50,348 nucleotides of DNA, from the IMG/VR virus record IMGVR_UViG_3300038548_000429, positions 1 to 50,348 of that record; one strand, given 5' to 3'. This stretch comes from a virus. Lineage: Duplodnaviria > Caudoviricetes. This document shows, piece by piece, positions 1 to 50,348 of this stretch (positions are counted from its first letter, which is position 1; each line of letters opens with the position of its first letter). The translations under genes were made by a program, and so were the position numbers. A model generated the notes under the pieces. That model did no database searches. It was not told where the DNA came from and saw nothing but the letters and a program-made list of their open reading frames with translations.

Positions 1-127
1 ATGATAACCCAGAAGTGTGGGTGCTGGAATTTGAGTTAGTGAAGCGCGATAAATCGCGGAAGGCGGTGCGCGGATGAAATGCCCACAGTGCGGTAAACGT
101 ATGAGACTGATGCGATCTGATGCTGTA
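1..127. repeat. 127-bp direct repeat identical to 50222..50348 (circular contig overlap)
   Basis: Base-for-base match of atgataacccagaag...gatgctgta at both ends. The ORF at 49819..50298 and the Zn-ribbon ORF read through the junction. Confidence 0.95.
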
Positions 128-226
128 TGGAGCTTAGCAGGTATACGCGCAATCATTACATTTCAATGTTCATTTTGTAGCTATGTTGAAATTATAGACC
201 CGAAAGTAAAGCAGGAGCAGTTATGA
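74..226 (+). CDS. small zinc-ribbon protein (50 aa)
   Basis: Manual translation MKCPQCGK...FQCSFCSY has two CxxC pairs. ATGA overlaps with both the upstream ASCH-like gene and the downstream primase. Confidence 0.65.
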   Translation: MKCPQCGKRMRLMRSDAVWSLAGIRAIITFQCSFCSYVEIIDPKVKQEQL

Positions 227-2181
227 GCTATAAAGAACTTACTGACAGCACCCGCACCGCCATCATGCGGGAAGCGGAACAGCGATTCGGATTCAACAGT
301 TATAACAATGATGGATGGTCTCAAGGCAAACCTTTCCTTAATCCGCATAATCCAGCGGACACAAACGCATCCTGCCGGATTAATTTTTTCACTGGCATCA
401 TAAATGACTTTGGCGGCTCTACACATAGCCCGCACGAAACAGCCAAGCTATGGGGTATAGAGCTGGAGTACGAAGGCGATAACGGGCATGTGACCCCAGC
501 GCCTGCATTAAGCAAAGCCCCTGAGACGATGGAAGAATTCGCATTCAATCGTGGCACGACAGCGCAAGCCTACCGGGATGTAGGGTGGGTAATGGGCATA
601 CAGATGAATCGGCCCGGCTTTGAATTCCCTACTAAAAATGGCAAGCGTATGCGCTTCATTGACCGTTATGAGATGTCACAGGATAAAAAGCTCAGACGGT
701 TCAATCACCCTGCTGGGTACAAGCCTTGCTGGTATGGACTAGACCGGGCTATCAAGATGGACATGGGCTTTATCGTGCTAGTAAATGGCGAATCCTCTAC
801 CGTAGCCGCACAAGACAACGGTATCCCGGCTTGTTGTACCACATCATCAGGGGAGCGCAAATTGAGTGACGACCTACTCAAAGAGCTACAAGATGCCTAT
901 GACAAGCAGATTTACATCGCACTAGATTGTGATAGTAAAGGGCGTGAAGCTGCGGCCAAACTTCATGCTCAATTACCCGGTAGCATCGTGATTGACTTGA
1001 ACATGCCGGATATGGACATGGGTGATTTCTGCCGTTTGCATCAACCAAAGCCGGAAGTATTGCCAGCGTGGCGCAAGTTGATCGCATCGCATCGCGTGAT
1101 TGAGCCTCCCAAAATTCACAAGCAATCCGACCTCATTGTGGATTGGATAGATTACATGAATGGCGGTATGAAGCTCGTTGATCTTACGCCCGATACGATA
1201 GCGTTCCCGATTAAATCTATGCACCAATATAAAGGGGCGTGTCACTGGTTAAGAGCGCGGTCTATGGTGGCAGTGGTGGCCAATAGCGGCGGTGGTAAAA
1301 CATCGTTCTTGCGAATGCTAGTGGATGAATTCCGTGTCAAACAGAAAGTCAATATCGCTTATTGGGGGACTGAGTTTAGCCCGCTGGATTATCTTGAAAT
1401 GTTTATCCAATCGGCTTATGGCATCCCGCAGACGCTATTTGAGCAAGATCGCAAAGCCCGAAAAGAAGAGCGTGATGGCATCCCAGCACGATTATGTAGA
1501 GGCATATTGATTGCAGACTATGTAGAACGTGTCACACGTAATGGGGCAAATCCACATGTCAAAGAATGGCCACTCAAAATAAAGAATGCACTTGCTACAT
1601 TGGATGTAGGGCGTGAGACGTGGGGCGAATTCAGTGTGATGGATTTTTCAATAGGATTGCCCGTGATGTTGGACATGCTTGAAGATCATATGGCACTTCA
1701 GTCATCAAAAGGCAAGCCTATCACCGTCCTTATCATTGACTACCTACAACGCGTCCAAAAGTCAAAGACTGAAGGCGAACATCCTGATGAACATAACCTA
1801 GCACTGATTGACGAATTCACTAACCGACATAATCTTGTCACTTTCATCGGAAACCAAACCACCAAACAAGAGACACGCGATAATATGCGAACTGGGCGCA
1901 TGGGTAGTACCGAGTCCATGAAGTTTGCCACATCGAATAAGTTTAAGATGGTGCTGAACCTCAGAGTCGGATGGAAAGAGAATGAATATTTTCAGTTGGT
2001 GCGAGATGAAGATGATGACGCAATCGGCGTGAGTAAGAATAATCGGGGGATGGTGCATATCCAGCATCCCATGACATTTGATGGGCCGCGCCTCACATGG
2101 CGGGAAAGACGCGATTCATCGCAGCTCAGTACATCAGCATCCAACATACCAATAGATAAGAGAAAGGACATTGAATTATGA
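223..2181 (+). CDS. bifunctional primase-helicase (TOPRIM + DnaB/RecA-type helicase)
   Basis: TOPRIM motifs VLVNGESS and IALDCDSKG, Walker A ANSGGGKTS, Walker B LIIDYLQ, arginine-finger-like SKNNRG. Confidence 0.85.
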   Translation: MSYKELTDSTRTAIMREAEQRFGFNSYNNDGWSQGKPFLNPHNPADTNASCRINFFTGIINDFGGSTHSPHETAKLWGIELEYEGDNGHVTPAPALSKAPETMEEFAFNRGTTAQAYRDVGWVMGIQMNRPGFEFPTKNGKRMRFIDRYEMSQDKKLRRFNHPAGYKPCWYGLDRAIKMDMGFIVLVNGESSTVAAQDNGIPACCTTSSGERKLSDDLLKELQDAYDKQIYIALDCDSKGREAAAKLHAQLPGSIVIDLNMPDMDMGDFCRLHQPKPEVLPAWRKLIASHRVIEPPKIHKQSDLIVDWIDYMNGGMKLVDLTPDTIAFPIKSMHQYKGACHWLRARSMVAVVANSGGGKTSFLRMLVDEFRVKQKVNIAYWGTEFSPLDYLEMFIQSAYGIPQTLFEQDRKARKEERDGIPARLCRGILIADYVERVTRNGANPHVKEWPLKIKNALATLDVGRETWGEFSVMDFSIGLPVMLDMLEDHMALQSSKGKPITVLIIDYLQRVQKSKTEGEHPDEHNLALIDEFTNRHNLVTFIGNQTTKQETRDNMRTGRMGSTESMKFATSNKFKMVLNLRVGWKENEYFQLVRDEDDDAIGVSKNNRGMVHIQHPMTFDGPRLTWRERRDSSQLSTSASNIPIDKRKDIEL

Positions 2182-2570
2182 ACAGCGATAAAGTCAAGAG
2201 AAATGAATACCGTCACTATAGGGATAAAATATTATCGGGCGAGTATACTGATGAAGAACGAGGAGTCATTATCGGTATTGCCAACGGAGTCGTTAGATTT
2301 TTAACACATGAAGATAACCAAACCTTAGCAGACGATTTTTGTAACCACGATAATTTTGACTCAATGTATCCCTTACTTGAAATAATCTCCGATGAAATGG
2401 ATATATACAATTGGATTCATCATAGTGATGAAATCATGGGCAAGTTGATAGGCCCCGCATTATGGGAATCCTATTTCCTGATGCACAACACAACCGCATT
2501 AGACGCTGCACATTTATCAGGAGGTATTGATTATCGAATGGAGCAACAAAATGAACACCATACCTGCTAG
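2178..2570 (+). CDS. hypothetical protein
   Basis: ORF coupled to the primase by ATGA overlap, with AGGA RBS. Confidence 0.6.
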   Translation: MNSDKVKRNEYRHYRDKILSGEYTDEERGVIIGIANGVVRFLTHEDNQTLADDFCNHDNFDSMYPLLEIISDEMDIYNWIHHSDEIMGKLIGPALWESYFLMHNTTALDAAHLSGGIDYRMEQQNEHHTC

Positions 2571-3003
2571 ATTACAGCAAGCTCGCATTAACAGCCGTAA
2601 GTCTATTTATCAAGCCGCTGGGCATATCACCGATTGCACACCCGACTTGCTGAGAATGTGGGAAAATAACGATGTGGAGCTTGAACCGACTATAAAACAG
2701 ATGTTGGACATCCTACAGTTGTATGAGGTTACGCTTAAATGGCTGATTAGCGGCGATGATAGCGACGATGGGCATATCCACAAGCAAGCCCGCGCAAAAC
2801 CGCTTAAAACGCCCGTATCGTCGTTTCGGCTCAATTCAGTTCAGCGCATCTACCTAGCGGCGCTTAATTGGGGCGGTTCTACTAATGAGCGTGAAATACA
2901 GGTGATGGATTATTTCGAGTTAGTAAGGTGGGGGATGGTGAAGAACGATGTTATCACGGCATTTGGCATACGGTACGCGCAAGATCATTTGGAGGCAACA
3001 TGA
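2551..3003 (+). CDS. XRE-family HTH DNA-binding protein
   Basis: RLQQARINSRKSIYQAA...LRMWENNDVELEP...YEVTLKWLISG fits an XRE HTH. ATG at 2551 follows GGAG. Confidence 0.7.
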   Translation: MNTIPARLQQARINSRKSIYQAAGHITDCTPDLLRMWENNDVELEPTIKQMLDILQLYEVTLKWLISGDDSDDGHIHKQARAKPLKTPVSSFRLNSVQRIYLAALNWGGSTNEREIQVMDYFELVRWGMVKNDVITAFGIRYAQDHLEAT

Positions 3004-3245
3004 TGGATGGTCAACACTTGAATAGCACTATAATTGTAACCAAAAATCGCATTATAAGTCTAAATGGATTCAGCAATATTCTAATTCAACATTACTCTTC
3101 GGATGGAAATGATAAACAAAATAATCATCACTTGTTGATTTATTATCATTCCGGCTCTGTTATGGAACTCAACGGACAGGAAGCTGATGAAGTGTGGGAG
3201 CTTATAAAAAGTAGTCTGCCAGAAGGTGTTGCTCATGAGCAATAG
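3000..3245 (+). CDS. hypothetical protein
   Basis: GGAGG RBS then ATG at 3000, overlapping the upstream stop. Confidence 0.55.
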   Translation: MMDGQHLNSTIIVTKNRIISLNGFSNILIQHYSSDGNDKQNNHHLLIYYHSGSVMELNGQEADEVWELIKSSLPEGVAHEQ

Positions 3246-3462
3246 CAGAGACAGCGACCACAATGCTCGGAAGTATTATTATCGTCGGCTAGGTGCTGGC
3301 AATGCGTGGCTCAAATCAGACAAGCCTCGCGCCAATGGCTACTGGATTAGCGAAGAATCGTATCGTAGGCAAGTCATAATCCATAAGAACAAAGCCAAGC
3401 AGCAAGCGAAAGCACGGCAATTGAAGCACAATATGAGACGTATATTGAATGGAGATGATTAG
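3235..3462 (+). CDS. hypothetical basic protein
   Basis: ORF in a tightly packed operon, ATG at 3235. Confidence 0.5.
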   Translation: MSNSRDSDHNARKYYYRRLGAGNAWLKSDKPRANGYWISEESYRRQVIIHKNKAKQQAKARQLKHNMRRILNGDD

Positions 3463-3464
3463 TC

Positions 3465-3914
3465 ATGCCAATGGACAAATCGCGTTACCCACCTCACTGG
3501 AAAGAGATTAGCGAATACATCCGCTTTGACCGTGCCAATAATCATTGCGAGTGGTGCGGTGTGGAGAACTATTCATTAATGCTCCGTGACAAATTTGGTG
3601 TTGCTTATGACTATCATGACATCTTGGAGAATTGGGATAGCGATGTAGCAGAGTTTTGTTTTGGTAACGATGTATGGACAAAGAAACCGATAAAGATAGT
3701 TCTCACCACCGCCCATATCGGCATTCCTAAGTTTCCCGGTGGCCCGCGAGATAAGCACGATAAAATGGACTGTCGCTATAATAACTTGCGGGCGTTATGC
3801 CAACGCTGTCATATCAACTTTGATATTAAAGAACATGTAGAGAATGGCCGCCGTACACGCTACGCAAAGAAGAAAGCACGAATAGCTGCAACTGGCCAGC
3901 TATCGTTATGGTAA
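3465..3914 (+). CDS. HNH-like zinc-binding endonuclease family protein
   Basis: CEWCG ... VLTTAH ... NLRALCQRCH is the common phage HNH-like pattern. Confidence 0.7.
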   Translation: MPMDKSRYPPHWKEISEYIRFDRANNHCEWCGVENYSLMLRDKFGVAYDYHDILENWDSDVAEFCFGNDVWTKKPIKIVLTTAHIGIPKFPGGPRDKHDKMDCRYNNLRALCQRCHINFDIKEHVENGRRTRYAKKKARIAATGQLSLW

Positions 3915-3926
3915 CATAATCGTACT

Positions 3927-4655
3927 TCAAGGCAACACTATCACAGCATCCCCATAATCATCCGCGCTAACTTGAATGGCGCGGATTTCATAAAAGTCGA
4001 TATGCCCTTCCAGCACTTGCCAATCGATATTCAATAACGCATCAAATCGCACAGTGCGAGACTCACTTGTTTCTAGCACACATATAAACTCGCCTTCACC
4101 TTGCAGCACACCGGGTTGTTTGTGAGTGATGGTGCTGAATGATGCTAGATTATCCAATTTACAATACCCATAATAATGACGGCTATTCAAGGCCGCACCT
4201 TGCATCACATGCAGATCAGCAAAGTATTCACCCACCACAATATAACGTTTGCCAGCTTGCGTGGCGATGTGAGACGCTAATCCGAATGCCCCTCCCCTAC
4301 TGGTCACTTCAAACCTAATCCCCCCACCATCAATAGGCAATACTTCCGGGTGCGGATTCGGGTCGGTTATAAGCAGGTTTGGATACCACGAAACAAACCA
4401 ATTGAATGGTACACATACATCCCGTCCATTCACGCGAATTATGGGCGTGGGCGGACATGTAACGGACAGATCATAGTTGTTATTCAGTGGTAAATCACTA
4501 ATAACTTCCTGTGTGGGTGTGGGATCAGGCGCTGGGATGGTCGTGGCTGGGATTGTGGCAGTGGGGGCCGCTAAAGTAGCGGTGGGGGAGGGGGGTAATG
4601 TCGCTTCACACCCCACCATCACCATCAATATAATGATATACAGAATATATTTCAT
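3927..4655 (-). CDS. predicted lipoprotein with Pro/Thr linker and beta-rich C-terminal domain
   Basis: Signal peptide MKYILYIIILMVMVG|C (lipobox-like) followed by PPSPTATLAAPTATIPATTIPAPDPTPT. Confidence 0.7.
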   Translation of the reverse strand: MKYILYIIILMVMVGCEATLPPSPTATLAAPTATIPATTIPAPDPTPTQEVISDLPLNNNYDLSVTCPPTPIIRVNGRDVCVPFNWFVSWYPNLLITDPNPHPEVLPIDGGGIRFEVTSRGGAFGLASHIATQAGKRYIVVGEYFADLHVMQGAALNSRHYYGYCKLDNLASFSTITHKQPGVLQGEGEFICVLETSESRTVRFDALLNIDWQVLEGHIDFYEIRAIQVSADDYGDAVIVLP

Positions 4656-4867
4656 TAGGTGGTTGCGCTCGTTCCATTGCTATATTTTTCAATGGCAGTA
4701 TCTTGCACCGTGAAACCACCAATCGTAAACATTACTATCCCCAAAATGCTGGGTGCTAATGTTTCGATATGTTCCTCTAATCCGGGAAATGCGGCCACTG
4801 CAAGCATGGTTAGGATGCCTACTATGGCTGTCCAAAACTTCTTACTCATGAATGGATTTGTTGTCAT
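4655..4867 (-). CDS. holin-like small two-TM membrane protein
   Basis: 70 aa with an SKKFW motif and two hydrophobic helices, located after the tail genes. Confidence 0.6.
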   Translation of the reverse strand: MTTNPFMSKKFWTAIVGILTMLAVAAFPGLEEHIETLAPSILGIVMFTIGGFTVQDTAIEKYSNGTSATT

Positions 4868-5531
4868 CTGAATTGTCCTTGTCTATTGTCTCTTCTTTGG
4901 TAGATGCTGCTTGTGTGGCTTGCTCTAATCGGCTTGCCACAACATCAAAACGCGCTACAATATCGCCATTAACTTCGCGCTTTTGCCGTAATTCATCCAC
5001 TAGTAATTGCATCTGTTTCGTGAGGTCTTCGATATTCTTACGCAATGCTTCCATACTATCTTTGCTATCATCGTTATGGCGCGTACTTTGGGCTAAGTGA
5101 CTCATAATTGTATCCTCTAATTCATTGATGCTGTCCCCAAACCCATCAACCTTGTCAACAATGCTACTGGTGAATGTTGTTAGGGCCTCAGTGAGTGATA
5201 CAATCAGGTGGCCATTCTCCCTATTGCTTTCATTTATGGCAGTCATCTCTTTTGCAATGAGTGCGTTTGTTTCAGCTATGATGGTGTTATTGTCTACTTG
5301 ATCTTGTACCAACCCCACCAACATTTTATTGAACTCAGTTTGTGATTGTCTATCATCTGCCTGTGCAGTCGCTGCGGCATTGGCTTGTTTAATCTTGCCC
5401 TGTAGATAATCCCTTAATATACGACCACCATAAACCACAATAAAAAACAGGGTGCTGAAAAATATAAGTAGCGTGAGGGCTGCGGCTGTGCCTGCATCTA
5501 TCCCTAGAAATTTTGCGATTAATGTTTCCAT
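4842..5531 (-). CDS. membrane-anchored coiled-coil protein (lysis-cassette position)
   Basis: Single N-terminal TM (TLLIFFSTLFFIVVYGG) followed by a long heptad-rich helical region. Confidence 0.6.
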   Translation of the reverse strand: METLIAKFLGIDAGTAAALTLLIFFSTLFFIVVYGGRILRDYLQGKIKQANAAATAQADDRQSQTEFNKMLVGLVQDQVDNNTIIAETNALIAKEMTAINESNRENGHLIVSLTEALTTFTSSIVDKVDGFGDSINELEDTIMSHLAQSTRHNDDSKDSMEALRKNIEDLTKQMQLLVDELRQKREVNGDIVARFDVVASRLEQATQAASTKEETIDKDNSDDNKSIHE

Positions 5532-5549
5532 ACTAACCCCTAGTGCGCT

Positions 5550-6734
5550 TTAAAATACAATCTGGTTAGGGCGCTGTCCGAACACGCGATTAAAATCACG
5601 CTGGGTGCTAAATGTTCGCATAACACCTTCCATATTTATATCATCCTCTCCCGACCATACTACACTATTATTTACCTGTTTGTATGCAATGGCTTTTATG
5701 TATGTCTCGCGCGGGTCACTTCCTATAGCACCCCAACCCACCAATATATCATTCACGCGCACTATCTTATCGGGCTTAATCGTCCATGGCCGCAGCAACC
5801 CACCTTGCGTATTGCGTATCCTCAGACCGTCGTCTGTGCGGGCGGTCAATTCCACCACCCGATTGGATGCCCGATAGTACACGCGCCGCTTACCATTTGA
5901 TTTAGTTTCAGTAACGCCCACAATCCACAAATTAGTGCCATCGCCAAATTCCGCGATATTCTGAAATAAATCCCATATGGTTTCGCCTGATTTCTGTCGA
6001 CTTGTTGATGTTACACTTACGCCCGGCGTATCTATTTCGGTGAAATCGGTATTATCCAAAAATGTAGAGGTATTAAGTAGGTCGGGCAATGAATCAGTCG
6101 TCATTAGAGTGGCTTGTGATGAATTAGCTCTATTGGTCTGCACTTTCTCCCACGCCAATGTATCGTAAAATCCCCTCATTTCTATCTTTATGAAAGAGTT
6201 ACCACCTGACTTTTGTGTGACAGATGTTTGTGGAAAACTTACCTCTGCTACTTTACGCGCCCGCAATAGATCAAAGCTAGTAGATTCAACGATTCCACCA
6301 GCTGCCCGCCCTTTCACTGCCACTTCCTTAATTCCATAAATTGATTGGCTATCTGTAACGGATGAAATTCCGGTAATCTCTGTAGTGAAAGTACCAGCCA
6401 CCGACTTGTCATAATTCACATACACCCGGTTGGCCATATTGTCCATAGAGCGCCGGAATTCCAACCCACCTGCTGTATAGTAGGCGGTGCTGATGAAGCC
6501 TTCCCATATAGGTTCAGCCGGGTTATCCACAAACACCGCTACCCGATTACCTACATATTGTGAGAAGAACAATTCAGCTTCCGCTTGTGTCAGGGCTATT
6601 TCGCAATTAGCGGTATCAAACCAACCCATCACATTGATTTTATGCTGATAGCCATTGGCACGATAACGCGCTTTGAAGGCATCCCCCTCTGCGGGCTTAT
6701 CATAAATGTGTATCCAATGTGGCAATACGCTCAT
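5550..6734 (-). CDS. minor tail / baseplate hub-like protein
   Basis: Second gene after the tape measure, with IWEGFI and SQSIYGIKE motifs typical of sipho tail proteins. Confidence 0.65.
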   Translation of the reverse strand: MSVLPHWIHIYDKPAEGDAFKARYRANGYQHKINVMGWFDTANCEIALTQAEAELFFSQYVGNRVAVFVDNPAEPIWEGFISTAYYTAGGLEFRRSMDNMANRVYVNYDKSVAGTFTTEITGISSVTDSQSIYGIKEVAVKGRAAGGIVESTSFDLLRARKVAEVSFPQTSVTQKSGGNSFIKIEMRGFYDTLAWEKVQTNRANSSQATLMTTDSLPDLLNTSTFLDNTDFTEIDTPGVSVTSTSRQKSGETIWDLFQNIAEFGDGTNLWIVGVTETKSNGKRRVYYRASNRVVELTARTDDGLRIRNTQGGLLRPWTIKPDKIVRVNDILVGWGAIGSDPRETYIKAIAYKQVNNSVVWSGEDDINMEGVMRTFSTQRDFNRVFGQRPNQIVF

Positions 6735-8455
6735 TACACGTCTCGAATTCCCCGCCAGCGCGGGATAATGTTGACGTACATCTCATGCACAATATTAGAT
6801 GATGATTGGGAAAGGTTGCTCAATATTCGATGCGTGAGTAGATAGATACGGTTATCTTGACCCGGTTCTAGCTTCACACCATTACCACGTAATTCATTCT
6901 GGAATATAATATCATGCAAACTAACATCGTCCACATTGGTTTGTGCTATATCTTGTGGTTTACCGTGTGCCAAATAGCCCGAGCTATCCACAATGGCACT
7001 TCTATCGCTCCAGACATATCCAATAGTGAGTGATGTGGAGTCACCCACTGGTATGAATATTATATCTAATGATGTAATGATGCGTGTGGAGGCATCATTA
7101 TTAGTGAATTTTAATTGAAATTCCATATCAGCATTGGTTTGCGATTCACCAACATATACCCCTGTTCCTTCCATTGTCGCATTCACACCATCACCGATTG
7201 GTAATCGAAATTCACCTATATAGGTAAATCCAAATTCACATGTCACACCCGCCCCTATCGGCCATCCACCACCAGAACCGGGGATATTGACTATCCCTAC
7301 TGTGACCGCTTCCTGTGATACGGAAGCATTTAATGATGACGGTACGAGGATGTCCAATTGTGCGCTGACTAAATCTTGTGTAGAATGATCGTATCCTGCC
7401 CTCACAAATGCCATCCAATGACCGCGCAATAACTGCATAGTGAGGGGTACAGTAGACCCGTCCCACTCATAAGTATCATCTGAGCCTGCTGTTAGGCTTA
7501 ACGCACCGTATCCATGCCCCGATGCAATAACCTGTTCTATGCCACAAGTAGCATCGGTTGTTTTAGTGCCTGTATTTGATGATTGGTCAAGCGTGTTCAA
7601 TGACACAAATTGATTAATTGCCCCGCCGCTTTCATCAGGCAATGAATCGGGCAAGTGGCTCACGCCCATGTAAAATCTAGTTACTATATCTATATCTGCT
7701 TTTAGGCCCACGCTTACCAATGCAGGGGCATCACCTGCAATGAGGTCTTTGTCTATATCCAACCAGTTCTTTGTGAGGATGGTGGTAGCTGTAGTAACGG
7801 GTGTATGTTCACATATATTACGCATCGTTGTTGATGATGCAAGATGCCCCGTCCCTTCTACTAACGCCAAATCTGCCAAATCATAATCAATACCCGGCTT
7901 TTGCCCTAATCGCTCAAAGCTCCATATCTTGGGATTGCTGCCGGGCGGCAATACACGCCAGAAAGGTTCTCGCTCAATAGCGATTGTGAGGGTACGCGAT
8001 GCGGGATTATCTCTATCCATCGTCTCTGTTACGTTCATATTGTGAATCAAGGCATATTGTGGCCCGGGTGCGCCTTCAAACCATACATTGATATACACAG
8101 GTTCAATCTGCTGCGATGTCTGCCAGAAATCGCGTGTCAATTCCACCATGCGATTCAAATCTACTAGCACCAATGCTAGTCCCTTCACAGTGGCTGCAGT
8201 GGCAAAGGCTGTCATCTCTTCATTCACATTCTGTTCATTAATACCATGTAGTGTACGCCCATCTGAGGATTCATTATCACTCCATACACCGCCCTTACTC
8301 TGCGCTATCTTAGGTATCCATCCTTCCACTGGTTCAAGTGCAATGTCAGTGTCCCTGCCTGTCAAAGTGAGAGATGCGATTATACCTTGCTCGGAACTGT
8401 TAACGTCGTTGTAGGCTTTGGGAATGCCCGCCTGTATTTTCACCCATTTAAACAT
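6734..8455 (-). CDS. distal tail (Dit-like) protein with inserted beta domain
   Basis: Directly follows the tape measure. EREPFWR and the C-terminal LEPGQDNRIY...IPRW resemble Dit-type ends. Confidence 0.6.
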   Translation of the reverse strand: MFKWVKIQAGIPKAYNDVNSSEQGIIASLTLTGRDTDIALEPVEGWIPKIAQSKGGVWSDNESSDGRTLHGINEQNVNEEMTAFATAATVKGLALVLVDLNRMVELTRDFWQTSQQIEPVYINVWFEGAPGPQYALIHNMNVTETMDRDNPASRTLTIAIEREPFWRVLPPGSNPKIWSFERLGQKPGIDYDLADLALVEGTGHLASSTTMRNICEHTPVTTATTILTKNWLDIDKDLIAGDAPALVSVGLKADIDIVTRFYMGVSHLPDSLPDESGGAINQFVSLNTLDQSSNTGTKTTDATCGIEQVIASGHGYGALSLTAGSDDTYEWDGSTVPLTMQLLRGHWMAFVRAGYDHSTQDLVSAQLDILVPSSLNASVSQEAVTVGIVNIPGSGGGWPIGAGVTCEFGFTYIGEFRLPIGDGVNATMEGTGVYVGESQTNADMEFQLKFTNNDASTRIITSLDIIFIPVGDSTSLTIGYVWSDRSAIVDSSGYLAHGKPQDIAQTNVDDVSLHDIIFQNELRGNGVKLEPGQDNRIYLLTHRILSNLSQSSSNIVHEMYVNIIPRWRGIRDV

Positions 8456-8458
8456 GCT

Positions 8459-10963
8459 CTAAAATCCTCTCATAGCTGACGCTGTGGCGTTCATAGCTTG
8501 AATATCCTCTGCTCCGCTGCTGCTCATAATATTGATAGTGGTGTCGCCTCTTGAGTTGTTGGTGGTATTGCCAGTACCAAGCCCCATGCCACCTAGTACA
8601 TGCCCTAATCCACTCATTATAGCGTTGCTAGTTTGCGAGTTCAGCACTGCCACACTCTGAGCGCGTGGGCCAGTCATCAATATCTCATTTTCGTGGATAC
8701 GTGCCATGCCATTAAATACGCCACCGGATGCTTCACCGGGTATATCGAAATTGCCACCGCCACCGCCACCACCAAGAGCGCCTGCAATGCCCGCATTCAC
8801 AGCATCAACTAAACTGATGTCGCTAATTACATCCATGCGATTCAGAATTGCATCTAACTCTAGCACAATCTTGCCTAACTCTAGCGCCCCTATCGTGCTG
8901 AATGAGGCAATCGTAGCACCTATTGCGTTGGTAGCCTCTTTGATGGTAGGGCCGGATAAGGTGAATGCGTTGGCCGCATTTTTAGTTTTTGTCTCTACAC
9001 CGCCCATTGCAGATGCCATTAACTCGGCGTTAGCAGTGACTGCTTGCAATGCTGTAACGTCACCGAATTCTGTATTGAGTGCATTCGCAGCTTCGAGCGC
9101 ACCCGGTAAATCTGCGTTTTCTACAGCCACGCCAAATGCTTCAAATAATTCCGCGCTCCGGTTTAGGTCATCTATACCACTCGTATCCACCACCGTTCCG
9201 GGATCGTCTGCATTAATTGTTACATTCTTAATCTGCTGCGCTATCTGATTCGCCAACGCTAAATCACCGCTAGACACTGCTTCATCGAATTGGGATTGTA
9301 CGATTTCTACTATGTTTGCGGCCTCAACACCATGACTTATGGCGCGATTAAGTACATTTTCTAGCGCCTTCTCATCCTCCGCATTTACAATATCAAAGGG
9401 TAATTGGCCCGTTGCTAGTCGCGTTACTTCAGTTTGCGTGGCTGCGGCCCCCGCCACATTTCCACCAATAGATTGCAGGTCAGCAATAAATTGCAAAGCT
9501 CCAATTGCGAAGTTCACTAATGCGGATTCCAGATCATGTACCGTCTGAGCAAACCCATCTAACTGGAACGCAATCTCTATAGCTTCGGGTATGTCCATAC
9601 CGCCTGCAATGAGACTCGTAAAGTCAGTTATGCCCGCCGTGAATTGTGCAATCTTGCCCGGTATATCAAAGGCATCACTCACAGTAGTGGCGAGTTCTTC
9701 AGTGATGGTGCGTTCTAATGTAAGGATGGCAGTACCAAGATCGCCAAATAATATTTGTGTTTGAAGAGCAGCGCGACCCGCTGAATTTCGTAATTCATCG
9801 GCCACTTGTGTAGGGTCAAGCTGTATCGCTACCAATAACCCGACATCCTCACCTTGACTTCCTAACAAGTCGGCCAATTGCCCTTTATTAATTAGACCTG
9901 CTTCAAAGGCAACTTCTGCTGCTTGGAACATACCCGCAAAGAATTCATCTGCGGCTAATTCCCCCGCTGCAAATGCTTCTGCCTCATCAAGTTGTCCAAG
10001 AATCTCCAATACATCAAATTTAACATCACCCGAACCCGCCGCTAATGCCAGTGGTATAGCGTTACCAAGTTCTTTAAATAAATCAACCACTTTATCAACA
10101 TCGCGTGTACCCAAATCTAGTGCCTGTTTCACAGCACTAAATCCAGCTTCAGCACTTAGTCCAATATCGGTAAATTGTACGGAGTATTCATCAATAGAAT
10201 CTAAGAAATCGCCACTGGAATTAAGTCCAGTTTCAAACCCTGCAACGATGAAATCAACAGCTCGTTCAATATTGCTAAATAGCCCTGTGTCTACCAACTT
10301 GTCAGCAGCAGTTAATACCGATAGAAAATCCTCGCCTGTGAGCGCCGCGCCTGCAAAAACAGCCTCAGTATTTTTAGCTAAATCCTTTACATTACCCGTT
10401 GTTTGCAATACTAACGCTGCATTCTCTGCAATCTCTTCCTTACTATCGGCCCACGCATTCAAGAATATCCCCTGAATAAGCCCAGCAGCATCAGGGATGT
10501 CCTGATTAACGCGGCTTGTTAACGTCCGCACGGCCTTGTCTGTATCTAGGATTGTACTAAGTAAGGGAATATCGGCTATGCTAGTGGGGATGGGAAGATT
10601 GGCCACGATGTTGATGACAGCATCAACACCAAGTAAGGTCTGTACCCATGAATCCACATCTGCATCAGCATTCGACATATCGGCATCGACTTCAATTTCA
10701 GCATCGGGCACGTCAATAGACCTAATGGCGGATTCGGCTTTGCTGATGTCAGCATCCACGCCAATCTCTACATTCTTGCCCTTCACACCTTTCAGTAACC
10801 CGCCAAGTGTGTCAAGACCTTTGCTATCGACACTCACTTTCGCGGTGATGTCCTTGAGGGCTTTGTCGGCTTTAGCTCCCAGCGCAATAGCTTTATTAAG
10901 GTCTTTTGTATAGTCCTTAATATCCGCTTCAACGCTGATGCCTATTGTAGGGAACTCTGCCAT
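8459..10963 (-). CDS. tail tape measure protein
   Basis: 834 aa Ala/Gly-rich helical protein with DFLDSIDEYSVQF and DKVVDLFKE TMP motifs. It follows the chaperones. Confidence 0.9.
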   Translation of the reverse strand: MAEFPTIGISVEADIKDYTKDLNKAIALGAKADKALKDITAKVSVDSKGLDTLGGLLKGVKGKNVEIGVDADISKAESAIRSIDVPDAEIEVDADMSNADADVDSWVQTLLGVDAVINIVANLPIPTSIADIPLLSTILDTDKAVRTLTSRVNQDIPDAAGLIQGIFLNAWADSKEEIAENAALVLQTTGNVKDLAKNTEAVFAGAALTGEDFLSVLTAADKLVDTGLFSNIERAVDFIVAGFETGLNSSGDFLDSIDEYSVQFTDIGLSAEAGFSAVKQALDLGTRDVDKVVDLFKELGNAIPLALAAGSGDVKFDVLEILGQLDEAEAFAAGELAADEFFAGMFQAAEVAFEAGLINKGQLADLLGSQGEDVGLLVAIQLDPTQVADELRNSAGRAALQTQILFGDLGTAILTLERTITEELATTVSDAFDIPGKIAQFTAGITDFTSLIAGGMDIPEAIEIAFQLDGFAQTVHDLESALVNFAIGALQFIADLQSIGGNVAGAAATQTEVTRLATGQLPFDIVNAEDEKALENVLNRAISHGVEAANIVEIVQSQFDEAVSSGDLALANQIAQQIKNVTINADDPGTVVDTSGIDDLNRSAELFEAFGVAVENADLPGALEAANALNTEFGDVTALQAVTANAELMASAMGGVETKTKNAANAFTLSGPTIKEATNAIGATIASFSTIGALELGKIVLELDAILNRMDVISDISLVDAVNAGIAGALGGGGGGGNFDIPGEASGGVFNGMARIHENEILMTGPRAQSVAVLNSQTSNAIMSGLGHVLGGMGLGTGNTTNNSRGDTTINIMSSSGAEDIQAMNATASAMRGF

Positions 10964-11244
10964 TATTTGTTCTTCTTATTCTTTGCGTCTAATTTACGCT
11001 GCTCATTATCGTCATAATCGCGCATGGCCCGAATGTTGCTCATTCCATACGTTTCAGCACACATCACTACCCTATCTTCATGGCTCAATTCCCACCATTC
11101 AGAAGGGCTAAGATTATACTCTTTAGCTACCGTCAGATGCCCTAGAATCGAACTGTACTTGACGCCGTAACTTTGTGATTTCTTGAAGCAAGGGTGTGTA
11201 TTTATCCAATCCGCTACGTTCACTCCGCGATACTCTAACCCGAA
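10963..11244 (-). CDS. tail assembly chaperone, T part (probably made as a frameshift fusion)
   Basis: LSPSEWWELSHEDR motif, overlaps the upstream chaperone in the +1 frame, and stops at the TMP start (TAATG). Confidence 0.65.
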   Translation of the reverse strand, partial: FGLEYRGVNVADWINTHPCFKKSQSYGVKYSSILGHLTVAKEYNLSPSEWWELSHEDRVVMCAETYGMSNIRAMRDYDDNEQRKLDAKNKKNK

Positions 11245-11785
11245 ACACACGCCACGCGGAATGAATATCATCCTCGCTAGGCTCTGCCTCCATGATGTCT
11301 AGTTGGTCGTGCGCGGCTTCGTATATCTCATCTATATCGCCCTGTGAGGCGCATAGACAATGATACAGCGTAGCAAGCCACTCATCATCCGGTAAATCCA
11401 TAAAGGCGCTCAGGTCGCTTCGTTGATCTTTATATTGCTCAATGAGGGCTTCTTTCGATTGCGGCCACTCCACACTTATTTCCACCATTGCTTCTAGGTA
11501 TCCACGATTCCGCAATTTATCCGCTTCCGATTTGATGGCTTCATATTCCTCATATCTCACATTCGATTTATCACTAATCGGGATGGTTGCACCGGGTGAC
11601 TCACTTCCCTCGATTTGCTCTTCATATTCCTTCTCATCGGGGTAGGGGAATGTATCAGCAAGTTTCTTAAACACCGCTTGACGGGTATAAGGCGATAGCG
11701 GCTTCACCAATATGGTGACGCCACTATCCAGTATCAATTCGATTGCCTTCATCTTCACTGCTGTCGTACCGTTCTTTCTGCTCAT
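11123..11785 (-). CDS. tail assembly chaperone, G part
   Basis: Acidic 220-aa protein between the tail tube and TMP. Confidence 0.7.
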   Translation of the reverse strand: MSRKNGTTAVKMKAIELILDSGVTILVKPLSPYTRQAVFKKLADTFPYPDEKEYEEQIEGSESPGATIPISDKSNVRYEEYEAIKSEADKLRNRGYLEAMVEISVEWPQSKEALIEQYKDQRSDLSAFMDLPDDEWLATLYHCLCASQGDIDEIYEAAHDQLDIMEAEPSEDDIHSAWRVFRVRVSRSERSGLDKYTPLLQEITKLRRQVQFDSRASDGS

Positions 11786-11818
11786 ATGGAGTGCTTTCCG
11801 CGACTATGCAGCCGCCTT

Positions 11819-13348
11819 TTATTGTCTCACTAATCCGATAAATCCTTGTCCACCATCCGCTTCACCTACCGTAATACAGTGCTGGTTATCGGCTACTGCA
11901 ATGCTATTGATGGTCTGATTTGCTGGGCTAGTGAATGACCCTATCACTTCCGTTTGTTTATCGCCTAAATTACCACCACTGCGATCAAACAGCACACGCG
12001 ATAAAGCCGCTGCATCGGTCTGTACGATGAATAAGATAGCGCCTCTGAATCCGGTAAATTTCAAATCCTCAATTGTCCCCACACCTTGTTTCTGAAACGA
12101 TGGCAATGTATAGGCGGGTTTGTTGTTGTTTTGCGGTTTCTTGCTGCGCCAAATCGTACCCGCATCCGTGCCTAAAAACAACTCATCGCGGTCAGGTGGG
12201 GCAGCAATCGCGGTGACAGCGTCGGTTAACGCCGTACCATCCGCTTGCTTCACTGTAGCTAAACTTCCTACACGCGCACCGGATGGGCCATCAATCTTTA
12301 CTACCACGCCACCTGCTCCACCTATCCATGCTAGATTTGAATTGCTCACTGCGCCTACCGTGAGGTCGGCTGATGTAATAACAGCAGCATCGAATGATGT
12401 CCAACTCCCACCACCATCGGTACTGATATAGATGTAGCCACCATCACCAAATGCGATGATGTCACCATTGGGCATCACCATACCATCATTGGGGAAATTG
12501 GCTGTAATGCCAGTGGAGGCAGTAAAGGATGTCGGGCCTAAATCATCGCGCAAGTCCTGCAAAGCTACCCGCGTCGGGCCATGTGATGGGCTAAACACAA
12601 CCAATGTATCGCCTTGCTTCACAATACCTGTGGCGTTGGCTGTCAGGAAATCATCTATAGCAGTGAGATCCCATGTTGCGCCTTTATCCTCACTAAAACC
12701 AACATACGGAATGCTCGTTCCGGCATAACCGGGTGACGCATCCAAATCCGTGACAAATGCGATTTCATTTGTGCCATCTAACTGGTCGCCACAATCGCCA
12801 TAACATTGCTCTGGACTTAGATATATCACTTTGTTGATAGCTACATCTGTGACGTCCTTGCTGATGTCAGTATGCTGCAACTTGGTGGACAATACACGGA
12901 TACCCGCACTATAAGGGAGGCTAAACTTTTGGTCACTTCCGGGTGTGTCGGCGTTATTGGCTAACGGGTCACTGAAATCATTTGAGGTAGAATATGAGTC
13001 TTGAAACTCAGTGATAGCCTGATAATTGGTGATTTCACGAATATCCCCGCACATGTGCCTCACTCTGACATTAACCGGGCAATCTGTGAAACCCTTAACC
13101 TTCAAAAACTCTTGTACTGTCGCACGATACATCATAGTGAATGTAAAACGCTCCCGGTTGCTGGTGACATTACCACCGATATAAGCATCGCCCCCGTCAT
13201 CACCACGTCCCCACTTACTATCTACACTGACACCACCACCTGTTGCGGCATCAATCTCGCCTTGCGTATCCACAATGACCCAGGGATTGCCAGCGCCTTT
13301 CTGAATACCAACTATCGTGCGGCTGCGTTCATTGCTAATTTGTGCCAT
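11819..13348 (-). CDS. major tail tube protein fused to a BNR/Asp-box beta-propeller
   Basis: Position immediately before the chaperones, with Asp-box motifs SEDKGATW and STDGGGSW and repeated VG/GG blade ends. Confidence 0.6.
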   Translation of the reverse strand: MAQISNERSRTIVGIQKGAGNPWVIVDTQGEIDAATGGGVSVDSKWGRGDDGGDAYIGGNVTSNRERFTFTMMYRATVQEFLKVKGFTDCPVNVRVRHMCGDIREITNYQAITEFQDSYSTSNDFSDPLANNADTPGSDQKFSLPYSAGIRVLSTKLQHTDISKDVTDVAINKVIYLSPEQCYGDCGDQLDGTNEIAFVTDLDASPGYAGTSIPYVGFSEDKGATWDLTAIDDFLTANATGIVKQGDTLVVFSPSHGPTRVALQDLRDDLGPTSFTASTGITANFPNDGMVMPNGDIIAFGDGGYIYISTDGGGSWTSFDAAVITSADLTVGAVSNSNLAWIGGAGGVVVKIDGPSGARVGSLATVKQADGTALTDAVTAIAAPPDRDELFLGTDAGTIWRSKKPQNNNKPAYTLPSFQKQGVGTIEDLKFTGFRGAILFIVQTDAAALSRVLFDRSGGNLGDKQTEVIGSFTSPANQTINSIAVADNQHCITVGEADGGQGFIGLVRQ

Positions 13349-13364
13349 GATATTTGTTCCTTTT

Positions 13365-13901
13365 TTACTTTATTTTACGTGAAGCTCTTCGCAGAGCATT
13401 TTCCATTCGTCGTTTAAAATCTGGTTTCAATACATCTTCTAATGTACTTGTGAACTCGCGTGCTTCTATGCCGGGATGAATCACACCTTTTGCAGCAACA
13501 CGCGGCCCGGATGCCTTGCCCGAACCCACATTCGCTTTTGCTATCGGCCTTGTGCGCGGGCTATAGCCTGTCCTAAAGAACAATGTTCCGCCCGGCTTCT
13601 TTGGAAATATTGGGTATGCAGACTTCTTAGGGCCAAACTTGCCCGTCCCTTTATCTACCCAATGGAATATATTCACAATGTCCTTTTTGCCCGTGACATT
13701 GACTATGCCAGTGATTAAATTAGGCGTGATACGATTCTCTGGTGTGAATTTAGGTTTCTTTTTCCATCCTTGCACTGAAGCCGTCAAAAGCGCGGCCAAT
13801 GCGAAAGTGACTACGTGCATTTCTTTATTCAATTCTTGCTTTAACACTTTATCTTGCCGTATCATCTCGGCGCGTATGCTCTTTACTTTACGTGACGCCA
13901 T
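13365..13901 (-). CDS. tail completion / HK97 gp10-like neck protein
   Basis: Basic protein with WVDKGT and HPGIEAREF motifs. Confidence 0.6.
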   Translation of the reverse strand: MASRKVKSIRAEMIRQDKVLKQELNKEMHVVTFALAALLTASVQGWKKKPKFTPENRITPNLITGIVNVTGKKDIVNIFHWVDKGTGKFGPKKSAYPIFPKKPGGTLFFRTGYSPRTRPIAKANVGSGKASGPRVAAKGVIHPGIEAREFTSTLEDVLKPDFKRRMENALRRASRKIK

Positions 13902-14562
13902 TAATAACCTCCATCACCATATTCTTGATGGTGGTATGATAACGATTGGCACGGCTGTATCGCTTACTGGCTGTGCGATTATAAAAGAACACCGGATAGT
14001 CTATGTATAGAGGCTTCACTTTCGCCTTGTAAATGAGAGACGCCATGAATCCCCAATGCTCCCCACCTATATTGAATTCGGGGCTATACCCACCTGCTTT
14101 ATGCCAGTCCTTTTTATCGAACATGAAACTAGCATAACCTATGTTCTTGTGATGTATCATAGATGGCTTGGGAGGGCGTTGATCTACCATGCCATTGCCA
14201 TTTACTTCCACCCAATTGCCATATACAAAATGGCCGGGCTTATAGGCGGTTTTCATCGCTTCCACTGCGCCCTCTGCCAACCAATCATCAGCATCCAATG
14301 GCAATATAAGACCATCGTCTGCCTCGCCTATCGCTAGATTGCGGGCATGACACACGCCCGCTGGAAATGCTGAATGGGTGCTAAAATAGTCTAAATGTGT
14401 GGGATTGCGAAAATGTGATTCTAATGTTTCATATCCATCACCATTGTCACCATCAAACACCACAATCACACTATCACATTGGTCTATGGCACTCTCTACC
14501 GCTTTATTCAGCGTAGAGGCATTATTGTGGCACGGGATAATGCACGTAACTGGTAATGTCAT
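13888..14562 (-). CDS. glycosyltransferase family 2
   Basis: IIPCHN, VVFDG, GVCHARN, PLDADD (GT-A DxD). Confidence 0.85.
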   Translation of the reverse strand: MTLPVTCIIPCHNNASTLNKAVESAIDQCDSVIVVFDGDNGDGYETLESHFRNPTHLDYFSTHSAFPAGVCHARNLAIGEADDGLILPLDADDWLAEGAVEAMKTAYKPGHFVYGNWVEVNGNGMVDQRPPKPSMIHHKNIGYASFMFDKKDWHKAGGYSPEFNIGGEHWGFMASLIYKAKVKPLYIDYPVFFYNRTASKRYSRANRYHTTIKNMVMEVINGVT

Positions 14563-15740
14563 AATGCACCTCGCACTCTAGTCGAGGTGAACTTGCCCCC
14601 ACGCCCTAACGCCTGTTCTTGCACAAAATCCCACGCAAATAGGCTACCTTCATTTATTCCAAACGGATTGGTAATGTTGCGCTCAGTCGTGGGGCCTTCA
14701 TTCAAATCACGTCGCATAATCGCTTGGATAGGGTCACATACCTTCTCTATATCTACAATGAAGGTGTTAGCCAGACGCATCAGGACTTGTGCAAAGTCAT
14801 TATCCATACGCTGATATTGTTCTTGGAATCCTGCTTTATAAAACACCCTCACGGTATTGGGCGCGAATTTAGTGGACTGACTCCCTTCAAACCGTACTTG
14901 AAATATCCCTAAGCGATTGTTTCTAGGCAATACAAGCCCACTATGTAAATTCCATATCTCTAAATCGGTAAGTTCAGTAAAGACCGGGTCGCTCATATAT
15001 TGCACGGGAGTCGTTGTGTCGGTGTAAACGCGATATATATCTACTAATGTAACAAAATCCCCCGCCGTGCTGGTATCGGCTTGGTTGATGTCGCGTGATT
15101 CAGGTTCGTTGTAAGGTGTGTCCCATATATTAGGTTTCACAAATAATGCGCGATGCCCCACAATCGTAATAGTGACGCCATCAGTCGTGACCGTGACAGG
15201 CGCTATCCGAAAGCGTTCATCCCCAGCGGCTTTGCCAGAATCGCTTGCTGTGAAGAATATCTGAATTTCATCTGCACTGAGCGTGGAAGCGACGGTCATG
15301 GTGGCGGTATCATCAGCACTCAATATACCGGGATTCGATTCTGAGTATGTCACCGTAGCATCGTCATCTAATAATGTGGTGGCCCGTTGCCCATATTCAA
15401 TCACATAGCCCATGCTAGTCTGTAGCTGCTGCTGACTCACTGGAATGCCAAAGCCTAGTGGAATTTCCTCAACAAAATACTGAGGCAAAGGCGTGTAGCC
15501 AAGATGGGATGACATTTTGCGATAAGCAGTATATAACCCACGCGCCACTGAATCACGAGAGGGTTGCACCCAACTAGGGCATTGACTAGTCGGTACATCG
15601 TCACCCGTCACCTGATTGAAACGCCAAATCTCTTCTCTAATCTCTTCACGCCAAATATTCAGTAAGTGCGGCGGTATTAAGGAACGCGCCCCCGTGCTGT
15701 TGTTGAGTTGGAAATGCGATGTAAGTTCGGTTATGGCCAT
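14559..15740 (-). CDS. head-tail adaptor-like virion protein
   Basis: First gene of the tail operon, with VRVFYKAGF and C-terminal NPFG typical of adaptor proteins. GGAGG RBS upstream. Confidence 0.55.
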   Translation of the reverse strand: MAITELTSHFQLNNSTGARSLIPPHLLNIWREEIREEIWRFNQVTGDDVPTSQCPSWVQPSRDSVARGLYTAYRKMSSHLGYTPLPQYFVEEIPLGFGIPVSQQQLQTSMGYVIEYGQRATTLLDDDATVTYSESNPGILSADDTATMTVASTLSADEIQIFFTASDSGKAAGDERFRIAPVTVTTDGVTITIVGHRALFVKPNIWDTPYNEPESRDINQADTSTAGDFVTLVDIYRVYTDTTTPVQYMSDPVFTELTDLEIWNLHSGLVLPRNNRLGIFQVRFEGSQSTKFAPNTVRVFYKAGFQEQYQRMDNDFAQVLMRLANTFIVDIEKVCDPIQAIMRRDLNEGPTTERNITNPFGINEGSLFAWDFVQEQALGRGGKFTSTRVRGAL

Positions 15741-15806
15741 AAAAAATCATGCCTCCACATCCACAATAACATATAATATTACGATGCGATACCACTAAGG
15801 AAACAC

Positions 15807-15893
15807 AAAAAGCGCCCATCGGGGAGATAAGGCGCTTTTGCATTGAATTACGTCATTAGCCAAAAAGAATCGGTCAATGCAATCATTATAGCA
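15807..15893 (-). ncRNA. sRNA unit 6 (promoter, stem-loop, terminator)
   Basis: TGCTATAAT (15893-15885); stem TTGCATTGA/TCAATGCAA around a 27-nt loop; terminator AAGCGCC..GGCGCTTTTT. Confidence 0.65.
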
Positions 15894-15903
15894 TAAAACA
15901 AAT

Positions 15904-16023
15904 AAAACCCCCACTTGGGTGTGACGACCTGTGAGGGTTGAGGCCGCTTACGTTTGCGTTTGCCCCACGTAAGAGGGTGTTTATGCAAATAACGCGGCTA
16001 ACGTTATAAATTATAATATACCA
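15904..16023 (-). ncRNA. sRNA unit 5
   Basis: TGGTATATT plus overlapping TATAAT; hairpins ATAACG/CGTTAT and TTACGT/ACGTAA; terminator-like AACCCTCAC..GTGGGGGTTTT. Confidence 0.55.
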
Positions 16024-16030
16024 CGTCACA

Positions 16031-16118
16031 GCACAAAACGCCACCCATTGGCAGCGCCTTGTGCAATTTACATACCATCGTTAGAAGACTCATCTTAAAC
16101 GATAAAGGGAGTATAGCA
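16031..16118 (-). ncRNA. sRNA unit 4
   Basis: TGCTATACT; hairpin ATCGTT..AACGAT; terminator CGCTGCC-AATG-GGTGGCG-TTTT. Confidence 0.6.
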
Positions 16119-16121
16119 CAT

Positions 16122-16197
16122 AAAAAGCGCCCACTAGGGGCGCAAGTTCAGAATAGAGGGAGGAGCTTTATGAAAATCAGTCTCTATCAGTATACCA
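16122..16197 (-). ncRNA. sRNA unit 3
   Basis: TGGTATACT; stem ATAGAG/CTCTAT enclosing ACTGATTTTCATAAAGCTCCTCC; terminator GCGCCC-CTAGT-GGGCGC-TTTTT. Confidence 0.65.
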
Positions 16198-16198
16198 C

Positions 16199-16390
16199 AA
16201 AAAAACAGCCCCACGCTGTTAGGGCTGCTTTCTCCGTCTTATGAGAAACAATTGCCTTACACTTTACCTCACTCAATACATTGTTTGTGTGAAGGGCGTA
16301 ATCGCCATGTTTCCTGTCGTGCTGTCCTAGTATCGAGAATTTCGATACCCGTTGCATATATAGTGTACCACTTCGTCAATGGAAATGCAA
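16199..16390 (-). ncRNA. sRNA unit 2 (longest, ~155 nt)
   Basis: TTGCAT-17bp-TACACT with an extended TG; hairpin GTATCGA..TCGATAC; terminator CAGCCC..GGGCTG-T7. Confidence 0.6.
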
Positions 16391-16414
16391 TGTTGGTGAG
16401 ACGGCCTACAAACT

Positions 16415-16507
16415 AAAACGCCAGCTATTGTTAGTAGCTGGCGTTGGAATCAGCATTTAATAGCGATTCATGTATTGCCCTTCTCAATTCCAATATCAAT
16501 TATAACA
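16415..16507 (-). ncRNA. sRNA unit 1
   Basis: TGTTATAAT; stem TTGGAAT/ATTCCAA around a ~36-nt loop; terminator CGCCAGCTA-7nt-TAGCTGGCG-TTTT. Confidence 0.65.
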
Positions 16508-16509
16508 GA

Positions 16510-18369
16510 TTATGGTTCTTGCGGATAGCAAATCTCGTATAGCTCAGGCTGTCGTGCGAAATAGGCAGTGTGTTCCGGTTCTATCTGGCACACGCGACCG
16601 GGTACAATTGAATAATGTCTCCCACCTGTGAATTCACCAAATGGCTTTTGGTTTTTGCCGTGATACCGCACACCGAAATATGTAGCAGGTGGGCGTTGTG
16701 TGAGATGTACTAAGCCTGTTTTAGGTTGGAATAATTGCGCTACCCTAGCGGTGAACGAATGATGCTGGCGGATGTGGCGTGTCCCACGATTGGCAATGCG
16801 CTTGCGCTCTACATCATGAGCCAGATAGTATTTGATTTTAGCTACCATCTCATCTAATGAATCGAAGCCCACATAATGTTTACCTTCCTCAATACCAATG
16901 AGTTCGTCTAATCGTGGCACATTCTGATGGATAAGTAGGCAATTCCCAGCGGCTATCGCTTGGAATAATCTATTGCTAACAAAGCCATCAGCATCGGGGT
17001 ATTCATTTGTGCCTATAGCAATCTTGGCACTGCGATATAGGGCTTTCGCATTAGTGAAATTATATAATGTAGATGGCTCACTATCCGGCCCATATTGAGC
17101 ATAATCGAATTGCTGCAACCGGGCATCCACTTGCTTACGCGGTTCATTATATACCGTCGCCAGCCACACTACATCTACTGGTTCGGGCTTGAAATCGGCC
17201 TTAACGGGTGGGTCTTCATATCCGATTTGCCAATAAGCAGATTGAATTGCGGTGTCTGTGTACGTCTTCCTAACACTATCATTTACCACAAGTTGCAAAT
17301 CGAATTGACGCAACAAATGGAGCATGTTATCGGATACAAGCGACTTGGGCCAATAATCCCCATTCCAATTTATCCATACCGATTTGGGAGCGTGGGCGCG
17401 GGCCATGCGGATTTGTTCAGGTGCTATGCGGTCAGTATCGTGAAATTGTGTCATCACCATGTTGGGCTTAAATAGGTCAAGGATGTTGCATAAACTCTGA
17501 TAAGGGCTTTTACTGTACATATAGTTAAATTCCCATATCCACTGACCACGCCCGTAATCGCGCAAGGCGTCTCTAAGACCTGTTTTTTGCTCTAATTGGA
17601 TGGGGTGACCCGGTTCATACAGGGGCAAGTATAGGACGCGCAAATGGGCGTTATCGTCGCGTGTAGCAGGTAATGCAGGGATGAATGGGCCGTTAGGATA
17701 CCGCTTAAAATAGCCATTGCTATCATTAGCCGTCATGCGCTCTCTAAGTTCATCTCTTACAATGAGGTCATGCACCTTCACACCGGGTACACGGTCAATA
17801 GAAAGTCCCATTTCCCATATCCGCGCACTGAGATAATTATCCACTCCGTAAGTAATGGGCGGTAGTGCTTCATCATCAATGCCCCACCATCCGGCCTCAT
17901 CGCCTATATCGCGTGGATACATCCCCACTTGTGCATAAACCACCCATTTTTGCGCCCCGTGCGCTGGCATCCCCTGTACGCCGTATATGTCAGAGTTATC
18001 GCCGCGATTGCTGCGATCATCCTCAAATGCCACCCCGCCGCAAGAACGATTGTCCTCAAGGTATATCATTGCCTGTATGATGCCATTATCTAAGAATTGT
18101 ATGTCATCATTAGCCAATACCACATAATCGCCCGTAGACGCAAAAGCTCCATCACAGAATGCCTTTTGCACACCTAGCAATTCGCCATGTTCTATGAGCT
18201 TTATATCATCCTGCTCTTTACACCATGCCAGTGTGCCGTCTGTGCTACCGCCATCTACTACTACGAACTCGCGTTCTATCCCAACCGGGAACTGCACACG
18301 GGCGCTTTCGATCATAGTCTTTAAGTGGGGAAGGCGGTTGTATGTGCCTGTAACAATGCTAATTTTCAC
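16510..18369 (-). CDS. two-domain glycosyltransferase (GT2 + CgeB/Glyco_trans_1_2-like GT-B)
   Basis: N-terminal VVVDGGSTDGT and LANDD; C-terminal YRSAKIAIG, SNRLFQA, IKYYLAHDVERKRIA and HSFTARV. Confidence 0.85.
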   Translation of the reverse strand: MKISIVTGTYNRLPHLKTMIESARVQFPVGIEREFVVVDGGSTDGTLAWCKEQDDIKLIEHGELLGVQKAFCDGAFASTGDYVVLANDDIQFLDNGIIQAMIYLEDNRSCGGVAFEDDRSNRGDNSDIYGVQGMPAHGAQKWVVYAQVGMYPRDIGDEAGWWGIDDEALPPITYGVDNYLSARIWEMGLSIDRVPGVKVHDLIVRDELRERMTANDSNGYFKRYPNGPFIPALPATRDDNAHLRVLYLPLYEPGHPIQLEQKTGLRDALRDYGRGQWIWEFNYMYSKSPYQSLCNILDLFKPNMVMTQFHDTDRIAPEQIRMARAHAPKSVWINWNGDYWPKSLVSDNMLHLLRQFDLQLVVNDSVRKTYTDTAIQSAYWQIGYEDPPVKADFKPEPVDVVWLATVYNEPRKQVDARLQQFDYAQYGPDSEPSTLYNFTNAKALYRSAKIAIGTNEYPDADGFVSNRLFQAIAAGNCLLIHQNVPRLDELIGIEEGKHYVGFDSLDEMVAKIKYYLAHDVERKRIANRGTRHIRQHHSFTARVAQLFQPKTGLVHLTQRPPATYFGVRYHGKNQKPFGEFTGGRHYSIVPGRVCQIEPEHTAYFARQPELYEICYPQEP

Positions 18370-19700
18370 TATCCGTTTTCCTCAATATCTAGTCGGGCGA
18401 AATAGGTCTCCGCACCACTCACCACCACACGCGCGGCCAATACCAATTCATCGCGTGTTCCATCAATGAGTGAGCCAAGACGTAGGCGATTTTGTATCAC
18501 CTCATGCCCGATATTAGCTGACTTTTGCGTGAGCGTTCCACCTAAATCTATCCCGCCTGTGAGGGTGTTGGTGTCATCGCGGCTAATGTCATATTCTATG
18601 CTCCCATTAGTCAACCCTACCCATGATACTTGGTCATCCCCCGCCACTGTGGGGTTTAATAGCAGCATGGATTCAAAATTAGAATTACCTACCGTCATGA
18701 TGGCATAATCCAATATATTCACAACCGCATGTAGATGATCCTCTTTGAGGCGGATAGATAGAATAGGGTATAAGTTAGTATCATTGCCAGCAGAAAACCC
18801 GCTTGCACCCCGCGTCACACCACGTATCACACCCGCATTCTGTTCGCCACCTTCACTAATTACAGTCGAACAGATTTGTACCAATGAAGCCGCCGCACCT
18901 GTGCCATCGTTATTAATTTCAAATCTCACAGGCAAGTTTGGACTACTCATATATACGGTTGTGAGTGTGTTGGCATGATGCGAATGGTGGGCAATAATTG
19001 GGATACCATCTATAAATATCCCCCACCTTACTTGCCCCGTACCAAGCCATTCATAATCTAAAAAGAATATCTGTACTTTCGTTGTATCAATTGTTACTTG
19101 CGATAACCCTTCACCATCTAAGGTATCGAAATTCCACGCGGATTGCGGTGTGACTGAATCAACCGCGCTACCAGACGCACTAGAACGAATCACCAGCGAT
19201 AACACACTATCCTTTAGTTGAAAAAACATGCCATCATCATCATTATATAACCCTAATCGGCGCGTGATACCATCCTCTGCCGCACCCAATACCCCTGTAA
19301 ATATGGCAAGTTGCGATTTGCCGGGTTGATAATTATTATGGGTTTTCTGTTGTCGTATTCGTGTCCCCGCTGTGGCTGCGCTCACTGACATAGTAGAGGC
19401 TGCTAAGGGTATAGAATGTGTAGAGGTAGTTCCCGCGCCCGATGTTTCGGCGTCGTCAAAAAGCAATGGGTTGTTATCGAATATCTGTTTGCTATCAAAT
19501 AGAGTGTGAGGTGTAGTGACCCGTTGCCTTGCGAATGCGTCCAATGCCGCGCTATCTACCATCCCCACCGATAACGCTATAGGGTCACGGGCAAAGGGGT
19601 GTGTGGCAAATAATAGTGCGTGGGTATCATCTTGCATATCTAACCACCGCTGTCTTATATCAGGTGGAGTCAGTCTAATAGGTTGAATTTTATCGGGCAT
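18369..19700 (-). CDS. beta-rich virion protein with a lectin-like fold
   Basis: DAFARQRVT, YQPGKSQL, DYEWLGTGQVRWG and NLPVRFEI resemble a recurring family of phage structural proteins. Confidence 0.55.
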   Translation of the reverse strand: MPDKIQPIRLTPPDIRQRWLDMQDDTHALLFATHPFARDPIALSVGMVDSAALDAFARQRVTTPHTLFDSKQIFDNNPLLFDDAETSGAGTTSTHSIPLAASTMSVSAATAGTRIRQQKTHNNYQPGKSQLAIFTGVLGAAEDGITRRLGLYNDDDGMFFQLKDSVLSLVIRSSASGSAVDSVTPQSAWNFDTLDGEGLSQVTIDTTKVQIFFLDYEWLGTGQVRWGIFIDGIPIIAHHSHHANTLTTVYMSSPNLPVRFEINNDGTGAAASLVQICSTVISEGGEQNAGVIRGVTRGASGFSAGNDTNLYPILSIRLKEDHLHAVVNILDYAIMTVGNSNFESMLLLNPTVAGDDQVSWVGLTNGSIEYDISRDDTNTLTGGIDLGGTLTQKSANIGHEVIQNRLRLGSLIDGTRDELVLAARVVVSGAETYFARLDIEENG

Positions 19701-20125
19701 TATAGGTATCCTTGTGCCATTCGTATCAGGTCATATTGAAAATCATTCCACCCATCTCTGTCCAACTCTTCTACTTTTGAATAATGCGGATTATGATCTT
19801 CCCATTCTGGATCATATTCCATAAGCCACATACGCCCGTCTATCCGACTCACTGTAATGGAACGACTTGATTCTTGCATCACTATTACGCCCACATCCTC
19901 CCAATCTTGCGTGATAGCTTCCGCATGATTATACTTCACCCCATCTATTATTTTTAGCACCATAAGACGCTCCCACCATATCCCGTCCTCTACCCATATT
20001 GGCTGGGATTTACCATTCAGGAATAGGAACGATGTGCTAGAGACGATAGGCGCGAGTGGGGCGTTAGGAATGCGGAATAAAGAACGTATAAATGCCCATA
20101 TGCTATTCATTCCAGTCTGCATCAT
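19700..20125 (-). CDS. hypothetical protein
   Basis: ORF in a contiguous minus-strand operon. Confidence 0.5.
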   Translation of the reverse strand: MMQTGMNSIWAFIRSLFRIPNAPLAPIVSSTSFLFLNGKSQPIWVEDGIWWERLMVLKIIDGVKYNHAEAITQDWEDVGVIVMQESSRSITVSRIDGRMWLMEYDPEWEDHNPHYSKVEELDRDGWNDFQYDLIRMAQGYL

Positions 20126-20537
20126 TGTCTATGATATAAGCGCGGGCTTCATTACCTGATTGCACCCAATTCGCACCCAACCCACCAAATATAGCCACAC
20201 GTAGCTTATCCACGCCTAATAAATCGAGTGTTATGATATTTGAGATACGTGTGTCCCATGTGAATGTAGTATTCACGTTCCCAATATCACCCACATCTAC
20301 ACTAAATATATCCACTAGAAACGATTTGAATTTCTCAACAGTGATATTATCAGCATTATATAGGGCTTCAAATATCGCGGCGTCATTATCCAAACGAAAG
20401 CGCCAATGGTGACGCTTTGCAGGGGATTCATCTTGTGGTGAAATGCCTAATGCTTGAATTTCAGTTACAAGTAAAGAACGTTGCGCGTTGTTCAAGTCGA
20501 TGTTCTCTATGCCAAAATACCCATGCCAGTTAGTCAT
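20103..20537 (-). CDS. hypothetical (possibly virion) protein
   Basis: ORF in the operon directly after the LamG protein. Confidence 0.55.
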   Translation of the reverse strand: MTNWHGYFGIENIDLNNAQRSLLVTEIQALGISPQDESPAKRHHWRFRLDNDAAIFEALYNADNITVEKFKSFLVDIFSVDVGDIGNVNTTFTWDTRISNIITLDLLGVDKLRVAIFGGLGANWVQSGNEARAYIIDNDADWNE

Positions 20538-20538
20538 A

Positions 20539-21501
20539 TTACACCGTCCCTAATGCTAGGATTGCAGGCGTAATGGGAGTATCCCATATTGCAAATTGTG
20601 CCAGATAGCCATTCCAGGGAGAAATTGGGGCGGGGCCAGATGCTCCCAACGCTGTAGCACCTGCACTTAGTCCGATTCCTGCTGTAGCGTCACAAACTGC
20701 TGTACCTTCAGAAACGCCATCAACCACCATTTCTATCTCATTGCCTATCACTGACCACGAAAATATAAAACTTTGCCAAGCAGTTATACCTGTTACCGAT
20801 TTGGTAATTGACCGTTCAGCTAATCCACTGCCTCTGTGGCGGACTCGTAAATCATCGCCCGATGAGTCCATTGCAATATAATTGTTTGCATCACGACGGA
20901 TACGAAACTGTGCGCGGAATTGGTCGTTCCACGATCCGGCGTCGTTTGGTTTCACCCACAGTAACACACACCCCTCATCCATATCGAAATCAGCACCAAA
21001 TCCCCCATCAAAAATATCTACAGAATCATTTACCCCATCAAAGAACGGAGCTTCACCACCCGTTGGCGGTATTTGTCCATCCCATGTCACACCTATATAT
21101 GGCGAGTTATAACCGTTTCCAGATGAATCTAGTGCATTAGCGCCACTACCCTCATTTAACTTAAGGTAGAGGAATGGGTTGGTCGCTAACACATCACCAG
21201 CATAATCAACCGCAAATGCAATCAATTCTTTCAAGTATACAATCTCAAGGTCACTCTGCCATTGGATATATAGCCTATGTAAGGCGCTACTTAACGTGGC
21301 ATTAGTAGTGCCTAGCACCTCCAATATCGCAGCATCAATAATGACAGCACCCAAATCACCCACCACTGGCAACGGTACTACCGCCGTGAGCAGAGGTTCT
21401 TGCACTGTAAGGTCTTCGATAAATGCTTTCAGGCGGATGTAGTCCAATCCATCATTTTGCAAAGCCAATGGACGCCCGCGCACGTCGCTTAATGTGGACA
21501 T
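20539..21501 (-). CDS. LamG / concanavalin-A-like lectin domain protein
   Basis: YLKLNEGSG..ALDSSGNG, FFDGVND, LWVKP, MVVDGV and WNGYLAQFAIWDTPIT. Confidence 0.8.
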   Translation of the reverse strand: MSTLSDVRGRPLALQNDGLDYIRLKAFIEDLTVQEPLLTAVVPLPVVGDLGAVIIDAAILEVLGTTNATLSSALHRLYIQWQSDLEIVYLKELIAFAVDYAGDVLATNPFLYLKLNEGSGANALDSSGNGYNSPYIGVTWDGQIPPTGGEAPFFDGVNDSVDIFDGGFGADFDMDEGCVLLWVKPNDAGSWNDQFRAQFRIRRDANNYIAMDSSGDDLRVRHRGSGLAERSITKSVTGITAWQSFIFSWSVIGNEIEMVVDGVSEGTAVCDATAGIGLSAGATALGASGPAPISPWNGYLAQFAIWDTPITPAILALGTV

Positions 21502-22415
21502 TAGGCGTCTCCATTTTTCATACGGGTCGCTTTCCGTTTACCTTCATTTTGTGCAGCCTCTAACTGAGATGTCACGGTGCGATCATCAATACCATCACCA
21601 TTTTCATCTACAAATTCAGTATCATGTGACGCCTTTAATAGTCCTATCAACCTACCACGATCTAATTTGGCAGATTTTCTCTTGCCTTCACGCACTAAGA
21701 TGCTACGAATTTGCTCTCTTATGTTACGTTCTTTAGGGCCGCTACGCTTCCACAAATCATCATATTTCATAGCATCATAATCAATGGCTACATCAGCAGC
21801 ATCCGCACGAAATATTGCAAGCCCGCAATCACCCGGCTCTGTAAGATAGTAATTGGGAACTATGTCCGTTGCTTCAATTCCCATCCTCACTTGTGAACCA
21901 ACTAAGTGATGCTGTGCGGCATGTGATATGAGAAAGCCACCCGGCTTTATCAACCTATCGCGCTGTTCCCATATTGACCGTACACGGTAGCTATCATGTG
22001 ACCCACGTTCAAATACAAAATCATAGTCATCATCCTGTGAGGTTAACCAGTCGTAAATATCCTCTTTTAATAATTCAGAGGAGCGCCGTAAACGTACTGG
22101 CCAACCCTGACCCGCGCCCTTTACATTACTTACCGCCTTTAGGGTAGAAATGTTATCATTAGCCTTCATAGCCAATAGCATATGCGTAGTAGAGCAGCCG
22201 TGCCATGTACCCAATTCCAGTAACCTAGTCGGCTTAGTGGCACGAATCAAGGCATACAATACTTGCCCATCCACACGCCATATTGACCCATTGGGCCACG
22301 CGCCGTAGCTATCGTCCCATCCAGTCTCGGTGTCCTCTGCGGCATAGTTGATTAACTCAGTAGCGTCTAGTCCAAAGTCCGCTGCTAATTTTGTGAGTGT
22401 GTGTGTTAAGTTCAT
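21501..22415 (-). CDS. class I SAM methyltransferase (Methyltransf_24-like) with C-terminal extension
   Basis: LLELGTWHGCST, YDFVFE and KPGGFLISH. Confidence 0.8.
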   Translation of the reverse strand: MNLTHTLTKLAADFGLDATELINYAAEDTETGWDDSYGAWPNGSIWRVDGQVLYALIRATKPTRLLELGTWHGCSTTHMLLAMKANDNISTLKAVSNVKGAGQGWPVRLRRSSELLKEDIYDWLTSQDDDYDFVFERGSHDSYRVRSIWEQRDRLIKPGGFLISHAAQHHLVGSQVRMGIEATDIVPNYYLTEPGDCGLAIFRADAADVAIDYDAMKYDDLWKRSGPKERNIREQIRSILVREGKRKSAKLDRGRLIGLLKASHDTEFVDENGDGIDDRTVTSQLEAAQNEGKRKATRMKNGDA

Positions 22416-22819
22416 TTGATTTCCTTTACCATGCTCTTCAAATTGCCATTGTTCGATTGCAAATATCGTGCCTCTGCCTCTTGCGTAATTTGGGCTAGAC
22501 CCGTTTCACGCATCTTATTGCATATCGTGCGCGTTAAATCGGGATGTCTCCCAAAGCCCCACCTATCCACGCCAATGTCAAGGACATGTAACTTAGCATC
22601 CGGGCAAGTCGGTATATGCTCCCTCAGTAGTGGTTCGCCTGCAATAATCACCTTATCGGCCCACTCGCATAACATAGCTCGTGTAGCAGGGGAGGTAGTC
22701 ACCATCCCGGCAACAATCACATCTTTCATGCCTACTACATCTTTCAATATGCCGCCCGTACCCATGCTTCTAACATTACCGTAGGCGCAAAATACCGCTA
22801 TTTTTGTATCCGTGTTCAT
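22412..22819 (-). CDS. low-molecular-weight PTP / arsenate-reductase-like protein
   Basis: N-terminal P-loop VFCAYGNVRS (C-X5-R-S), EWADKVII and LDIGVD. Confidence 0.7.
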   Translation of the reverse strand: MNTDTKIAVFCAYGNVRSMGTGGILKDVVGMKDVIVAGMVTTSPATRAMLCEWADKVIIAGEPLLREHIPTCPDAKLHVLDIGVDRWGFGRHPDLTRTICNKMRETGLAQITQEAEARYLQSNNGNLKSMVKEIK

Positions 22820-23459
22820 TTGATTCCTCTATATATAGTTTCTGTTCAATGGCTAATCCGCAATCACTCGGTTCTGTAATGTAGGTGAAGGGCACTCCAC
22901 CTGCTAACTTTATGCCCATCCTCACCGCGTTACCCACCGCATGATGTAAGGCATCATGACTAAGCATGAAGCCACCGGGCGATAGGCGCGGCTTTGATGC
23001 CATCCACAAACCGCATGTAAGTTCTATTGTGTGGTTGGTATCCTCAAAGATGAAATCATATTGATTCGTCGTTTCGGTCATCCATTCCATTGCATCACGC
23101 AGATAAAATGTGAATGGGTCTGTTAAATACTCTGGGATCATGTTGCCAGGACTAATACCATGCGTGTCTCTGTCCACTGCATCCAATATAGCCCCGTTGT
23201 CATTAGCCTGCATAGCCATCAATATATGGGTGGCAGAGCAGCCGTGCCATGTCCCTAGTTCAAGGATGTGTTTAGGCTTGATAGCACGAATGAGCGCGTA
23301 TAACGTTTGACCCTCGACTTGCCATAAGCTACCCTCCGGCCAGTCACCTTCGCCCCTATCCCATCCGGTTTCGGTGTCTTCGTCAGCATAGGCAATAAGC
23401 TCATCAGCATCTAAATTAAAATCTATCGCTATTTTAGATAATGTACGAGATAGATTCAT
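22776..23459 (-). CDS. class I SAM methyltransferase (paralog of 21501..22415)
   Basis: ILELGTWHGCSA, YDFIFEDTNH and SPGGFMLSHD. Confidence 0.8.
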   Translation of the reverse strand: MNLSRTLSKIAIDFNLDADELIAYADEDTETGWDRGEGDWPEGSLWQVEGQTLYALIRAIKPKHILELGTWHGCSATHILMAMQANDNGAILDAVDRDTHGISPGNMIPEYLTDPFTFYLRDAMEWMTETTNQYDFIFEDTNHTIELTCGLWMASKPRLSPGGFMLSHDALHHAVGNAVRMGIKLAGGVPFTYITEPSDCGLAIEQKLYIEESNEHGYKNSGILRLR

Positions 23460-23794
23460 TCAGTTTCCATTACTTTCATAAAGTCGCCATTGATGTAACG
23501 CTTATTTAATTCATCAAAATGCTTGGCACAAACTGTAAAGAATCTTTCAATTGTGTGCGGCTCTTCAAAATCAATAGGGTAATCATTGTAACCTATCATG
23601 AGTGTTCTACCGCTTTTATTCTCAAAACCTAAACTAACTCGGATTTGGTAGCTATTATAATGATACTCACTATTACTATTACTAGATAAACTCACTATAT
23701 CATGTCCCCAATAGGTATGAATTTGGACATTATAAAGAATGTCGTGTTTATTAAGTAATTTGCTTGCCGTGTATTCTACACTCATTCGATCCAC
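23456..23794 (-). CDS. hypothetical protein (AT-rich accessory gene)
   Basis: Coupled ORF, visibly more AT-rich than its neighbours. Confidence 0.55.
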   Translation of the reverse strand: MDRMSVEYTASKLLNKHDILYNVQIHTYWGHDIVSLSSNSNSEYHYNSYQIRVSLGFENKSGRTLMIGYNDYPIDFEEPHTIERFFTVCAKHFDELNKRYINGDFMKVMETE

Positions 23795-24243
23795 TTCCTA
23801 TCTGCTAATATTTCTTTGTAATCATGTCGTCCTGAATATGATAAATGTCGTGTCCGATAATGACTGAACCAAAATGGATATTCACTCCATGTAAAGGCGA
23901 TGCGGGTAGCATCCTCTAAATTCAAACTATCAGACCATTCAAAATATGAATCAATAAGGTCACATATCCGTATAGACATCCAATCATAAGATATTGCAAG
24001 CACCTTGTCATCTGTATCGAATTTACCAGAATAAGTATTGCCGCCTTGATACACCCTATAGACGGTGTACAAATAATTTTGGACAAGAATAGTTGCCATC
24101 TCAAATGTCACACTCATTGTATTCTGATAGGGTTCATTCTTATAACGCTCAGGATAAGAGAATGAAACATTCAATGTATTGCCATTAAGTGTCGGTACAT
24201 CCCGCGCAAGGTTCATTTCAAAAACAAACTTCATTCTATTCAT
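23782..24243 (-). CDS. hypothetical protein (AT-rich accessory gene)
   Basis: Coupled ORF. Confidence 0.55.
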   Translation of the reverse strand: MNRMKFVFEMNLARDVPTLNGNTLNVSFSYPERYKNEPYQNTMSVTFEMATILVQNYLYTVYRVYQGGNTYSGKFDTDDKVLAISYDWMSIRICDLIDSYFEWSDSLNLEDATRIAFTWSEYPFWFSHYRTRHLSYSGRHDYKEILADRKWIE

Positions 24244-24664
24244 CCCTCTTTAACGTTTTAATTATATCGTAAAGTTCATCAGAAGTCTTACAATGTACCA
24301 TTGTCTTCACTTTGGAATCATCGAATGCAACTTTCCCCTTAAATGGCATATATTTATGTCCACCATAATCCCTGTGATAATACGCACGATACTTAAAATC
24401 TATCGTATTTCCATCAATTGAAATATCGACATATTGGCCTAAACCTATATACAGTGATAAAGACCAAACGAAGTATTGATTCCAACTTTCAAATTCCATC
24501 ACCTTATTATTGCATCGCCATAGCATCTTGGCGAGTTGTTTAGGCTTCAAATCATTAGATATAAAATTGTTGCGAATCAAGTAGCGTAATTGTTGTTTAT
24601 TTAAATAACCTAATAGTTCCCCAGCATATATAATAGATTCCACATGTTCTATCATTCTATCCAC
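24236..24664 (-). CDS. hypothetical protein (AT-rich accessory gene)
   Basis: Coupled ORF. Confidence 0.55.
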   Translation of the reverse strand: MDRMIEHVESIIYAGELLGYLNKQQLRYLIRNNFISNDLKPKQLAKMLWRCNNKVMEFESWNQYFVWSLSLYIGLGQYVDISIDGNTIDFKYRAYYHRDYGGHKYMPFKGKVAFDDSKVKTMVHCKTSDELYDIIKTLKRDE

Positions 24665-25404
24665 TCCATATTATAAAACGGATGTGATTGCATCCAATCG
24701 GGCATGTAATCCAGCGGATTTATCACATCAAAATTCCAGCTATCGCTACCCACAGGATGCAGGTCGTCTTGTCTATCTTTGTTCAAATAGACCTCATCAA
24801 ACCATGAAGTCCTGTATTCGCCTCTATGCCCATGTATAAGCCATTTATAGCGCATTAGGGAAGGGCGTATCGCATAGCCAAAGTGGTTGATGTAGCCAAA
24901 TTCATTCGGTATTTCACGCTCACCTGATTGTTTCGGACAAATTAATCGCACAGGATAAGATGTGTCTTGCGTAATACAACGTCTAAACGAGCGCCAATAA
25001 TGCACCATCGGAACGCGATAAGTACGTGCTTTTCTCGCCACACGACCCATACTAGTAATTACATACTCAATTGAATAATCCAATTGTTCTCGACCCCATA
25101 CTTCATCGCTATCAACTATCACAATGATGTCAGCGTCCGGTTCGTATTCATATATCATATCACGCTGTTTGCCTTCGTGCGGCCACTCGCCACGATGCCA
25201 CACCAATTTATTCCCAGCGGCTTTATGTGCCAGTGCTTTCAATAGCTTCTCAGGTTCAGGGCAAGCGACTTGCGTCCGTGCGCCATGACTCCCTACCGGG
25301 CTATAGGCAATGTGGAACACATCAACATGGTCAATGATGCTTTCGATAGCATACTGGATGTAATCCGCCCCATAGTGCAAGGCCATAAAGCCAACTATTC
25401 TCAT
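24652..25404 (-). CDS. GT-A fold glycosyltransferase-like protein
   Basis: YIQYAIESI, EGKQRD, IVDSDE (DxD) and INHFGYA. Confidence 0.75.
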   Translation of the reverse strand: MRIVGFMALHYGADYIQYAIESIIDHVDVFHIAYSPVGSHGARTQVACPEPEKLLKALAHKAAGNKLVWHRGEWPHEGKQRDMIYEYEPDADIIVIVDSDEVWGREQLDYSIEYVITSMGRVARKARTYRVPMVHYWRSFRRCITQDTSYPVRLICPKQSGEREIPNEFGYINHFGYAIRPSLMRYKWLIHGHRGEYRTSWFDEVYLNKDRQDDLHPVGSDSWNFDVINPLDYMPDWMQSHPFYNMEWIE

Positions 25405-25460
25405 TTAGTCCCCTTCTTTTTCGGCTTCTTTTTCTTCGGTGGTAAAGTGTGCTTTGGCAT
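25401..25460 (-). CDS. 19-aa lysine-rich micropeptide
   Basis: MPKHTLPPKKKKPKKKGTK, coupled by TAATG upstream and ATGA downstream. Confidence 0.5.
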   Translation of the reverse strand: MPKHTLPPKKKKPKKKGTK

Positions 25461-25897
25461 TATTCATCGTCCCTATAATCTTTAATAACGAGTAAGTTCA
25501 TGATAAGTCCTTGATCGGTGATGTAAGAGATTGTATATGGTGTGGTTAAGCGCGGGCCGCTAGTGTTAGATGGAATACTTGAATCCCAATGTTGGCCGGG
25601 CTTATTTGCCATAAACTCATCCATGTGATGCCGCACCCATGACCAATGCCCATCCTCATTGCGAAGTTGCTCATTTTCGGATTCGAGACGTGCTATCTCT
25701 TTGCGTAATTCTTTCTTTGATTCTTTCTTAGAAGACATATCAGGTTTCTCCACAGGTTTCTCCACAGGTATCAACACACATCCGAATATATTGGCATGTT
25801 TTATAATTGCCTCGCGCGGCCACTTCGCAGCTAATATCTGAAAATCATTGGGCTTCAAGTTATCAGTCCGTATCAATACTTTGCCTCGCTTATTCAT
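25460..25897 (-). CDS. hypothetical coiled-coil protein
   Basis: Coupled ORF. Confidence 0.5.
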   Translation of the reverse strand: MNKRGKVLIRTDNLKPNDFQILAAKWPREAIIKHANIFGCVLIPVEKPVEKPDMSSKKESKKELRKEIARLESENEQLRNEDGHWSWVRHHMDEFMANKPGQHWDSSIPSNTSGPRLTTPYTISYITDQGLIMNLLVIKDYRDDE

Positions 25898-26043
25898 TCA
25901 TCGTCTCCCCATAGCGTTAGGATGGCTTGTACACCGTCCTTCTCTGCTTGCCAACTGATATTCTTATGGCGCATACGATAGGCGTTTTTGCCTGATGATG
26001 TTCGTGGCACTAACACAGTTACATAGATTTGTTTCGCCGTCAT
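25894..26043 (-). CDS. hypothetical 49-aa protein
   Basis: Manual translation MTAKQIYV...LWGDDE, with ATGA overlaps on both sides. Confidence 0.5.
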   Translation of the reverse strand: MTAKQIYVTVLVPRTSSGKNAYRMRHKNISWQAEKDGVQAILTLWGDDE

Positions 26044-26726
26044 TCTCCAACCTCCAACATCACACGCTCATTAACGATGTCTAACACAATCTCATATAAG
26101 GCAATATCCTTCTCATTCTGCGCCTGTATCGTCGCCAATGTGTCCGGCTTCAATGTATATAGTGGGATGCCATGACTCACGTTAGCCACCTCTACAATGG
26201 TGGGTGATGGCTTGTCTAATCTATTGCACATATCATCCATCGCGTCCTGTAACCCATTGGTGCGATTCTGTATCCCTAGTACATCCACCTGCGCGAGTCG
26301 GTATATCTCTCCATTGTCTATATGCACCCGGTCACATAGAAAGCGAGTCTGCAAATCCGTATGGGCAAGTGTGCGGTCTGACTTCAGCCATTCCTCTAAT
26401 GTGGTGGATTGAAGCCATGCTTGGAAATCAGGGTCACGCCAATACCCACGTTCATGCACGTATGCCCAATGTGACAGCACACGCGCCACAGGGTCACGCA
26501 TTAGCATCACTGTGAGAATGTCAATGCCAGCATTCCTGAATTGCACAATAAAGGACATCGGATAATGCCCACTGATATAATCATATTGTGTCCAATAATC
26601 AAACGGTTTCTCTTGCGCCTCTGCCCATGATAAACGCGGTGCTGGGTTGTCGAATAATGTACGGGCGCGATTGTCGAATGCCCCGCCACCTGTTTTGGGG
26701 ATGTGCAGGAATATGGTGATGGTCAT
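26040..26726 (-). CDS. PAPS-dependent sulfotransferase family protein
   Basis: 5'-PSB loop FLHIPKTGG, SGHY, 3'-PB motif MRDPVARVLS and C-terminal NEKDIALY. Confidence 0.85.
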   Translation of the reverse strand: MTITIFLHIPKTGGGAFDNRARTLFDNPAPRLSWAEAQEKPFDYWTQYDYISGHYPMSFIVQFRNAGIDILTVMLMRDPVARVLSHWAYVHERGYWRDPDFQAWLQSTTLEEWLKSDRTLAHTDLQTRFLCDRVHIDNGEIYRLAQVDVLGIQNRTNGLQDAMDDMCNRLDKPSPTIVEVANVSHGIPLYTLKPDTLATIQAQNEKDIALYEIVLDIVNERVMLEVGE

Positions 26727-27154
26727 GATGCCTCTTTTTTAGCTTCTAACTTTAAATATTCTATCCTCATCAATCGCACAAATCCATAATCTAAACGTAA
26801 ATGATCCTCGCGGCGTTGGCTGTCTAAATCAAATGTGATGTCAACATATACACCGCTAGGAAATTCAATATCTCTAGCTCCGACTCTTCTGTCCATCCCA
26901 TATATATATGCAAATTCATGCTCGTGCCAATGTGGTAGATAGGTGATGTCATAATCATTCAACCAAAAAAAGAATCGCTCAGTCAATGCCACCTTAGTAT
27001 CATGAATTAATCCATGATCGCCTAATTCAATGTCTAATTGGATAATCCGACCTTGCCTAACTAATTCTCTACATACTTCAATTTCCTCATTTATAGCACT
27101 GCTCTGTTCCTCTAAATCCGCTAGTTTTTCAATTGCTGCATCAGTGATGGTCAT
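26723..27154 (-). CDS. hypothetical protein
   Basis: ORF with AGGA RBS. Confidence 0.55.
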   Translation of the reverse strand: MTITDAAIEKLADLEEQSSAINEEIEVCRELVRQGRIIQLDIELGDHGLIHDTKVALTERFFFWLNDYDITYLPHWHEHEFAYIYGMDRRVGARDIEFPSGVYVDITFDLDSQRREDHLRLDYGFVRLMRIEYLKLEAKKEAS

Positions 27155-27164
27155 ATGTTGTCCT

Positions 27165-27470
27165 TTACGGCAAGCTAATAAATACTAACACAGGCGCCCC
27201 AGCTTCCGTGCGTCCCACCCATCCGGCGCTTTCAAGTTGCGTCACAATCGCATCCACATTCGCTGCCCATAACGCGCGTGATGCAATGATGTTGCCTTGA
27301 TGCACAGGCGCTTCCAATGCCAGTTCGTTACCATATCCCAAATATTCGTACCGGGCGTGTATTAATTTGTTGATCTCACTCATTGCAAATGCCGCATATT
27401 CACTCACCGTAAGGGGATTCTCAGCATCGAATTGTGCTTGGATAGATGTTGCTGTGATGAATGATGCCAT
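27165..27470 (-). CDS. hypothetical (possibly virion) protein
   Basis: Coupled ORF, Ala-rich. Confidence 0.5.
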   Translation of the reverse strand: MASFITATSIQAQFDAENPLTVSEYAAFAMSEINKLIHARYEYLGYGNELALEAPVHQGNIIASRALWAANVDAIVTQLESAGWVGRTEAGAPVLVFISLP

Positions 27471-28255
27471 TATACCGCTCCCTCCACTACCTTCTGAAAT
27501 GAATATTCCTCATGTAATAAATGCTGCAATCGTGCGCTGTAATCGTCTAGCATAGGTTGATCCGATAAAAAATGTTTAAATTTACCTACTGAAGTTTTCA
27601 TATCACTCCACATTATGGGAAATCGATATATACCCATATTATTCACATTCTCGCATAATAGGGGCAAACCATGCGCGGCTGCTATAGCCATACGGATACC
27701 GGATATAGCATAATATGGGTCGCGTTGATGCACATGCACCATGAGGCGCGATTCCCACAACGCCCGCACCCTAGCTTCACCTAGTTCATTCTCTGGCATA
27801 GTGGTGAAAGTACGCTTGATAGCATCGAATATCGGTTGCCGTCGCTCACTAGAATAGGCAAGTAAGGCGATGTCGTATTTTGGTTCTATATTTTTATCCC
27901 TTATATATCCCAAATCAGGATGCCCTCCAATTGGGATATATTCATGACTCATGACGTCGGCTTGCCACGCATCCATGTGCCAGAATCGCTTTATGTTGGG
28001 GCTGTAATCCACGTATCGTTCTGGCGTGATGTATTCAGTTTGCCACAATATCAATTGCGCCTTAGCGGGCTGCTCATTACCATTGATCCCTAGCGCGGCA
28101 AAGTGCGTAAGGATGTAAGTATGATCTGGATTCTGCTGGTCAAGTTCATCCTGATAGCACGTTGCATATCCACTCACCTCTATCAGCTTCCACCAATCCA
28201 CATAAGATGCGTAAGTGTGGCGTGTGCGTACAAAGAATGTGGTCATTTCCACCAA
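27470..28255 (-). CDS. GT-B-like glycosyltransferase
   Basis: KYDIALLAY.SERR, SRLMVHVHQ and RMAIAAAHGLPLLCE. Confidence 0.6.
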   Translation of the reverse strand: MVEMTTFFVRTRHTYASYVDWWKLIEVSGYATCYQDELDQQNPDHTYILTHFAALGINGNEQPAKAQLILWQTEYITPERYVDYSPNIKRFWHMDAWQADVMSHEYIPIGGHPDLGYIRDKNIEPKYDIALLAYSSERRQPIFDAIKRTFTTMPENELGEARVRALWESRLMVHVHQRDPYYAISGIRMAIAAAHGLPLLCENVNNMGIYRFPIMWSDMKTSVGKFKHFLSDQPMLDDYSARLQHLLHEEYSFQKVVEGAV

Positions 28256-28578
28256 CTATTATAATTATCCGGCGTGATTGCTATCACATCTATATTCACT
28301 CCTACCTTCATCGCAGCGAACACCGCCGTCTTGTAAGCCAAATCCCAACCCGCTTCATTCAACCCGGCATAGCAAATTATATTCTGCCTACGGCGCGTCA
28401 AAGTCACGGTATTAGGTTCAGAAGCGGGCCGCGTCTCAAAGTCCTTAATAGCAGCATCAATCGCTTCCTTGAATCGGACTCTAGTCCGCTTAGGCAGATT
28501 GTCCCACCATAGCGGCTTCTCTTGAGTGCGCGTTATCTGTGCGTTATTGTGTTGGTAGGCTGTCATGAGTCCCTCCAT
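28243..28578 (-). CDS. hypothetical protein
   Basis: ORF in the operon; the real start is probably at 28566. Confidence 0.5.
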   Translation of the reverse strand: MEGLMTAYQHNNAQITRTQEKPLWWDNLPKRTRVRFKEAIDAAIKDFETRPASEPNTVTLTRRRQNIICYAGLNEAGWDLAYKTAVFAAMKVGVNIDVIAITPDNYNSWWK

Positions 28579-28934
28579 ACCTGAATCATAGCAGCCACAC
28601 CCGCGATGGCAAACACCATGATAATGTCGCGTAACTCAACGGCACGTCCATTAATCCACAAGCCCCAAAATATGATGGCTATCCAAAATGACGTGCAATA
28701 TACGCATGACAATAACGCGCCTACTGCGCGAATGAGACGTGTTTCGCCTGTTTGCTTAATGACAGTGCGGACAGCAACAACATTGCCTAATTGCACTATA
28801 TCCTCATTGGCTTCACGCGCCCCGAACAAATGCCGCAGCCACTTGAATACATCCTCATTGGTGATAGCATACGATAATCGCCATACAGCCATCCCAACTA
28901 TAATCACGGTGAAAAGAATGTCAATCATGTCCAA
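28563..28934 (-). CDS. DUF1360-like membrane protein
   Basis: AVWRLSYAIT.ED and LLSCVYCTSFW, with TM helices. Confidence 0.65.
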   Translation of the reverse strand: MDMIDILFTVIIVGMAVWRLSYAITNEDVFKWLRHLFGAREANEDIVQLGNVVAVRTVIKQTGETRLIRAVGALLSCVYCTSFWIAIIFWGLWINGRAVELRDIIMVFAIAGVAAMIQVWRDS

Positions 28935-29022
28935 TCACCTTTATAGCGTGTCAGAAATATCCATGTGAGATTGGTCAATATAGAACCTAGAATAAAGCCT
29001 AATAGAATATATGTAGTTGGAG

Positions 29023-29934
29023 TCATGCGTTACCACCAAATTTATTCAGCAAATCCACAACTTCTTGTGTATCCGGTGCAATTTTGCGTGGGTCGGGGAT
29101 AACCGTGACACGGTGCTTGCGGTGTGTAAGGTGGGGCTGCACATCCCGCGCATCCATGAAGAGCAAGCGGCTAGAATCGGTTTTAGGATAGAGACGTTTG
29201 CTCACGCTCCCGCTGAACCGCGCTTGCTTCGCCACCATCACTAGCACATCAGTGTCAAATTGCTGGCCTGCAACACCCGCTGCTATTGAACTTCCTTCTT
29301 TACATTTGCACATTGTAACTCCCCACGCATTAGCGTGTTTTTGTGTAAGTAGTCGGTAAAAATCTTCCATCCATGAAGTAATTTGCATTGGCGACTTATC
29401 CGGACTGACCGGGCTATCGCCTTGTGTTCGGTTGTACGTCAATAACGTCTCATCTAACTTTACGCCGCACACGCCAATCTGATGCAACCGCATATAGAGT
29501 TCAATATCTTCCATGCCCGGCAACGATTCATCAAAGCCACCTATCCACATCAGTGCCTTGCGCGGTACTAAGCACGTTACGGTATGCGCCATGCCATCTT
29601 TGAATATATCAAACTCACTAGCAGGCACATGCTCCATGCCATCATCCGTAAGCCAATTCGTATAGACGTACTTGCCTTGCTCATAGCGCCCCAGCGTCTT
29701 CTCTACGAAGTCCGGTGTGATAGTGTCATCAGCATCCAAGAACACCACAAAGGGCGCTGTAGCGGATTTAATCCCTTGATTCCTTGCCCACGCTGGCCCG
29801 TGTCCCTGCTCATCTATAATGGGTATAGTATTGCACCTTACAGTCTGCGCTTCCGCAGCATCTATAGCAGTAGTGATATGTGCATGGTAGGGCGCAATGG
29901 GGATGATGATGTCGCAAATAGGTGTAGAGTTCAT
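29023..29934 (-). CDS. glycosyltransferase family 2
   Basis: IIIP, GPAWARNQG, VFLDADD and GGFDESLPGMED. Confidence 0.85.
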   Translation of the reverse strand: MNSTPICDIIIPIAPYHAHITTAIDAAEAQTVRCNTIPIIDEQGHGPAWARNQGIKSATAPFVVFLDADDTITPDFVEKTLGRYEQGKYVYTNWLTDDGMEHVPASEFDIFKDGMAHTVTCLVPRKALMWIGGFDESLPGMEDIELYMRLHQIGVCGVKLDETLLTYNRTQGDSPVSPDKSPMQITSWMEDFYRLLTQKHANAWGVTMCKCKEGSSIAAGVAGQQFDTDVLVMVAKQARFSGSVSKRLYPKTDSSRLLFMDARDVQPHLTHRKHRVTVIPDPRKIAPDTQEVVDLLNKFGGNA

Positions 29935-30037
29935 AGCCCTATCGTATCACAAGCGGAAGTCAGGCACAATAACGTATATTACAAAGTGTATACGGGTATA
30001 CAAGTGTAAAGAACTTATATAGATGTGATGATGGGCC

Positions 30038-30066
30038 TTCACTGAGAAGGGATAAGGTGGTACACT
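30038..30066 (+). promoter_or_regulatory. sigma70-type promoter of the plus-strand small-gene operon
   Basis: TTCACT-17bp-TACACT with an extended TG. Confidence 0.55.
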
Positions 30067-30095
30067 ATGTTTATTGATAGATTGAGTGAGGAGCA

Positions 30096-30305
30096 ATGAG
30101 CATGACAGACAAAGAACGAATCGAAGAACTAGAGAACTTACTATATGACATGCAAGATGTAAGCCACGACTTGCTACCTAACCCGCACCCCTTCATTGTC
30201 TACATCAATCGTGCGCGGAGCATGTTAGGTGTGAGACAATATGAGATACAAGCAGAGCGCAAATTACAGAATGAGGAAACGGATGCCAACCAAGAAACCA
30301 CGTAG
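30096..30305 (+). CDS. hypothetical protein
   Basis: GAGGAG RBS. Confidence 0.55.
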   Translation: MSMTDKERIEELENLLYDMQDVSHDLLPNPHPFIVYINRARSMLGVRQYEIQAERKLQNEETDANQETT

Positions 30306-30477
30306 CTACATCTACTTATCGAATCTGAACAAAGCCCGCGCATTGAAGCATGGGCAGTCGCTCGGCTACACGTCGCTCAGTGCCTATATGAACGCGCTAT
30401 TGCTGCGTGAAGTACCTCACTATGAGCGCGAATTGGGACGTGGGGAATACACGAGAAAAGCAAAGGAGACTAAGTGA
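30283..30477 (+). CDS. ribbon-helix-helix-like regulator
   Basis: MPTKKPRSYIYLS...GYTSLSAYMNALL fits a beta-alpha-alpha pattern. GAGG RBS. Confidence 0.5.
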   Translation: MPTKKPRSYIYLSNLNKARALKHGQSLGYTSLSAYMNALLLREVPHYERELGRGEYTRKAKETK

Positions 30478-30680
30478 TGAGCAAGCAAGATTACGTTGTC
30501 TGTCCTCAGTGTCGCGGTGATGGGTTGCTGGCGTTAGAGTGTTGGCTGTGCGAAGGTGATAGAGTGATTGGCCGGCAGATTTTGATCGACATCAAGGCTG
30601 GGATGGAAGACGCAAAGAACGGTAATACGCACGATATTTCGACGCTGTGGGATGGTATTGATGATGAGGAGACTGAGTGA
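30474..30680 (+). CDS. small DnaJ-type Zn-finger protein
   Basis: CPQCRGDG and CWLCEG. Confidence 0.55.
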   Translation: MMSKQDYVVCPQCRGDGLLALECWLCEGDRVIGRQILIDIKAGMEDAKNGNTHDISTLWDGIDDEETE

Positions 30681-30865
30681 TGAGCGAGAATGAACCTAAT
30701 CGTTGCGGTTGGTGCGGGAAATACCTTGAGGGTAATAATACGATGTGCGCTCATCAGGGGCCACCATGTAACCCTCACATGCAAGATATTCATGAGAAAG
30801 AAATGGAAGAACAAGCCCGACAACAAGAAGAAATAGATTTCTATCGGAGACATCCCAACGGATGA
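30677..30865 (+). CDS. small Cys-rich hypothetical protein
   Basis: Starts inside the junction repeat; CGWCG. Confidence 0.5.
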   Translation: MMSENEPNRCGWCGKYLEGNNTMCAHQGPPCNPHMQDIHEKEMEEQARQQEEIDFYRRHPNG

Positions 30866-30922
30866 TTGCTTCTTCAGACATTTAGACGCAATAATATATT
30901 GATAAATTAGGAGGATGGAATT

Positions 30923-31180
30923 GTGAGCGAGAAGCTAGGTACATTACATTGGGGCAAGGCGGTTGTTCGCATAAGTCGAAGCAATACGTCTGGATGGAAC
31001 GAGTCTGAATATCGCAAGGGGAGACATTCCGCATATACCGATTGTCGATATTCGCGAATGTTTGGGCAATCATGCAGGAAACTTACCGTGAGTTATTGTA
31101 CAGGGTATGTGTTAGCTTGGAATATGTACTCAACACGCGCACGATTTACGAACACGTTGAAACGATTTGACTTGCTTTAA
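30923..31180 (+). CDS. hypothetical protein
   Basis: AGGAGG RBS and GTG start, MSEK N-terminus like its neighbours. Confidence 0.5.
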   Translation: MSEKLGTLHWGKAVVRISRSNTSGWNESEYRKGRHSAYTDCRYSRMFGQSCRKLTVSYCTGYVLAWNMYSTRARFTNTLKRFDLL

Positions 31181-31197
31181 AAAGGAGACTGAGTGAT

Positions 31198-31365
31198 ATG
31201 AGCGAGAAACGGATATACGAACCATCCCCTGAAGAATTAGCTCAAGCAATAATGCAAATAATTCAAAATTGGGATGAATGGAGACGTAATCAAATCAGCG
31301 GCAAGCTATTTGATAACCTAGATTATGTCATAGAAAACGCCAGAAAGCTAACAGAAGGAGACTGA
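31198..31365 (+). CDS. hypothetical 55-aa protein
   Basis: Manual translation MSEKRIYEPS...LTEGD, with AGGAG RBS. Confidence 0.55.
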   Translation: MSEKRIYEPSPEELAQAIMQIIQNWDEWRRNQISGKLFDNLDYVIENARKLTEGD

Positions 31366-31368
31366 GTG

Positions 31369-31530
31369 ATGAGCGAGAATGAAATTATAGAATCAATTGA
31401 CAAATTGAACGCGGACTATGACGAGGCCCACAATCGCAAAACGAATGCAGAGGAGGATATGATAGTCATCAACAGCAACATCCAAGAATTGCAAGATAAA
31501 CTATTTATGATTCGCACCCGCCGCGAGTGA
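31369..31530 (+). CDS. hypothetical 53-aa coiled-coil protein
   Basis: Manual translation MSENEIIESI...RTRRE, with AGGAG RBS. Confidence 0.55.
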   Translation: MSENEIIESIDKLNADYDEAHNRKTNAEEDMIVINSNIQELQDKLFMIRTRRE

Positions 31531-31563
31531 AGTCACCATCCGCGCATAGCTTGACATGAATGG

Positions 31564-31601
31564 AAAAAGGGAGTCGGGCTAGAGGCCTAACTCCCTTCTT
31601 T
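31564..31601. terminator. bidirectional intrinsic terminator
   Basis: AAAAAGGGAGT...ACTCCCTTCTTT between the convergent capsid gene and small-gene operon. Confidence 0.7.
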
Positions 31602-31653
31602 ATTATACTACATGGTTGTACCGAACTGTACCCTTATCCTAATTATGATGATA

Positions 31654-33087
31654 CTAACGTAAGCTAGTGCTATCCCAATACTGCCCGCCATCGCGATAAT
31701 ATTGTGACGTTGGGTCTGCTGAACGGTTCCAAGCAAAATCTGGCAAGTTATAGTTGACTGACGTGATACGTGCGCCTAGCCAAGGGGTTCGGCATATCAG
31801 TCGGGGTTGCATGTGGAACTTCCACTCCATACAGGTATGTGAGCGCAAGCTAGAGAGCATATATAGACCTCCATTCGTCACATCAATCCCACTTTCATTG
31901 CCGCCCATTGTACGCCATGCTGCTGCGTCTGCGCTACCAAGATCGAAAGGTTCAATGAAAGTAACTTTGCGTCCCATAGCTGTCATGGGAACAACATAGA
32001 TTGTGCTAGAATATCCCGCCCCAACCGCTGTACGTCCCATCAGGCCACCATCAACCGTGACGACTGGCCACGGCAATCCATTGATCCTCAGGAAATTTCC
32101 GGTTCGCATTTCATCGCGCATTTGAATCTGTCGTGCGCTATCAATGTTTAGGGGCTGGGATGTAGATTGCACAGCACAGCCATCAGTCAAGTAAGAGCAT
32201 GGCCATATCTCAGTGAGGCGATAGAACAAATCGGCATCCATCAAGATTTTCCATGTCGCACCTAATGCGGTGTTATTGGCTAAATCCATTAGCTTCTTTG
32301 TAATGCCCGCTAGAGTTTGCACGATGTCCGCGTCCCCTACTGTAGCCGTCACGTCATTATCTGACCAATCAACAATGGTAGATGATGCCGCTGCAATAAC
32401 ATTTCCTAGTACATCGGTTGGGTTATTGATTAGAATTTGGTCAAATCCATCAAACTCATCAGTAAAGATTCGGTCTGATGTCCCGTTGTTCCCGTTGAAT
32501 AATCCCCATAACATATCGCGCTCAATGGCGATTGCCGTGCGGAATAAGGTGAGGCCCGTTGTAGTATTGATATTCCACTGCGTCACCACATCGGGCAAGA
32601 ATGGGCTATTAAATACGAAGCTATTCACTAGCTGCCGATCTACATCAGCGCGGTTAATACGCCCGCCCATTTGCGTCAAGTCAACTTTCTCAGTCATCAC
32701 ATTAACTTCGCCAAAGCGGCTTGTAAAAATGGCTAACTTGGCCGTACCTGCTATTGGTGCGACACTGCAAGCATCCACCGCTGGGCTACCAGTGAGTGGA
32801 TTCACACCCGTCAATACATCGTATTCTGGGTTACGAAACGGGTTCGCACTGACCATCAGGGAATTCATAAATCCCGTGTCAGGTCTAACCACTGTGTGGA
32901 ATACATCCGATTCCGCGCCCGGCCCGCTAAACAAACCGCCCGTGTTTTGATCTTGGAATAGACCATGCGGTACTTGTACATTGGGCGATACTGCGATTGT
33001 GTCATGCTTTTCGATAAGTCCAGCAGATTGAGCCTTTACGACTTCCTCCACCGTCTCGAATGTATATCCTTGAATTAGTATGGTCAT
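31654..33087 (-). CDS. major capsid protein
   Basis: 477 aa directly after the protease/scaffold, with EFDGFD, STIYVVP and C-terminal PRLICRTPWLGARITSV. Confidence 0.75.
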   Translation of the reverse strand: MTILIQGYTFETVEEVVKAQSAGLIEKHDTIAVSPNVQVPHGLFQDQNTGGLFSGPGAESDVFHTVVRPDTGFMNSLMVSANPFRNPEYDVLTGVNPLTGSPAVDACSVAPIAGTAKLAIFTSRFGEVNVMTEKVDLTQMGGRINRADVDRQLVNSFVFNSPFLPDVVTQWNINTTTGLTLFRTAIAIERDMLWGLFNGNNGTSDRIFTDEFDGFDQILINNPTDVLGNVIAAASSTIVDWSDNDVTATVGDADIVQTLAGITKKLMDLANNTALGATWKILMDADLFYRLTEIWPCSYLTDGCAVQSTSQPLNIDSARQIQMRDEMRTGNFLRINGLPWPVVTVDGGLMGRTAVGAGYSSTIYVVPMTAMGRKVTFIEPFDLGSADAAAWRTMGGNESGIDVTNGGLYMLSSLRSHTCMEWKFHMQPRLICRTPWLGARITSVNYNLPDFAWNRSADPTSQYYRDGGQYWDSTSLR

Positions 33088-34415
33088 TATTGACCTCCTG
33101 TACTAGGGACGGAATTTAGTTCGTCCCACATCGGATGCGTCTTCTCTTTCACGCCCGCATCATCCTTAATTTGCTTGCCTTTTTCGGGTGTGATGTTACT
33201 GAGACGTTGATCTCGCGCTTGTTTCGGTGTGTCGGAAATGAAGCCCTCTACTGTTTCGAGGCGCTTCAATACGTCTGCACTATCATCAGTAAAGGCTTTG
33301 CTCACTTCTTTCTGAGCTTCGATACGTTCATCCAAGTCAGCTTGTGCCTCGACTAGTTCTACATAGTGGTCTAGCATTTTTTCAACCGCGCTTAAAAAGA
33401 TAGGGGGTGCGGGTGAAACTTCCTTATCATCAGCAGTATCGCCTTCATTTTTTGCTTCTAATCCTTGCTGCGCTACCAGTACCGCAAATTCATCCGGCTT
33501 TGTTTTTATCATTTCAGCAGCATTGGGGATTTCGGAGAATATTACATCTAGTAATTCATCTCTTGATTTTACCATTGGTATTACCTCGCTAGTTGTTAGT
33601 TGATTTGCTGCGGCTTCCCATAATAGGACGCTCGTTTCTTTCTTCTTGATTTTTTCATGGACGGTTTTACCGTCCTGAATAGTAGACTTGAGTGAGGGAA
33701 AAGCATGTGATGTCCCCCAGCGATACGTTCCGTCATTTGCGGAAGCCTCCCAAAAGTTCCATATTATGTGAGCAATAGGTGTATCACGCTCCTTACTCAC
33801 CTCTACGAGAAACCCGCTATACATATCAGCGTGGACAATATTTCCAATATGTAATCGTTTGTTGTGCCAAAATAACAACGGGTTATCTCCGATATATTCA
33901 ATGTCTTCACCTACCTGCTTATAGCAACTATCAACATATTCCTGCAATGCCTTAGTTGCTACATGCTCTTTGTCCCTGTCTTCATAGCCATTGCTAGTGA
34001 CATGAATCGCTAATCGCATCCCATCAGGGGCACGTCCAAATAGCGTGTGCGCCTTATCGCGGCGCATGAGCTTGTCTGTAAGGCCGCTTCTCAGTGGCTT
34101 AGGTGTGATGTATAAAGAGCGTGAAGCGGGTTCGCTTCGCTGCTCCCGTTCAACTTCTACCAATAATGGCTCTTCTGCAAAAGGTAATTTTTCCTCGTAC
34201 TTAAGGCAATAGCCATCAGGCCCAATCTTCTCGGGCCACGGTTCTACAATCGTGCAACGTGTGACCCTCACTCGCCCATCTTCATCTATATCAGTTGGCT
34301 TAAAGAATTTGCAAAATGCACATTGTTCATCACCGGGAAAATCCGACTTTATTACGTAATTCACTGCCGGATCACTTTGCTGAAATACTGCATCACTACT
34401 TTTAATTGTTGCCAT
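33087..34415 (-). CDS. prohead protease / scaffold fusion with an N-terminal HiPIP-like Cys motif
   Basis: DRDKE, LLFWH, WGTSHAF, ETSVL and AAN fit an HK97-type protease, followed by an acidic coiled-coil C-terminus. Confidence 0.7.
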   Translation of the reverse strand: MATIKSSDAVFQQSDPAVNYVIKSDFPGDEQCAFCKFFKPTDIDEDGRVRVTRCTIVEPWPEKIGPDGYCLKYEEKLPFAEEPLLVEVEREQRSEPASRSLYITPKPLRSGLTDKLMRRDKAHTLFGRAPDGMRLAIHVTSNGYEDRDKEHVATKALQEYVDSCYKQVGEDIEYIGDNPLLFWHNKRLHIGNIVHADMYSGFLVEVSKERDTPIAHIIWNFWEASANDGTYRWGTSHAFPSLKSTIQDGKTVHEKIKKKETSVLLWEAAANQLTTSEVIPMVKSRDELLDVIFSEIPNAAEMIKTKPDEFAVLVAQQGLEAKNEGDTADDKEVSPAPPIFLSAVEKMLDHYVELVEAQADLDERIEAQKEVSKAFTDDSADVLKRLETVEGFISDTPKQARDQRLSNITPEKGKQIKDDAGVKEKTHPMWDELNSVPSTGGQ

Positions 34416-34581
34416 TATTCAATGCCTCGTACTCTTTAATAGCGTTTCTGGCCCATTCTAATTCATCCTCAGTAAGTGGATGGGTCTTGTTATAAATCAT
34501 TACTTTTTCCATTTCAAAACGCATCTTACGACGTTCAACATGCGCTCTAAAATCTTTGCGCCAAACATCTCTAGGTGTCAT
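34402..34581 (-). CDS. hypothetical protein
   Basis: ATG at 34581 after a GAGGTG RBS. Confidence 0.5.
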   Translation of the reverse strand: MTPRDVWRKDFRAHVERRKMRFEMEKVMIYNKTHPLTEDELEWARNAIKEYEALNNGNN

Positions 34582-34582
34582 A

Positions 34583-34729
34583 TCATTCACCTCTAGGTAT
34601 GCCTCGTATCGTGTCACCCGGCTTTACCTTATAATCACGGTGTAACTTATCTGTCAACTTCTTATATAGCTTCCATTCGCTCTTGCGCTTTGCTTCTTTA
34701 ATCTTTTCTAGCAGTTTTTTCTTTTTCAT
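34583..34729 (-). CDS. hypothetical 48-aa basic protein
   Basis: Manual translation MKKKKLLEKI...IRGIPRGE, with AAGGG RBS. Confidence 0.45.
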   Translation of the reverse strand: MKKKKLLEKIKEAKRKSEWKLYKKLTDKLHRDYKVKPGDTIRGIPRGE

Positions 34730-34988
34730 ATGATTTCCCTTTGACCGTAATCTGTTCAATACTTACAATCATCTTTCTTGGTATTTTCATTAATTCACCG
34801 AATCGGGTTTTGTCTTTAGTCATAGCCAATACCACAAAATCATCAGTGTCATATAGTAGCCATCCAAGTGTCTTGAATATGGATAAGGGTTGCTCGATGT
34901 AGTCTTTGACTTCTAACTCATCATGCCAACCCGGTGCTGCTTCCGAGTCCATCCATCTGATTTGTGTCGCTTTCGGTTTTTTAATCAT
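34698..34988 (-). CDS. conserved small phage protein
   Basis: IRWMDS...GW...TLGWLL...KIPRKMI is a widespread phage small-protein pattern. Confidence 0.6.
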   Translation of the reverse strand: MIKKPKATQIRWMDSEAAPGWHDELEVKDYIEQPLSIFKTLGWLLYDTDDFVVLAMTKDKTRFGELMKIPRKMIVSIEQITVKGKSYEKEKTARKD

Positions 34989-37015
34989 TCGCCTCTAGGG
35001 ATACGTCGTAATCGCCCGCTGGCCTGTCCTGTAACGCGCGTTAGGGTGCATTTGCATTGGAAGCCACCGCAGATTAATCTATTGCCTTGTGGCATCACGC
35101 CAGCCCGTATCCATTCTTTCATACGATGGACTTGGCCATCAGCTTTCCTACATGTCTTGCAATGCTCTTTAGTAGAGCCTAGTTTCCACTTATATAGACC
35201 ATTCTTATCCGCACTAGCGAGGGCTTGCTGATAGATACTATTCAGTGACTTGTTGCCCCAACTATCGGCCCTTCTAGCACTATCAAAGAATATGCCTGCA
35301 TCATGCTGATAAATAGAACGCCCCAAGTCGGTGACAAATGCGCTCTGCTCTGCCATCCACGCATTGAATAGCTTCTTGTCATCACCTTGCAGCACGGTGA
35401 TTTGCACACCCCCATCGGACATACCATCCTTAAATGCTGCCCGTCCATCACGCGCTAAATGACCACGCATAATGATGCTGAAACGGGTGCGGTTAAAGTC
35501 GCGGTTCTGAGCGCCCTTCAGGGCATCCTCTACATTCTTGATGAACCTCTTACGGGTAGTAAGATATTCCTTAATAATGTGTGACTTATCCAATGTAGGG
35601 CGAAGACCTACGTTCTTCAGCGGGTTGGTGTCTTCAGCAACCACTGCATCATCATCTGTACTACCTTGCTCGGTGTCATCCAGTTCACTTACTTGTGCTT
35701 CCGGCTCTTCTCTTATATCGGTATCCGGCAACGTCACCACCACACCATCATCGTCAGTGAGTACATCGTGCCATTCATTCACCGTGTTAGCCAATAGCTG
35801 GCGACGTTCCATAGCTGATGCTTGTACGCTAGGATCGCCCGCTGCGGTAGTCCATGCTTGCGCTCGTTGTGCGTTTTTGAGTCCGGTTTCCGTATCCTCT
35901 GGTTTGAATTCAAACTCGGCACTAGGCGGAAACACCTTCGTGTTCAACATGGTTTCGATCATCTTGTACAACAGACCAATCGTAAGGGATTTTGATTTCT
36001 CATTAAGCACTTGCGATTGCCCACTTGTACCACTTAGACCACCTGTAAGGGGTGCAATATCCTGTGGGTCAATGCCTAGACTGAGTGCCACGATGTTGCG
36101 GTCAATATCATTATAGGTTCTGTAATCGAACCCCTCTGGTAAGTTGCTGAAATTCACGAATTGCACATCTATCTTTTGCTGTGGGTCAAGGGCCTGCATC
36201 TGCTTAATATTGCGCCACACCGTCTGGCCTTCAGTAGTCCGGTCTGCTTCATATGAGGTCGTGGCATCTTGAATATCCTTTTCGCGTACATTCCCTAGCA
36301 CAAGAAAACCAGCAGGCGGTTGGTCTGACAATCTTTCCACTGTGTATTTGGACATAAGGATTTGGCGATAGTGATGCCCTATATAACGATAGAAGGCGCT
36401 CTCGCCCATGCCCAATAAACGCTCATCACTATCTGGCATGTCTACAATGCGATGTACCCGGCTTTCGTGCATCAGGTGAAATGTAGTGCGCTTATCGCCC
36501 TTCACATCTATCCAGAAATTCTCATAAACAATGGGAGTTTCGGGGATGCCTGTCAGGTAGCATCGAATAGGGTCAAGCAGTTTTATCCCGGTAGGCATAC
36601 CGATAAGGGGCTTGTCTATCTTGCCCGCCCCTACAATCTCTACAATCGCGCCAATATTGAAAGTGGCAAAATCCTTCACTAACGATTCCATGAAGCCTTG
36701 CCAACCGATGCCCCATCCGGCTGTCTGCAATAAGGATTGCATTTGCCTAACACGTCGCTTGCCCTTAATCACAAAGGGCGTGGCAGCGGCTTGCTTGGCT
36801 AACGTGGTACGTGCGCCCATCCATAAACTGCCCCACATATTCTGCCCAAATTCGCGTAATTGAATGTCAAGGGACTTTGAACCATAAGGGCTTAGGAGAT
36901 GATGCTGGCGATTGTGCGAGTGGCCTAGCAGGAATATCGAACTACCGCCCATCGACGCTTGCTCAATAGGTGGCGTGTTCTGTACCGATTGTTCAACAAC
37001 TTCTGCTATAGCCAT
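34985..37015 (-). CDS. portal protein fused to a MuF-like minor head domain
   Basis: Follows TerL. Portal-like LLDPIRC, GESA and LGIDP; C-terminal W.LGSTKEHCKTC...CGGFQCKCTL. Confidence 0.8.
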   Translation of the reverse strand: MAIAEVVEQSVQNTPPIEQASMGGSSIFLLGHSHNRQHHLLSPYGSKSLDIQLREFGQNMWGSLWMGARTTLAKQAAATPFVIKGKRRVRQMQSLLQTAGWGIGWQGFMESLVKDFATFNIGAIVEIVGAGKIDKPLIGMPTGIKLLDPIRCYLTGIPETPIVYENFWIDVKGDKRTTFHLMHESRVHRIVDMPDSDERLLGMGESAFYRYIGHHYRQILMSKYTVERLSDQPPAGFLVLGNVREKDIQDATTSYEADRTTEGQTVWRNIKQMQALDPQQKIDVQFVNFSNLPEGFDYRTYNDIDRNIVALSLGIDPQDIAPLTGGLSGTSGQSQVLNEKSKSLTIGLLYKMIETMLNTKVFPPSAEFEFKPEDTETGLKNAQRAQAWTTAAGDPSVQASAMERRQLLANTVNEWHDVLTDDDGVVVTLPDTDIREEPEAQVSELDDTEQGSTDDDAVVAEDTNPLKNVGLRPTLDKSHIIKEYLTTRKRFIKNVEDALKGAQNRDFNRTRFSIIMRGHLARDGRAAFKDGMSDGGVQITVLQGDDKKLFNAWMAEQSAFVTDLGRSIYQHDAGIFFDSARRADSWGNKSLNSIYQQALASADKNGLYKWKLGSTKEHCKTCRKADGQVHRMKEWIRAGVMPQGNRLICGGFQCKCTLTRVTGQASGRLRRIPRGE

Positions 37016-37025
37016 GAAATGCCTT

Positions 37026-38471
37026 CTATAAATTCAGTCTCATTGCCGTGTCCACTGCCATGCTAAGTGCCACAGCTAAATCATTCTTTGCCGTATTTGA
37101 CCGCTTAGTGATACGGAACTTATTATCATCTTTACCCGTATTTTCATTACGGTTGGCATTCAATATATGCTCTGTAAGTTCTTCATTACCATCATGCACA
37201 ATTTCACGCGCCATAATCATGTCATACAAACGACGGTCTGATAATTCGCGTGGTCTGCCCTGCTCAAACTTTTGCACCCATACCGTTGATTGCTGACGCA
37301 ATGTAGTCATCATGTGGTGAAGCTGCGTTGGATCATACGTGACCACTTGAATATGATAGCGTTCAACCAAGTCCTCAATAAATGCTAAAGGCAGTGCAAA
37401 ATCAATTGATTGACCGTGAGCAGGTTGCCATTTCTTAATAATCACAGGATAACAAAGATTGTTACGACGCGCAACGACAACGATGCCAAAGCAATCAGAA
37501 CTCACACCAGCATCAACCGCCACCACTAGATTCCAACTAAGTGCATCATCAGGAATCACGCCTTTGCAATCTGCCCAACGATGGGCATCTACAAATGCCA
37601 TACTAGAGGATGTCCATTGGTTGCGGTGCATACGCTGAAATTGGTCAGGTGTGAGAGTCTGCGACTCGCTGGCATAGTATTCATCAGTTTGCCAAGACAA
37701 CATAGGCTTTGTCACCCATGTCGCCATTTGCCGACCATTTTCATATACCTCGAGATCTTCCCAAATCTGTTGGCCGTGCTTCACTATATGTTCATAGAGG
37801 GGTTCAAGTATGGGGGATTCTCCGCTGTACCCAGCGTATGTATCTACCCAGCGTTGAGCATAGCCAAAGCGGTTTGGTGATATAGTGAGTTCGGCCCACA
37901 TCTGAGTATGGGCTGTATGCTTCCATCCCCACAATTCTGAGAAAACAATCATGTCATAGTTAGAGCCAGCCTCGCCTGTAGGGTCAATCGGTAGCATCTC
38001 AATGCGGCTGCCATTGGGATACCGTATCGTGCCAGATTCCCGTACTGGTACTTGCACCCCTTTCGATGATGACAGCCCGTTCTTTTTCCCTAGCTTAATG
38101 CTTTCGCGCAAATAGAATCCTACACGACTGCTAGCTTGTCTGAGGTCATTAGCTATGAAGGCTATCTGTGCATTGGGCTTATGGCAGGCCACGTAGTGGG
38201 CCACGGCGGCAATGATGGTGGACTTGGCGCTCTTTTTCATCCATGACCATACAATAGTGTCATACATGTAGCGTCCGCTGCTATCGCGCGTTAGGGCGTG
38301 GTCTAATGGGCGGGCTTGTGAGTCATTGAGCGTGATAAGGGATAAAGTGTCATACAGATAGAAATGGTCTGCGACCCACTCAGAGGGGAGGGGCCAATCT
38401 ATGGGTGCAAGCGTGGTGTCGGGTGATGCTATGCCAAAAGCGCGTGAGGCAATCTCATGAGGTTGTATCAT
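37026..38471 (-). CDS. terL: terminase large subunit
   Basis: Walker A variant KKSAKST, Walker B IVFSELWG, HRNQW, and nuclease motifs VAVDAGVSSD, YDP and KNDLAVA. Confidence 0.9.
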   Translation of the reverse strand: MIQPHEIASRAFGIASPDTTLAPIDWPLPSEWVADHFYLYDTLSLITLNDSQARPLDHALTRDSSGRYMYDTIVWSWMKKSAKSTIIAAVAHYVACHKPNAQIAFIANDLRQASSRVGFYLRESIKLGKKNGLSSSKGVQVPVRESGTIRYPNGSRIEMLPIDPTGEAGSNYDMIVFSELWGWKHTAHTQMWAELTISPNRFGYAQRWVDTYAGYSGESPILEPLYEHIVKHGQQIWEDLEVYENGRQMATWVTKPMLSWQTDEYYASESQTLTPDQFQRMHRNQWTSSSMAFVDAHRWADCKGVIPDDALSWNLVVAVDAGVSSDCFGIVVVARRNNLCYPVIIKKWQPAHGQSIDFALPLAFIEDLVERYHIQVVTYDPTQLHHMMTTLRQQSTVWVQKFEQGRPRELSDRRLYDMIMAREIVHDGNEELTEHILNANRNENTGKDDNKFRITKRSNTAKNDLAVALSMAVDTAMRLNL

Positions 38472-39006
38472 GTTCCTCAGCCATTCGTATCATCTCATTA
38501 AATACATCAGCAGGCTCTTGACCCATACTCTTAATCGCATCTATCGTTTGTTGCAAGAGGCGACGGTCTATTATTTCCGTGCGGCTAGTCGGTTGGTCAT
38601 CATATGCCTTCCGATATTCATCAGCCGATTTATTCATCACATTCAATGCACTGGCAACAGCCATAACGGTAGGATTTTTATTCTTCCCCACACGCTGCCC
38701 GACACGCCCCGCTAGGTTGATGCCAAAGTCTGCCATGTCCAATACATTATTCTTCTGTTTGGCTTTGCGTTTGAGGTAGGAGGCTTCATGTTCCTTCTGT
38801 GAAATGGCATCCAAATAGACATCATATTGATTAACACGCTCCACCCAATAATGAGTATGTGACCATCGTGTGATAATCGTATCACTTTTCCCCAACTCTT
38901 TCGCAACCTTAGACAGTGACCGCTTGCGCCCCATGTCCCGGTATATCTGGAAGGCCTCCCATGACTTGCTTGTATCAGTGGATTGGTGTAACCATGCTTT
39001 GCTCAT
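38455..39006 (-). CDS. terS: terminase small subunit
   Basis: AFQIYRDMGRKRSLSKVA...RWSHTHYWVERV HTH pattern, immediately upstream of TerL. Confidence 0.75.
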   Translation of the reverse strand: MSKAWLHQSTDTSKSWEAFQIYRDMGRKRSLSKVAKELGKSDTIITRWSHTHYWVERVNQYDVYLDAISQKEHEASYLKRKAKQKNNVLDMADFGINLAGRVGQRVGKNKNPTVMAVASALNVMNKSADEYRKAYDDQPTSRTEIIDRRLLQQTIDAIKSMGQEPADVFNEMIRMAEEHDTTS

Positions 39007-40304
39007 AGTTTGCTCACCTCAAGACCCAAACCCGTCAGGCGTTCCAGCACCACTGCGACGTATGGCGGGTGTAACTCTGCTCCATACCCGCGACGGTTTA
39101 GCTGTTCGCAAGCGACTAAGGTTGTGCCAGAGCCTAAACATAAGTCAACAACTATATCATTATCAAGTGACCAAAGATTTAAGCAACGTATCGGTAATTC
39201 GAGCGGAAACGGGGCTTTATGTCCAATTGCCTTTGCGCTCTCTGGTGAGATATCCCATACATTTAGAGCCATCCAACGCTTGTAATCTTGTGGTATCCCA
39301 CATTTCTTTTCTCTTGGTTTCCAGTCCCCTTTGAAAAACAAGAATATAAATTCATGGGCCAAAGATGGGATACATGGGCGCCTCATAAAAGATGGGGGGG
39401 TTAAATTTGGGCTTATTTTATTCCATATTATTTGACCGCGTGGAATAAATCCAATTTCTTTACATGCAATAGTAGTAGTAGTAGTAGTAGTAGTAATCAT
39501 TCCATGATTACCAAAGGGAACATCTGCCACATTCCACAAACAAACACCGCCATCAGGCAAAATATCCCACGCGGTTTCTAGTAATTGTCTATTTAATTTG
39601 TTTAGCTTATCAATAACTATAAATTTATCTGAACCATCATCATTCCACATTTCAGCACCGGGATATGGAGGGCTTGTTAAAACAAGATTAGGAATTTCGT
39701 CACCCATCAGTCTTTTTACATCCTCGGCCTTCGTGCTATCTCCGCACAATACCCGGTGTTCCCCCACCTTATACAAATCCCCTAATGTAACGGCCCACTT
39801 CTCTTGCAATTCATCAGCGCGTGACATATCTGCGCCGGGGTCTTCTGGCACGTCATCATCACTAATCGCGCCTAGTTCCAGCAACTCTGTTTCTGAGAAC
39901 ATCCGCGACAAATCCACGCCTGCATCTATATCTAGCTGTAATTGCTCAGGCGACCATGTGAGCGACAACTCCCCCGCACGATTATCTCTATAAGCATAAC
40001 GTCGTGCTGCACCTTCGGGGTCACTCAAATCGAAGTCACGCCTTTTATGTACGATGATGGCATCCCCGTCAGTCTCAATCTCTATGACTTTGGTGATGCC
40101 AGCATTCACGGCAGCATCTTGCGTCTTATTGCCAGCCACTAAGCGCCCGTCCTTGTCAGCTACTAAGGAACGCCCGGCCCCATCCTGTGATAGTGAGTCT
40201 TCGATCATAGACGCGCCGCGCTCACTCCCTAAATTAGCATTGGACGCGTCAGGGATGTAATCCTCAATGTCGCGTTCCGTGATTTTGTATGGTTGTTTCT
40301 TCAT
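39003..40304 (-). CDS. ParB-like N-terminal domain + beta-class DNA methyltransferase (probably N4-C)
   Basis: AGNKT and YRDNR (ParB-like), HRVLCGDS, motif IV TSPPY, HKAPFP and motif I DLCLGSGTT. Confidence 0.85.
   Translation of the reverse strand: MKKQPYKITERDIEDYIPDASNANLGSERGASMIEDSLSQDGAGRSLVADKDGRLVAGNKTQDAAVNAGITKVIEIETDGDAIIVHKRRDFDLSDPEGAARRYAYRDNRAGELSLTWSPEQLQLDIDAGVDLSRMFSETELLELGAISDDDVPEDPGADMSRADELQEKWAVTLGDLYKVGEHRVLCGDSTKAEDVKRLMGDEIPNLVLTSPPYPGAEMWNDDGSDKFIVIDKLNKLNRQLLETAWDILPDGGVCLWNVADVPFGNHGMITTTTTTTTIACKEIGFIPRGQIIWNKISPNLTPPSFMRRPCIPSLAHEFIFLFFKGDWKPREKKCGIPQDYKRWMALNVWDISPESAKAIGHKAPFPLELPIRCLNLWSLDNDIVVDLCLGSGTTLVACEQLNRRGYGAELHPPYVAVVLERLTGLGLEVSKL
39471..39494. 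repeat. (AGT)8 microsatellite encoding Thr8 in the methyltransferase
   Basis: Perfect trinucleotide run; the protein reads MITTTTTTTTIAC. Confidence 0.9.
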
Positions 40305-40398
40305 ATTTACATCGTAACGTTAATTATTACGCTACGCAACTATCAAGTATCGTTTGACAGTTCATATCCCATTTTTACAGCTTCTTTATACTTCACAC

Positions 40399-40427
40399 TA
40401 TACAATCCCCCTGCTAGGTGGTATACT
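40399..40427 (+). promoter_or_regulatory. extended -10 promoter
   Basis: TGGTATACT (40419-40427), upstream of an AAGGAGG RBS and ATG at 40466. Confidence 0.55.
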
Positions 40428-40465
40428 ATGTATACAGATAAGGCATACAACAAAGGAGGTTTACA

Positions 40466-40914
40466 TGAAATCGTATTTCTCAATCCATGTAATAAATTGG
40501 CATCCGCACTTCATCTGCGAGCAACGCAGCCCTATTTGGAAGCAATACCGCGACATGACAGACCCGCGTGAATTCATCGTGATGATTCACACAGCATCCG
40601 GTAGTGAGCGTTGGATGTCCTACATTATGGATGACAGCATATTTGAAGCGGGGCATTGTACACTGGCGATGTTGCAGCGCATTCGTAAAGCCGCCCAACA
40701 TCACATCGAACAGATCACTAAAGAGCGACACGCCAATTTTATTAAAGAAAGTCGCGCTACTATACTTCATGGCTACGCATCTTTGGATAAACTACCCCGT
40801 TGGTACGAGGATGAAGAGCTAGATAGCCCCGATGAAGAGCATGAAACATTCGGGGATTTTGATGAATATCGCGCCGCTTATTATGAGCGCACTTGGAACA
40901 ATCCACACCTTTAA
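40466..40914 (+). CDS. hypothetical protein
   Basis: Strong AAGGAGG RBS before ATG 40466. Confidence 0.6.
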
Positions 40915-40950
40915 CGAAGTATCTTTAATCAGTCTATGAGGAGCAAGATC

Positions 40951-41334
40951 ATGGCAACACAACAACATTCACTAAGTTCCATTATCACGCTATATCATGG
41001 GGTTATTTGCACAATGCCCCTTAACCCTCTATATGACCTAATGGAATGGATGACAGGGGAACGCCCTTTCACAACTCAATTAGGTCGTTTTGCGGATGAA
41101 TGCAAGCCCTATTTGCGAGAACAATTAACATGGATAGATGACATCAACTCTGATTTCCCTGATGGTGAATTCAAATCATGGTGGGCAGATATTCAATCGC
41201 GCTATGATAGCCATTATGCTATCCGTCCTATCCACTTAGAAGATCATGAAGTGATTGACCCGATTGAAGAACTGAAGCGCAGGAAACTCGATGCCAAAAT
41301 AATTAAGATAGACCCTAACGACTTCGCAGAATAA
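40951..41334 (+). CDS. hypothetical protein
   Basis: GAGGAG RBS; LMEWMTGE.PFTTQL is a recurring phage motif. Confidence 0.6.
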   Translation: MATQQHSLSSIITLYHGVICTMPLNPLYDLMEWMTGERPFTTQLGRFADECKPYLREQLTWIDDINSDFPDGEFKSWWADIQSRYDSHYAIRPIHLEDHEVIDPIEELKRRKLDAKIIKIDPNDFAE

Positions 41335-41350
41335 CAACACCTTTAATACC

Positions 41351-41399
41351 AAAGAGCCGCCTTCACTCTTTAGAGTGCATCATTAGCGGCTTTTGTTTT
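41351..41399. terminator. intrinsic terminator between convergent genes
   Basis: AAAGAGCCGC...GCGGCTTTTGTTTT. Confidence 0.55.
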
Positions 41400-41417
41400 G
41401 GCAGATTGTTACATTCG

Positions 41418-41663
41418 TTACAATCTGCTACCCACCACAACATCTTTTTGAACTACATGTATAGGTGGCCCTTCGTCTAGATTTATATCACCCTGCTCAT
41501 CGCCAAATGCTACTATATATCGAGCATCGCCAGTGAATAAATGTGATTTCACATTGTCTTTAAATACAGAATGGGCATAAGCCCAACAATCATCCATTGC
41601 TGCATCAGCATTATCATAGATTGTTATTGTCCCTTCAATATACAACATATAGACATATTTCAT
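41418..41663 (-). CDS. hypothetical protein
   Basis: ATG at 41663 coupled by TAATG. Confidence 0.5.
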   Translation of the reverse strand: MKYVYMLYIEGTITIYDNADAAMDDCWAYAHSVFKDNVKSHLFTGDARYIVAFGDEQGDINLDEGPPIHVVQKDVVVGSRL

Positions 41664-42082
41664 TATTCTTCCCTCATTATTTTTATATCTTGCATCCGAT
41701 GTACTATTACGCGTTCCACCAACTCGCAGCACCATGATGGATTCTTATCCAGCATCCCCGATGTGAATGCCAGCACCACCCAACCATGAAGGGCGGCCAA
41801 GTTGTTCTTCTCGCAATCACGCTCATAACCTTGTGGCCTTATATGCGCCCCACGTCGCTTCCCCGTGCCATAGATACCACCTTGTAGCTCAATGGCTACC
41901 TTGCTCTCTACATGCACGAAGTCAAACCTATACTTACGGTCTGGGATCACCTTATATTCACGTTCCAGTGGGATATGCGATATGAGCATGTTGGTATAAT
42001 AAGCGAAGGCTGTTTCGAGTTCGGATTGTGCGCTACCCTGCTTCACATCTTTAGATGCGCTCAAATCTTTAGATGCCTTCAT
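41663..42082 (-). CDS. PD-(D/E)XK / Vsr-DUF559-like endonuclease
   Basis: EREY..RKYRFDF..VAIELQGG..DCEKNNLA..GWVVLAFT. Confidence 0.75.
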   Translation of the reverse strand: MKASKDLSASKDVKQGSAQSELETAFAYYTNMLISHIPLEREYKVIPDRKYRFDFVHVESKVAIELQGGIYGTGKRRGAHIRPQGYERDCEKNNLAALHGWVVLAFTSGMLDKNPSWCCELVERVIVHRMQDIKIMREE

Positions 42083-42339
42083 GCTATCACCATGTTAAAT
42101 CGCATATCGCTGTAATTTTCTTCAATCGTTTCTCGAATACCCTGCGCTAAGGCATCATAATTCTCAATTCTAAGCGCCTTGGCCTTCACCCATAAATCAG
42201 CACCACCCACTCTTTTTGCCAACGCCTTCAAAATAGCCCCTTGATAAGCATCCCCCTTATATAACAGATCGCCTAAGTATGCGACCATGACGGGGTTATC
42301 TGTTAAGTATTGGTATATTGTATCCTCTATATCTATCAT
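42079..42339 (-). CDS. hypothetical protein
   Basis: Coupled ORF. Confidence 0.5.
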   Translation of the reverse strand: MIDIEDTIYQYLTDNPVMVAYLGDLLYKGDAYQGAILKALAKRVGGADLWVKAKALRIENYDALAQGIRETIEENYSDMRFNMVIA

Positions 42340-42959
42340 GATAGCACCTCACTAATCCATATCGCAATATCGTCTAGTCGATCAAATAGCCGCCTCCACC
42401 AGAATATAGGACGCTTAGGCTTTTGCTTGCGTGATGTTTGGTGCTTACAGTCGAGGCACACTGTATTAGAGGTAAAGCCATACATCGCAATACCACAACT
42501 CGGACAGAGGTCAGGAACGTCCTGTATATGGTGTTCATACTTATCACGTAATGACCAAAATGCAGCGCGTTTGGGCTTTTGCTTGCGTTCTAGTATTCCG
42601 GGATTACGTGGGCGCAATTGGTGCTCAGGCACAAACGCACGTTTAGCATACTTATCACGTAATGACTTCCAATAATGCAGGTTTGAATGTACCCATAAAC
42701 AGGACTCGCATAGCCCCTCGCTACTCTCTTTTCCGTAAACCTTATCACATTTGATACAATAGCTTGGCAACGCCTTCAAGTCCTTATGCTCAATAATGGG
42801 ACGGAAGTCGCGCGTGGTGGACTGGAGCAAGTTGAGTTGTACATGCAGATCATGTTCAGTATTACCGCATGACCAGTATGTGCCTCCATCCGCATAATAG
42901 GTAGCTTGTGGCAAAGGTTCTAGGTTAATCCACTGTGTCATGATGATGTATCCTCGCAA
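42336..42959 (-). CDS. Cys-rich protein with internal duplications
   Basis: CxxC pairs (CIKC, CESC, CPSC, CLDC) and repeated SLRDKY and RKQKPKR. Confidence 0.55.
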   Translation of the reverse strand: MRGYIIMTQWINLEPLPQATYYADGGTYWSCGNTEHDLHVQLNLLQSTTRDFRPIIEHKDLKALPSYCIKCDKVYGKESSEGLCESCLWVHSNLHYWKSLRDKYAKRAFVPEHQLRPRNPGILERKQKPKRAAFWSLRDKYEHHIQDVPDLCPSCGIAMYGFTSNTVCLDCKHQTSRKQKPKRPIFWWRRLFDRLDDIAIWISEVLS

Positions 42960-43186
42960 TCTTCATACTGCGCCCACTGTCGCTCAATGCGCTTTGTATC
43001 AAGATTTCTAGCGATCAACGTTGTATTGTAAGAAATCTGGATAAATTCGTATCCGGGCGGTATGTAAAGACATGCCCCGCTATTAGCAAATTTCCATGAG
43101 CTATGCAAACTCATTGCTACTAAAATAATCCCTCCCACTATTGCAAATATCGCAACGAATTCTGCTTTCCCAAAACCTTTCATCAT
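42938..43186 (-). CDS. small membrane protein
   Basis: One N-terminal TM helix. Confidence 0.5.
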   Translation of the reverse strand: MMKGFGKAEFVAIFAIVGGIILVAMSLHSSWKFANSGACLYIPPGYEFIQISYNTTLIARNLDTKRIERQWAQYEDCEDTSS

Positions 43187-43872
43187 TCACTCTCCTCTTC
43201 TATCGCTTCTGTCCAAAAACTAACATGCACCACAGCACCATCATCCATCTTTATTTGCTCACTGAGTCGCAACGTGCGCCCCCATACCTTCGCCTCCACA
43301 TTACGCTCATGATACTTTCGATTATTGCGAGACCGTTGATGCTCTGCTTGCCGCGCTATCGCTTCCAATTCATTCTTCATCACAGCCGCATGTATAGGAT
43401 TGTCAACAATGGGGTGCGATTCGCCATCCCCTATATCCACTGAACCAGTAGTAGTGATTTCATCAATAACTTGCCCTACACGCTCTATACGGGTTGCTGT
43501 GAGGGTGTCCTGTAAAGAAGCAGTCACCGCCAGCGCCGCGTCTATCGTGATACGACGATGTTCAGGGGCGATGTTTGATAAAGAATCAAGTTGGGATTTA
43601 GAAAGTGTTAAGTTTGTGCCAATATTGGCAAGCTGCGTCATTGTCACAAATCGCTCAATTTCACGATACGCTGTACGCGGTGACATACATAAATCTTTCA
43701 AATACGCATCAAAAGTTTTATAGTCACCCGCTAGATATAATCGCTCATCACGCATTCGCATTAAGGCTTGTCCCGCTATGCTAAGACTGTGTTTAATATC
43801 ATTATCAACAGCAATAAAATCTTTCACGGATGTATTAACTATCTTGGGGATCATGGTAATTCCTTTCATCAA
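43183..43872 (-). CDS. DUF3102-like phage protein
   Basis: GQALMRMRDERLY..YKTFDAYLK pattern. Confidence 0.55.
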   Translation of the reverse strand: MMKGITMIPKIVNTSVKDFIAVDNDIKHSLSIAGQALMRMRDERLYLAGDYKTFDAYLKDLCMSPRTAYREIERFVTMTQLANIGTNLTLSKSQLDSLSNIAPEHRRITIDAALAVTASLQDTLTATRIERVGQVIDEITTTGSVDIGDGESHPIVDNPIHAAVMKNELEAIARQAEHQRSRNNRKYHERNVEAKVWGRTLRLSEQIKMDDGAVVHVSFWTEAIEEESE

Positions 43873-44386
43873 TAATCAAAATATCCTTCACATCTCGTTC
43901 ATCCAATTCAAACCATTCGCCCTCAAGTCGTTTATCATCGTACTCGATATGTAATGCCCGTTCACACTTGGACATATCATCAGTTCTAATGAGGTGCATC
44001 ACCTCAATAGGGAATGGGAGTTTAACCCCCATTTTTTTAAGCCGTTTTTTGGGTTCGGACGACTTCCCAATTTTATATATCCTTTCCGGGTATACTGCCT
44101 TCACTAAATACACATATCCGGGATTCGTAGTTACATTGGTTTCAATAGGTGGGACAAATAATACGGAAACATCTGACACTCGTGCTGATTTCATAGCAGG
44201 ATGATGATATAATTCTTCAGCCCTTTTAAGAATTGCATCGTTTAAGGTACATTTTCCGGCTCTGTAATCGTCAAAGTGAGCTTGAATTCTTTTTAGTTCA
44301 TTCTTATGTTTGCGGTGAAATCTAATCGCCTTATCCAGTCGCGTGTATTGCTCTAAGCGTGTCTCTATACCAGCATCAGTCATCAT
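43835..44386 (-). CDS. T5orf172 / GIY-YIG-like domain protein
   Basis: GYVYLV..IYKIGKS..PKKRL..ERALH..GEWFEL. Confidence 0.8.
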   Translation of the reverse strand: MMTDAGIETRLEQYTRLDKAIRFHRKHKNELKRIQAHFDDYRAGKCTLNDAILKRAEELYHHPAMKSARVSDVSVLFVPPIETNVTTNPGYVYLVKAVYPERIYKIGKSSEPKKRLKKMGVKLPFPIEVMHLIRTDDMSKCERALHIEYDDKRLEGEWFELDERDVKDILIIDERNYHDPQDS

Positions 44387-44594
44387 CTTCCACGCCCCAC
44401 GTATCGGCCAACATTATCACGGCCTGATGCAATACCTCAAATAGTTTCATGTGCTGCTCATCCGCTATCCGTTTCGCCAATTCGTGCGTGGCAGGCGTAA
44501 GTTGCGCCGGACGCCTCTCCACTAACGGCCCCTTATTGCGTGGCCTCCCTTGCTGCTGTGGTGTCATACTATGCCCCCTTTCGCTCGTTCCCAC
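44376..44594 (-). CDS. RHH/Cro-like small regulator
   Basis: GRPR, then AQLTPATHELAKRIA...LFEVLHQAV. Confidence 0.5.
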   Translation of the reverse strand: MGTSERGHSMTPQQQGRPRNKGPLVERRPAQLTPATHELAKRIADEQHMKLFEVLHQAVIMLADTWGVEDDD

Positions 44595-44833
44595 ATCTCA
44601 CTTAGAGACCATTTAATGAATGCAGGTGTATATTTTATTGTGTTATAAATTAGCCCCACACAAATCCATGCGATGAAATACGACCAAACCGATAGCGTAA
44701 TAGGGATAAAAACGATGGCATATTCAATATCAAGCCAATATAATTGCAGTAGCCTAGCCAGAATAAATCCCGCTATCTCAATAACTACCAATGCTACGAA
44801 CTTTACCTTAGGATCAAACTTTACTTTCATCAT
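44564..44833 (-). CDS. small two-TM membrane protein
   Basis: Hydrophobic helices; first gene of the leftward early operon. Confidence 0.5.
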   Translation of the reverse strand: MMKVKFDPKVKFVALVVIEIAGFILARLLQLYWLDIEYAIVFIPITLSVWSYFIAWICVGLIYNTIKYTPAFIKWSLSEMWERAKGGIV

Positions 44834-44923
44834 GATTCCTTATGTTATTTTATTCAATTATGGTGTATACTTGTATACAGAATAACATATTATACGATGA
44901 AAGCCTATAGTGAGGAACTTTTC

Positions 44924-46027
44924 ATGGCACAAAAGAACGACAGAGCAGCAATGTGGATAGCTGTGAGTGCGCCGCATGATAATGAACGGTATTGGTTGAA
45001 TGTGAGCTTTCGCGCTCCTGAACCGATCATCACATATGATACAGAGGGGAATGAGGAAGTGTCTTATCCGGCATGGATCAATCCAAAATTGAAAGCCATG
45101 CTGATTGCTAATACCGTGAAAAAATGGCTAGCCACATTGGCATGGTTTGAAACGGGGGAAGTTGTTGGAAGTGAAGATGGTAGTCAATCATCTATATATA
45201 AAACACAAGAATCTGCTTTATCAAACAGGCTTGCTGATAAGGACGATTCCTTCATTGAAAATGACCATGAGCCGCTAGTGAGTGTGTACTGTGCATGGTC
45301 AAAGCCCGTCCCTCATGGGGTGAATACGCAGCTTACTTACAACAAATCACCTTATACCTTCACAGTCACGTCCAGCACTGTACCGGGTCAATTAGTGGTA
45401 GAGCTAGAAGCTATGGCGATGGCACACAAGGCGCTGATGAAGAATGAACTAACGGATTCAGATCGCAAGCAAGAATCAAATCGCCAGATTGCAGAACATG
45501 TAAACAACCCCGATGAACTTTATAAGCGGGATGACTTCGCACATGCACAACGGCAATCGCGTTCCATTAGCGACATGTCAGGCGACCCACTTTTGCTGCC
45601 ATCTCAGATTGATGAGATTATCAGCGGTAGATTCAACCGGGCAGACTATGAGCAACAATTTGGGCAAGGTACGTCGATCACATTCGAAGTCACCAAATCT
45701 GAATGGGAGACGACTGATAATGGCAATACATCACTTCGATTCTATGGCGAGGGGTGTGAATTTCCATACCCATTCAAAGTGACCGATAAGAATTATGACT
45801 ACATCAATACAGGGAAAGACCTGCTGCCAAAAGAAAGTCAAAAGGGGGCATATGGATTGTTATTCGTAAAAGCCCAGATCGGCAAACAATTTGATTATAA
45901 AGGCAAGTCCTACCATTACTGGAACGTAACCGACGTATGGAACAATGCTTATGAGCGAGAAGGAGGAAGTATGCAACCAGCATATAGTGACTTGCAAGGT
46001 CTACCTTCTGACCAAGAGCCATTCTAA
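44924..46027 (+). CDS. hypothetical protein (possible SSB/recombination factor)
   Basis: GAGGA RBS; beta-rich C-terminal half and an acidic tail ending DQEPF like SSB tails. Confidence 0.55.
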   Translation: MAQKNDRAAMWIAVSAPHDNERYWLNVSFRAPEPIITYDTEGNEEVSYPAWINPKLKAMLIANTVKKWLATLAWFETGEVVGSEDGSQSSIYKTQESALSNRLADKDDSFIENDHEPLVSVYCAWSKPVPHGVNTQLTYNKSPYTFTVTSSTVPGQLVVELEAMAMAHKALMKNELTDSDRKQESNRQIAEHVNNPDELYKRDDFAHAQRQSRSISDMSGDPLLLPSQIDEIISGRFNRADYEQQFGQGTSITFEVTKSEWETTDNGNTSLRFYGEGCEFPYPFKVTDKNYDYINTGKDLLPKESQKGAYGLLFVKAQIGKQFDYKGKSYHYWNVTDVWNNAYEREGGSMQPAYSDLQGLPSDQEPF

Positions 46028-46139
46028 CGCGCAATATGCGCTCATTCTCGCGTTTATGGCGCTAGTCGGTATGATAGCGCCCTTATTCAAGTTAGCGCCC
46101 TTAATGGGCATAATCATAGTGAAGTAAGGAGAAATTATT

Positions 46140-46346
46140 ATGGGTTCTGGCGCAATGTGGGAAATGAAATATCTGCGAGAAAAAGCAGACGACTATAGAA
46201 AAACTCATATTCAAGAATTAGAGAGCATCATTGAACGCATCGCAAAGGCGGAAAATGGTGCGGACTTGTTGGTTATGATTGGGGTCGCACAACGGCTTAT
46301 AGCAAATCACCACAAGACAATCGAAAAACTTATGAGGAATGAATAA
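46140..46346 (+). CDS. hypothetical protein
   Basis: AAGGAG RBS. Confidence 0.55.
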   Translation: MGSGAMWEMKYLREKADDYRKTHIQELESIIERIAKAENGADLLVMIGVAQRLIANHHKTIEKLMRNE

Positions 46347-46412
46347 TGGGCATAATCACGGAGCATTTAAGATGAGTTGTAAGGGAATCCCGTACAACTG
46401 AGGAGACATCAC

Positions 46413-46637
46413 ATGACACAAATAACCATTGAAGCTGACAATATTGAACTCATAACAGTGGGGAAAACAAACGACGGCGTAAATGACGGTTTTGATACTA
46501 ACTGCCCGGTATGTGACACATTCTTATTCGCAACTTCAACTAACGGCATAATCGCTCTACAAAGTGACTGCGATCATTTGCTTGGGTGGAAAATTCCCTG
46601 TTCCCAACTACTCGTTTTTGTCATTGAAAGGACATAA
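46413..46637 (+). CDS. hypothetical protein
   Basis: GAGGAG RBS; CPVC. Confidence 0.5.
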   Translation: MTQITIEADNIELITVGKTNDGVNDGFDTNCPVCDTFLFATSTNGIIALQSDCDHLLGWKIPCSQLLVFVIERT

Positions 46638-46639
46638 TC

Positions 46640-46945
46640 ATGACACGTAGTACAACCAACCTATCACACATTGACCGACTCATAGCAGGCGAGTTAGGCG
46701 TGAAGGTAGGAGACAGCATTCCCGCTTACACAACCGATTTGAACGTGGCGATAGAACTGATTGATTATACAGCACATCGCGTTAATGGCGTTTGGGATTT
46801 AGGATGGAACATGGGGGAATGGTATATCAAATACCACGATGAAAAGTTTGGTGGGTCGAAATATGGGATAGATAAGTCACTCGCACTCGCCATCTGCAAA
46901 GCACGATTTCCGCACCTATTTAGCGACAAGGATGAATCATCATGA
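46640..46945 (+). CDS. phage ABA-sandwich-like domain protein
   Basis: IDRLIA..PAYTTDLNVAIELI..SLALAICKA. Confidence 0.55.
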   Translation: MTRSTTNLSHIDRLIAGELGVKVGDSIPAYTTDLNVAIELIDYTAHRVNGVWDLGWNMGEWYIKYHDEKFGGSKYGIDKSLALAICKARFPHLFSDKDESS

Positions 46946-47235
46946 CTAAACACGAAACGCATCACAATCAAGATAGGGGATTCAGTAAGCCCGCACCATT
47001 TGACAAAGATCGAAAAGAGCCTATGAAAGCATTAGAGAGTGTCGTATCGGAACAACAGGCTATAGACGATAGTCAGGAGGCCTTTCGCACGATTGAAAGC
47101 TCTATGGGACACTTACTATCTATTAAGGGAGGCCATCATAATGGACGTGTATTCAACGGTGTGGTGGTGCTGCACTTCAAACTACTCACAATTAAAAAAC
47201 AATTTGATGAATTATTTGATATAGCGATAGAGTAA
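46942..47235 (+). CDS. hypothetical protein
   Basis: Coupled ORF. Confidence 0.5.
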   Translation: MTKHETHHNQDRGFSKPAPFDKDRKEPMKALESVVSEQQAIDDSQEAFRTIESSMGHLLSIKGGHHNGRVFNGVVVLHFKLLTIKKQFDELFDIAIE

Positions 47236-47488
47236 AAACGGAGAAAGGAAATGACTACATTACCCATATTGGCATTACGAATCGGGCGAGACTATAAAGA
47301 TGAGATGCAATTAGCTATGCGCCTCTATCGCAAGGGCATCATCTTGCGCGGTATGCTGACACGGCTGCTAATCTATTTCTATCGGCAAAGCATGAGGTTA
47401 CAAAATTGATACAATGAAGCTCAAAAGGGGGATAGTGTGGTATGATTACTTTATTGAAATGAAGATCGTTTCACTTCGTTCAACAATT

Positions 47489-47613
47489 AAAAAAGACACC
47501 GTGAAGTGTCTTTAAAACTATGCCTTGCTGAGGGGCGAAAAGAATGTTGTCTGGTTACAGGCTACACCTCAACGCCCCGAATAGCAAGGTACAATGACAG
47601 AGTTTATTACACA
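47489..47613 (-). ncRNA. putative antisense hairpin RNA A with terminator
   Basis: Long hairpin CCTTGCT/AGCAAGG and GGGGCG/CGCCCC, then AAAGACAC-TTCACG-GTGTCTTTTTT. Confidence 0.5.
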
Positions 47614-47625
47614 AGGAGAATAACA

Positions 47626-47931
47626 ATGAATAAAGCATACGACGAAAAAAGCCACTCATATTACAATCGCCCTGACAATCATGCCACTGGCGATGAAATT
47701 CGAGCAGCCGAATCTAATGGATGGCTAGTTAGGATTCCGCCAATGGAATTCACATCACGCTATTTTGGCCGTTTCCACGTTCTATATCCCGATGGACGCT
47801 ATAGTCAATACTCTTATGAACATTACCTTGAGGCATGGGATAGCGTGATACCAATCATGAGAACACGCACCTTTACCGGACGTAATAACCGATTAATTCC
47901 AATATGGGAAACTAAAGAGGATGAATCATGA
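47626..47931 (+). CDS. hypothetical protein
   Basis: AAGGAG RBS and ATG at 47626. Confidence 0.55.
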   Translation: MNKAYDEKSHSYYNRPDNHATGDEIRAAESNGWLVRIPPMEFTSRYFGRFHVLYPDGRYSQYSYEHYLEAWDSVIPIMRTRTFTGRNNRLIPIWETKEDES

Positions 47932-48254
47932 TAGCTATAGTATTCATTATCGGTTTTATGGTAATGGTAGGGATTCTTATTATCACACACACAAATAGGC
48001 CGCCATTATATAGTGACCTTGCAAAAGCTCAGATAACAGAACTAATCGAAATGACTAAAGCCGCGCAACAATCCGCATTCAAACACCGCCGTGCCAACAA
48101 TATCATGCTAAGTACATGGCGTGAACATTATGCTGACACAGTGATAGATAGCCAATATATGGAAACGGCACTAGTTGAAATTTGGGCGATGTTTGACAAA
48201 GAAGATTATCATGATGCTTTTGCAGATATTATAACTGAACTAAGTAACAAATGA
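47928..48254 (+). CDS. membrane-anchored hypothetical protein
   Basis: N-terminal TM helix. Confidence 0.55.
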   Translation: MIAIVFIIGFMVMVGILIITHTNRPPLYSDLAKAQITELIEMTKAAQQSAFKHRRANNIMLSTWREHYADTVIDSQYMETALVEIWAMFDKEDYHDAFADIITELSNK

Positions 48255-48320
48255 GGTACTTCATCATGACTCACTCTGTATCATTGTGCAATTATGGGGT
48301 ATGCTTAGAGCATAGAAATG

Positions 48321-48460
48321 AAAAAACGCACCGCTAAGTGCGTTTAGTAAAATCCGTTTTGAGTGGCGGAATGAACCGGGATTCATTGGAAGAATGATAC
48401 CAAAATCCCCCTTCATTGTCTAGCCTGAATAAACGGATTAATTTCCGACTTTATTACACA
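48321..48460 (-). ncRNA. putative antisense hairpin RNA B with terminator
   Basis: Hairpin AATCCGTTT/AAACGGATT, AATGAA/TTCATT and GGGATT/AATCCC, then AAACGCAC-TTAGCG-GTGCGTTTTTT. Confidence 0.5.
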
Positions 48461-48472
48461 AGGACAATATCA

Positions 48473-48802
48473 ATGAATAAAATCACAAACCAACATCAGA
48501 TTAATCCAATACAACTCGCACAGATCAATATTTATATTGGTAACTATGGCATAGATGGTGGATGCTTACGGCTTCGGTCTTATGAGAATAACATATCAAC
48601 CGCGCATTTATATCACAACGGTATAGAAACTCCACTATCCTTAACACCTGATGAGATACATCAATTGAGGGGGTTAGGATGGGGTTATATCAGGGTCAAT
48701 GATGGTGGCTGGCAGAGCATGGGCGACACTGAAAAAATATTGACCATCAATGACATTAAACAAATTGAATCAATATCGAAGTTATTGGAGAACAAATTAT
48801 GA
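48473..48802 (+). CDS. hypothetical protein
   Basis: AAGGA RBS and ATG at 48473. Confidence 0.55.
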   Translation: MNKITNQHQINPIQLAQINIYIGNYGIDGGCLRLRSYENNISTAHLYHNGIETPLSLTPDEIHQLRGLGWGYIRVNDGGWQSMGDTEKILTINDIKQIESISKLLENKL

Positions 48803-49791
48803 GCGACAGAATCCAGCGAGAACCCGATTACACACCGCCAACTGTGAAGATACTATGGGCATCAGCACAAGATGAAACCATCAGCTTAGAGGCGCTTGGA
48901 TTGATGGTATACATCCTCAGTAAGCCCGATGATTGGATATGTCAACTCACAGACATTTGCAAACGAACAGGCATAGGAATGAGCAAAGCGAAACGTGTCA
49001 TGAAAGAACTCATTGCAGCCGGGTATGTAAAGCCCAAAGAGCGATACAATGACAAGAAAGGACACATCAACTTTACGCCCTATATATTCCACTCAAATAA
49101 TACCGTCTGGAACACCGTCCATAATAAGTCACCACTAGTTGAAAAACCATTGATGGTTGAACCATCGGTTGGAAAACCATCGACGGTTATTGAACCACAT
49201 ACAGTATATAGAGATAACAATAGTAAGAAAGATATAAAAGAAAAAATAAACAAAAAGAACGCGGCGTCCGCCGCTATTTCTTTTTCTGATTCTTCTTTGC
49301 CTACTGTAGAGGATGAAGTTGTTGGATTTTCACCACCTACTGAAATAGCATCATCCCCTACTAAAAAAGAGAAGGCCCGCGAAACCAAAGCAGCACAGGA
49401 CGCGCATACAGCCCGGCAAGTGAATGCGGCGTTCTCCACGCCTGATGCGATGCGTGCGGCGGTGGGCGGCATTTGGGGGACATTGGGAGTGACTGGCATA
49501 GCGAATGACAAAATGGCTCAGTTATTACAGGGCAAAGGCAAGCACAAGGACGCGGACACCCGTGCCTGTTTAGCCTATTACAAATCTGAGCCAGTCACGC
49601 CGGATGAATTGATAGCCGTATTTAAGGCATGGACAGCCAAGCGCAAGTTGCACGATTTGAATACATCGGCAGATTTACATTGCAAGTCGCCCCTCATGGT
49701 GCAGTCTGAAATAGCATCCTACCGTGCAGCGCCTAAGAAAGCAGCATCCACGCAAGCGGCCAATTTAGCGCCGCAATTAGTGATAGAATGA
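48799..49791 (+). CDS. phage replication initiator (N-terminal wHTH)
   Basis: ISLEALGLMVYILSKPDDW...KELIAAGYV; a central repetitive EKP linker carries iteron-like DNA repeats. Confidence 0.75.
   Translation: MSDRIQREPDYTPPTVKILWASAQDETISLEALGLMVYILSKPDDWICQLTDICKRTGIGMSKAKRVMKELIAAGYVKPKERYNDKKGHINFTPYIFHSNNTVWNTVHNKSPLVEKPLMVEPSVGKPSTVIEPHTVYRDNNSKKDIKEKINKKNAASAAISFSDSSLPTVEDEVVGFSPPTEIASSPTKKEKARETKAAQDAHTARQVNAAFSTPDAMRAAVGGIWGTLGVTGIANDKMAQLLQGKGKHKDADTRACLAYYKSEPVTPDELIAVFKAWTAKRKLHDLNTSADLHCKSPLMVQSEIASYRAAPKKAASTQAANLAPQLVIE
49138..49260. promoter_or_regulatory. putative replication origin (iterons + A-rich tract)
   Basis: Four GTT..AACCA(T/C) units followed by an A-rich stretch inside the initiator gene. 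Confidence 0.55.
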
Positions 49792-49818
49792 AGCGCCCTA
49801 AAGGGCAGAGGAGCAATC

Positions 49819-50298
49819 ATGATATTTCAGCATACACACGAGAAAGTTATGGACGGAACGAAGACGCAGACACGGCGGTTGGTCAAGCCGGGGGAAACTG
49901 ACAATATAGAAATAGCTCTCGAATTAGCCAGCGCAGTAGGCGGCGGTCTGCGCGGCGTGTGCGAAATTGATACTGTTTATACAGGCTGGGATAACCATCG
50001 CATAAAATGGCAAGTAGGCAAAACCTACGCCATACAGCCGGGACGCACAACGAAGGCTATTGGGCGTATTCGCATCACGGAGATAAGGCAGGAACGGTTG
50101 TGGGATATGACAGTTGATGATGCACTTGATGAAGGGGTTTTTGCAATACCATATAGCGCCCTTAGTGTACGTTTTGCAAAGCTATGGGATACCATCCACA
50201 CGAAGCCCGGTACACGCTATGATGATAACCCAGAAGTGTGGGTGCTGGAATTTGAGTTAGTGAAGCGCGATAAATCGCGGAAGGCGGTGCGCGGATGA
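49819..50298 (+). CDS. ASCH/PUA-like domain protein
   Basis: DGTKTQTRR, RIRITEIRQERLWDMT..DALDEG and NPEVWVLEF. Confidence 0.75.
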   Translation: MIFQHTHEKVMDGTKTQTRRLVKPGETDNIEIALELASAVGGGLRGVCEIDTVYTGWDNHRIKWQVGKTYAIQPGRTTKAIGRIRITEIRQERLWDMTVDDALDEGVFAIPYSALSVRFAKLWDTIHTKPGTRYDDNPEVWVLEFELVKRDKSRKAVRG

Positions 50299-50348
50299 AA
50301 TGCCCACAGTGCGGTAAACGTATGAGACTGATGCGATCTGATGCTGTA
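50222..50348. repeat. 127-bp direct repeat identical to 1..127
   Basis: Exact match to the window start. Confidence 0.95.

Follow-up and report, generated by a model that had tools for sequence, protein, structure and literature searches.

Six predicted promoter-terminator units, candidate small-RNA genes, in a gap between late genes of an uncultured tailed phage

The stretch of DNA analysed here (the window, 50,348 nucleotides) comes from an uncultured marine-sediment phage, and the array described below is located between two of its late genes. In a 769-nt gap (15741-16509) we found, on the minus strand, six predicted extended -10 promoters, each followed 60-160 nt further on by a GC-rich hairpin and a T-tract (Table 1). 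The earlier note on this DNA had singled out the region as the longest gap poor in open reading frames, and by crude gene calls it is indeed the longest intergenic gap of the window, the runner-up measuring 328 nt. The stop codon of the upstream gene, encoding a 619-aa glycosyltransferase, abuts the promoter of unit 1. Cultured phages are related to it only distantly: the best matches of its terminase are 21-27% identical and belong to phages of Streptococcus, and its 443-aa virion protein has distant matches only, in phages of cyanobacteria.

Table 1. Features of the gap and its flanking genes; RNA starts are assumed to lie 7 nt past each -10 element.
Feature	Position	Strand	Basis or detail
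Upstream flank: 619-aa two-domain glycosyltransferase	16510..18369	-	Pfam Glycos_transf_2 1.4e-15, Glyco_trans_1_2 5.7e-19
Unit 1 extended -10 TGTTATAAT	16499..16507	-	motif match
Unit 1 predicted RNA, ~84 nt	16409..16492	-	11-bp terminator hairpin 16445-16417, then TTTTAGTTTG
Unit 2 extended -10 TGGTACACT	16362..16370	-	motif match
Unit 2 predicted RNA, ~158 nt	16198..16355	-	fold and terminator scan
Unit 3 extended -10 TGGTATACT	16189..16197	-	motif match; directly 3' of unit 2 T-tract
Unit 3 predicted RNA, ~62 nt	16121..16182	-	terminator 16143-16127
Unit 4 extended -10 TGCTATACT	16110..16118	-	motif match
Unit 4 predicted RNA, ~70 nt	16034..16103	-	5' hairpin from nucleotide 1; terminator ~16061-16034
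Unit 5 extended -10 TGGTATATT	16015..16023	-	looser motif match
Unit 5 predicted RNA, ~114 nt	15895..16008	-	conserved core 15978-15904
Unit 6 extended -10 TGCTATAAT	15885..15893	-	motif match
Unit 6 predicted RNA, ~73 nt	15806..15878	-	terminator ~15839-15808
Possible seventh promoter TGTTATTGT	15763..15771	-	looser motif; 22 nt before the downstream gene's ATG
Downstream flank: 393-aa protein, no known family	14559..15740	-	Pfam scan and homologs

The motif TGNTAYAMT has 14 matches in the whole window on both strands, five of them within the array; on the minus strand these five are the only matches, with none elsewhere in the same-strand block. The sixth promoter, that of unit 5, is recovered by the looser pattern TGNTANNNT, which has 155 matches. 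Scanning the 769-nt gap with TG-N-TA[CT]A[ACT]T gave six matches on the sense strand and none on the opposite strand, and promoter-motif counts in 5000 dinucleotide shuffles of the gap were 0 (4045 shuffles), 1 (862), 2 (87) and 3 (6). All six motifs stand where the earlier note had placed them, and so does the TTGCAT hexamer it had proposed as a -35 element of the second unit (16390-16385, 17 nt upstream of the -10 hexamer). A -35-like hexamer was seen at unit 2 only, the other five of the six promoters being extended -10 elements without -35; promoters of the extended -10 type work without a -35. The -10 9-mers of units 2 and 3 are identical to plus-strand promoter-like sites at 30058 and 40419, respectively, and this recurrence suggests that the array promoters are probably independent of the surrounding late genes. 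The possible seventh promoter at 15771-15763 may serve the downstream operon. Two other sets of motif matches were discarded: a minus-strand TGTTATTCT recurring in four copies is not a promoter class, being the complement of the spacers between Shine-Dalgarno sequence and ATG of plus-strand genes, and three clustered TGNTAYAMT matches in a relative (G002) lie antisense within a 609-aa ORF and were ascribed to chance.

Terminators were examined with two scans. A terminator tool run over 14000-18500 returned six terminator-like sites, four of which are minus-strand array sites (16445, 16220, 16143 and 16053). A custom scan (stem of at least 6, loop of at most 16) found five in the gap, missing that of unit 4, which the tool had found; on 1000 shuffles the same scan gave 0 (537), 1 (331), 2 (108), 3 (22) or 4 (2). 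As the earlier note had it, a GC-rich hairpin with a T-tract closes every one of the six units. Defining a strict unit as an extended -10 with a terminator 40-175 nt downstream, we obtained five in the gap, and of 1000 shuffles 983 contained none and 17 contained one. The strict-unit scan of the whole 50-kb window on both strands revealed no units beyond the five of the array. The earlier note had allowed that shuffled DNA might give the pattern equally often; the shuffles reached at most three promoters against six in the real gap, and at most one strict unit against five. The close spacing of terminator and next promoter that it had read in four of five junctions was measured as 0-15 nt from the end of the T-tract to the TG of the following -10, the junction between units 1 and 2 spanning ~45 nt. 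Together, the data indicate that the six-unit promoter/terminator architecture is real and beyond chance. The payloads of the units are mutually unrelated in sequence, also as claimed; the 3' arms of the terminators with their T-tracts, however, form two small similarity families of 16-mers (four copies at 75-100% and two copies at 88%). These 3' arms and T-tracts at the junctions are the sole repeated sequence of the array, the -10 boxes being alike by definition.

Composite terminator-promoter junctions that flank swappable cassettes have been described in T4-type phages as PeSLs (promoter-early stem-loops), carrying -35 and -10 boxes and an AT-rich upstream stretch, with a 3' end formed by a Shine-Dalgarno sequence and the start codon of an ORFan (PMC2839356, PMC4122927). 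Compared with PeSLs as these papers present them (Arbiol et al. 2010; Comeau et al. 2014), the junctions of the array likewise join a stem-loop terminator to a host-type promoter, recur in a variable region, bracket cassettes that differ between related phages and hold what repeated sequence there is, limited here to 16-mers. They differ in that the promoters are extended -10 elements, five of six without -35, in that the cassettes lack an ORF and in that similarity among the junctions is weak (16-mers at 75-94%); the carrier, whose genome of 50 kb has no relation to T4-type phages, also differs. The confinement of repeats to the junctions fits an alternative in which only the junctions are functional, both as insulators and as short PeSL-like patches of homology for recombination, and the cassettes are mostly empty or decaying, their payloads being remnants of genes deleted from one junction to another and their RNAs by-products. 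Recombination from PeSL to PeSL that excises or swaps ORFans is documented in the account of PMC2839356, in line with this alternative. We regard it as rather unlikely, on evidence from folding and conservation given below, and for one further reason: a tight 50-kb genome in which other gaps are at most 328 nt long would hardly be expected to carry six empty cassettes in succession.

To what extent the gap could encode protein was examined on both strands. Even with one stop codon reassigned, no frame exceeded 100 codons (~287 possible), and an alternative genetic code hiding a long gene was therefore rejected. An ORF scan filtered for Shine-Dalgarno sequences yielded four small ORFs on each strand; those on the sense strand are three of 10-14 codons and a 52-codon GTG frame at 16044, which begins in the terminator of unit 4 and spans the promoter and both hairpins of unit 5. 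A credible Shine-Dalgarno-led ORF at the start of the unit was found in none of the six. We concluded that the six units are non-coding by every test run. The eight small ORFs are nonetheless what would be expected if the units encoded short peptides, such as the 11-codon MAITPFTQTMY at 16308 in unit 2, or if the plus strand carried a type I toxin-antitoxin-like gene paired with units 2 and 3, namely a 24-codon ORF whose ATG at 16170 follows a perfect GGAGG Shine-Dalgarno. Such micro-proteins are highly improbable: units 1, 3, 5 and 6 have no Shine-Dalgarno-preceded ORF within the transcript, the only such frame over unit 5 (the GTG frame) starts upstream of its promoter, the conserved core of that unit has no ORF, and in unit 2 a predicted stem covers the region where the micro-ORF starts. 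Frames of 56 aa (minus strand) and of 61 and 54 aa (plus strand) have no Pfam match. The type I toxin-antitoxin candidate was dropped because the 24-aa peptide, although its ORF overlaps units 2 and 3, lacks hydrophobic character and because no promoter could be recognised for it, extended -10 elements being absent from the gap's plus strand. The 'MAIT' shared by the unit 2 micro-ORF and the 393-aa protein was considered as a fossil of the gene start and rejected (the local alignment scored 23, whereas shuffles averaged 19.2 and reached 30).

A search of the whole window against Rfam 15, including CRISPR repeats, gave no match at gathering score, so that the units fit no curated RNA family, a check that the earlier note had called for. 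At E <= 5 the array region matched just NsiR1 (RF02399, 18.8 of 39 bits) and SNORD35 (17.6 of 36 bits); the former, on the terminator of unit 1, has E = 4.2 and was dismissed as chance level. ARAGORN detected no tRNA or tmRNA gene in the window. The units have the features by which genes of trans-acting sRNAs are generically recognised: an ORF-free stretch of ~50-300 nt that has its own predicted promoter and ends in a Rho-independent terminator. When compared with dinucleotide shuffles, five of the six predicted RNAs are the more stably folded, with z-scores of -2.5 or lower (unit 1, -3.39; unit 2, -4.06; unit 4, -2.74; unit 5, -2.56; unit 6, -2.93), and unit 3 (z = -1.53) folds no better than its shuffles. 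These strongly structured predicted folds argue against payloads that are gene remnants. Unit 2 is predicted to open with an 8-bp hairpin, which is followed by a long central one and by a terminator (~16234-16199) with a run of seven T; in unit 3 the first 39 nt are predicted to be unpaired and contain an anti-Shine-Dalgarno-like CUCCUCCC; the core of unit 5 is predicted to fold into two hairpins, the first of 7 bp around a 13-nt loop and the second, that of the terminator, of 9 bp and followed by a T-tract. The long-range stems that the earlier note had drawn in units 1, 3 and 6 are present in the DNA, 6-9 bp closing loops of 36, 23 and 27 nt, respectively, but are absent from the minimum-energy folds; in units 3 and 6 the 5' arm of the stem overlaps the expected start site.

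The sole close relative found came from metagenome contigs and is a 3.1-kb fragment (L005) with flanking proteins 64-68% identical to those of the window, its homolog of the 393-aa protein being at 64%. Its gap at this site measures 1256 nt and is of like design, with about seven modules, five strict terminators on the sense strand and none on the other, and six TAYAHT -10 boxes, three of them extended. The earlier note's expectation that a related phage would show the same locus and design with another number of units and mostly different payloads was thus borne out. Two of the modules of the relative are protein-coding (DUF433; a 72-aa ORF), which indicates that the locus is a slot for accessory cassettes and not a dedicated RNA array; the presence of protein cassettes also agrees with the view that the RNA payloads are remnants. 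Unit 5 is the only unit common to both gaps. Its core is identical to positions 1400-1474 of the relative at 70 of 75 nt (93%), as compared with 63.7-66.4% for the flanking coding DNA, in which none of 1642 75-nt windows reaches 70 matches. The better conservation of unit 5 than of the neighbouring protein genes makes it a concrete candidate for functional study. Twenty of its 22 consensus pairs are unchanged, two have a change on one side and none is broken; the five substitutions comprise three at unpaired positions and two compatible with G-U pairing, and no compensatory double change occurs between the two sequences compared. With one close relative, a 3.1-kb fragment, covariation in unit 5 refers to these two sequences. 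The payload hairpin is conserved as well as the terminator and the promoter-proximal part is not, the opposite of what functional junctions around empty payloads would predict. Unit 5 is fifth in the window and first in the relative, a difference in position that fits cassette shuffling, and its identity may be due to a lateral transfer of the cassette in recent times and not to purifying selection. The terminator of unit 6 is homologous to the last terminator of the relative's gap (15838-15709 vs 2534-2652, 69% over 132 columns). The relative has preserved both this last terminator and the leader preceding the 393-aa gene, and it carries an extended -10 TGATATATT before its 393-aa homolog at a place equivalent to TGTTATTGT.

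Homologs were searched for more widely. Among 50,697 phage records, none matched 15400-16900 by blastn, and two stretches of the unit 5 core, used as exact patterns, occurred neither in viral contigs nor in genome contigs. No collection searched contained a homolog of the payload of five of the six units, a point against reading these five as maintained genes; their lack of homologs is also in keeping with decayed cassettes. Protein searches with the 393-aa sequence found nothing in viral contigs and one metagenome contig, the close relative, and alignment searches found two distant loci in viral contigs and none in genome contigs. The protein search with the glycosyltransferase found two distant loci, L003 and L004, in which the 393-aa protein has syntenic homologs (23% and 25%, respectively), and an alignment-based search with the glycosyltransferase returned none; the 443-aa virion protein matched one short fragment (L002), which was left out of the comparison. 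In the distant relatives the slot is occupied by other accessory genes, glycan-modifying ones among them, namely those of a GT2 glycosyltransferase, a sulfotransferase and a DUF1360 protein, i.e. protein genes only, as would also be the case for a slot whose cassettes here had decayed, and neither a gap nor a terminator stack occurs at this junction. The latter observation bears on a further explanation, namely that the terminators form an operon boundary that splits the upstream packaging and head genes from the downstream genes. In lambda, the late promoter and terminator PR'-tR' give rise to the short '6S' transcript. The short transcripts of the array, made constitutively, would then resemble this RNA, and downstream expression would depend on a phage antiterminator or on the proposed seventh promoter. 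The long same-strand block has minus-strand TGNTAYAMT promoters in the array only, and the last terminator is kept in the close relative with TGATATATT at the matching place, both of which a boundary would account for. However, one terminator would be enough for this purpose, six promoters with unrelated transcribed regions would be unneeded, and Pfam and PHROG scans recognised no antiterminator-like gene; with the distant relatives lacking any such stack, we consider a boundary improbable.

To look for targets, we computed duplex energies of the six units with 70 phage translation start regions, and all were within the range of 25 shuffles. The best duplex, of unit 3, had -29.9, compared with a null best of -24.2 on average (sd 2.6, minimum -31.0). 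When the units were compared with the window by blastn-short, exact matches were at most 13 nt long among the matches listed. A search for sequencing runs containing this DNA listed one DNA run, possibly that of the source sample, and no RNA run; no reads were placed from the ~57% of that run covered, a result that speaks neither for nor against expression. The earlier proposal that the units serve as guides or decoys in the manner of a spacer array found no support: spacer-type repeats, an adjoining Cas-like or partner gene and start-region complementarity beyond that of shuffles were all lacking.

Weighing these data, we favour with a probability of roughly one in two the reading that the gap is a swappable accessory slot and that the cassettes in it are small regulatory RNA genes separated by PeSL-like junctions, RNAs whose transcription, timing, action in trans and targets we infer. 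The slot would be of the accessory (hyperplastic, 'moron'-type) kind and would lie among the late genes of a tailed phage that is itself novel. At the composite junctions an intrinsic terminator hairpin with its T-tract would run directly into the TG of an extended -10, so that each cassette would be a self-contained unit transcribed by the housekeeping RNA polymerase of the host. Every unit is expected to yield one short RNA of ~62-158 nt whose 5' part, either structured or open, is followed by the terminator hairpin and a U-tail, a predicted layout that matches the standard anatomy of trans-acting base-pairing small RNAs. As the payloads are non-coding, regulatory sRNAs directed at mRNAs of the host or of competitors are the most likely products. 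The CU-rich anti-Shine-Dalgarno stretch of unit 3, if exposed as predicted, could block ribosome binding sites, and unit 5 would be a two-hairpin RNA that, as the most conserved stretch common with the close relative, may be under sequence constraint or recently transferred. Related phages would differ through gain, loss and rearrangement of cassettes, for which recombination between similar junctions is the probable route. A broader version, an island of unrelated sRNA genes that are traded among phages via conserved terminator-promoter junctions, is put forward here only tentatively and is doubtful.

Several known systems share parts of this organization. Morons are self-contained transcription units within late operons (Cumby et al. 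2012, PMC3594210); like morons, the array has its own predicted promoters and terminators, lies between late genes of the same strand, is absent from relatives and adjoins glycosyltransferase genes, a typical accessory function. Unlike classical morons, which are single and protein-coding, there are six in a row, none of them protein-coding, and unlike morons whose products benefit the lysogen and are made from the repressed prophage they reside in a window in which Pfam and PHROG scans found no integrase. Stand-alone sRNA genes amid phage structural genes are reported for prophages of pathogenic E. coli, both as Pas sRNAs, 95.8-99.8% of whose hits adjoin capsid or tail genes (bioRxiv 10.64898/2026.05.13.724894), and as anti-sRNAs (Tree et al. 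2014, PMC4104026). The predicted sRNA genes of the array are similarly placed, but those of E. coli are lone genes from defined and validated families of lambdoid prophages, and the array is heterologous, has no sequence or Rfam relation to them and presumably belongs to an unrelated host. In heterocystous cyanobacteria, NsiR1 genes are arranged head to tail with a promoter each (PMC4030482), an arrangement like that of the array; they are described as direct repeats of one gene, unlike the unrelated payloads seen here. The earlier note's view that the array resembles no described family is therefore upheld with respect to Rfam and too strong otherwise, PeSLs, morons and prophage sRNA genes being known.

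Should the cassettes be empty, the locus would still document PeSL-like cassette turnover outside the T4 group. If sRNA genes are indeed traded as an island, it would be the RNA counterpart of protein moron and anti-defence islands, host takeover and counter-defence could be retuned by swapping RNA genes of 60-160 nt, and in unit 5 one would see a member of wide utility whose place in the array has changed. To our knowledge, most of the small RNAs known from phages are encoded by single genes or derive from UTRs as fragments. If the array is what it appears to be, it would provide promoter-terminator parts that are compact, insulated and ready for use, and a simple sequence signature, an extended -10 fused to the preceding terminator and followed by an ORF-free payload, by which phage sRNA genes may be recognized in metagenomes without expression data. 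It would also mean that a single swappable slot of a phage can accommodate a series of unrelated sRNA genes, joined on the principle that T4-type phages apply at the junctions of their orphan protein genes.

By crude gene calls, on which this ranking rests, the 769-nt gap at 15741-16509 is the longest in the window, the next being 328 nt. The earlier note had divided its minus strand into six self-contained small-RNA genes; all six extended -10 motifs were found exactly where it had placed them, and a GC-rich hairpin with T-tract follows each promoter when two scans are combined (a tool scan gave four terminators; our own longer-loop scan gave five, without unit 4, which the tool scan has). 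TG-N-TA[CT]A[ACT]T occurs six times on the minus strand of the gap and not on its plus strand; chance occurrence was tested by shuffling, and the promoter count of six compares with a maximum of three when the gap was dinucleotide-shuffled 5000 times. TGNTAYAMT has 14 matches in the whole window, of which the five in the gap are all of the minus-strand matches. Under a strict rule the gap gave five promoter-to-terminator units, whereas of 1000 shuffled copies 17 had one and the rest none; a scan of the entire window, on both strands, added no further unit. The tight junctions held as well, with the TG of the following promoter close behind the terminator T-tract at four of five. Assuming a start 7 nt past each -10, the predicted RNAs of units 1-6 are about 84, 158, 62, 70, 114 and 73 nt long; their folding z-scores against dinucleotide shuffles are -3.39, -4.06, -1.53, -2.74, -2.56 and -2.93. 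Apart from the terminator 3' arm with its T-tract, which forms two small families, no sequence in the array is repeated. This predicted anatomy fits stand-alone sRNA genes, and an array of such genes is the best available reading of the gap, with a probability of about 0.5.

Features of the window and of the related contig L005
Feature	Position	Strand	Evidence or remark
Terminase small and large subunits	in minus-strand block	-	PHROG 6299 and 9
Tape-measure-like protein	in minus-strand block	-	weak match
443-aa virion structural protein	18369-19700	-	PHROG 1645, E = 2.7e-83
619-aa glycosyltransferase	16510-18369	-	flanks gap
24-codon ORF MKISLYQYTTKKQPHAVRAAFSVL	16170-16244	+	perfect GGAGG SD upstream
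393-aa protein, no known family	14559-15740	-	flanks gap on other side
509-aa protein	11819-13348	-	repeated S-x-D-x-G-x-(T/S)-W
HTH protein	2527-3003		PHROG 'transcriptional repressor', E = 3.7e-5
104-aa DUF433 protein, antitoxin-like family	L005 1775-2089		Pfam E = 2.8e-7
72-aa ORF, hydrophobic N-terminus	L005 2112-2330		ORF parse; strong terminator

No tRNA or tmRNA was detected in the window, and no Rfam family reached its gathering score anywhere in it; at a permissive threshold the array region gave chance-level matches only (NsiR1, 18.8 of 39 bits; a snoRNA, 17.6 of 36). On both strands of the gap, and also with one stop codon reassigned, the longest stretch free of stops spans 64-100 codons; three of the longer frames (56, 61 and 54 aa) had no Pfam match. 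SD-filtered ORFs on the minus strand comprise three of 10-14 codons and a 52-codon GTG frame that begins inside the unit 4 terminator and spans the unit 5 promoter, and the plus strand has four of 8-24 codons. The 24-codon ORF lies opposite the terminator of unit 2 and the promoter of unit 3, in antisense orientation, and its GGAGG is the complement of the CUCCUCCC stretch of unit 3. Its peptide is not hydrophobic, and a promoter for it was not seen on the plus strand.

Searches by protein and by pattern in viral, metagenome and genome collections yielded one close relative, L005, a 3098-bp metagenome contig whose glycosyltransferase and 393-aa homolog are 68% and 64% identical to those of the window. 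As the earlier note had anticipated for related phages, the architecture at this locus is alike, with about seven modules instead of six and mostly different payloads. The L005 gap measures 1256 nt between the flanking homologs, is similar in design, and has five strict terminators, all on the sense strand. Its TAYAHT -10 boxes number six, of which three are extended and two follow immediately on a preceding T-tract. Two of its modules are protein-coding, the DUF433 and 72-aa cassettes, each with its own promoter-like box, and the rest are without an ORF. Only two parts are common to both gaps: one, at 69% identity over 132 columns, comprises the last terminator and the 393-aa gene's leader; the other is the core of unit 5. 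The promoter/terminator cassette design is what the only two closely related genomes available have in common. The main rival reading, which we consider less likely, assigns the function to the junctions and takes most of the payloads for relics. The core of unit 5 (window 15978-15904, L005 1400-1474) is identical at 70 of 75 nt, whereas identity over the flanking coding DNA is 66.4% and 63.7%, with at most 65 matches in any of its 1642 75-column windows. In the fold of the core, a 7-bp hairpin closing a 13-nt loop precedes the terminator hairpin. None of the 22 consensus pairs is broken: 20 are the same in both sequences and two have one-sided changes to G-U, the remaining three substitutions falling at unpaired positions. 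We roughly estimate the chance that five substitutions placed at random would leave every pair intact at about 3-4%. Unit 5 is fifth in the array of the window and first in that of L005, and appears to behave as a constrained RNA.

In two distant relatives, whose glycosyltransferases are 39% and 32% identical and whose 393-aa homologs are 23-25% identical to those of the window, the gap is absent; the equivalent slot holds a GT2 glycosyltransferase, or a GT2, a sulfotransferase and a DUF1360 protein. On these comparisons the site is a variable accessory slot, because its contents differ among the window, L005 and the distant relatives.

The -10 9-mers of unit 3 (TGGTATACT) and unit 2 (TGGTACACT) are identical to plus-strand sites 40419 and 30058, respectively, which head plus-strand gene groups and adjoin paired GTATAC operator-like repeats; the array promoters are without a second GTATAC. 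No other strong extended -10 was found on the minus strand of the window. These observations suggest that the units would be read by unmodified host polymerase and not along with the surrounding late genes. A weaker extended -10, TGTTATTGT (15771-15763, minus strand), lies 22 nt ahead of the 393-aa gene, has an L005 counterpart, TGATATATT, in the same place, and may restart the downstream operon. Paired GTATAC motifs (inverted repeats of the TGTATAC-N2-3-GTATACA type) occur at 40415-40440 and 44850-44880 on the plus strand and at about 29985-30015, overlapping or following the -10 of promoter-like sites that head plus-strand gene groups. The motifs resemble the operators of a phage repressor, and the HTH protein is a candidate for that repressor. 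A second ORF-poor stretch within the minus-strand block (30097-31653, GC skew +0.20) contains several short ORFs (54-85 aa) on the plus strand, downstream of the promoter-like site at 30058, and looks like an inserted module of opposite orientation.

What the units might act on was sought by pairing. Among the matches listed, exact stretches shared with the rest of the window are at most 13 nt, and for none of the six units do duplex energies against 70 phage start regions fall outside the range of the shuffles, giving no target. Unit 3 comes nearest to exceeding that range, which its exposed CUCCUCCC would lead one to expect. The proposed analogy to guides or a spacer array found no support.

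The record is a complete virus of 50,348 bp with direct terminal repeats. Minus-strand genes form one long block between about 40304 and 3927, and replication and regulatory genes are on the plus strand; Pfam and PHROG profile scans recognised no integrase. The terminase is 21-27% identical to those of cultured phages, and the phage is distant from all of them. Among cultured phages, the 443-aa virion protein is most similar to proteins of T4-like cyanophages, for example S-RIM8 (about 35% identity, 88% coverage), whereas the remainder of the genome is unrelated to these. Glycan- and methyl-transfer genes are unusually dense in the late block (13888-14562, 16510-18369, 21501-23459 and 28563-29934; three glycosyltransferases, two Methyltransf_24 proteins and one DUF1360 protein, with a sulfotransferase added in relatives), which suggests modification of virion or host-surface glycans. 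The BNR/Asp-box-like repeats of the 509-aa protein, seen in alignment with its 509-aa counterpart in the distant relative L003, indicate that it may be a receptor-binding or glycan-binding beta-propeller. Within the plus-strand early region, two strong minus-strand hairpins (47492-47513 and 48324-48345) have runs of A on one flank and runs of T on the opposite one, and nearby plus-strand gene starts have a common AAGGAGAATAACAATGAATAA-like SD-spacer-ATG sequence, suggesting that these small genes are paralogous.

In a limited search of the open-access literature, we found no phage row of unrelated ORF-free promoter-terminator cassettes. The junction design of the array fits the concept of promoter-early stem-loops (PeSLs), composite terminator/promoter elements described in T4-type phages as bracketing swappable ORFans and mediating their exchange (PMC2839356, PMC4122927), and that of morons, independent transcription units spread among phages (PMC3594210); the mixed RNA and protein cassettes of L005 fit both concepts. 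sRNA genes adjoining capsid and tail genes are reported from E. coli prophages (bioRxiv 10.64898/2026.05.13.724894), tandem sRNA arrays with a promoter for each copy from cyanobacteria (PMC4030482), and phage ncRNAs in transcript maps are described as mostly UTR-derived (PMC10914365).
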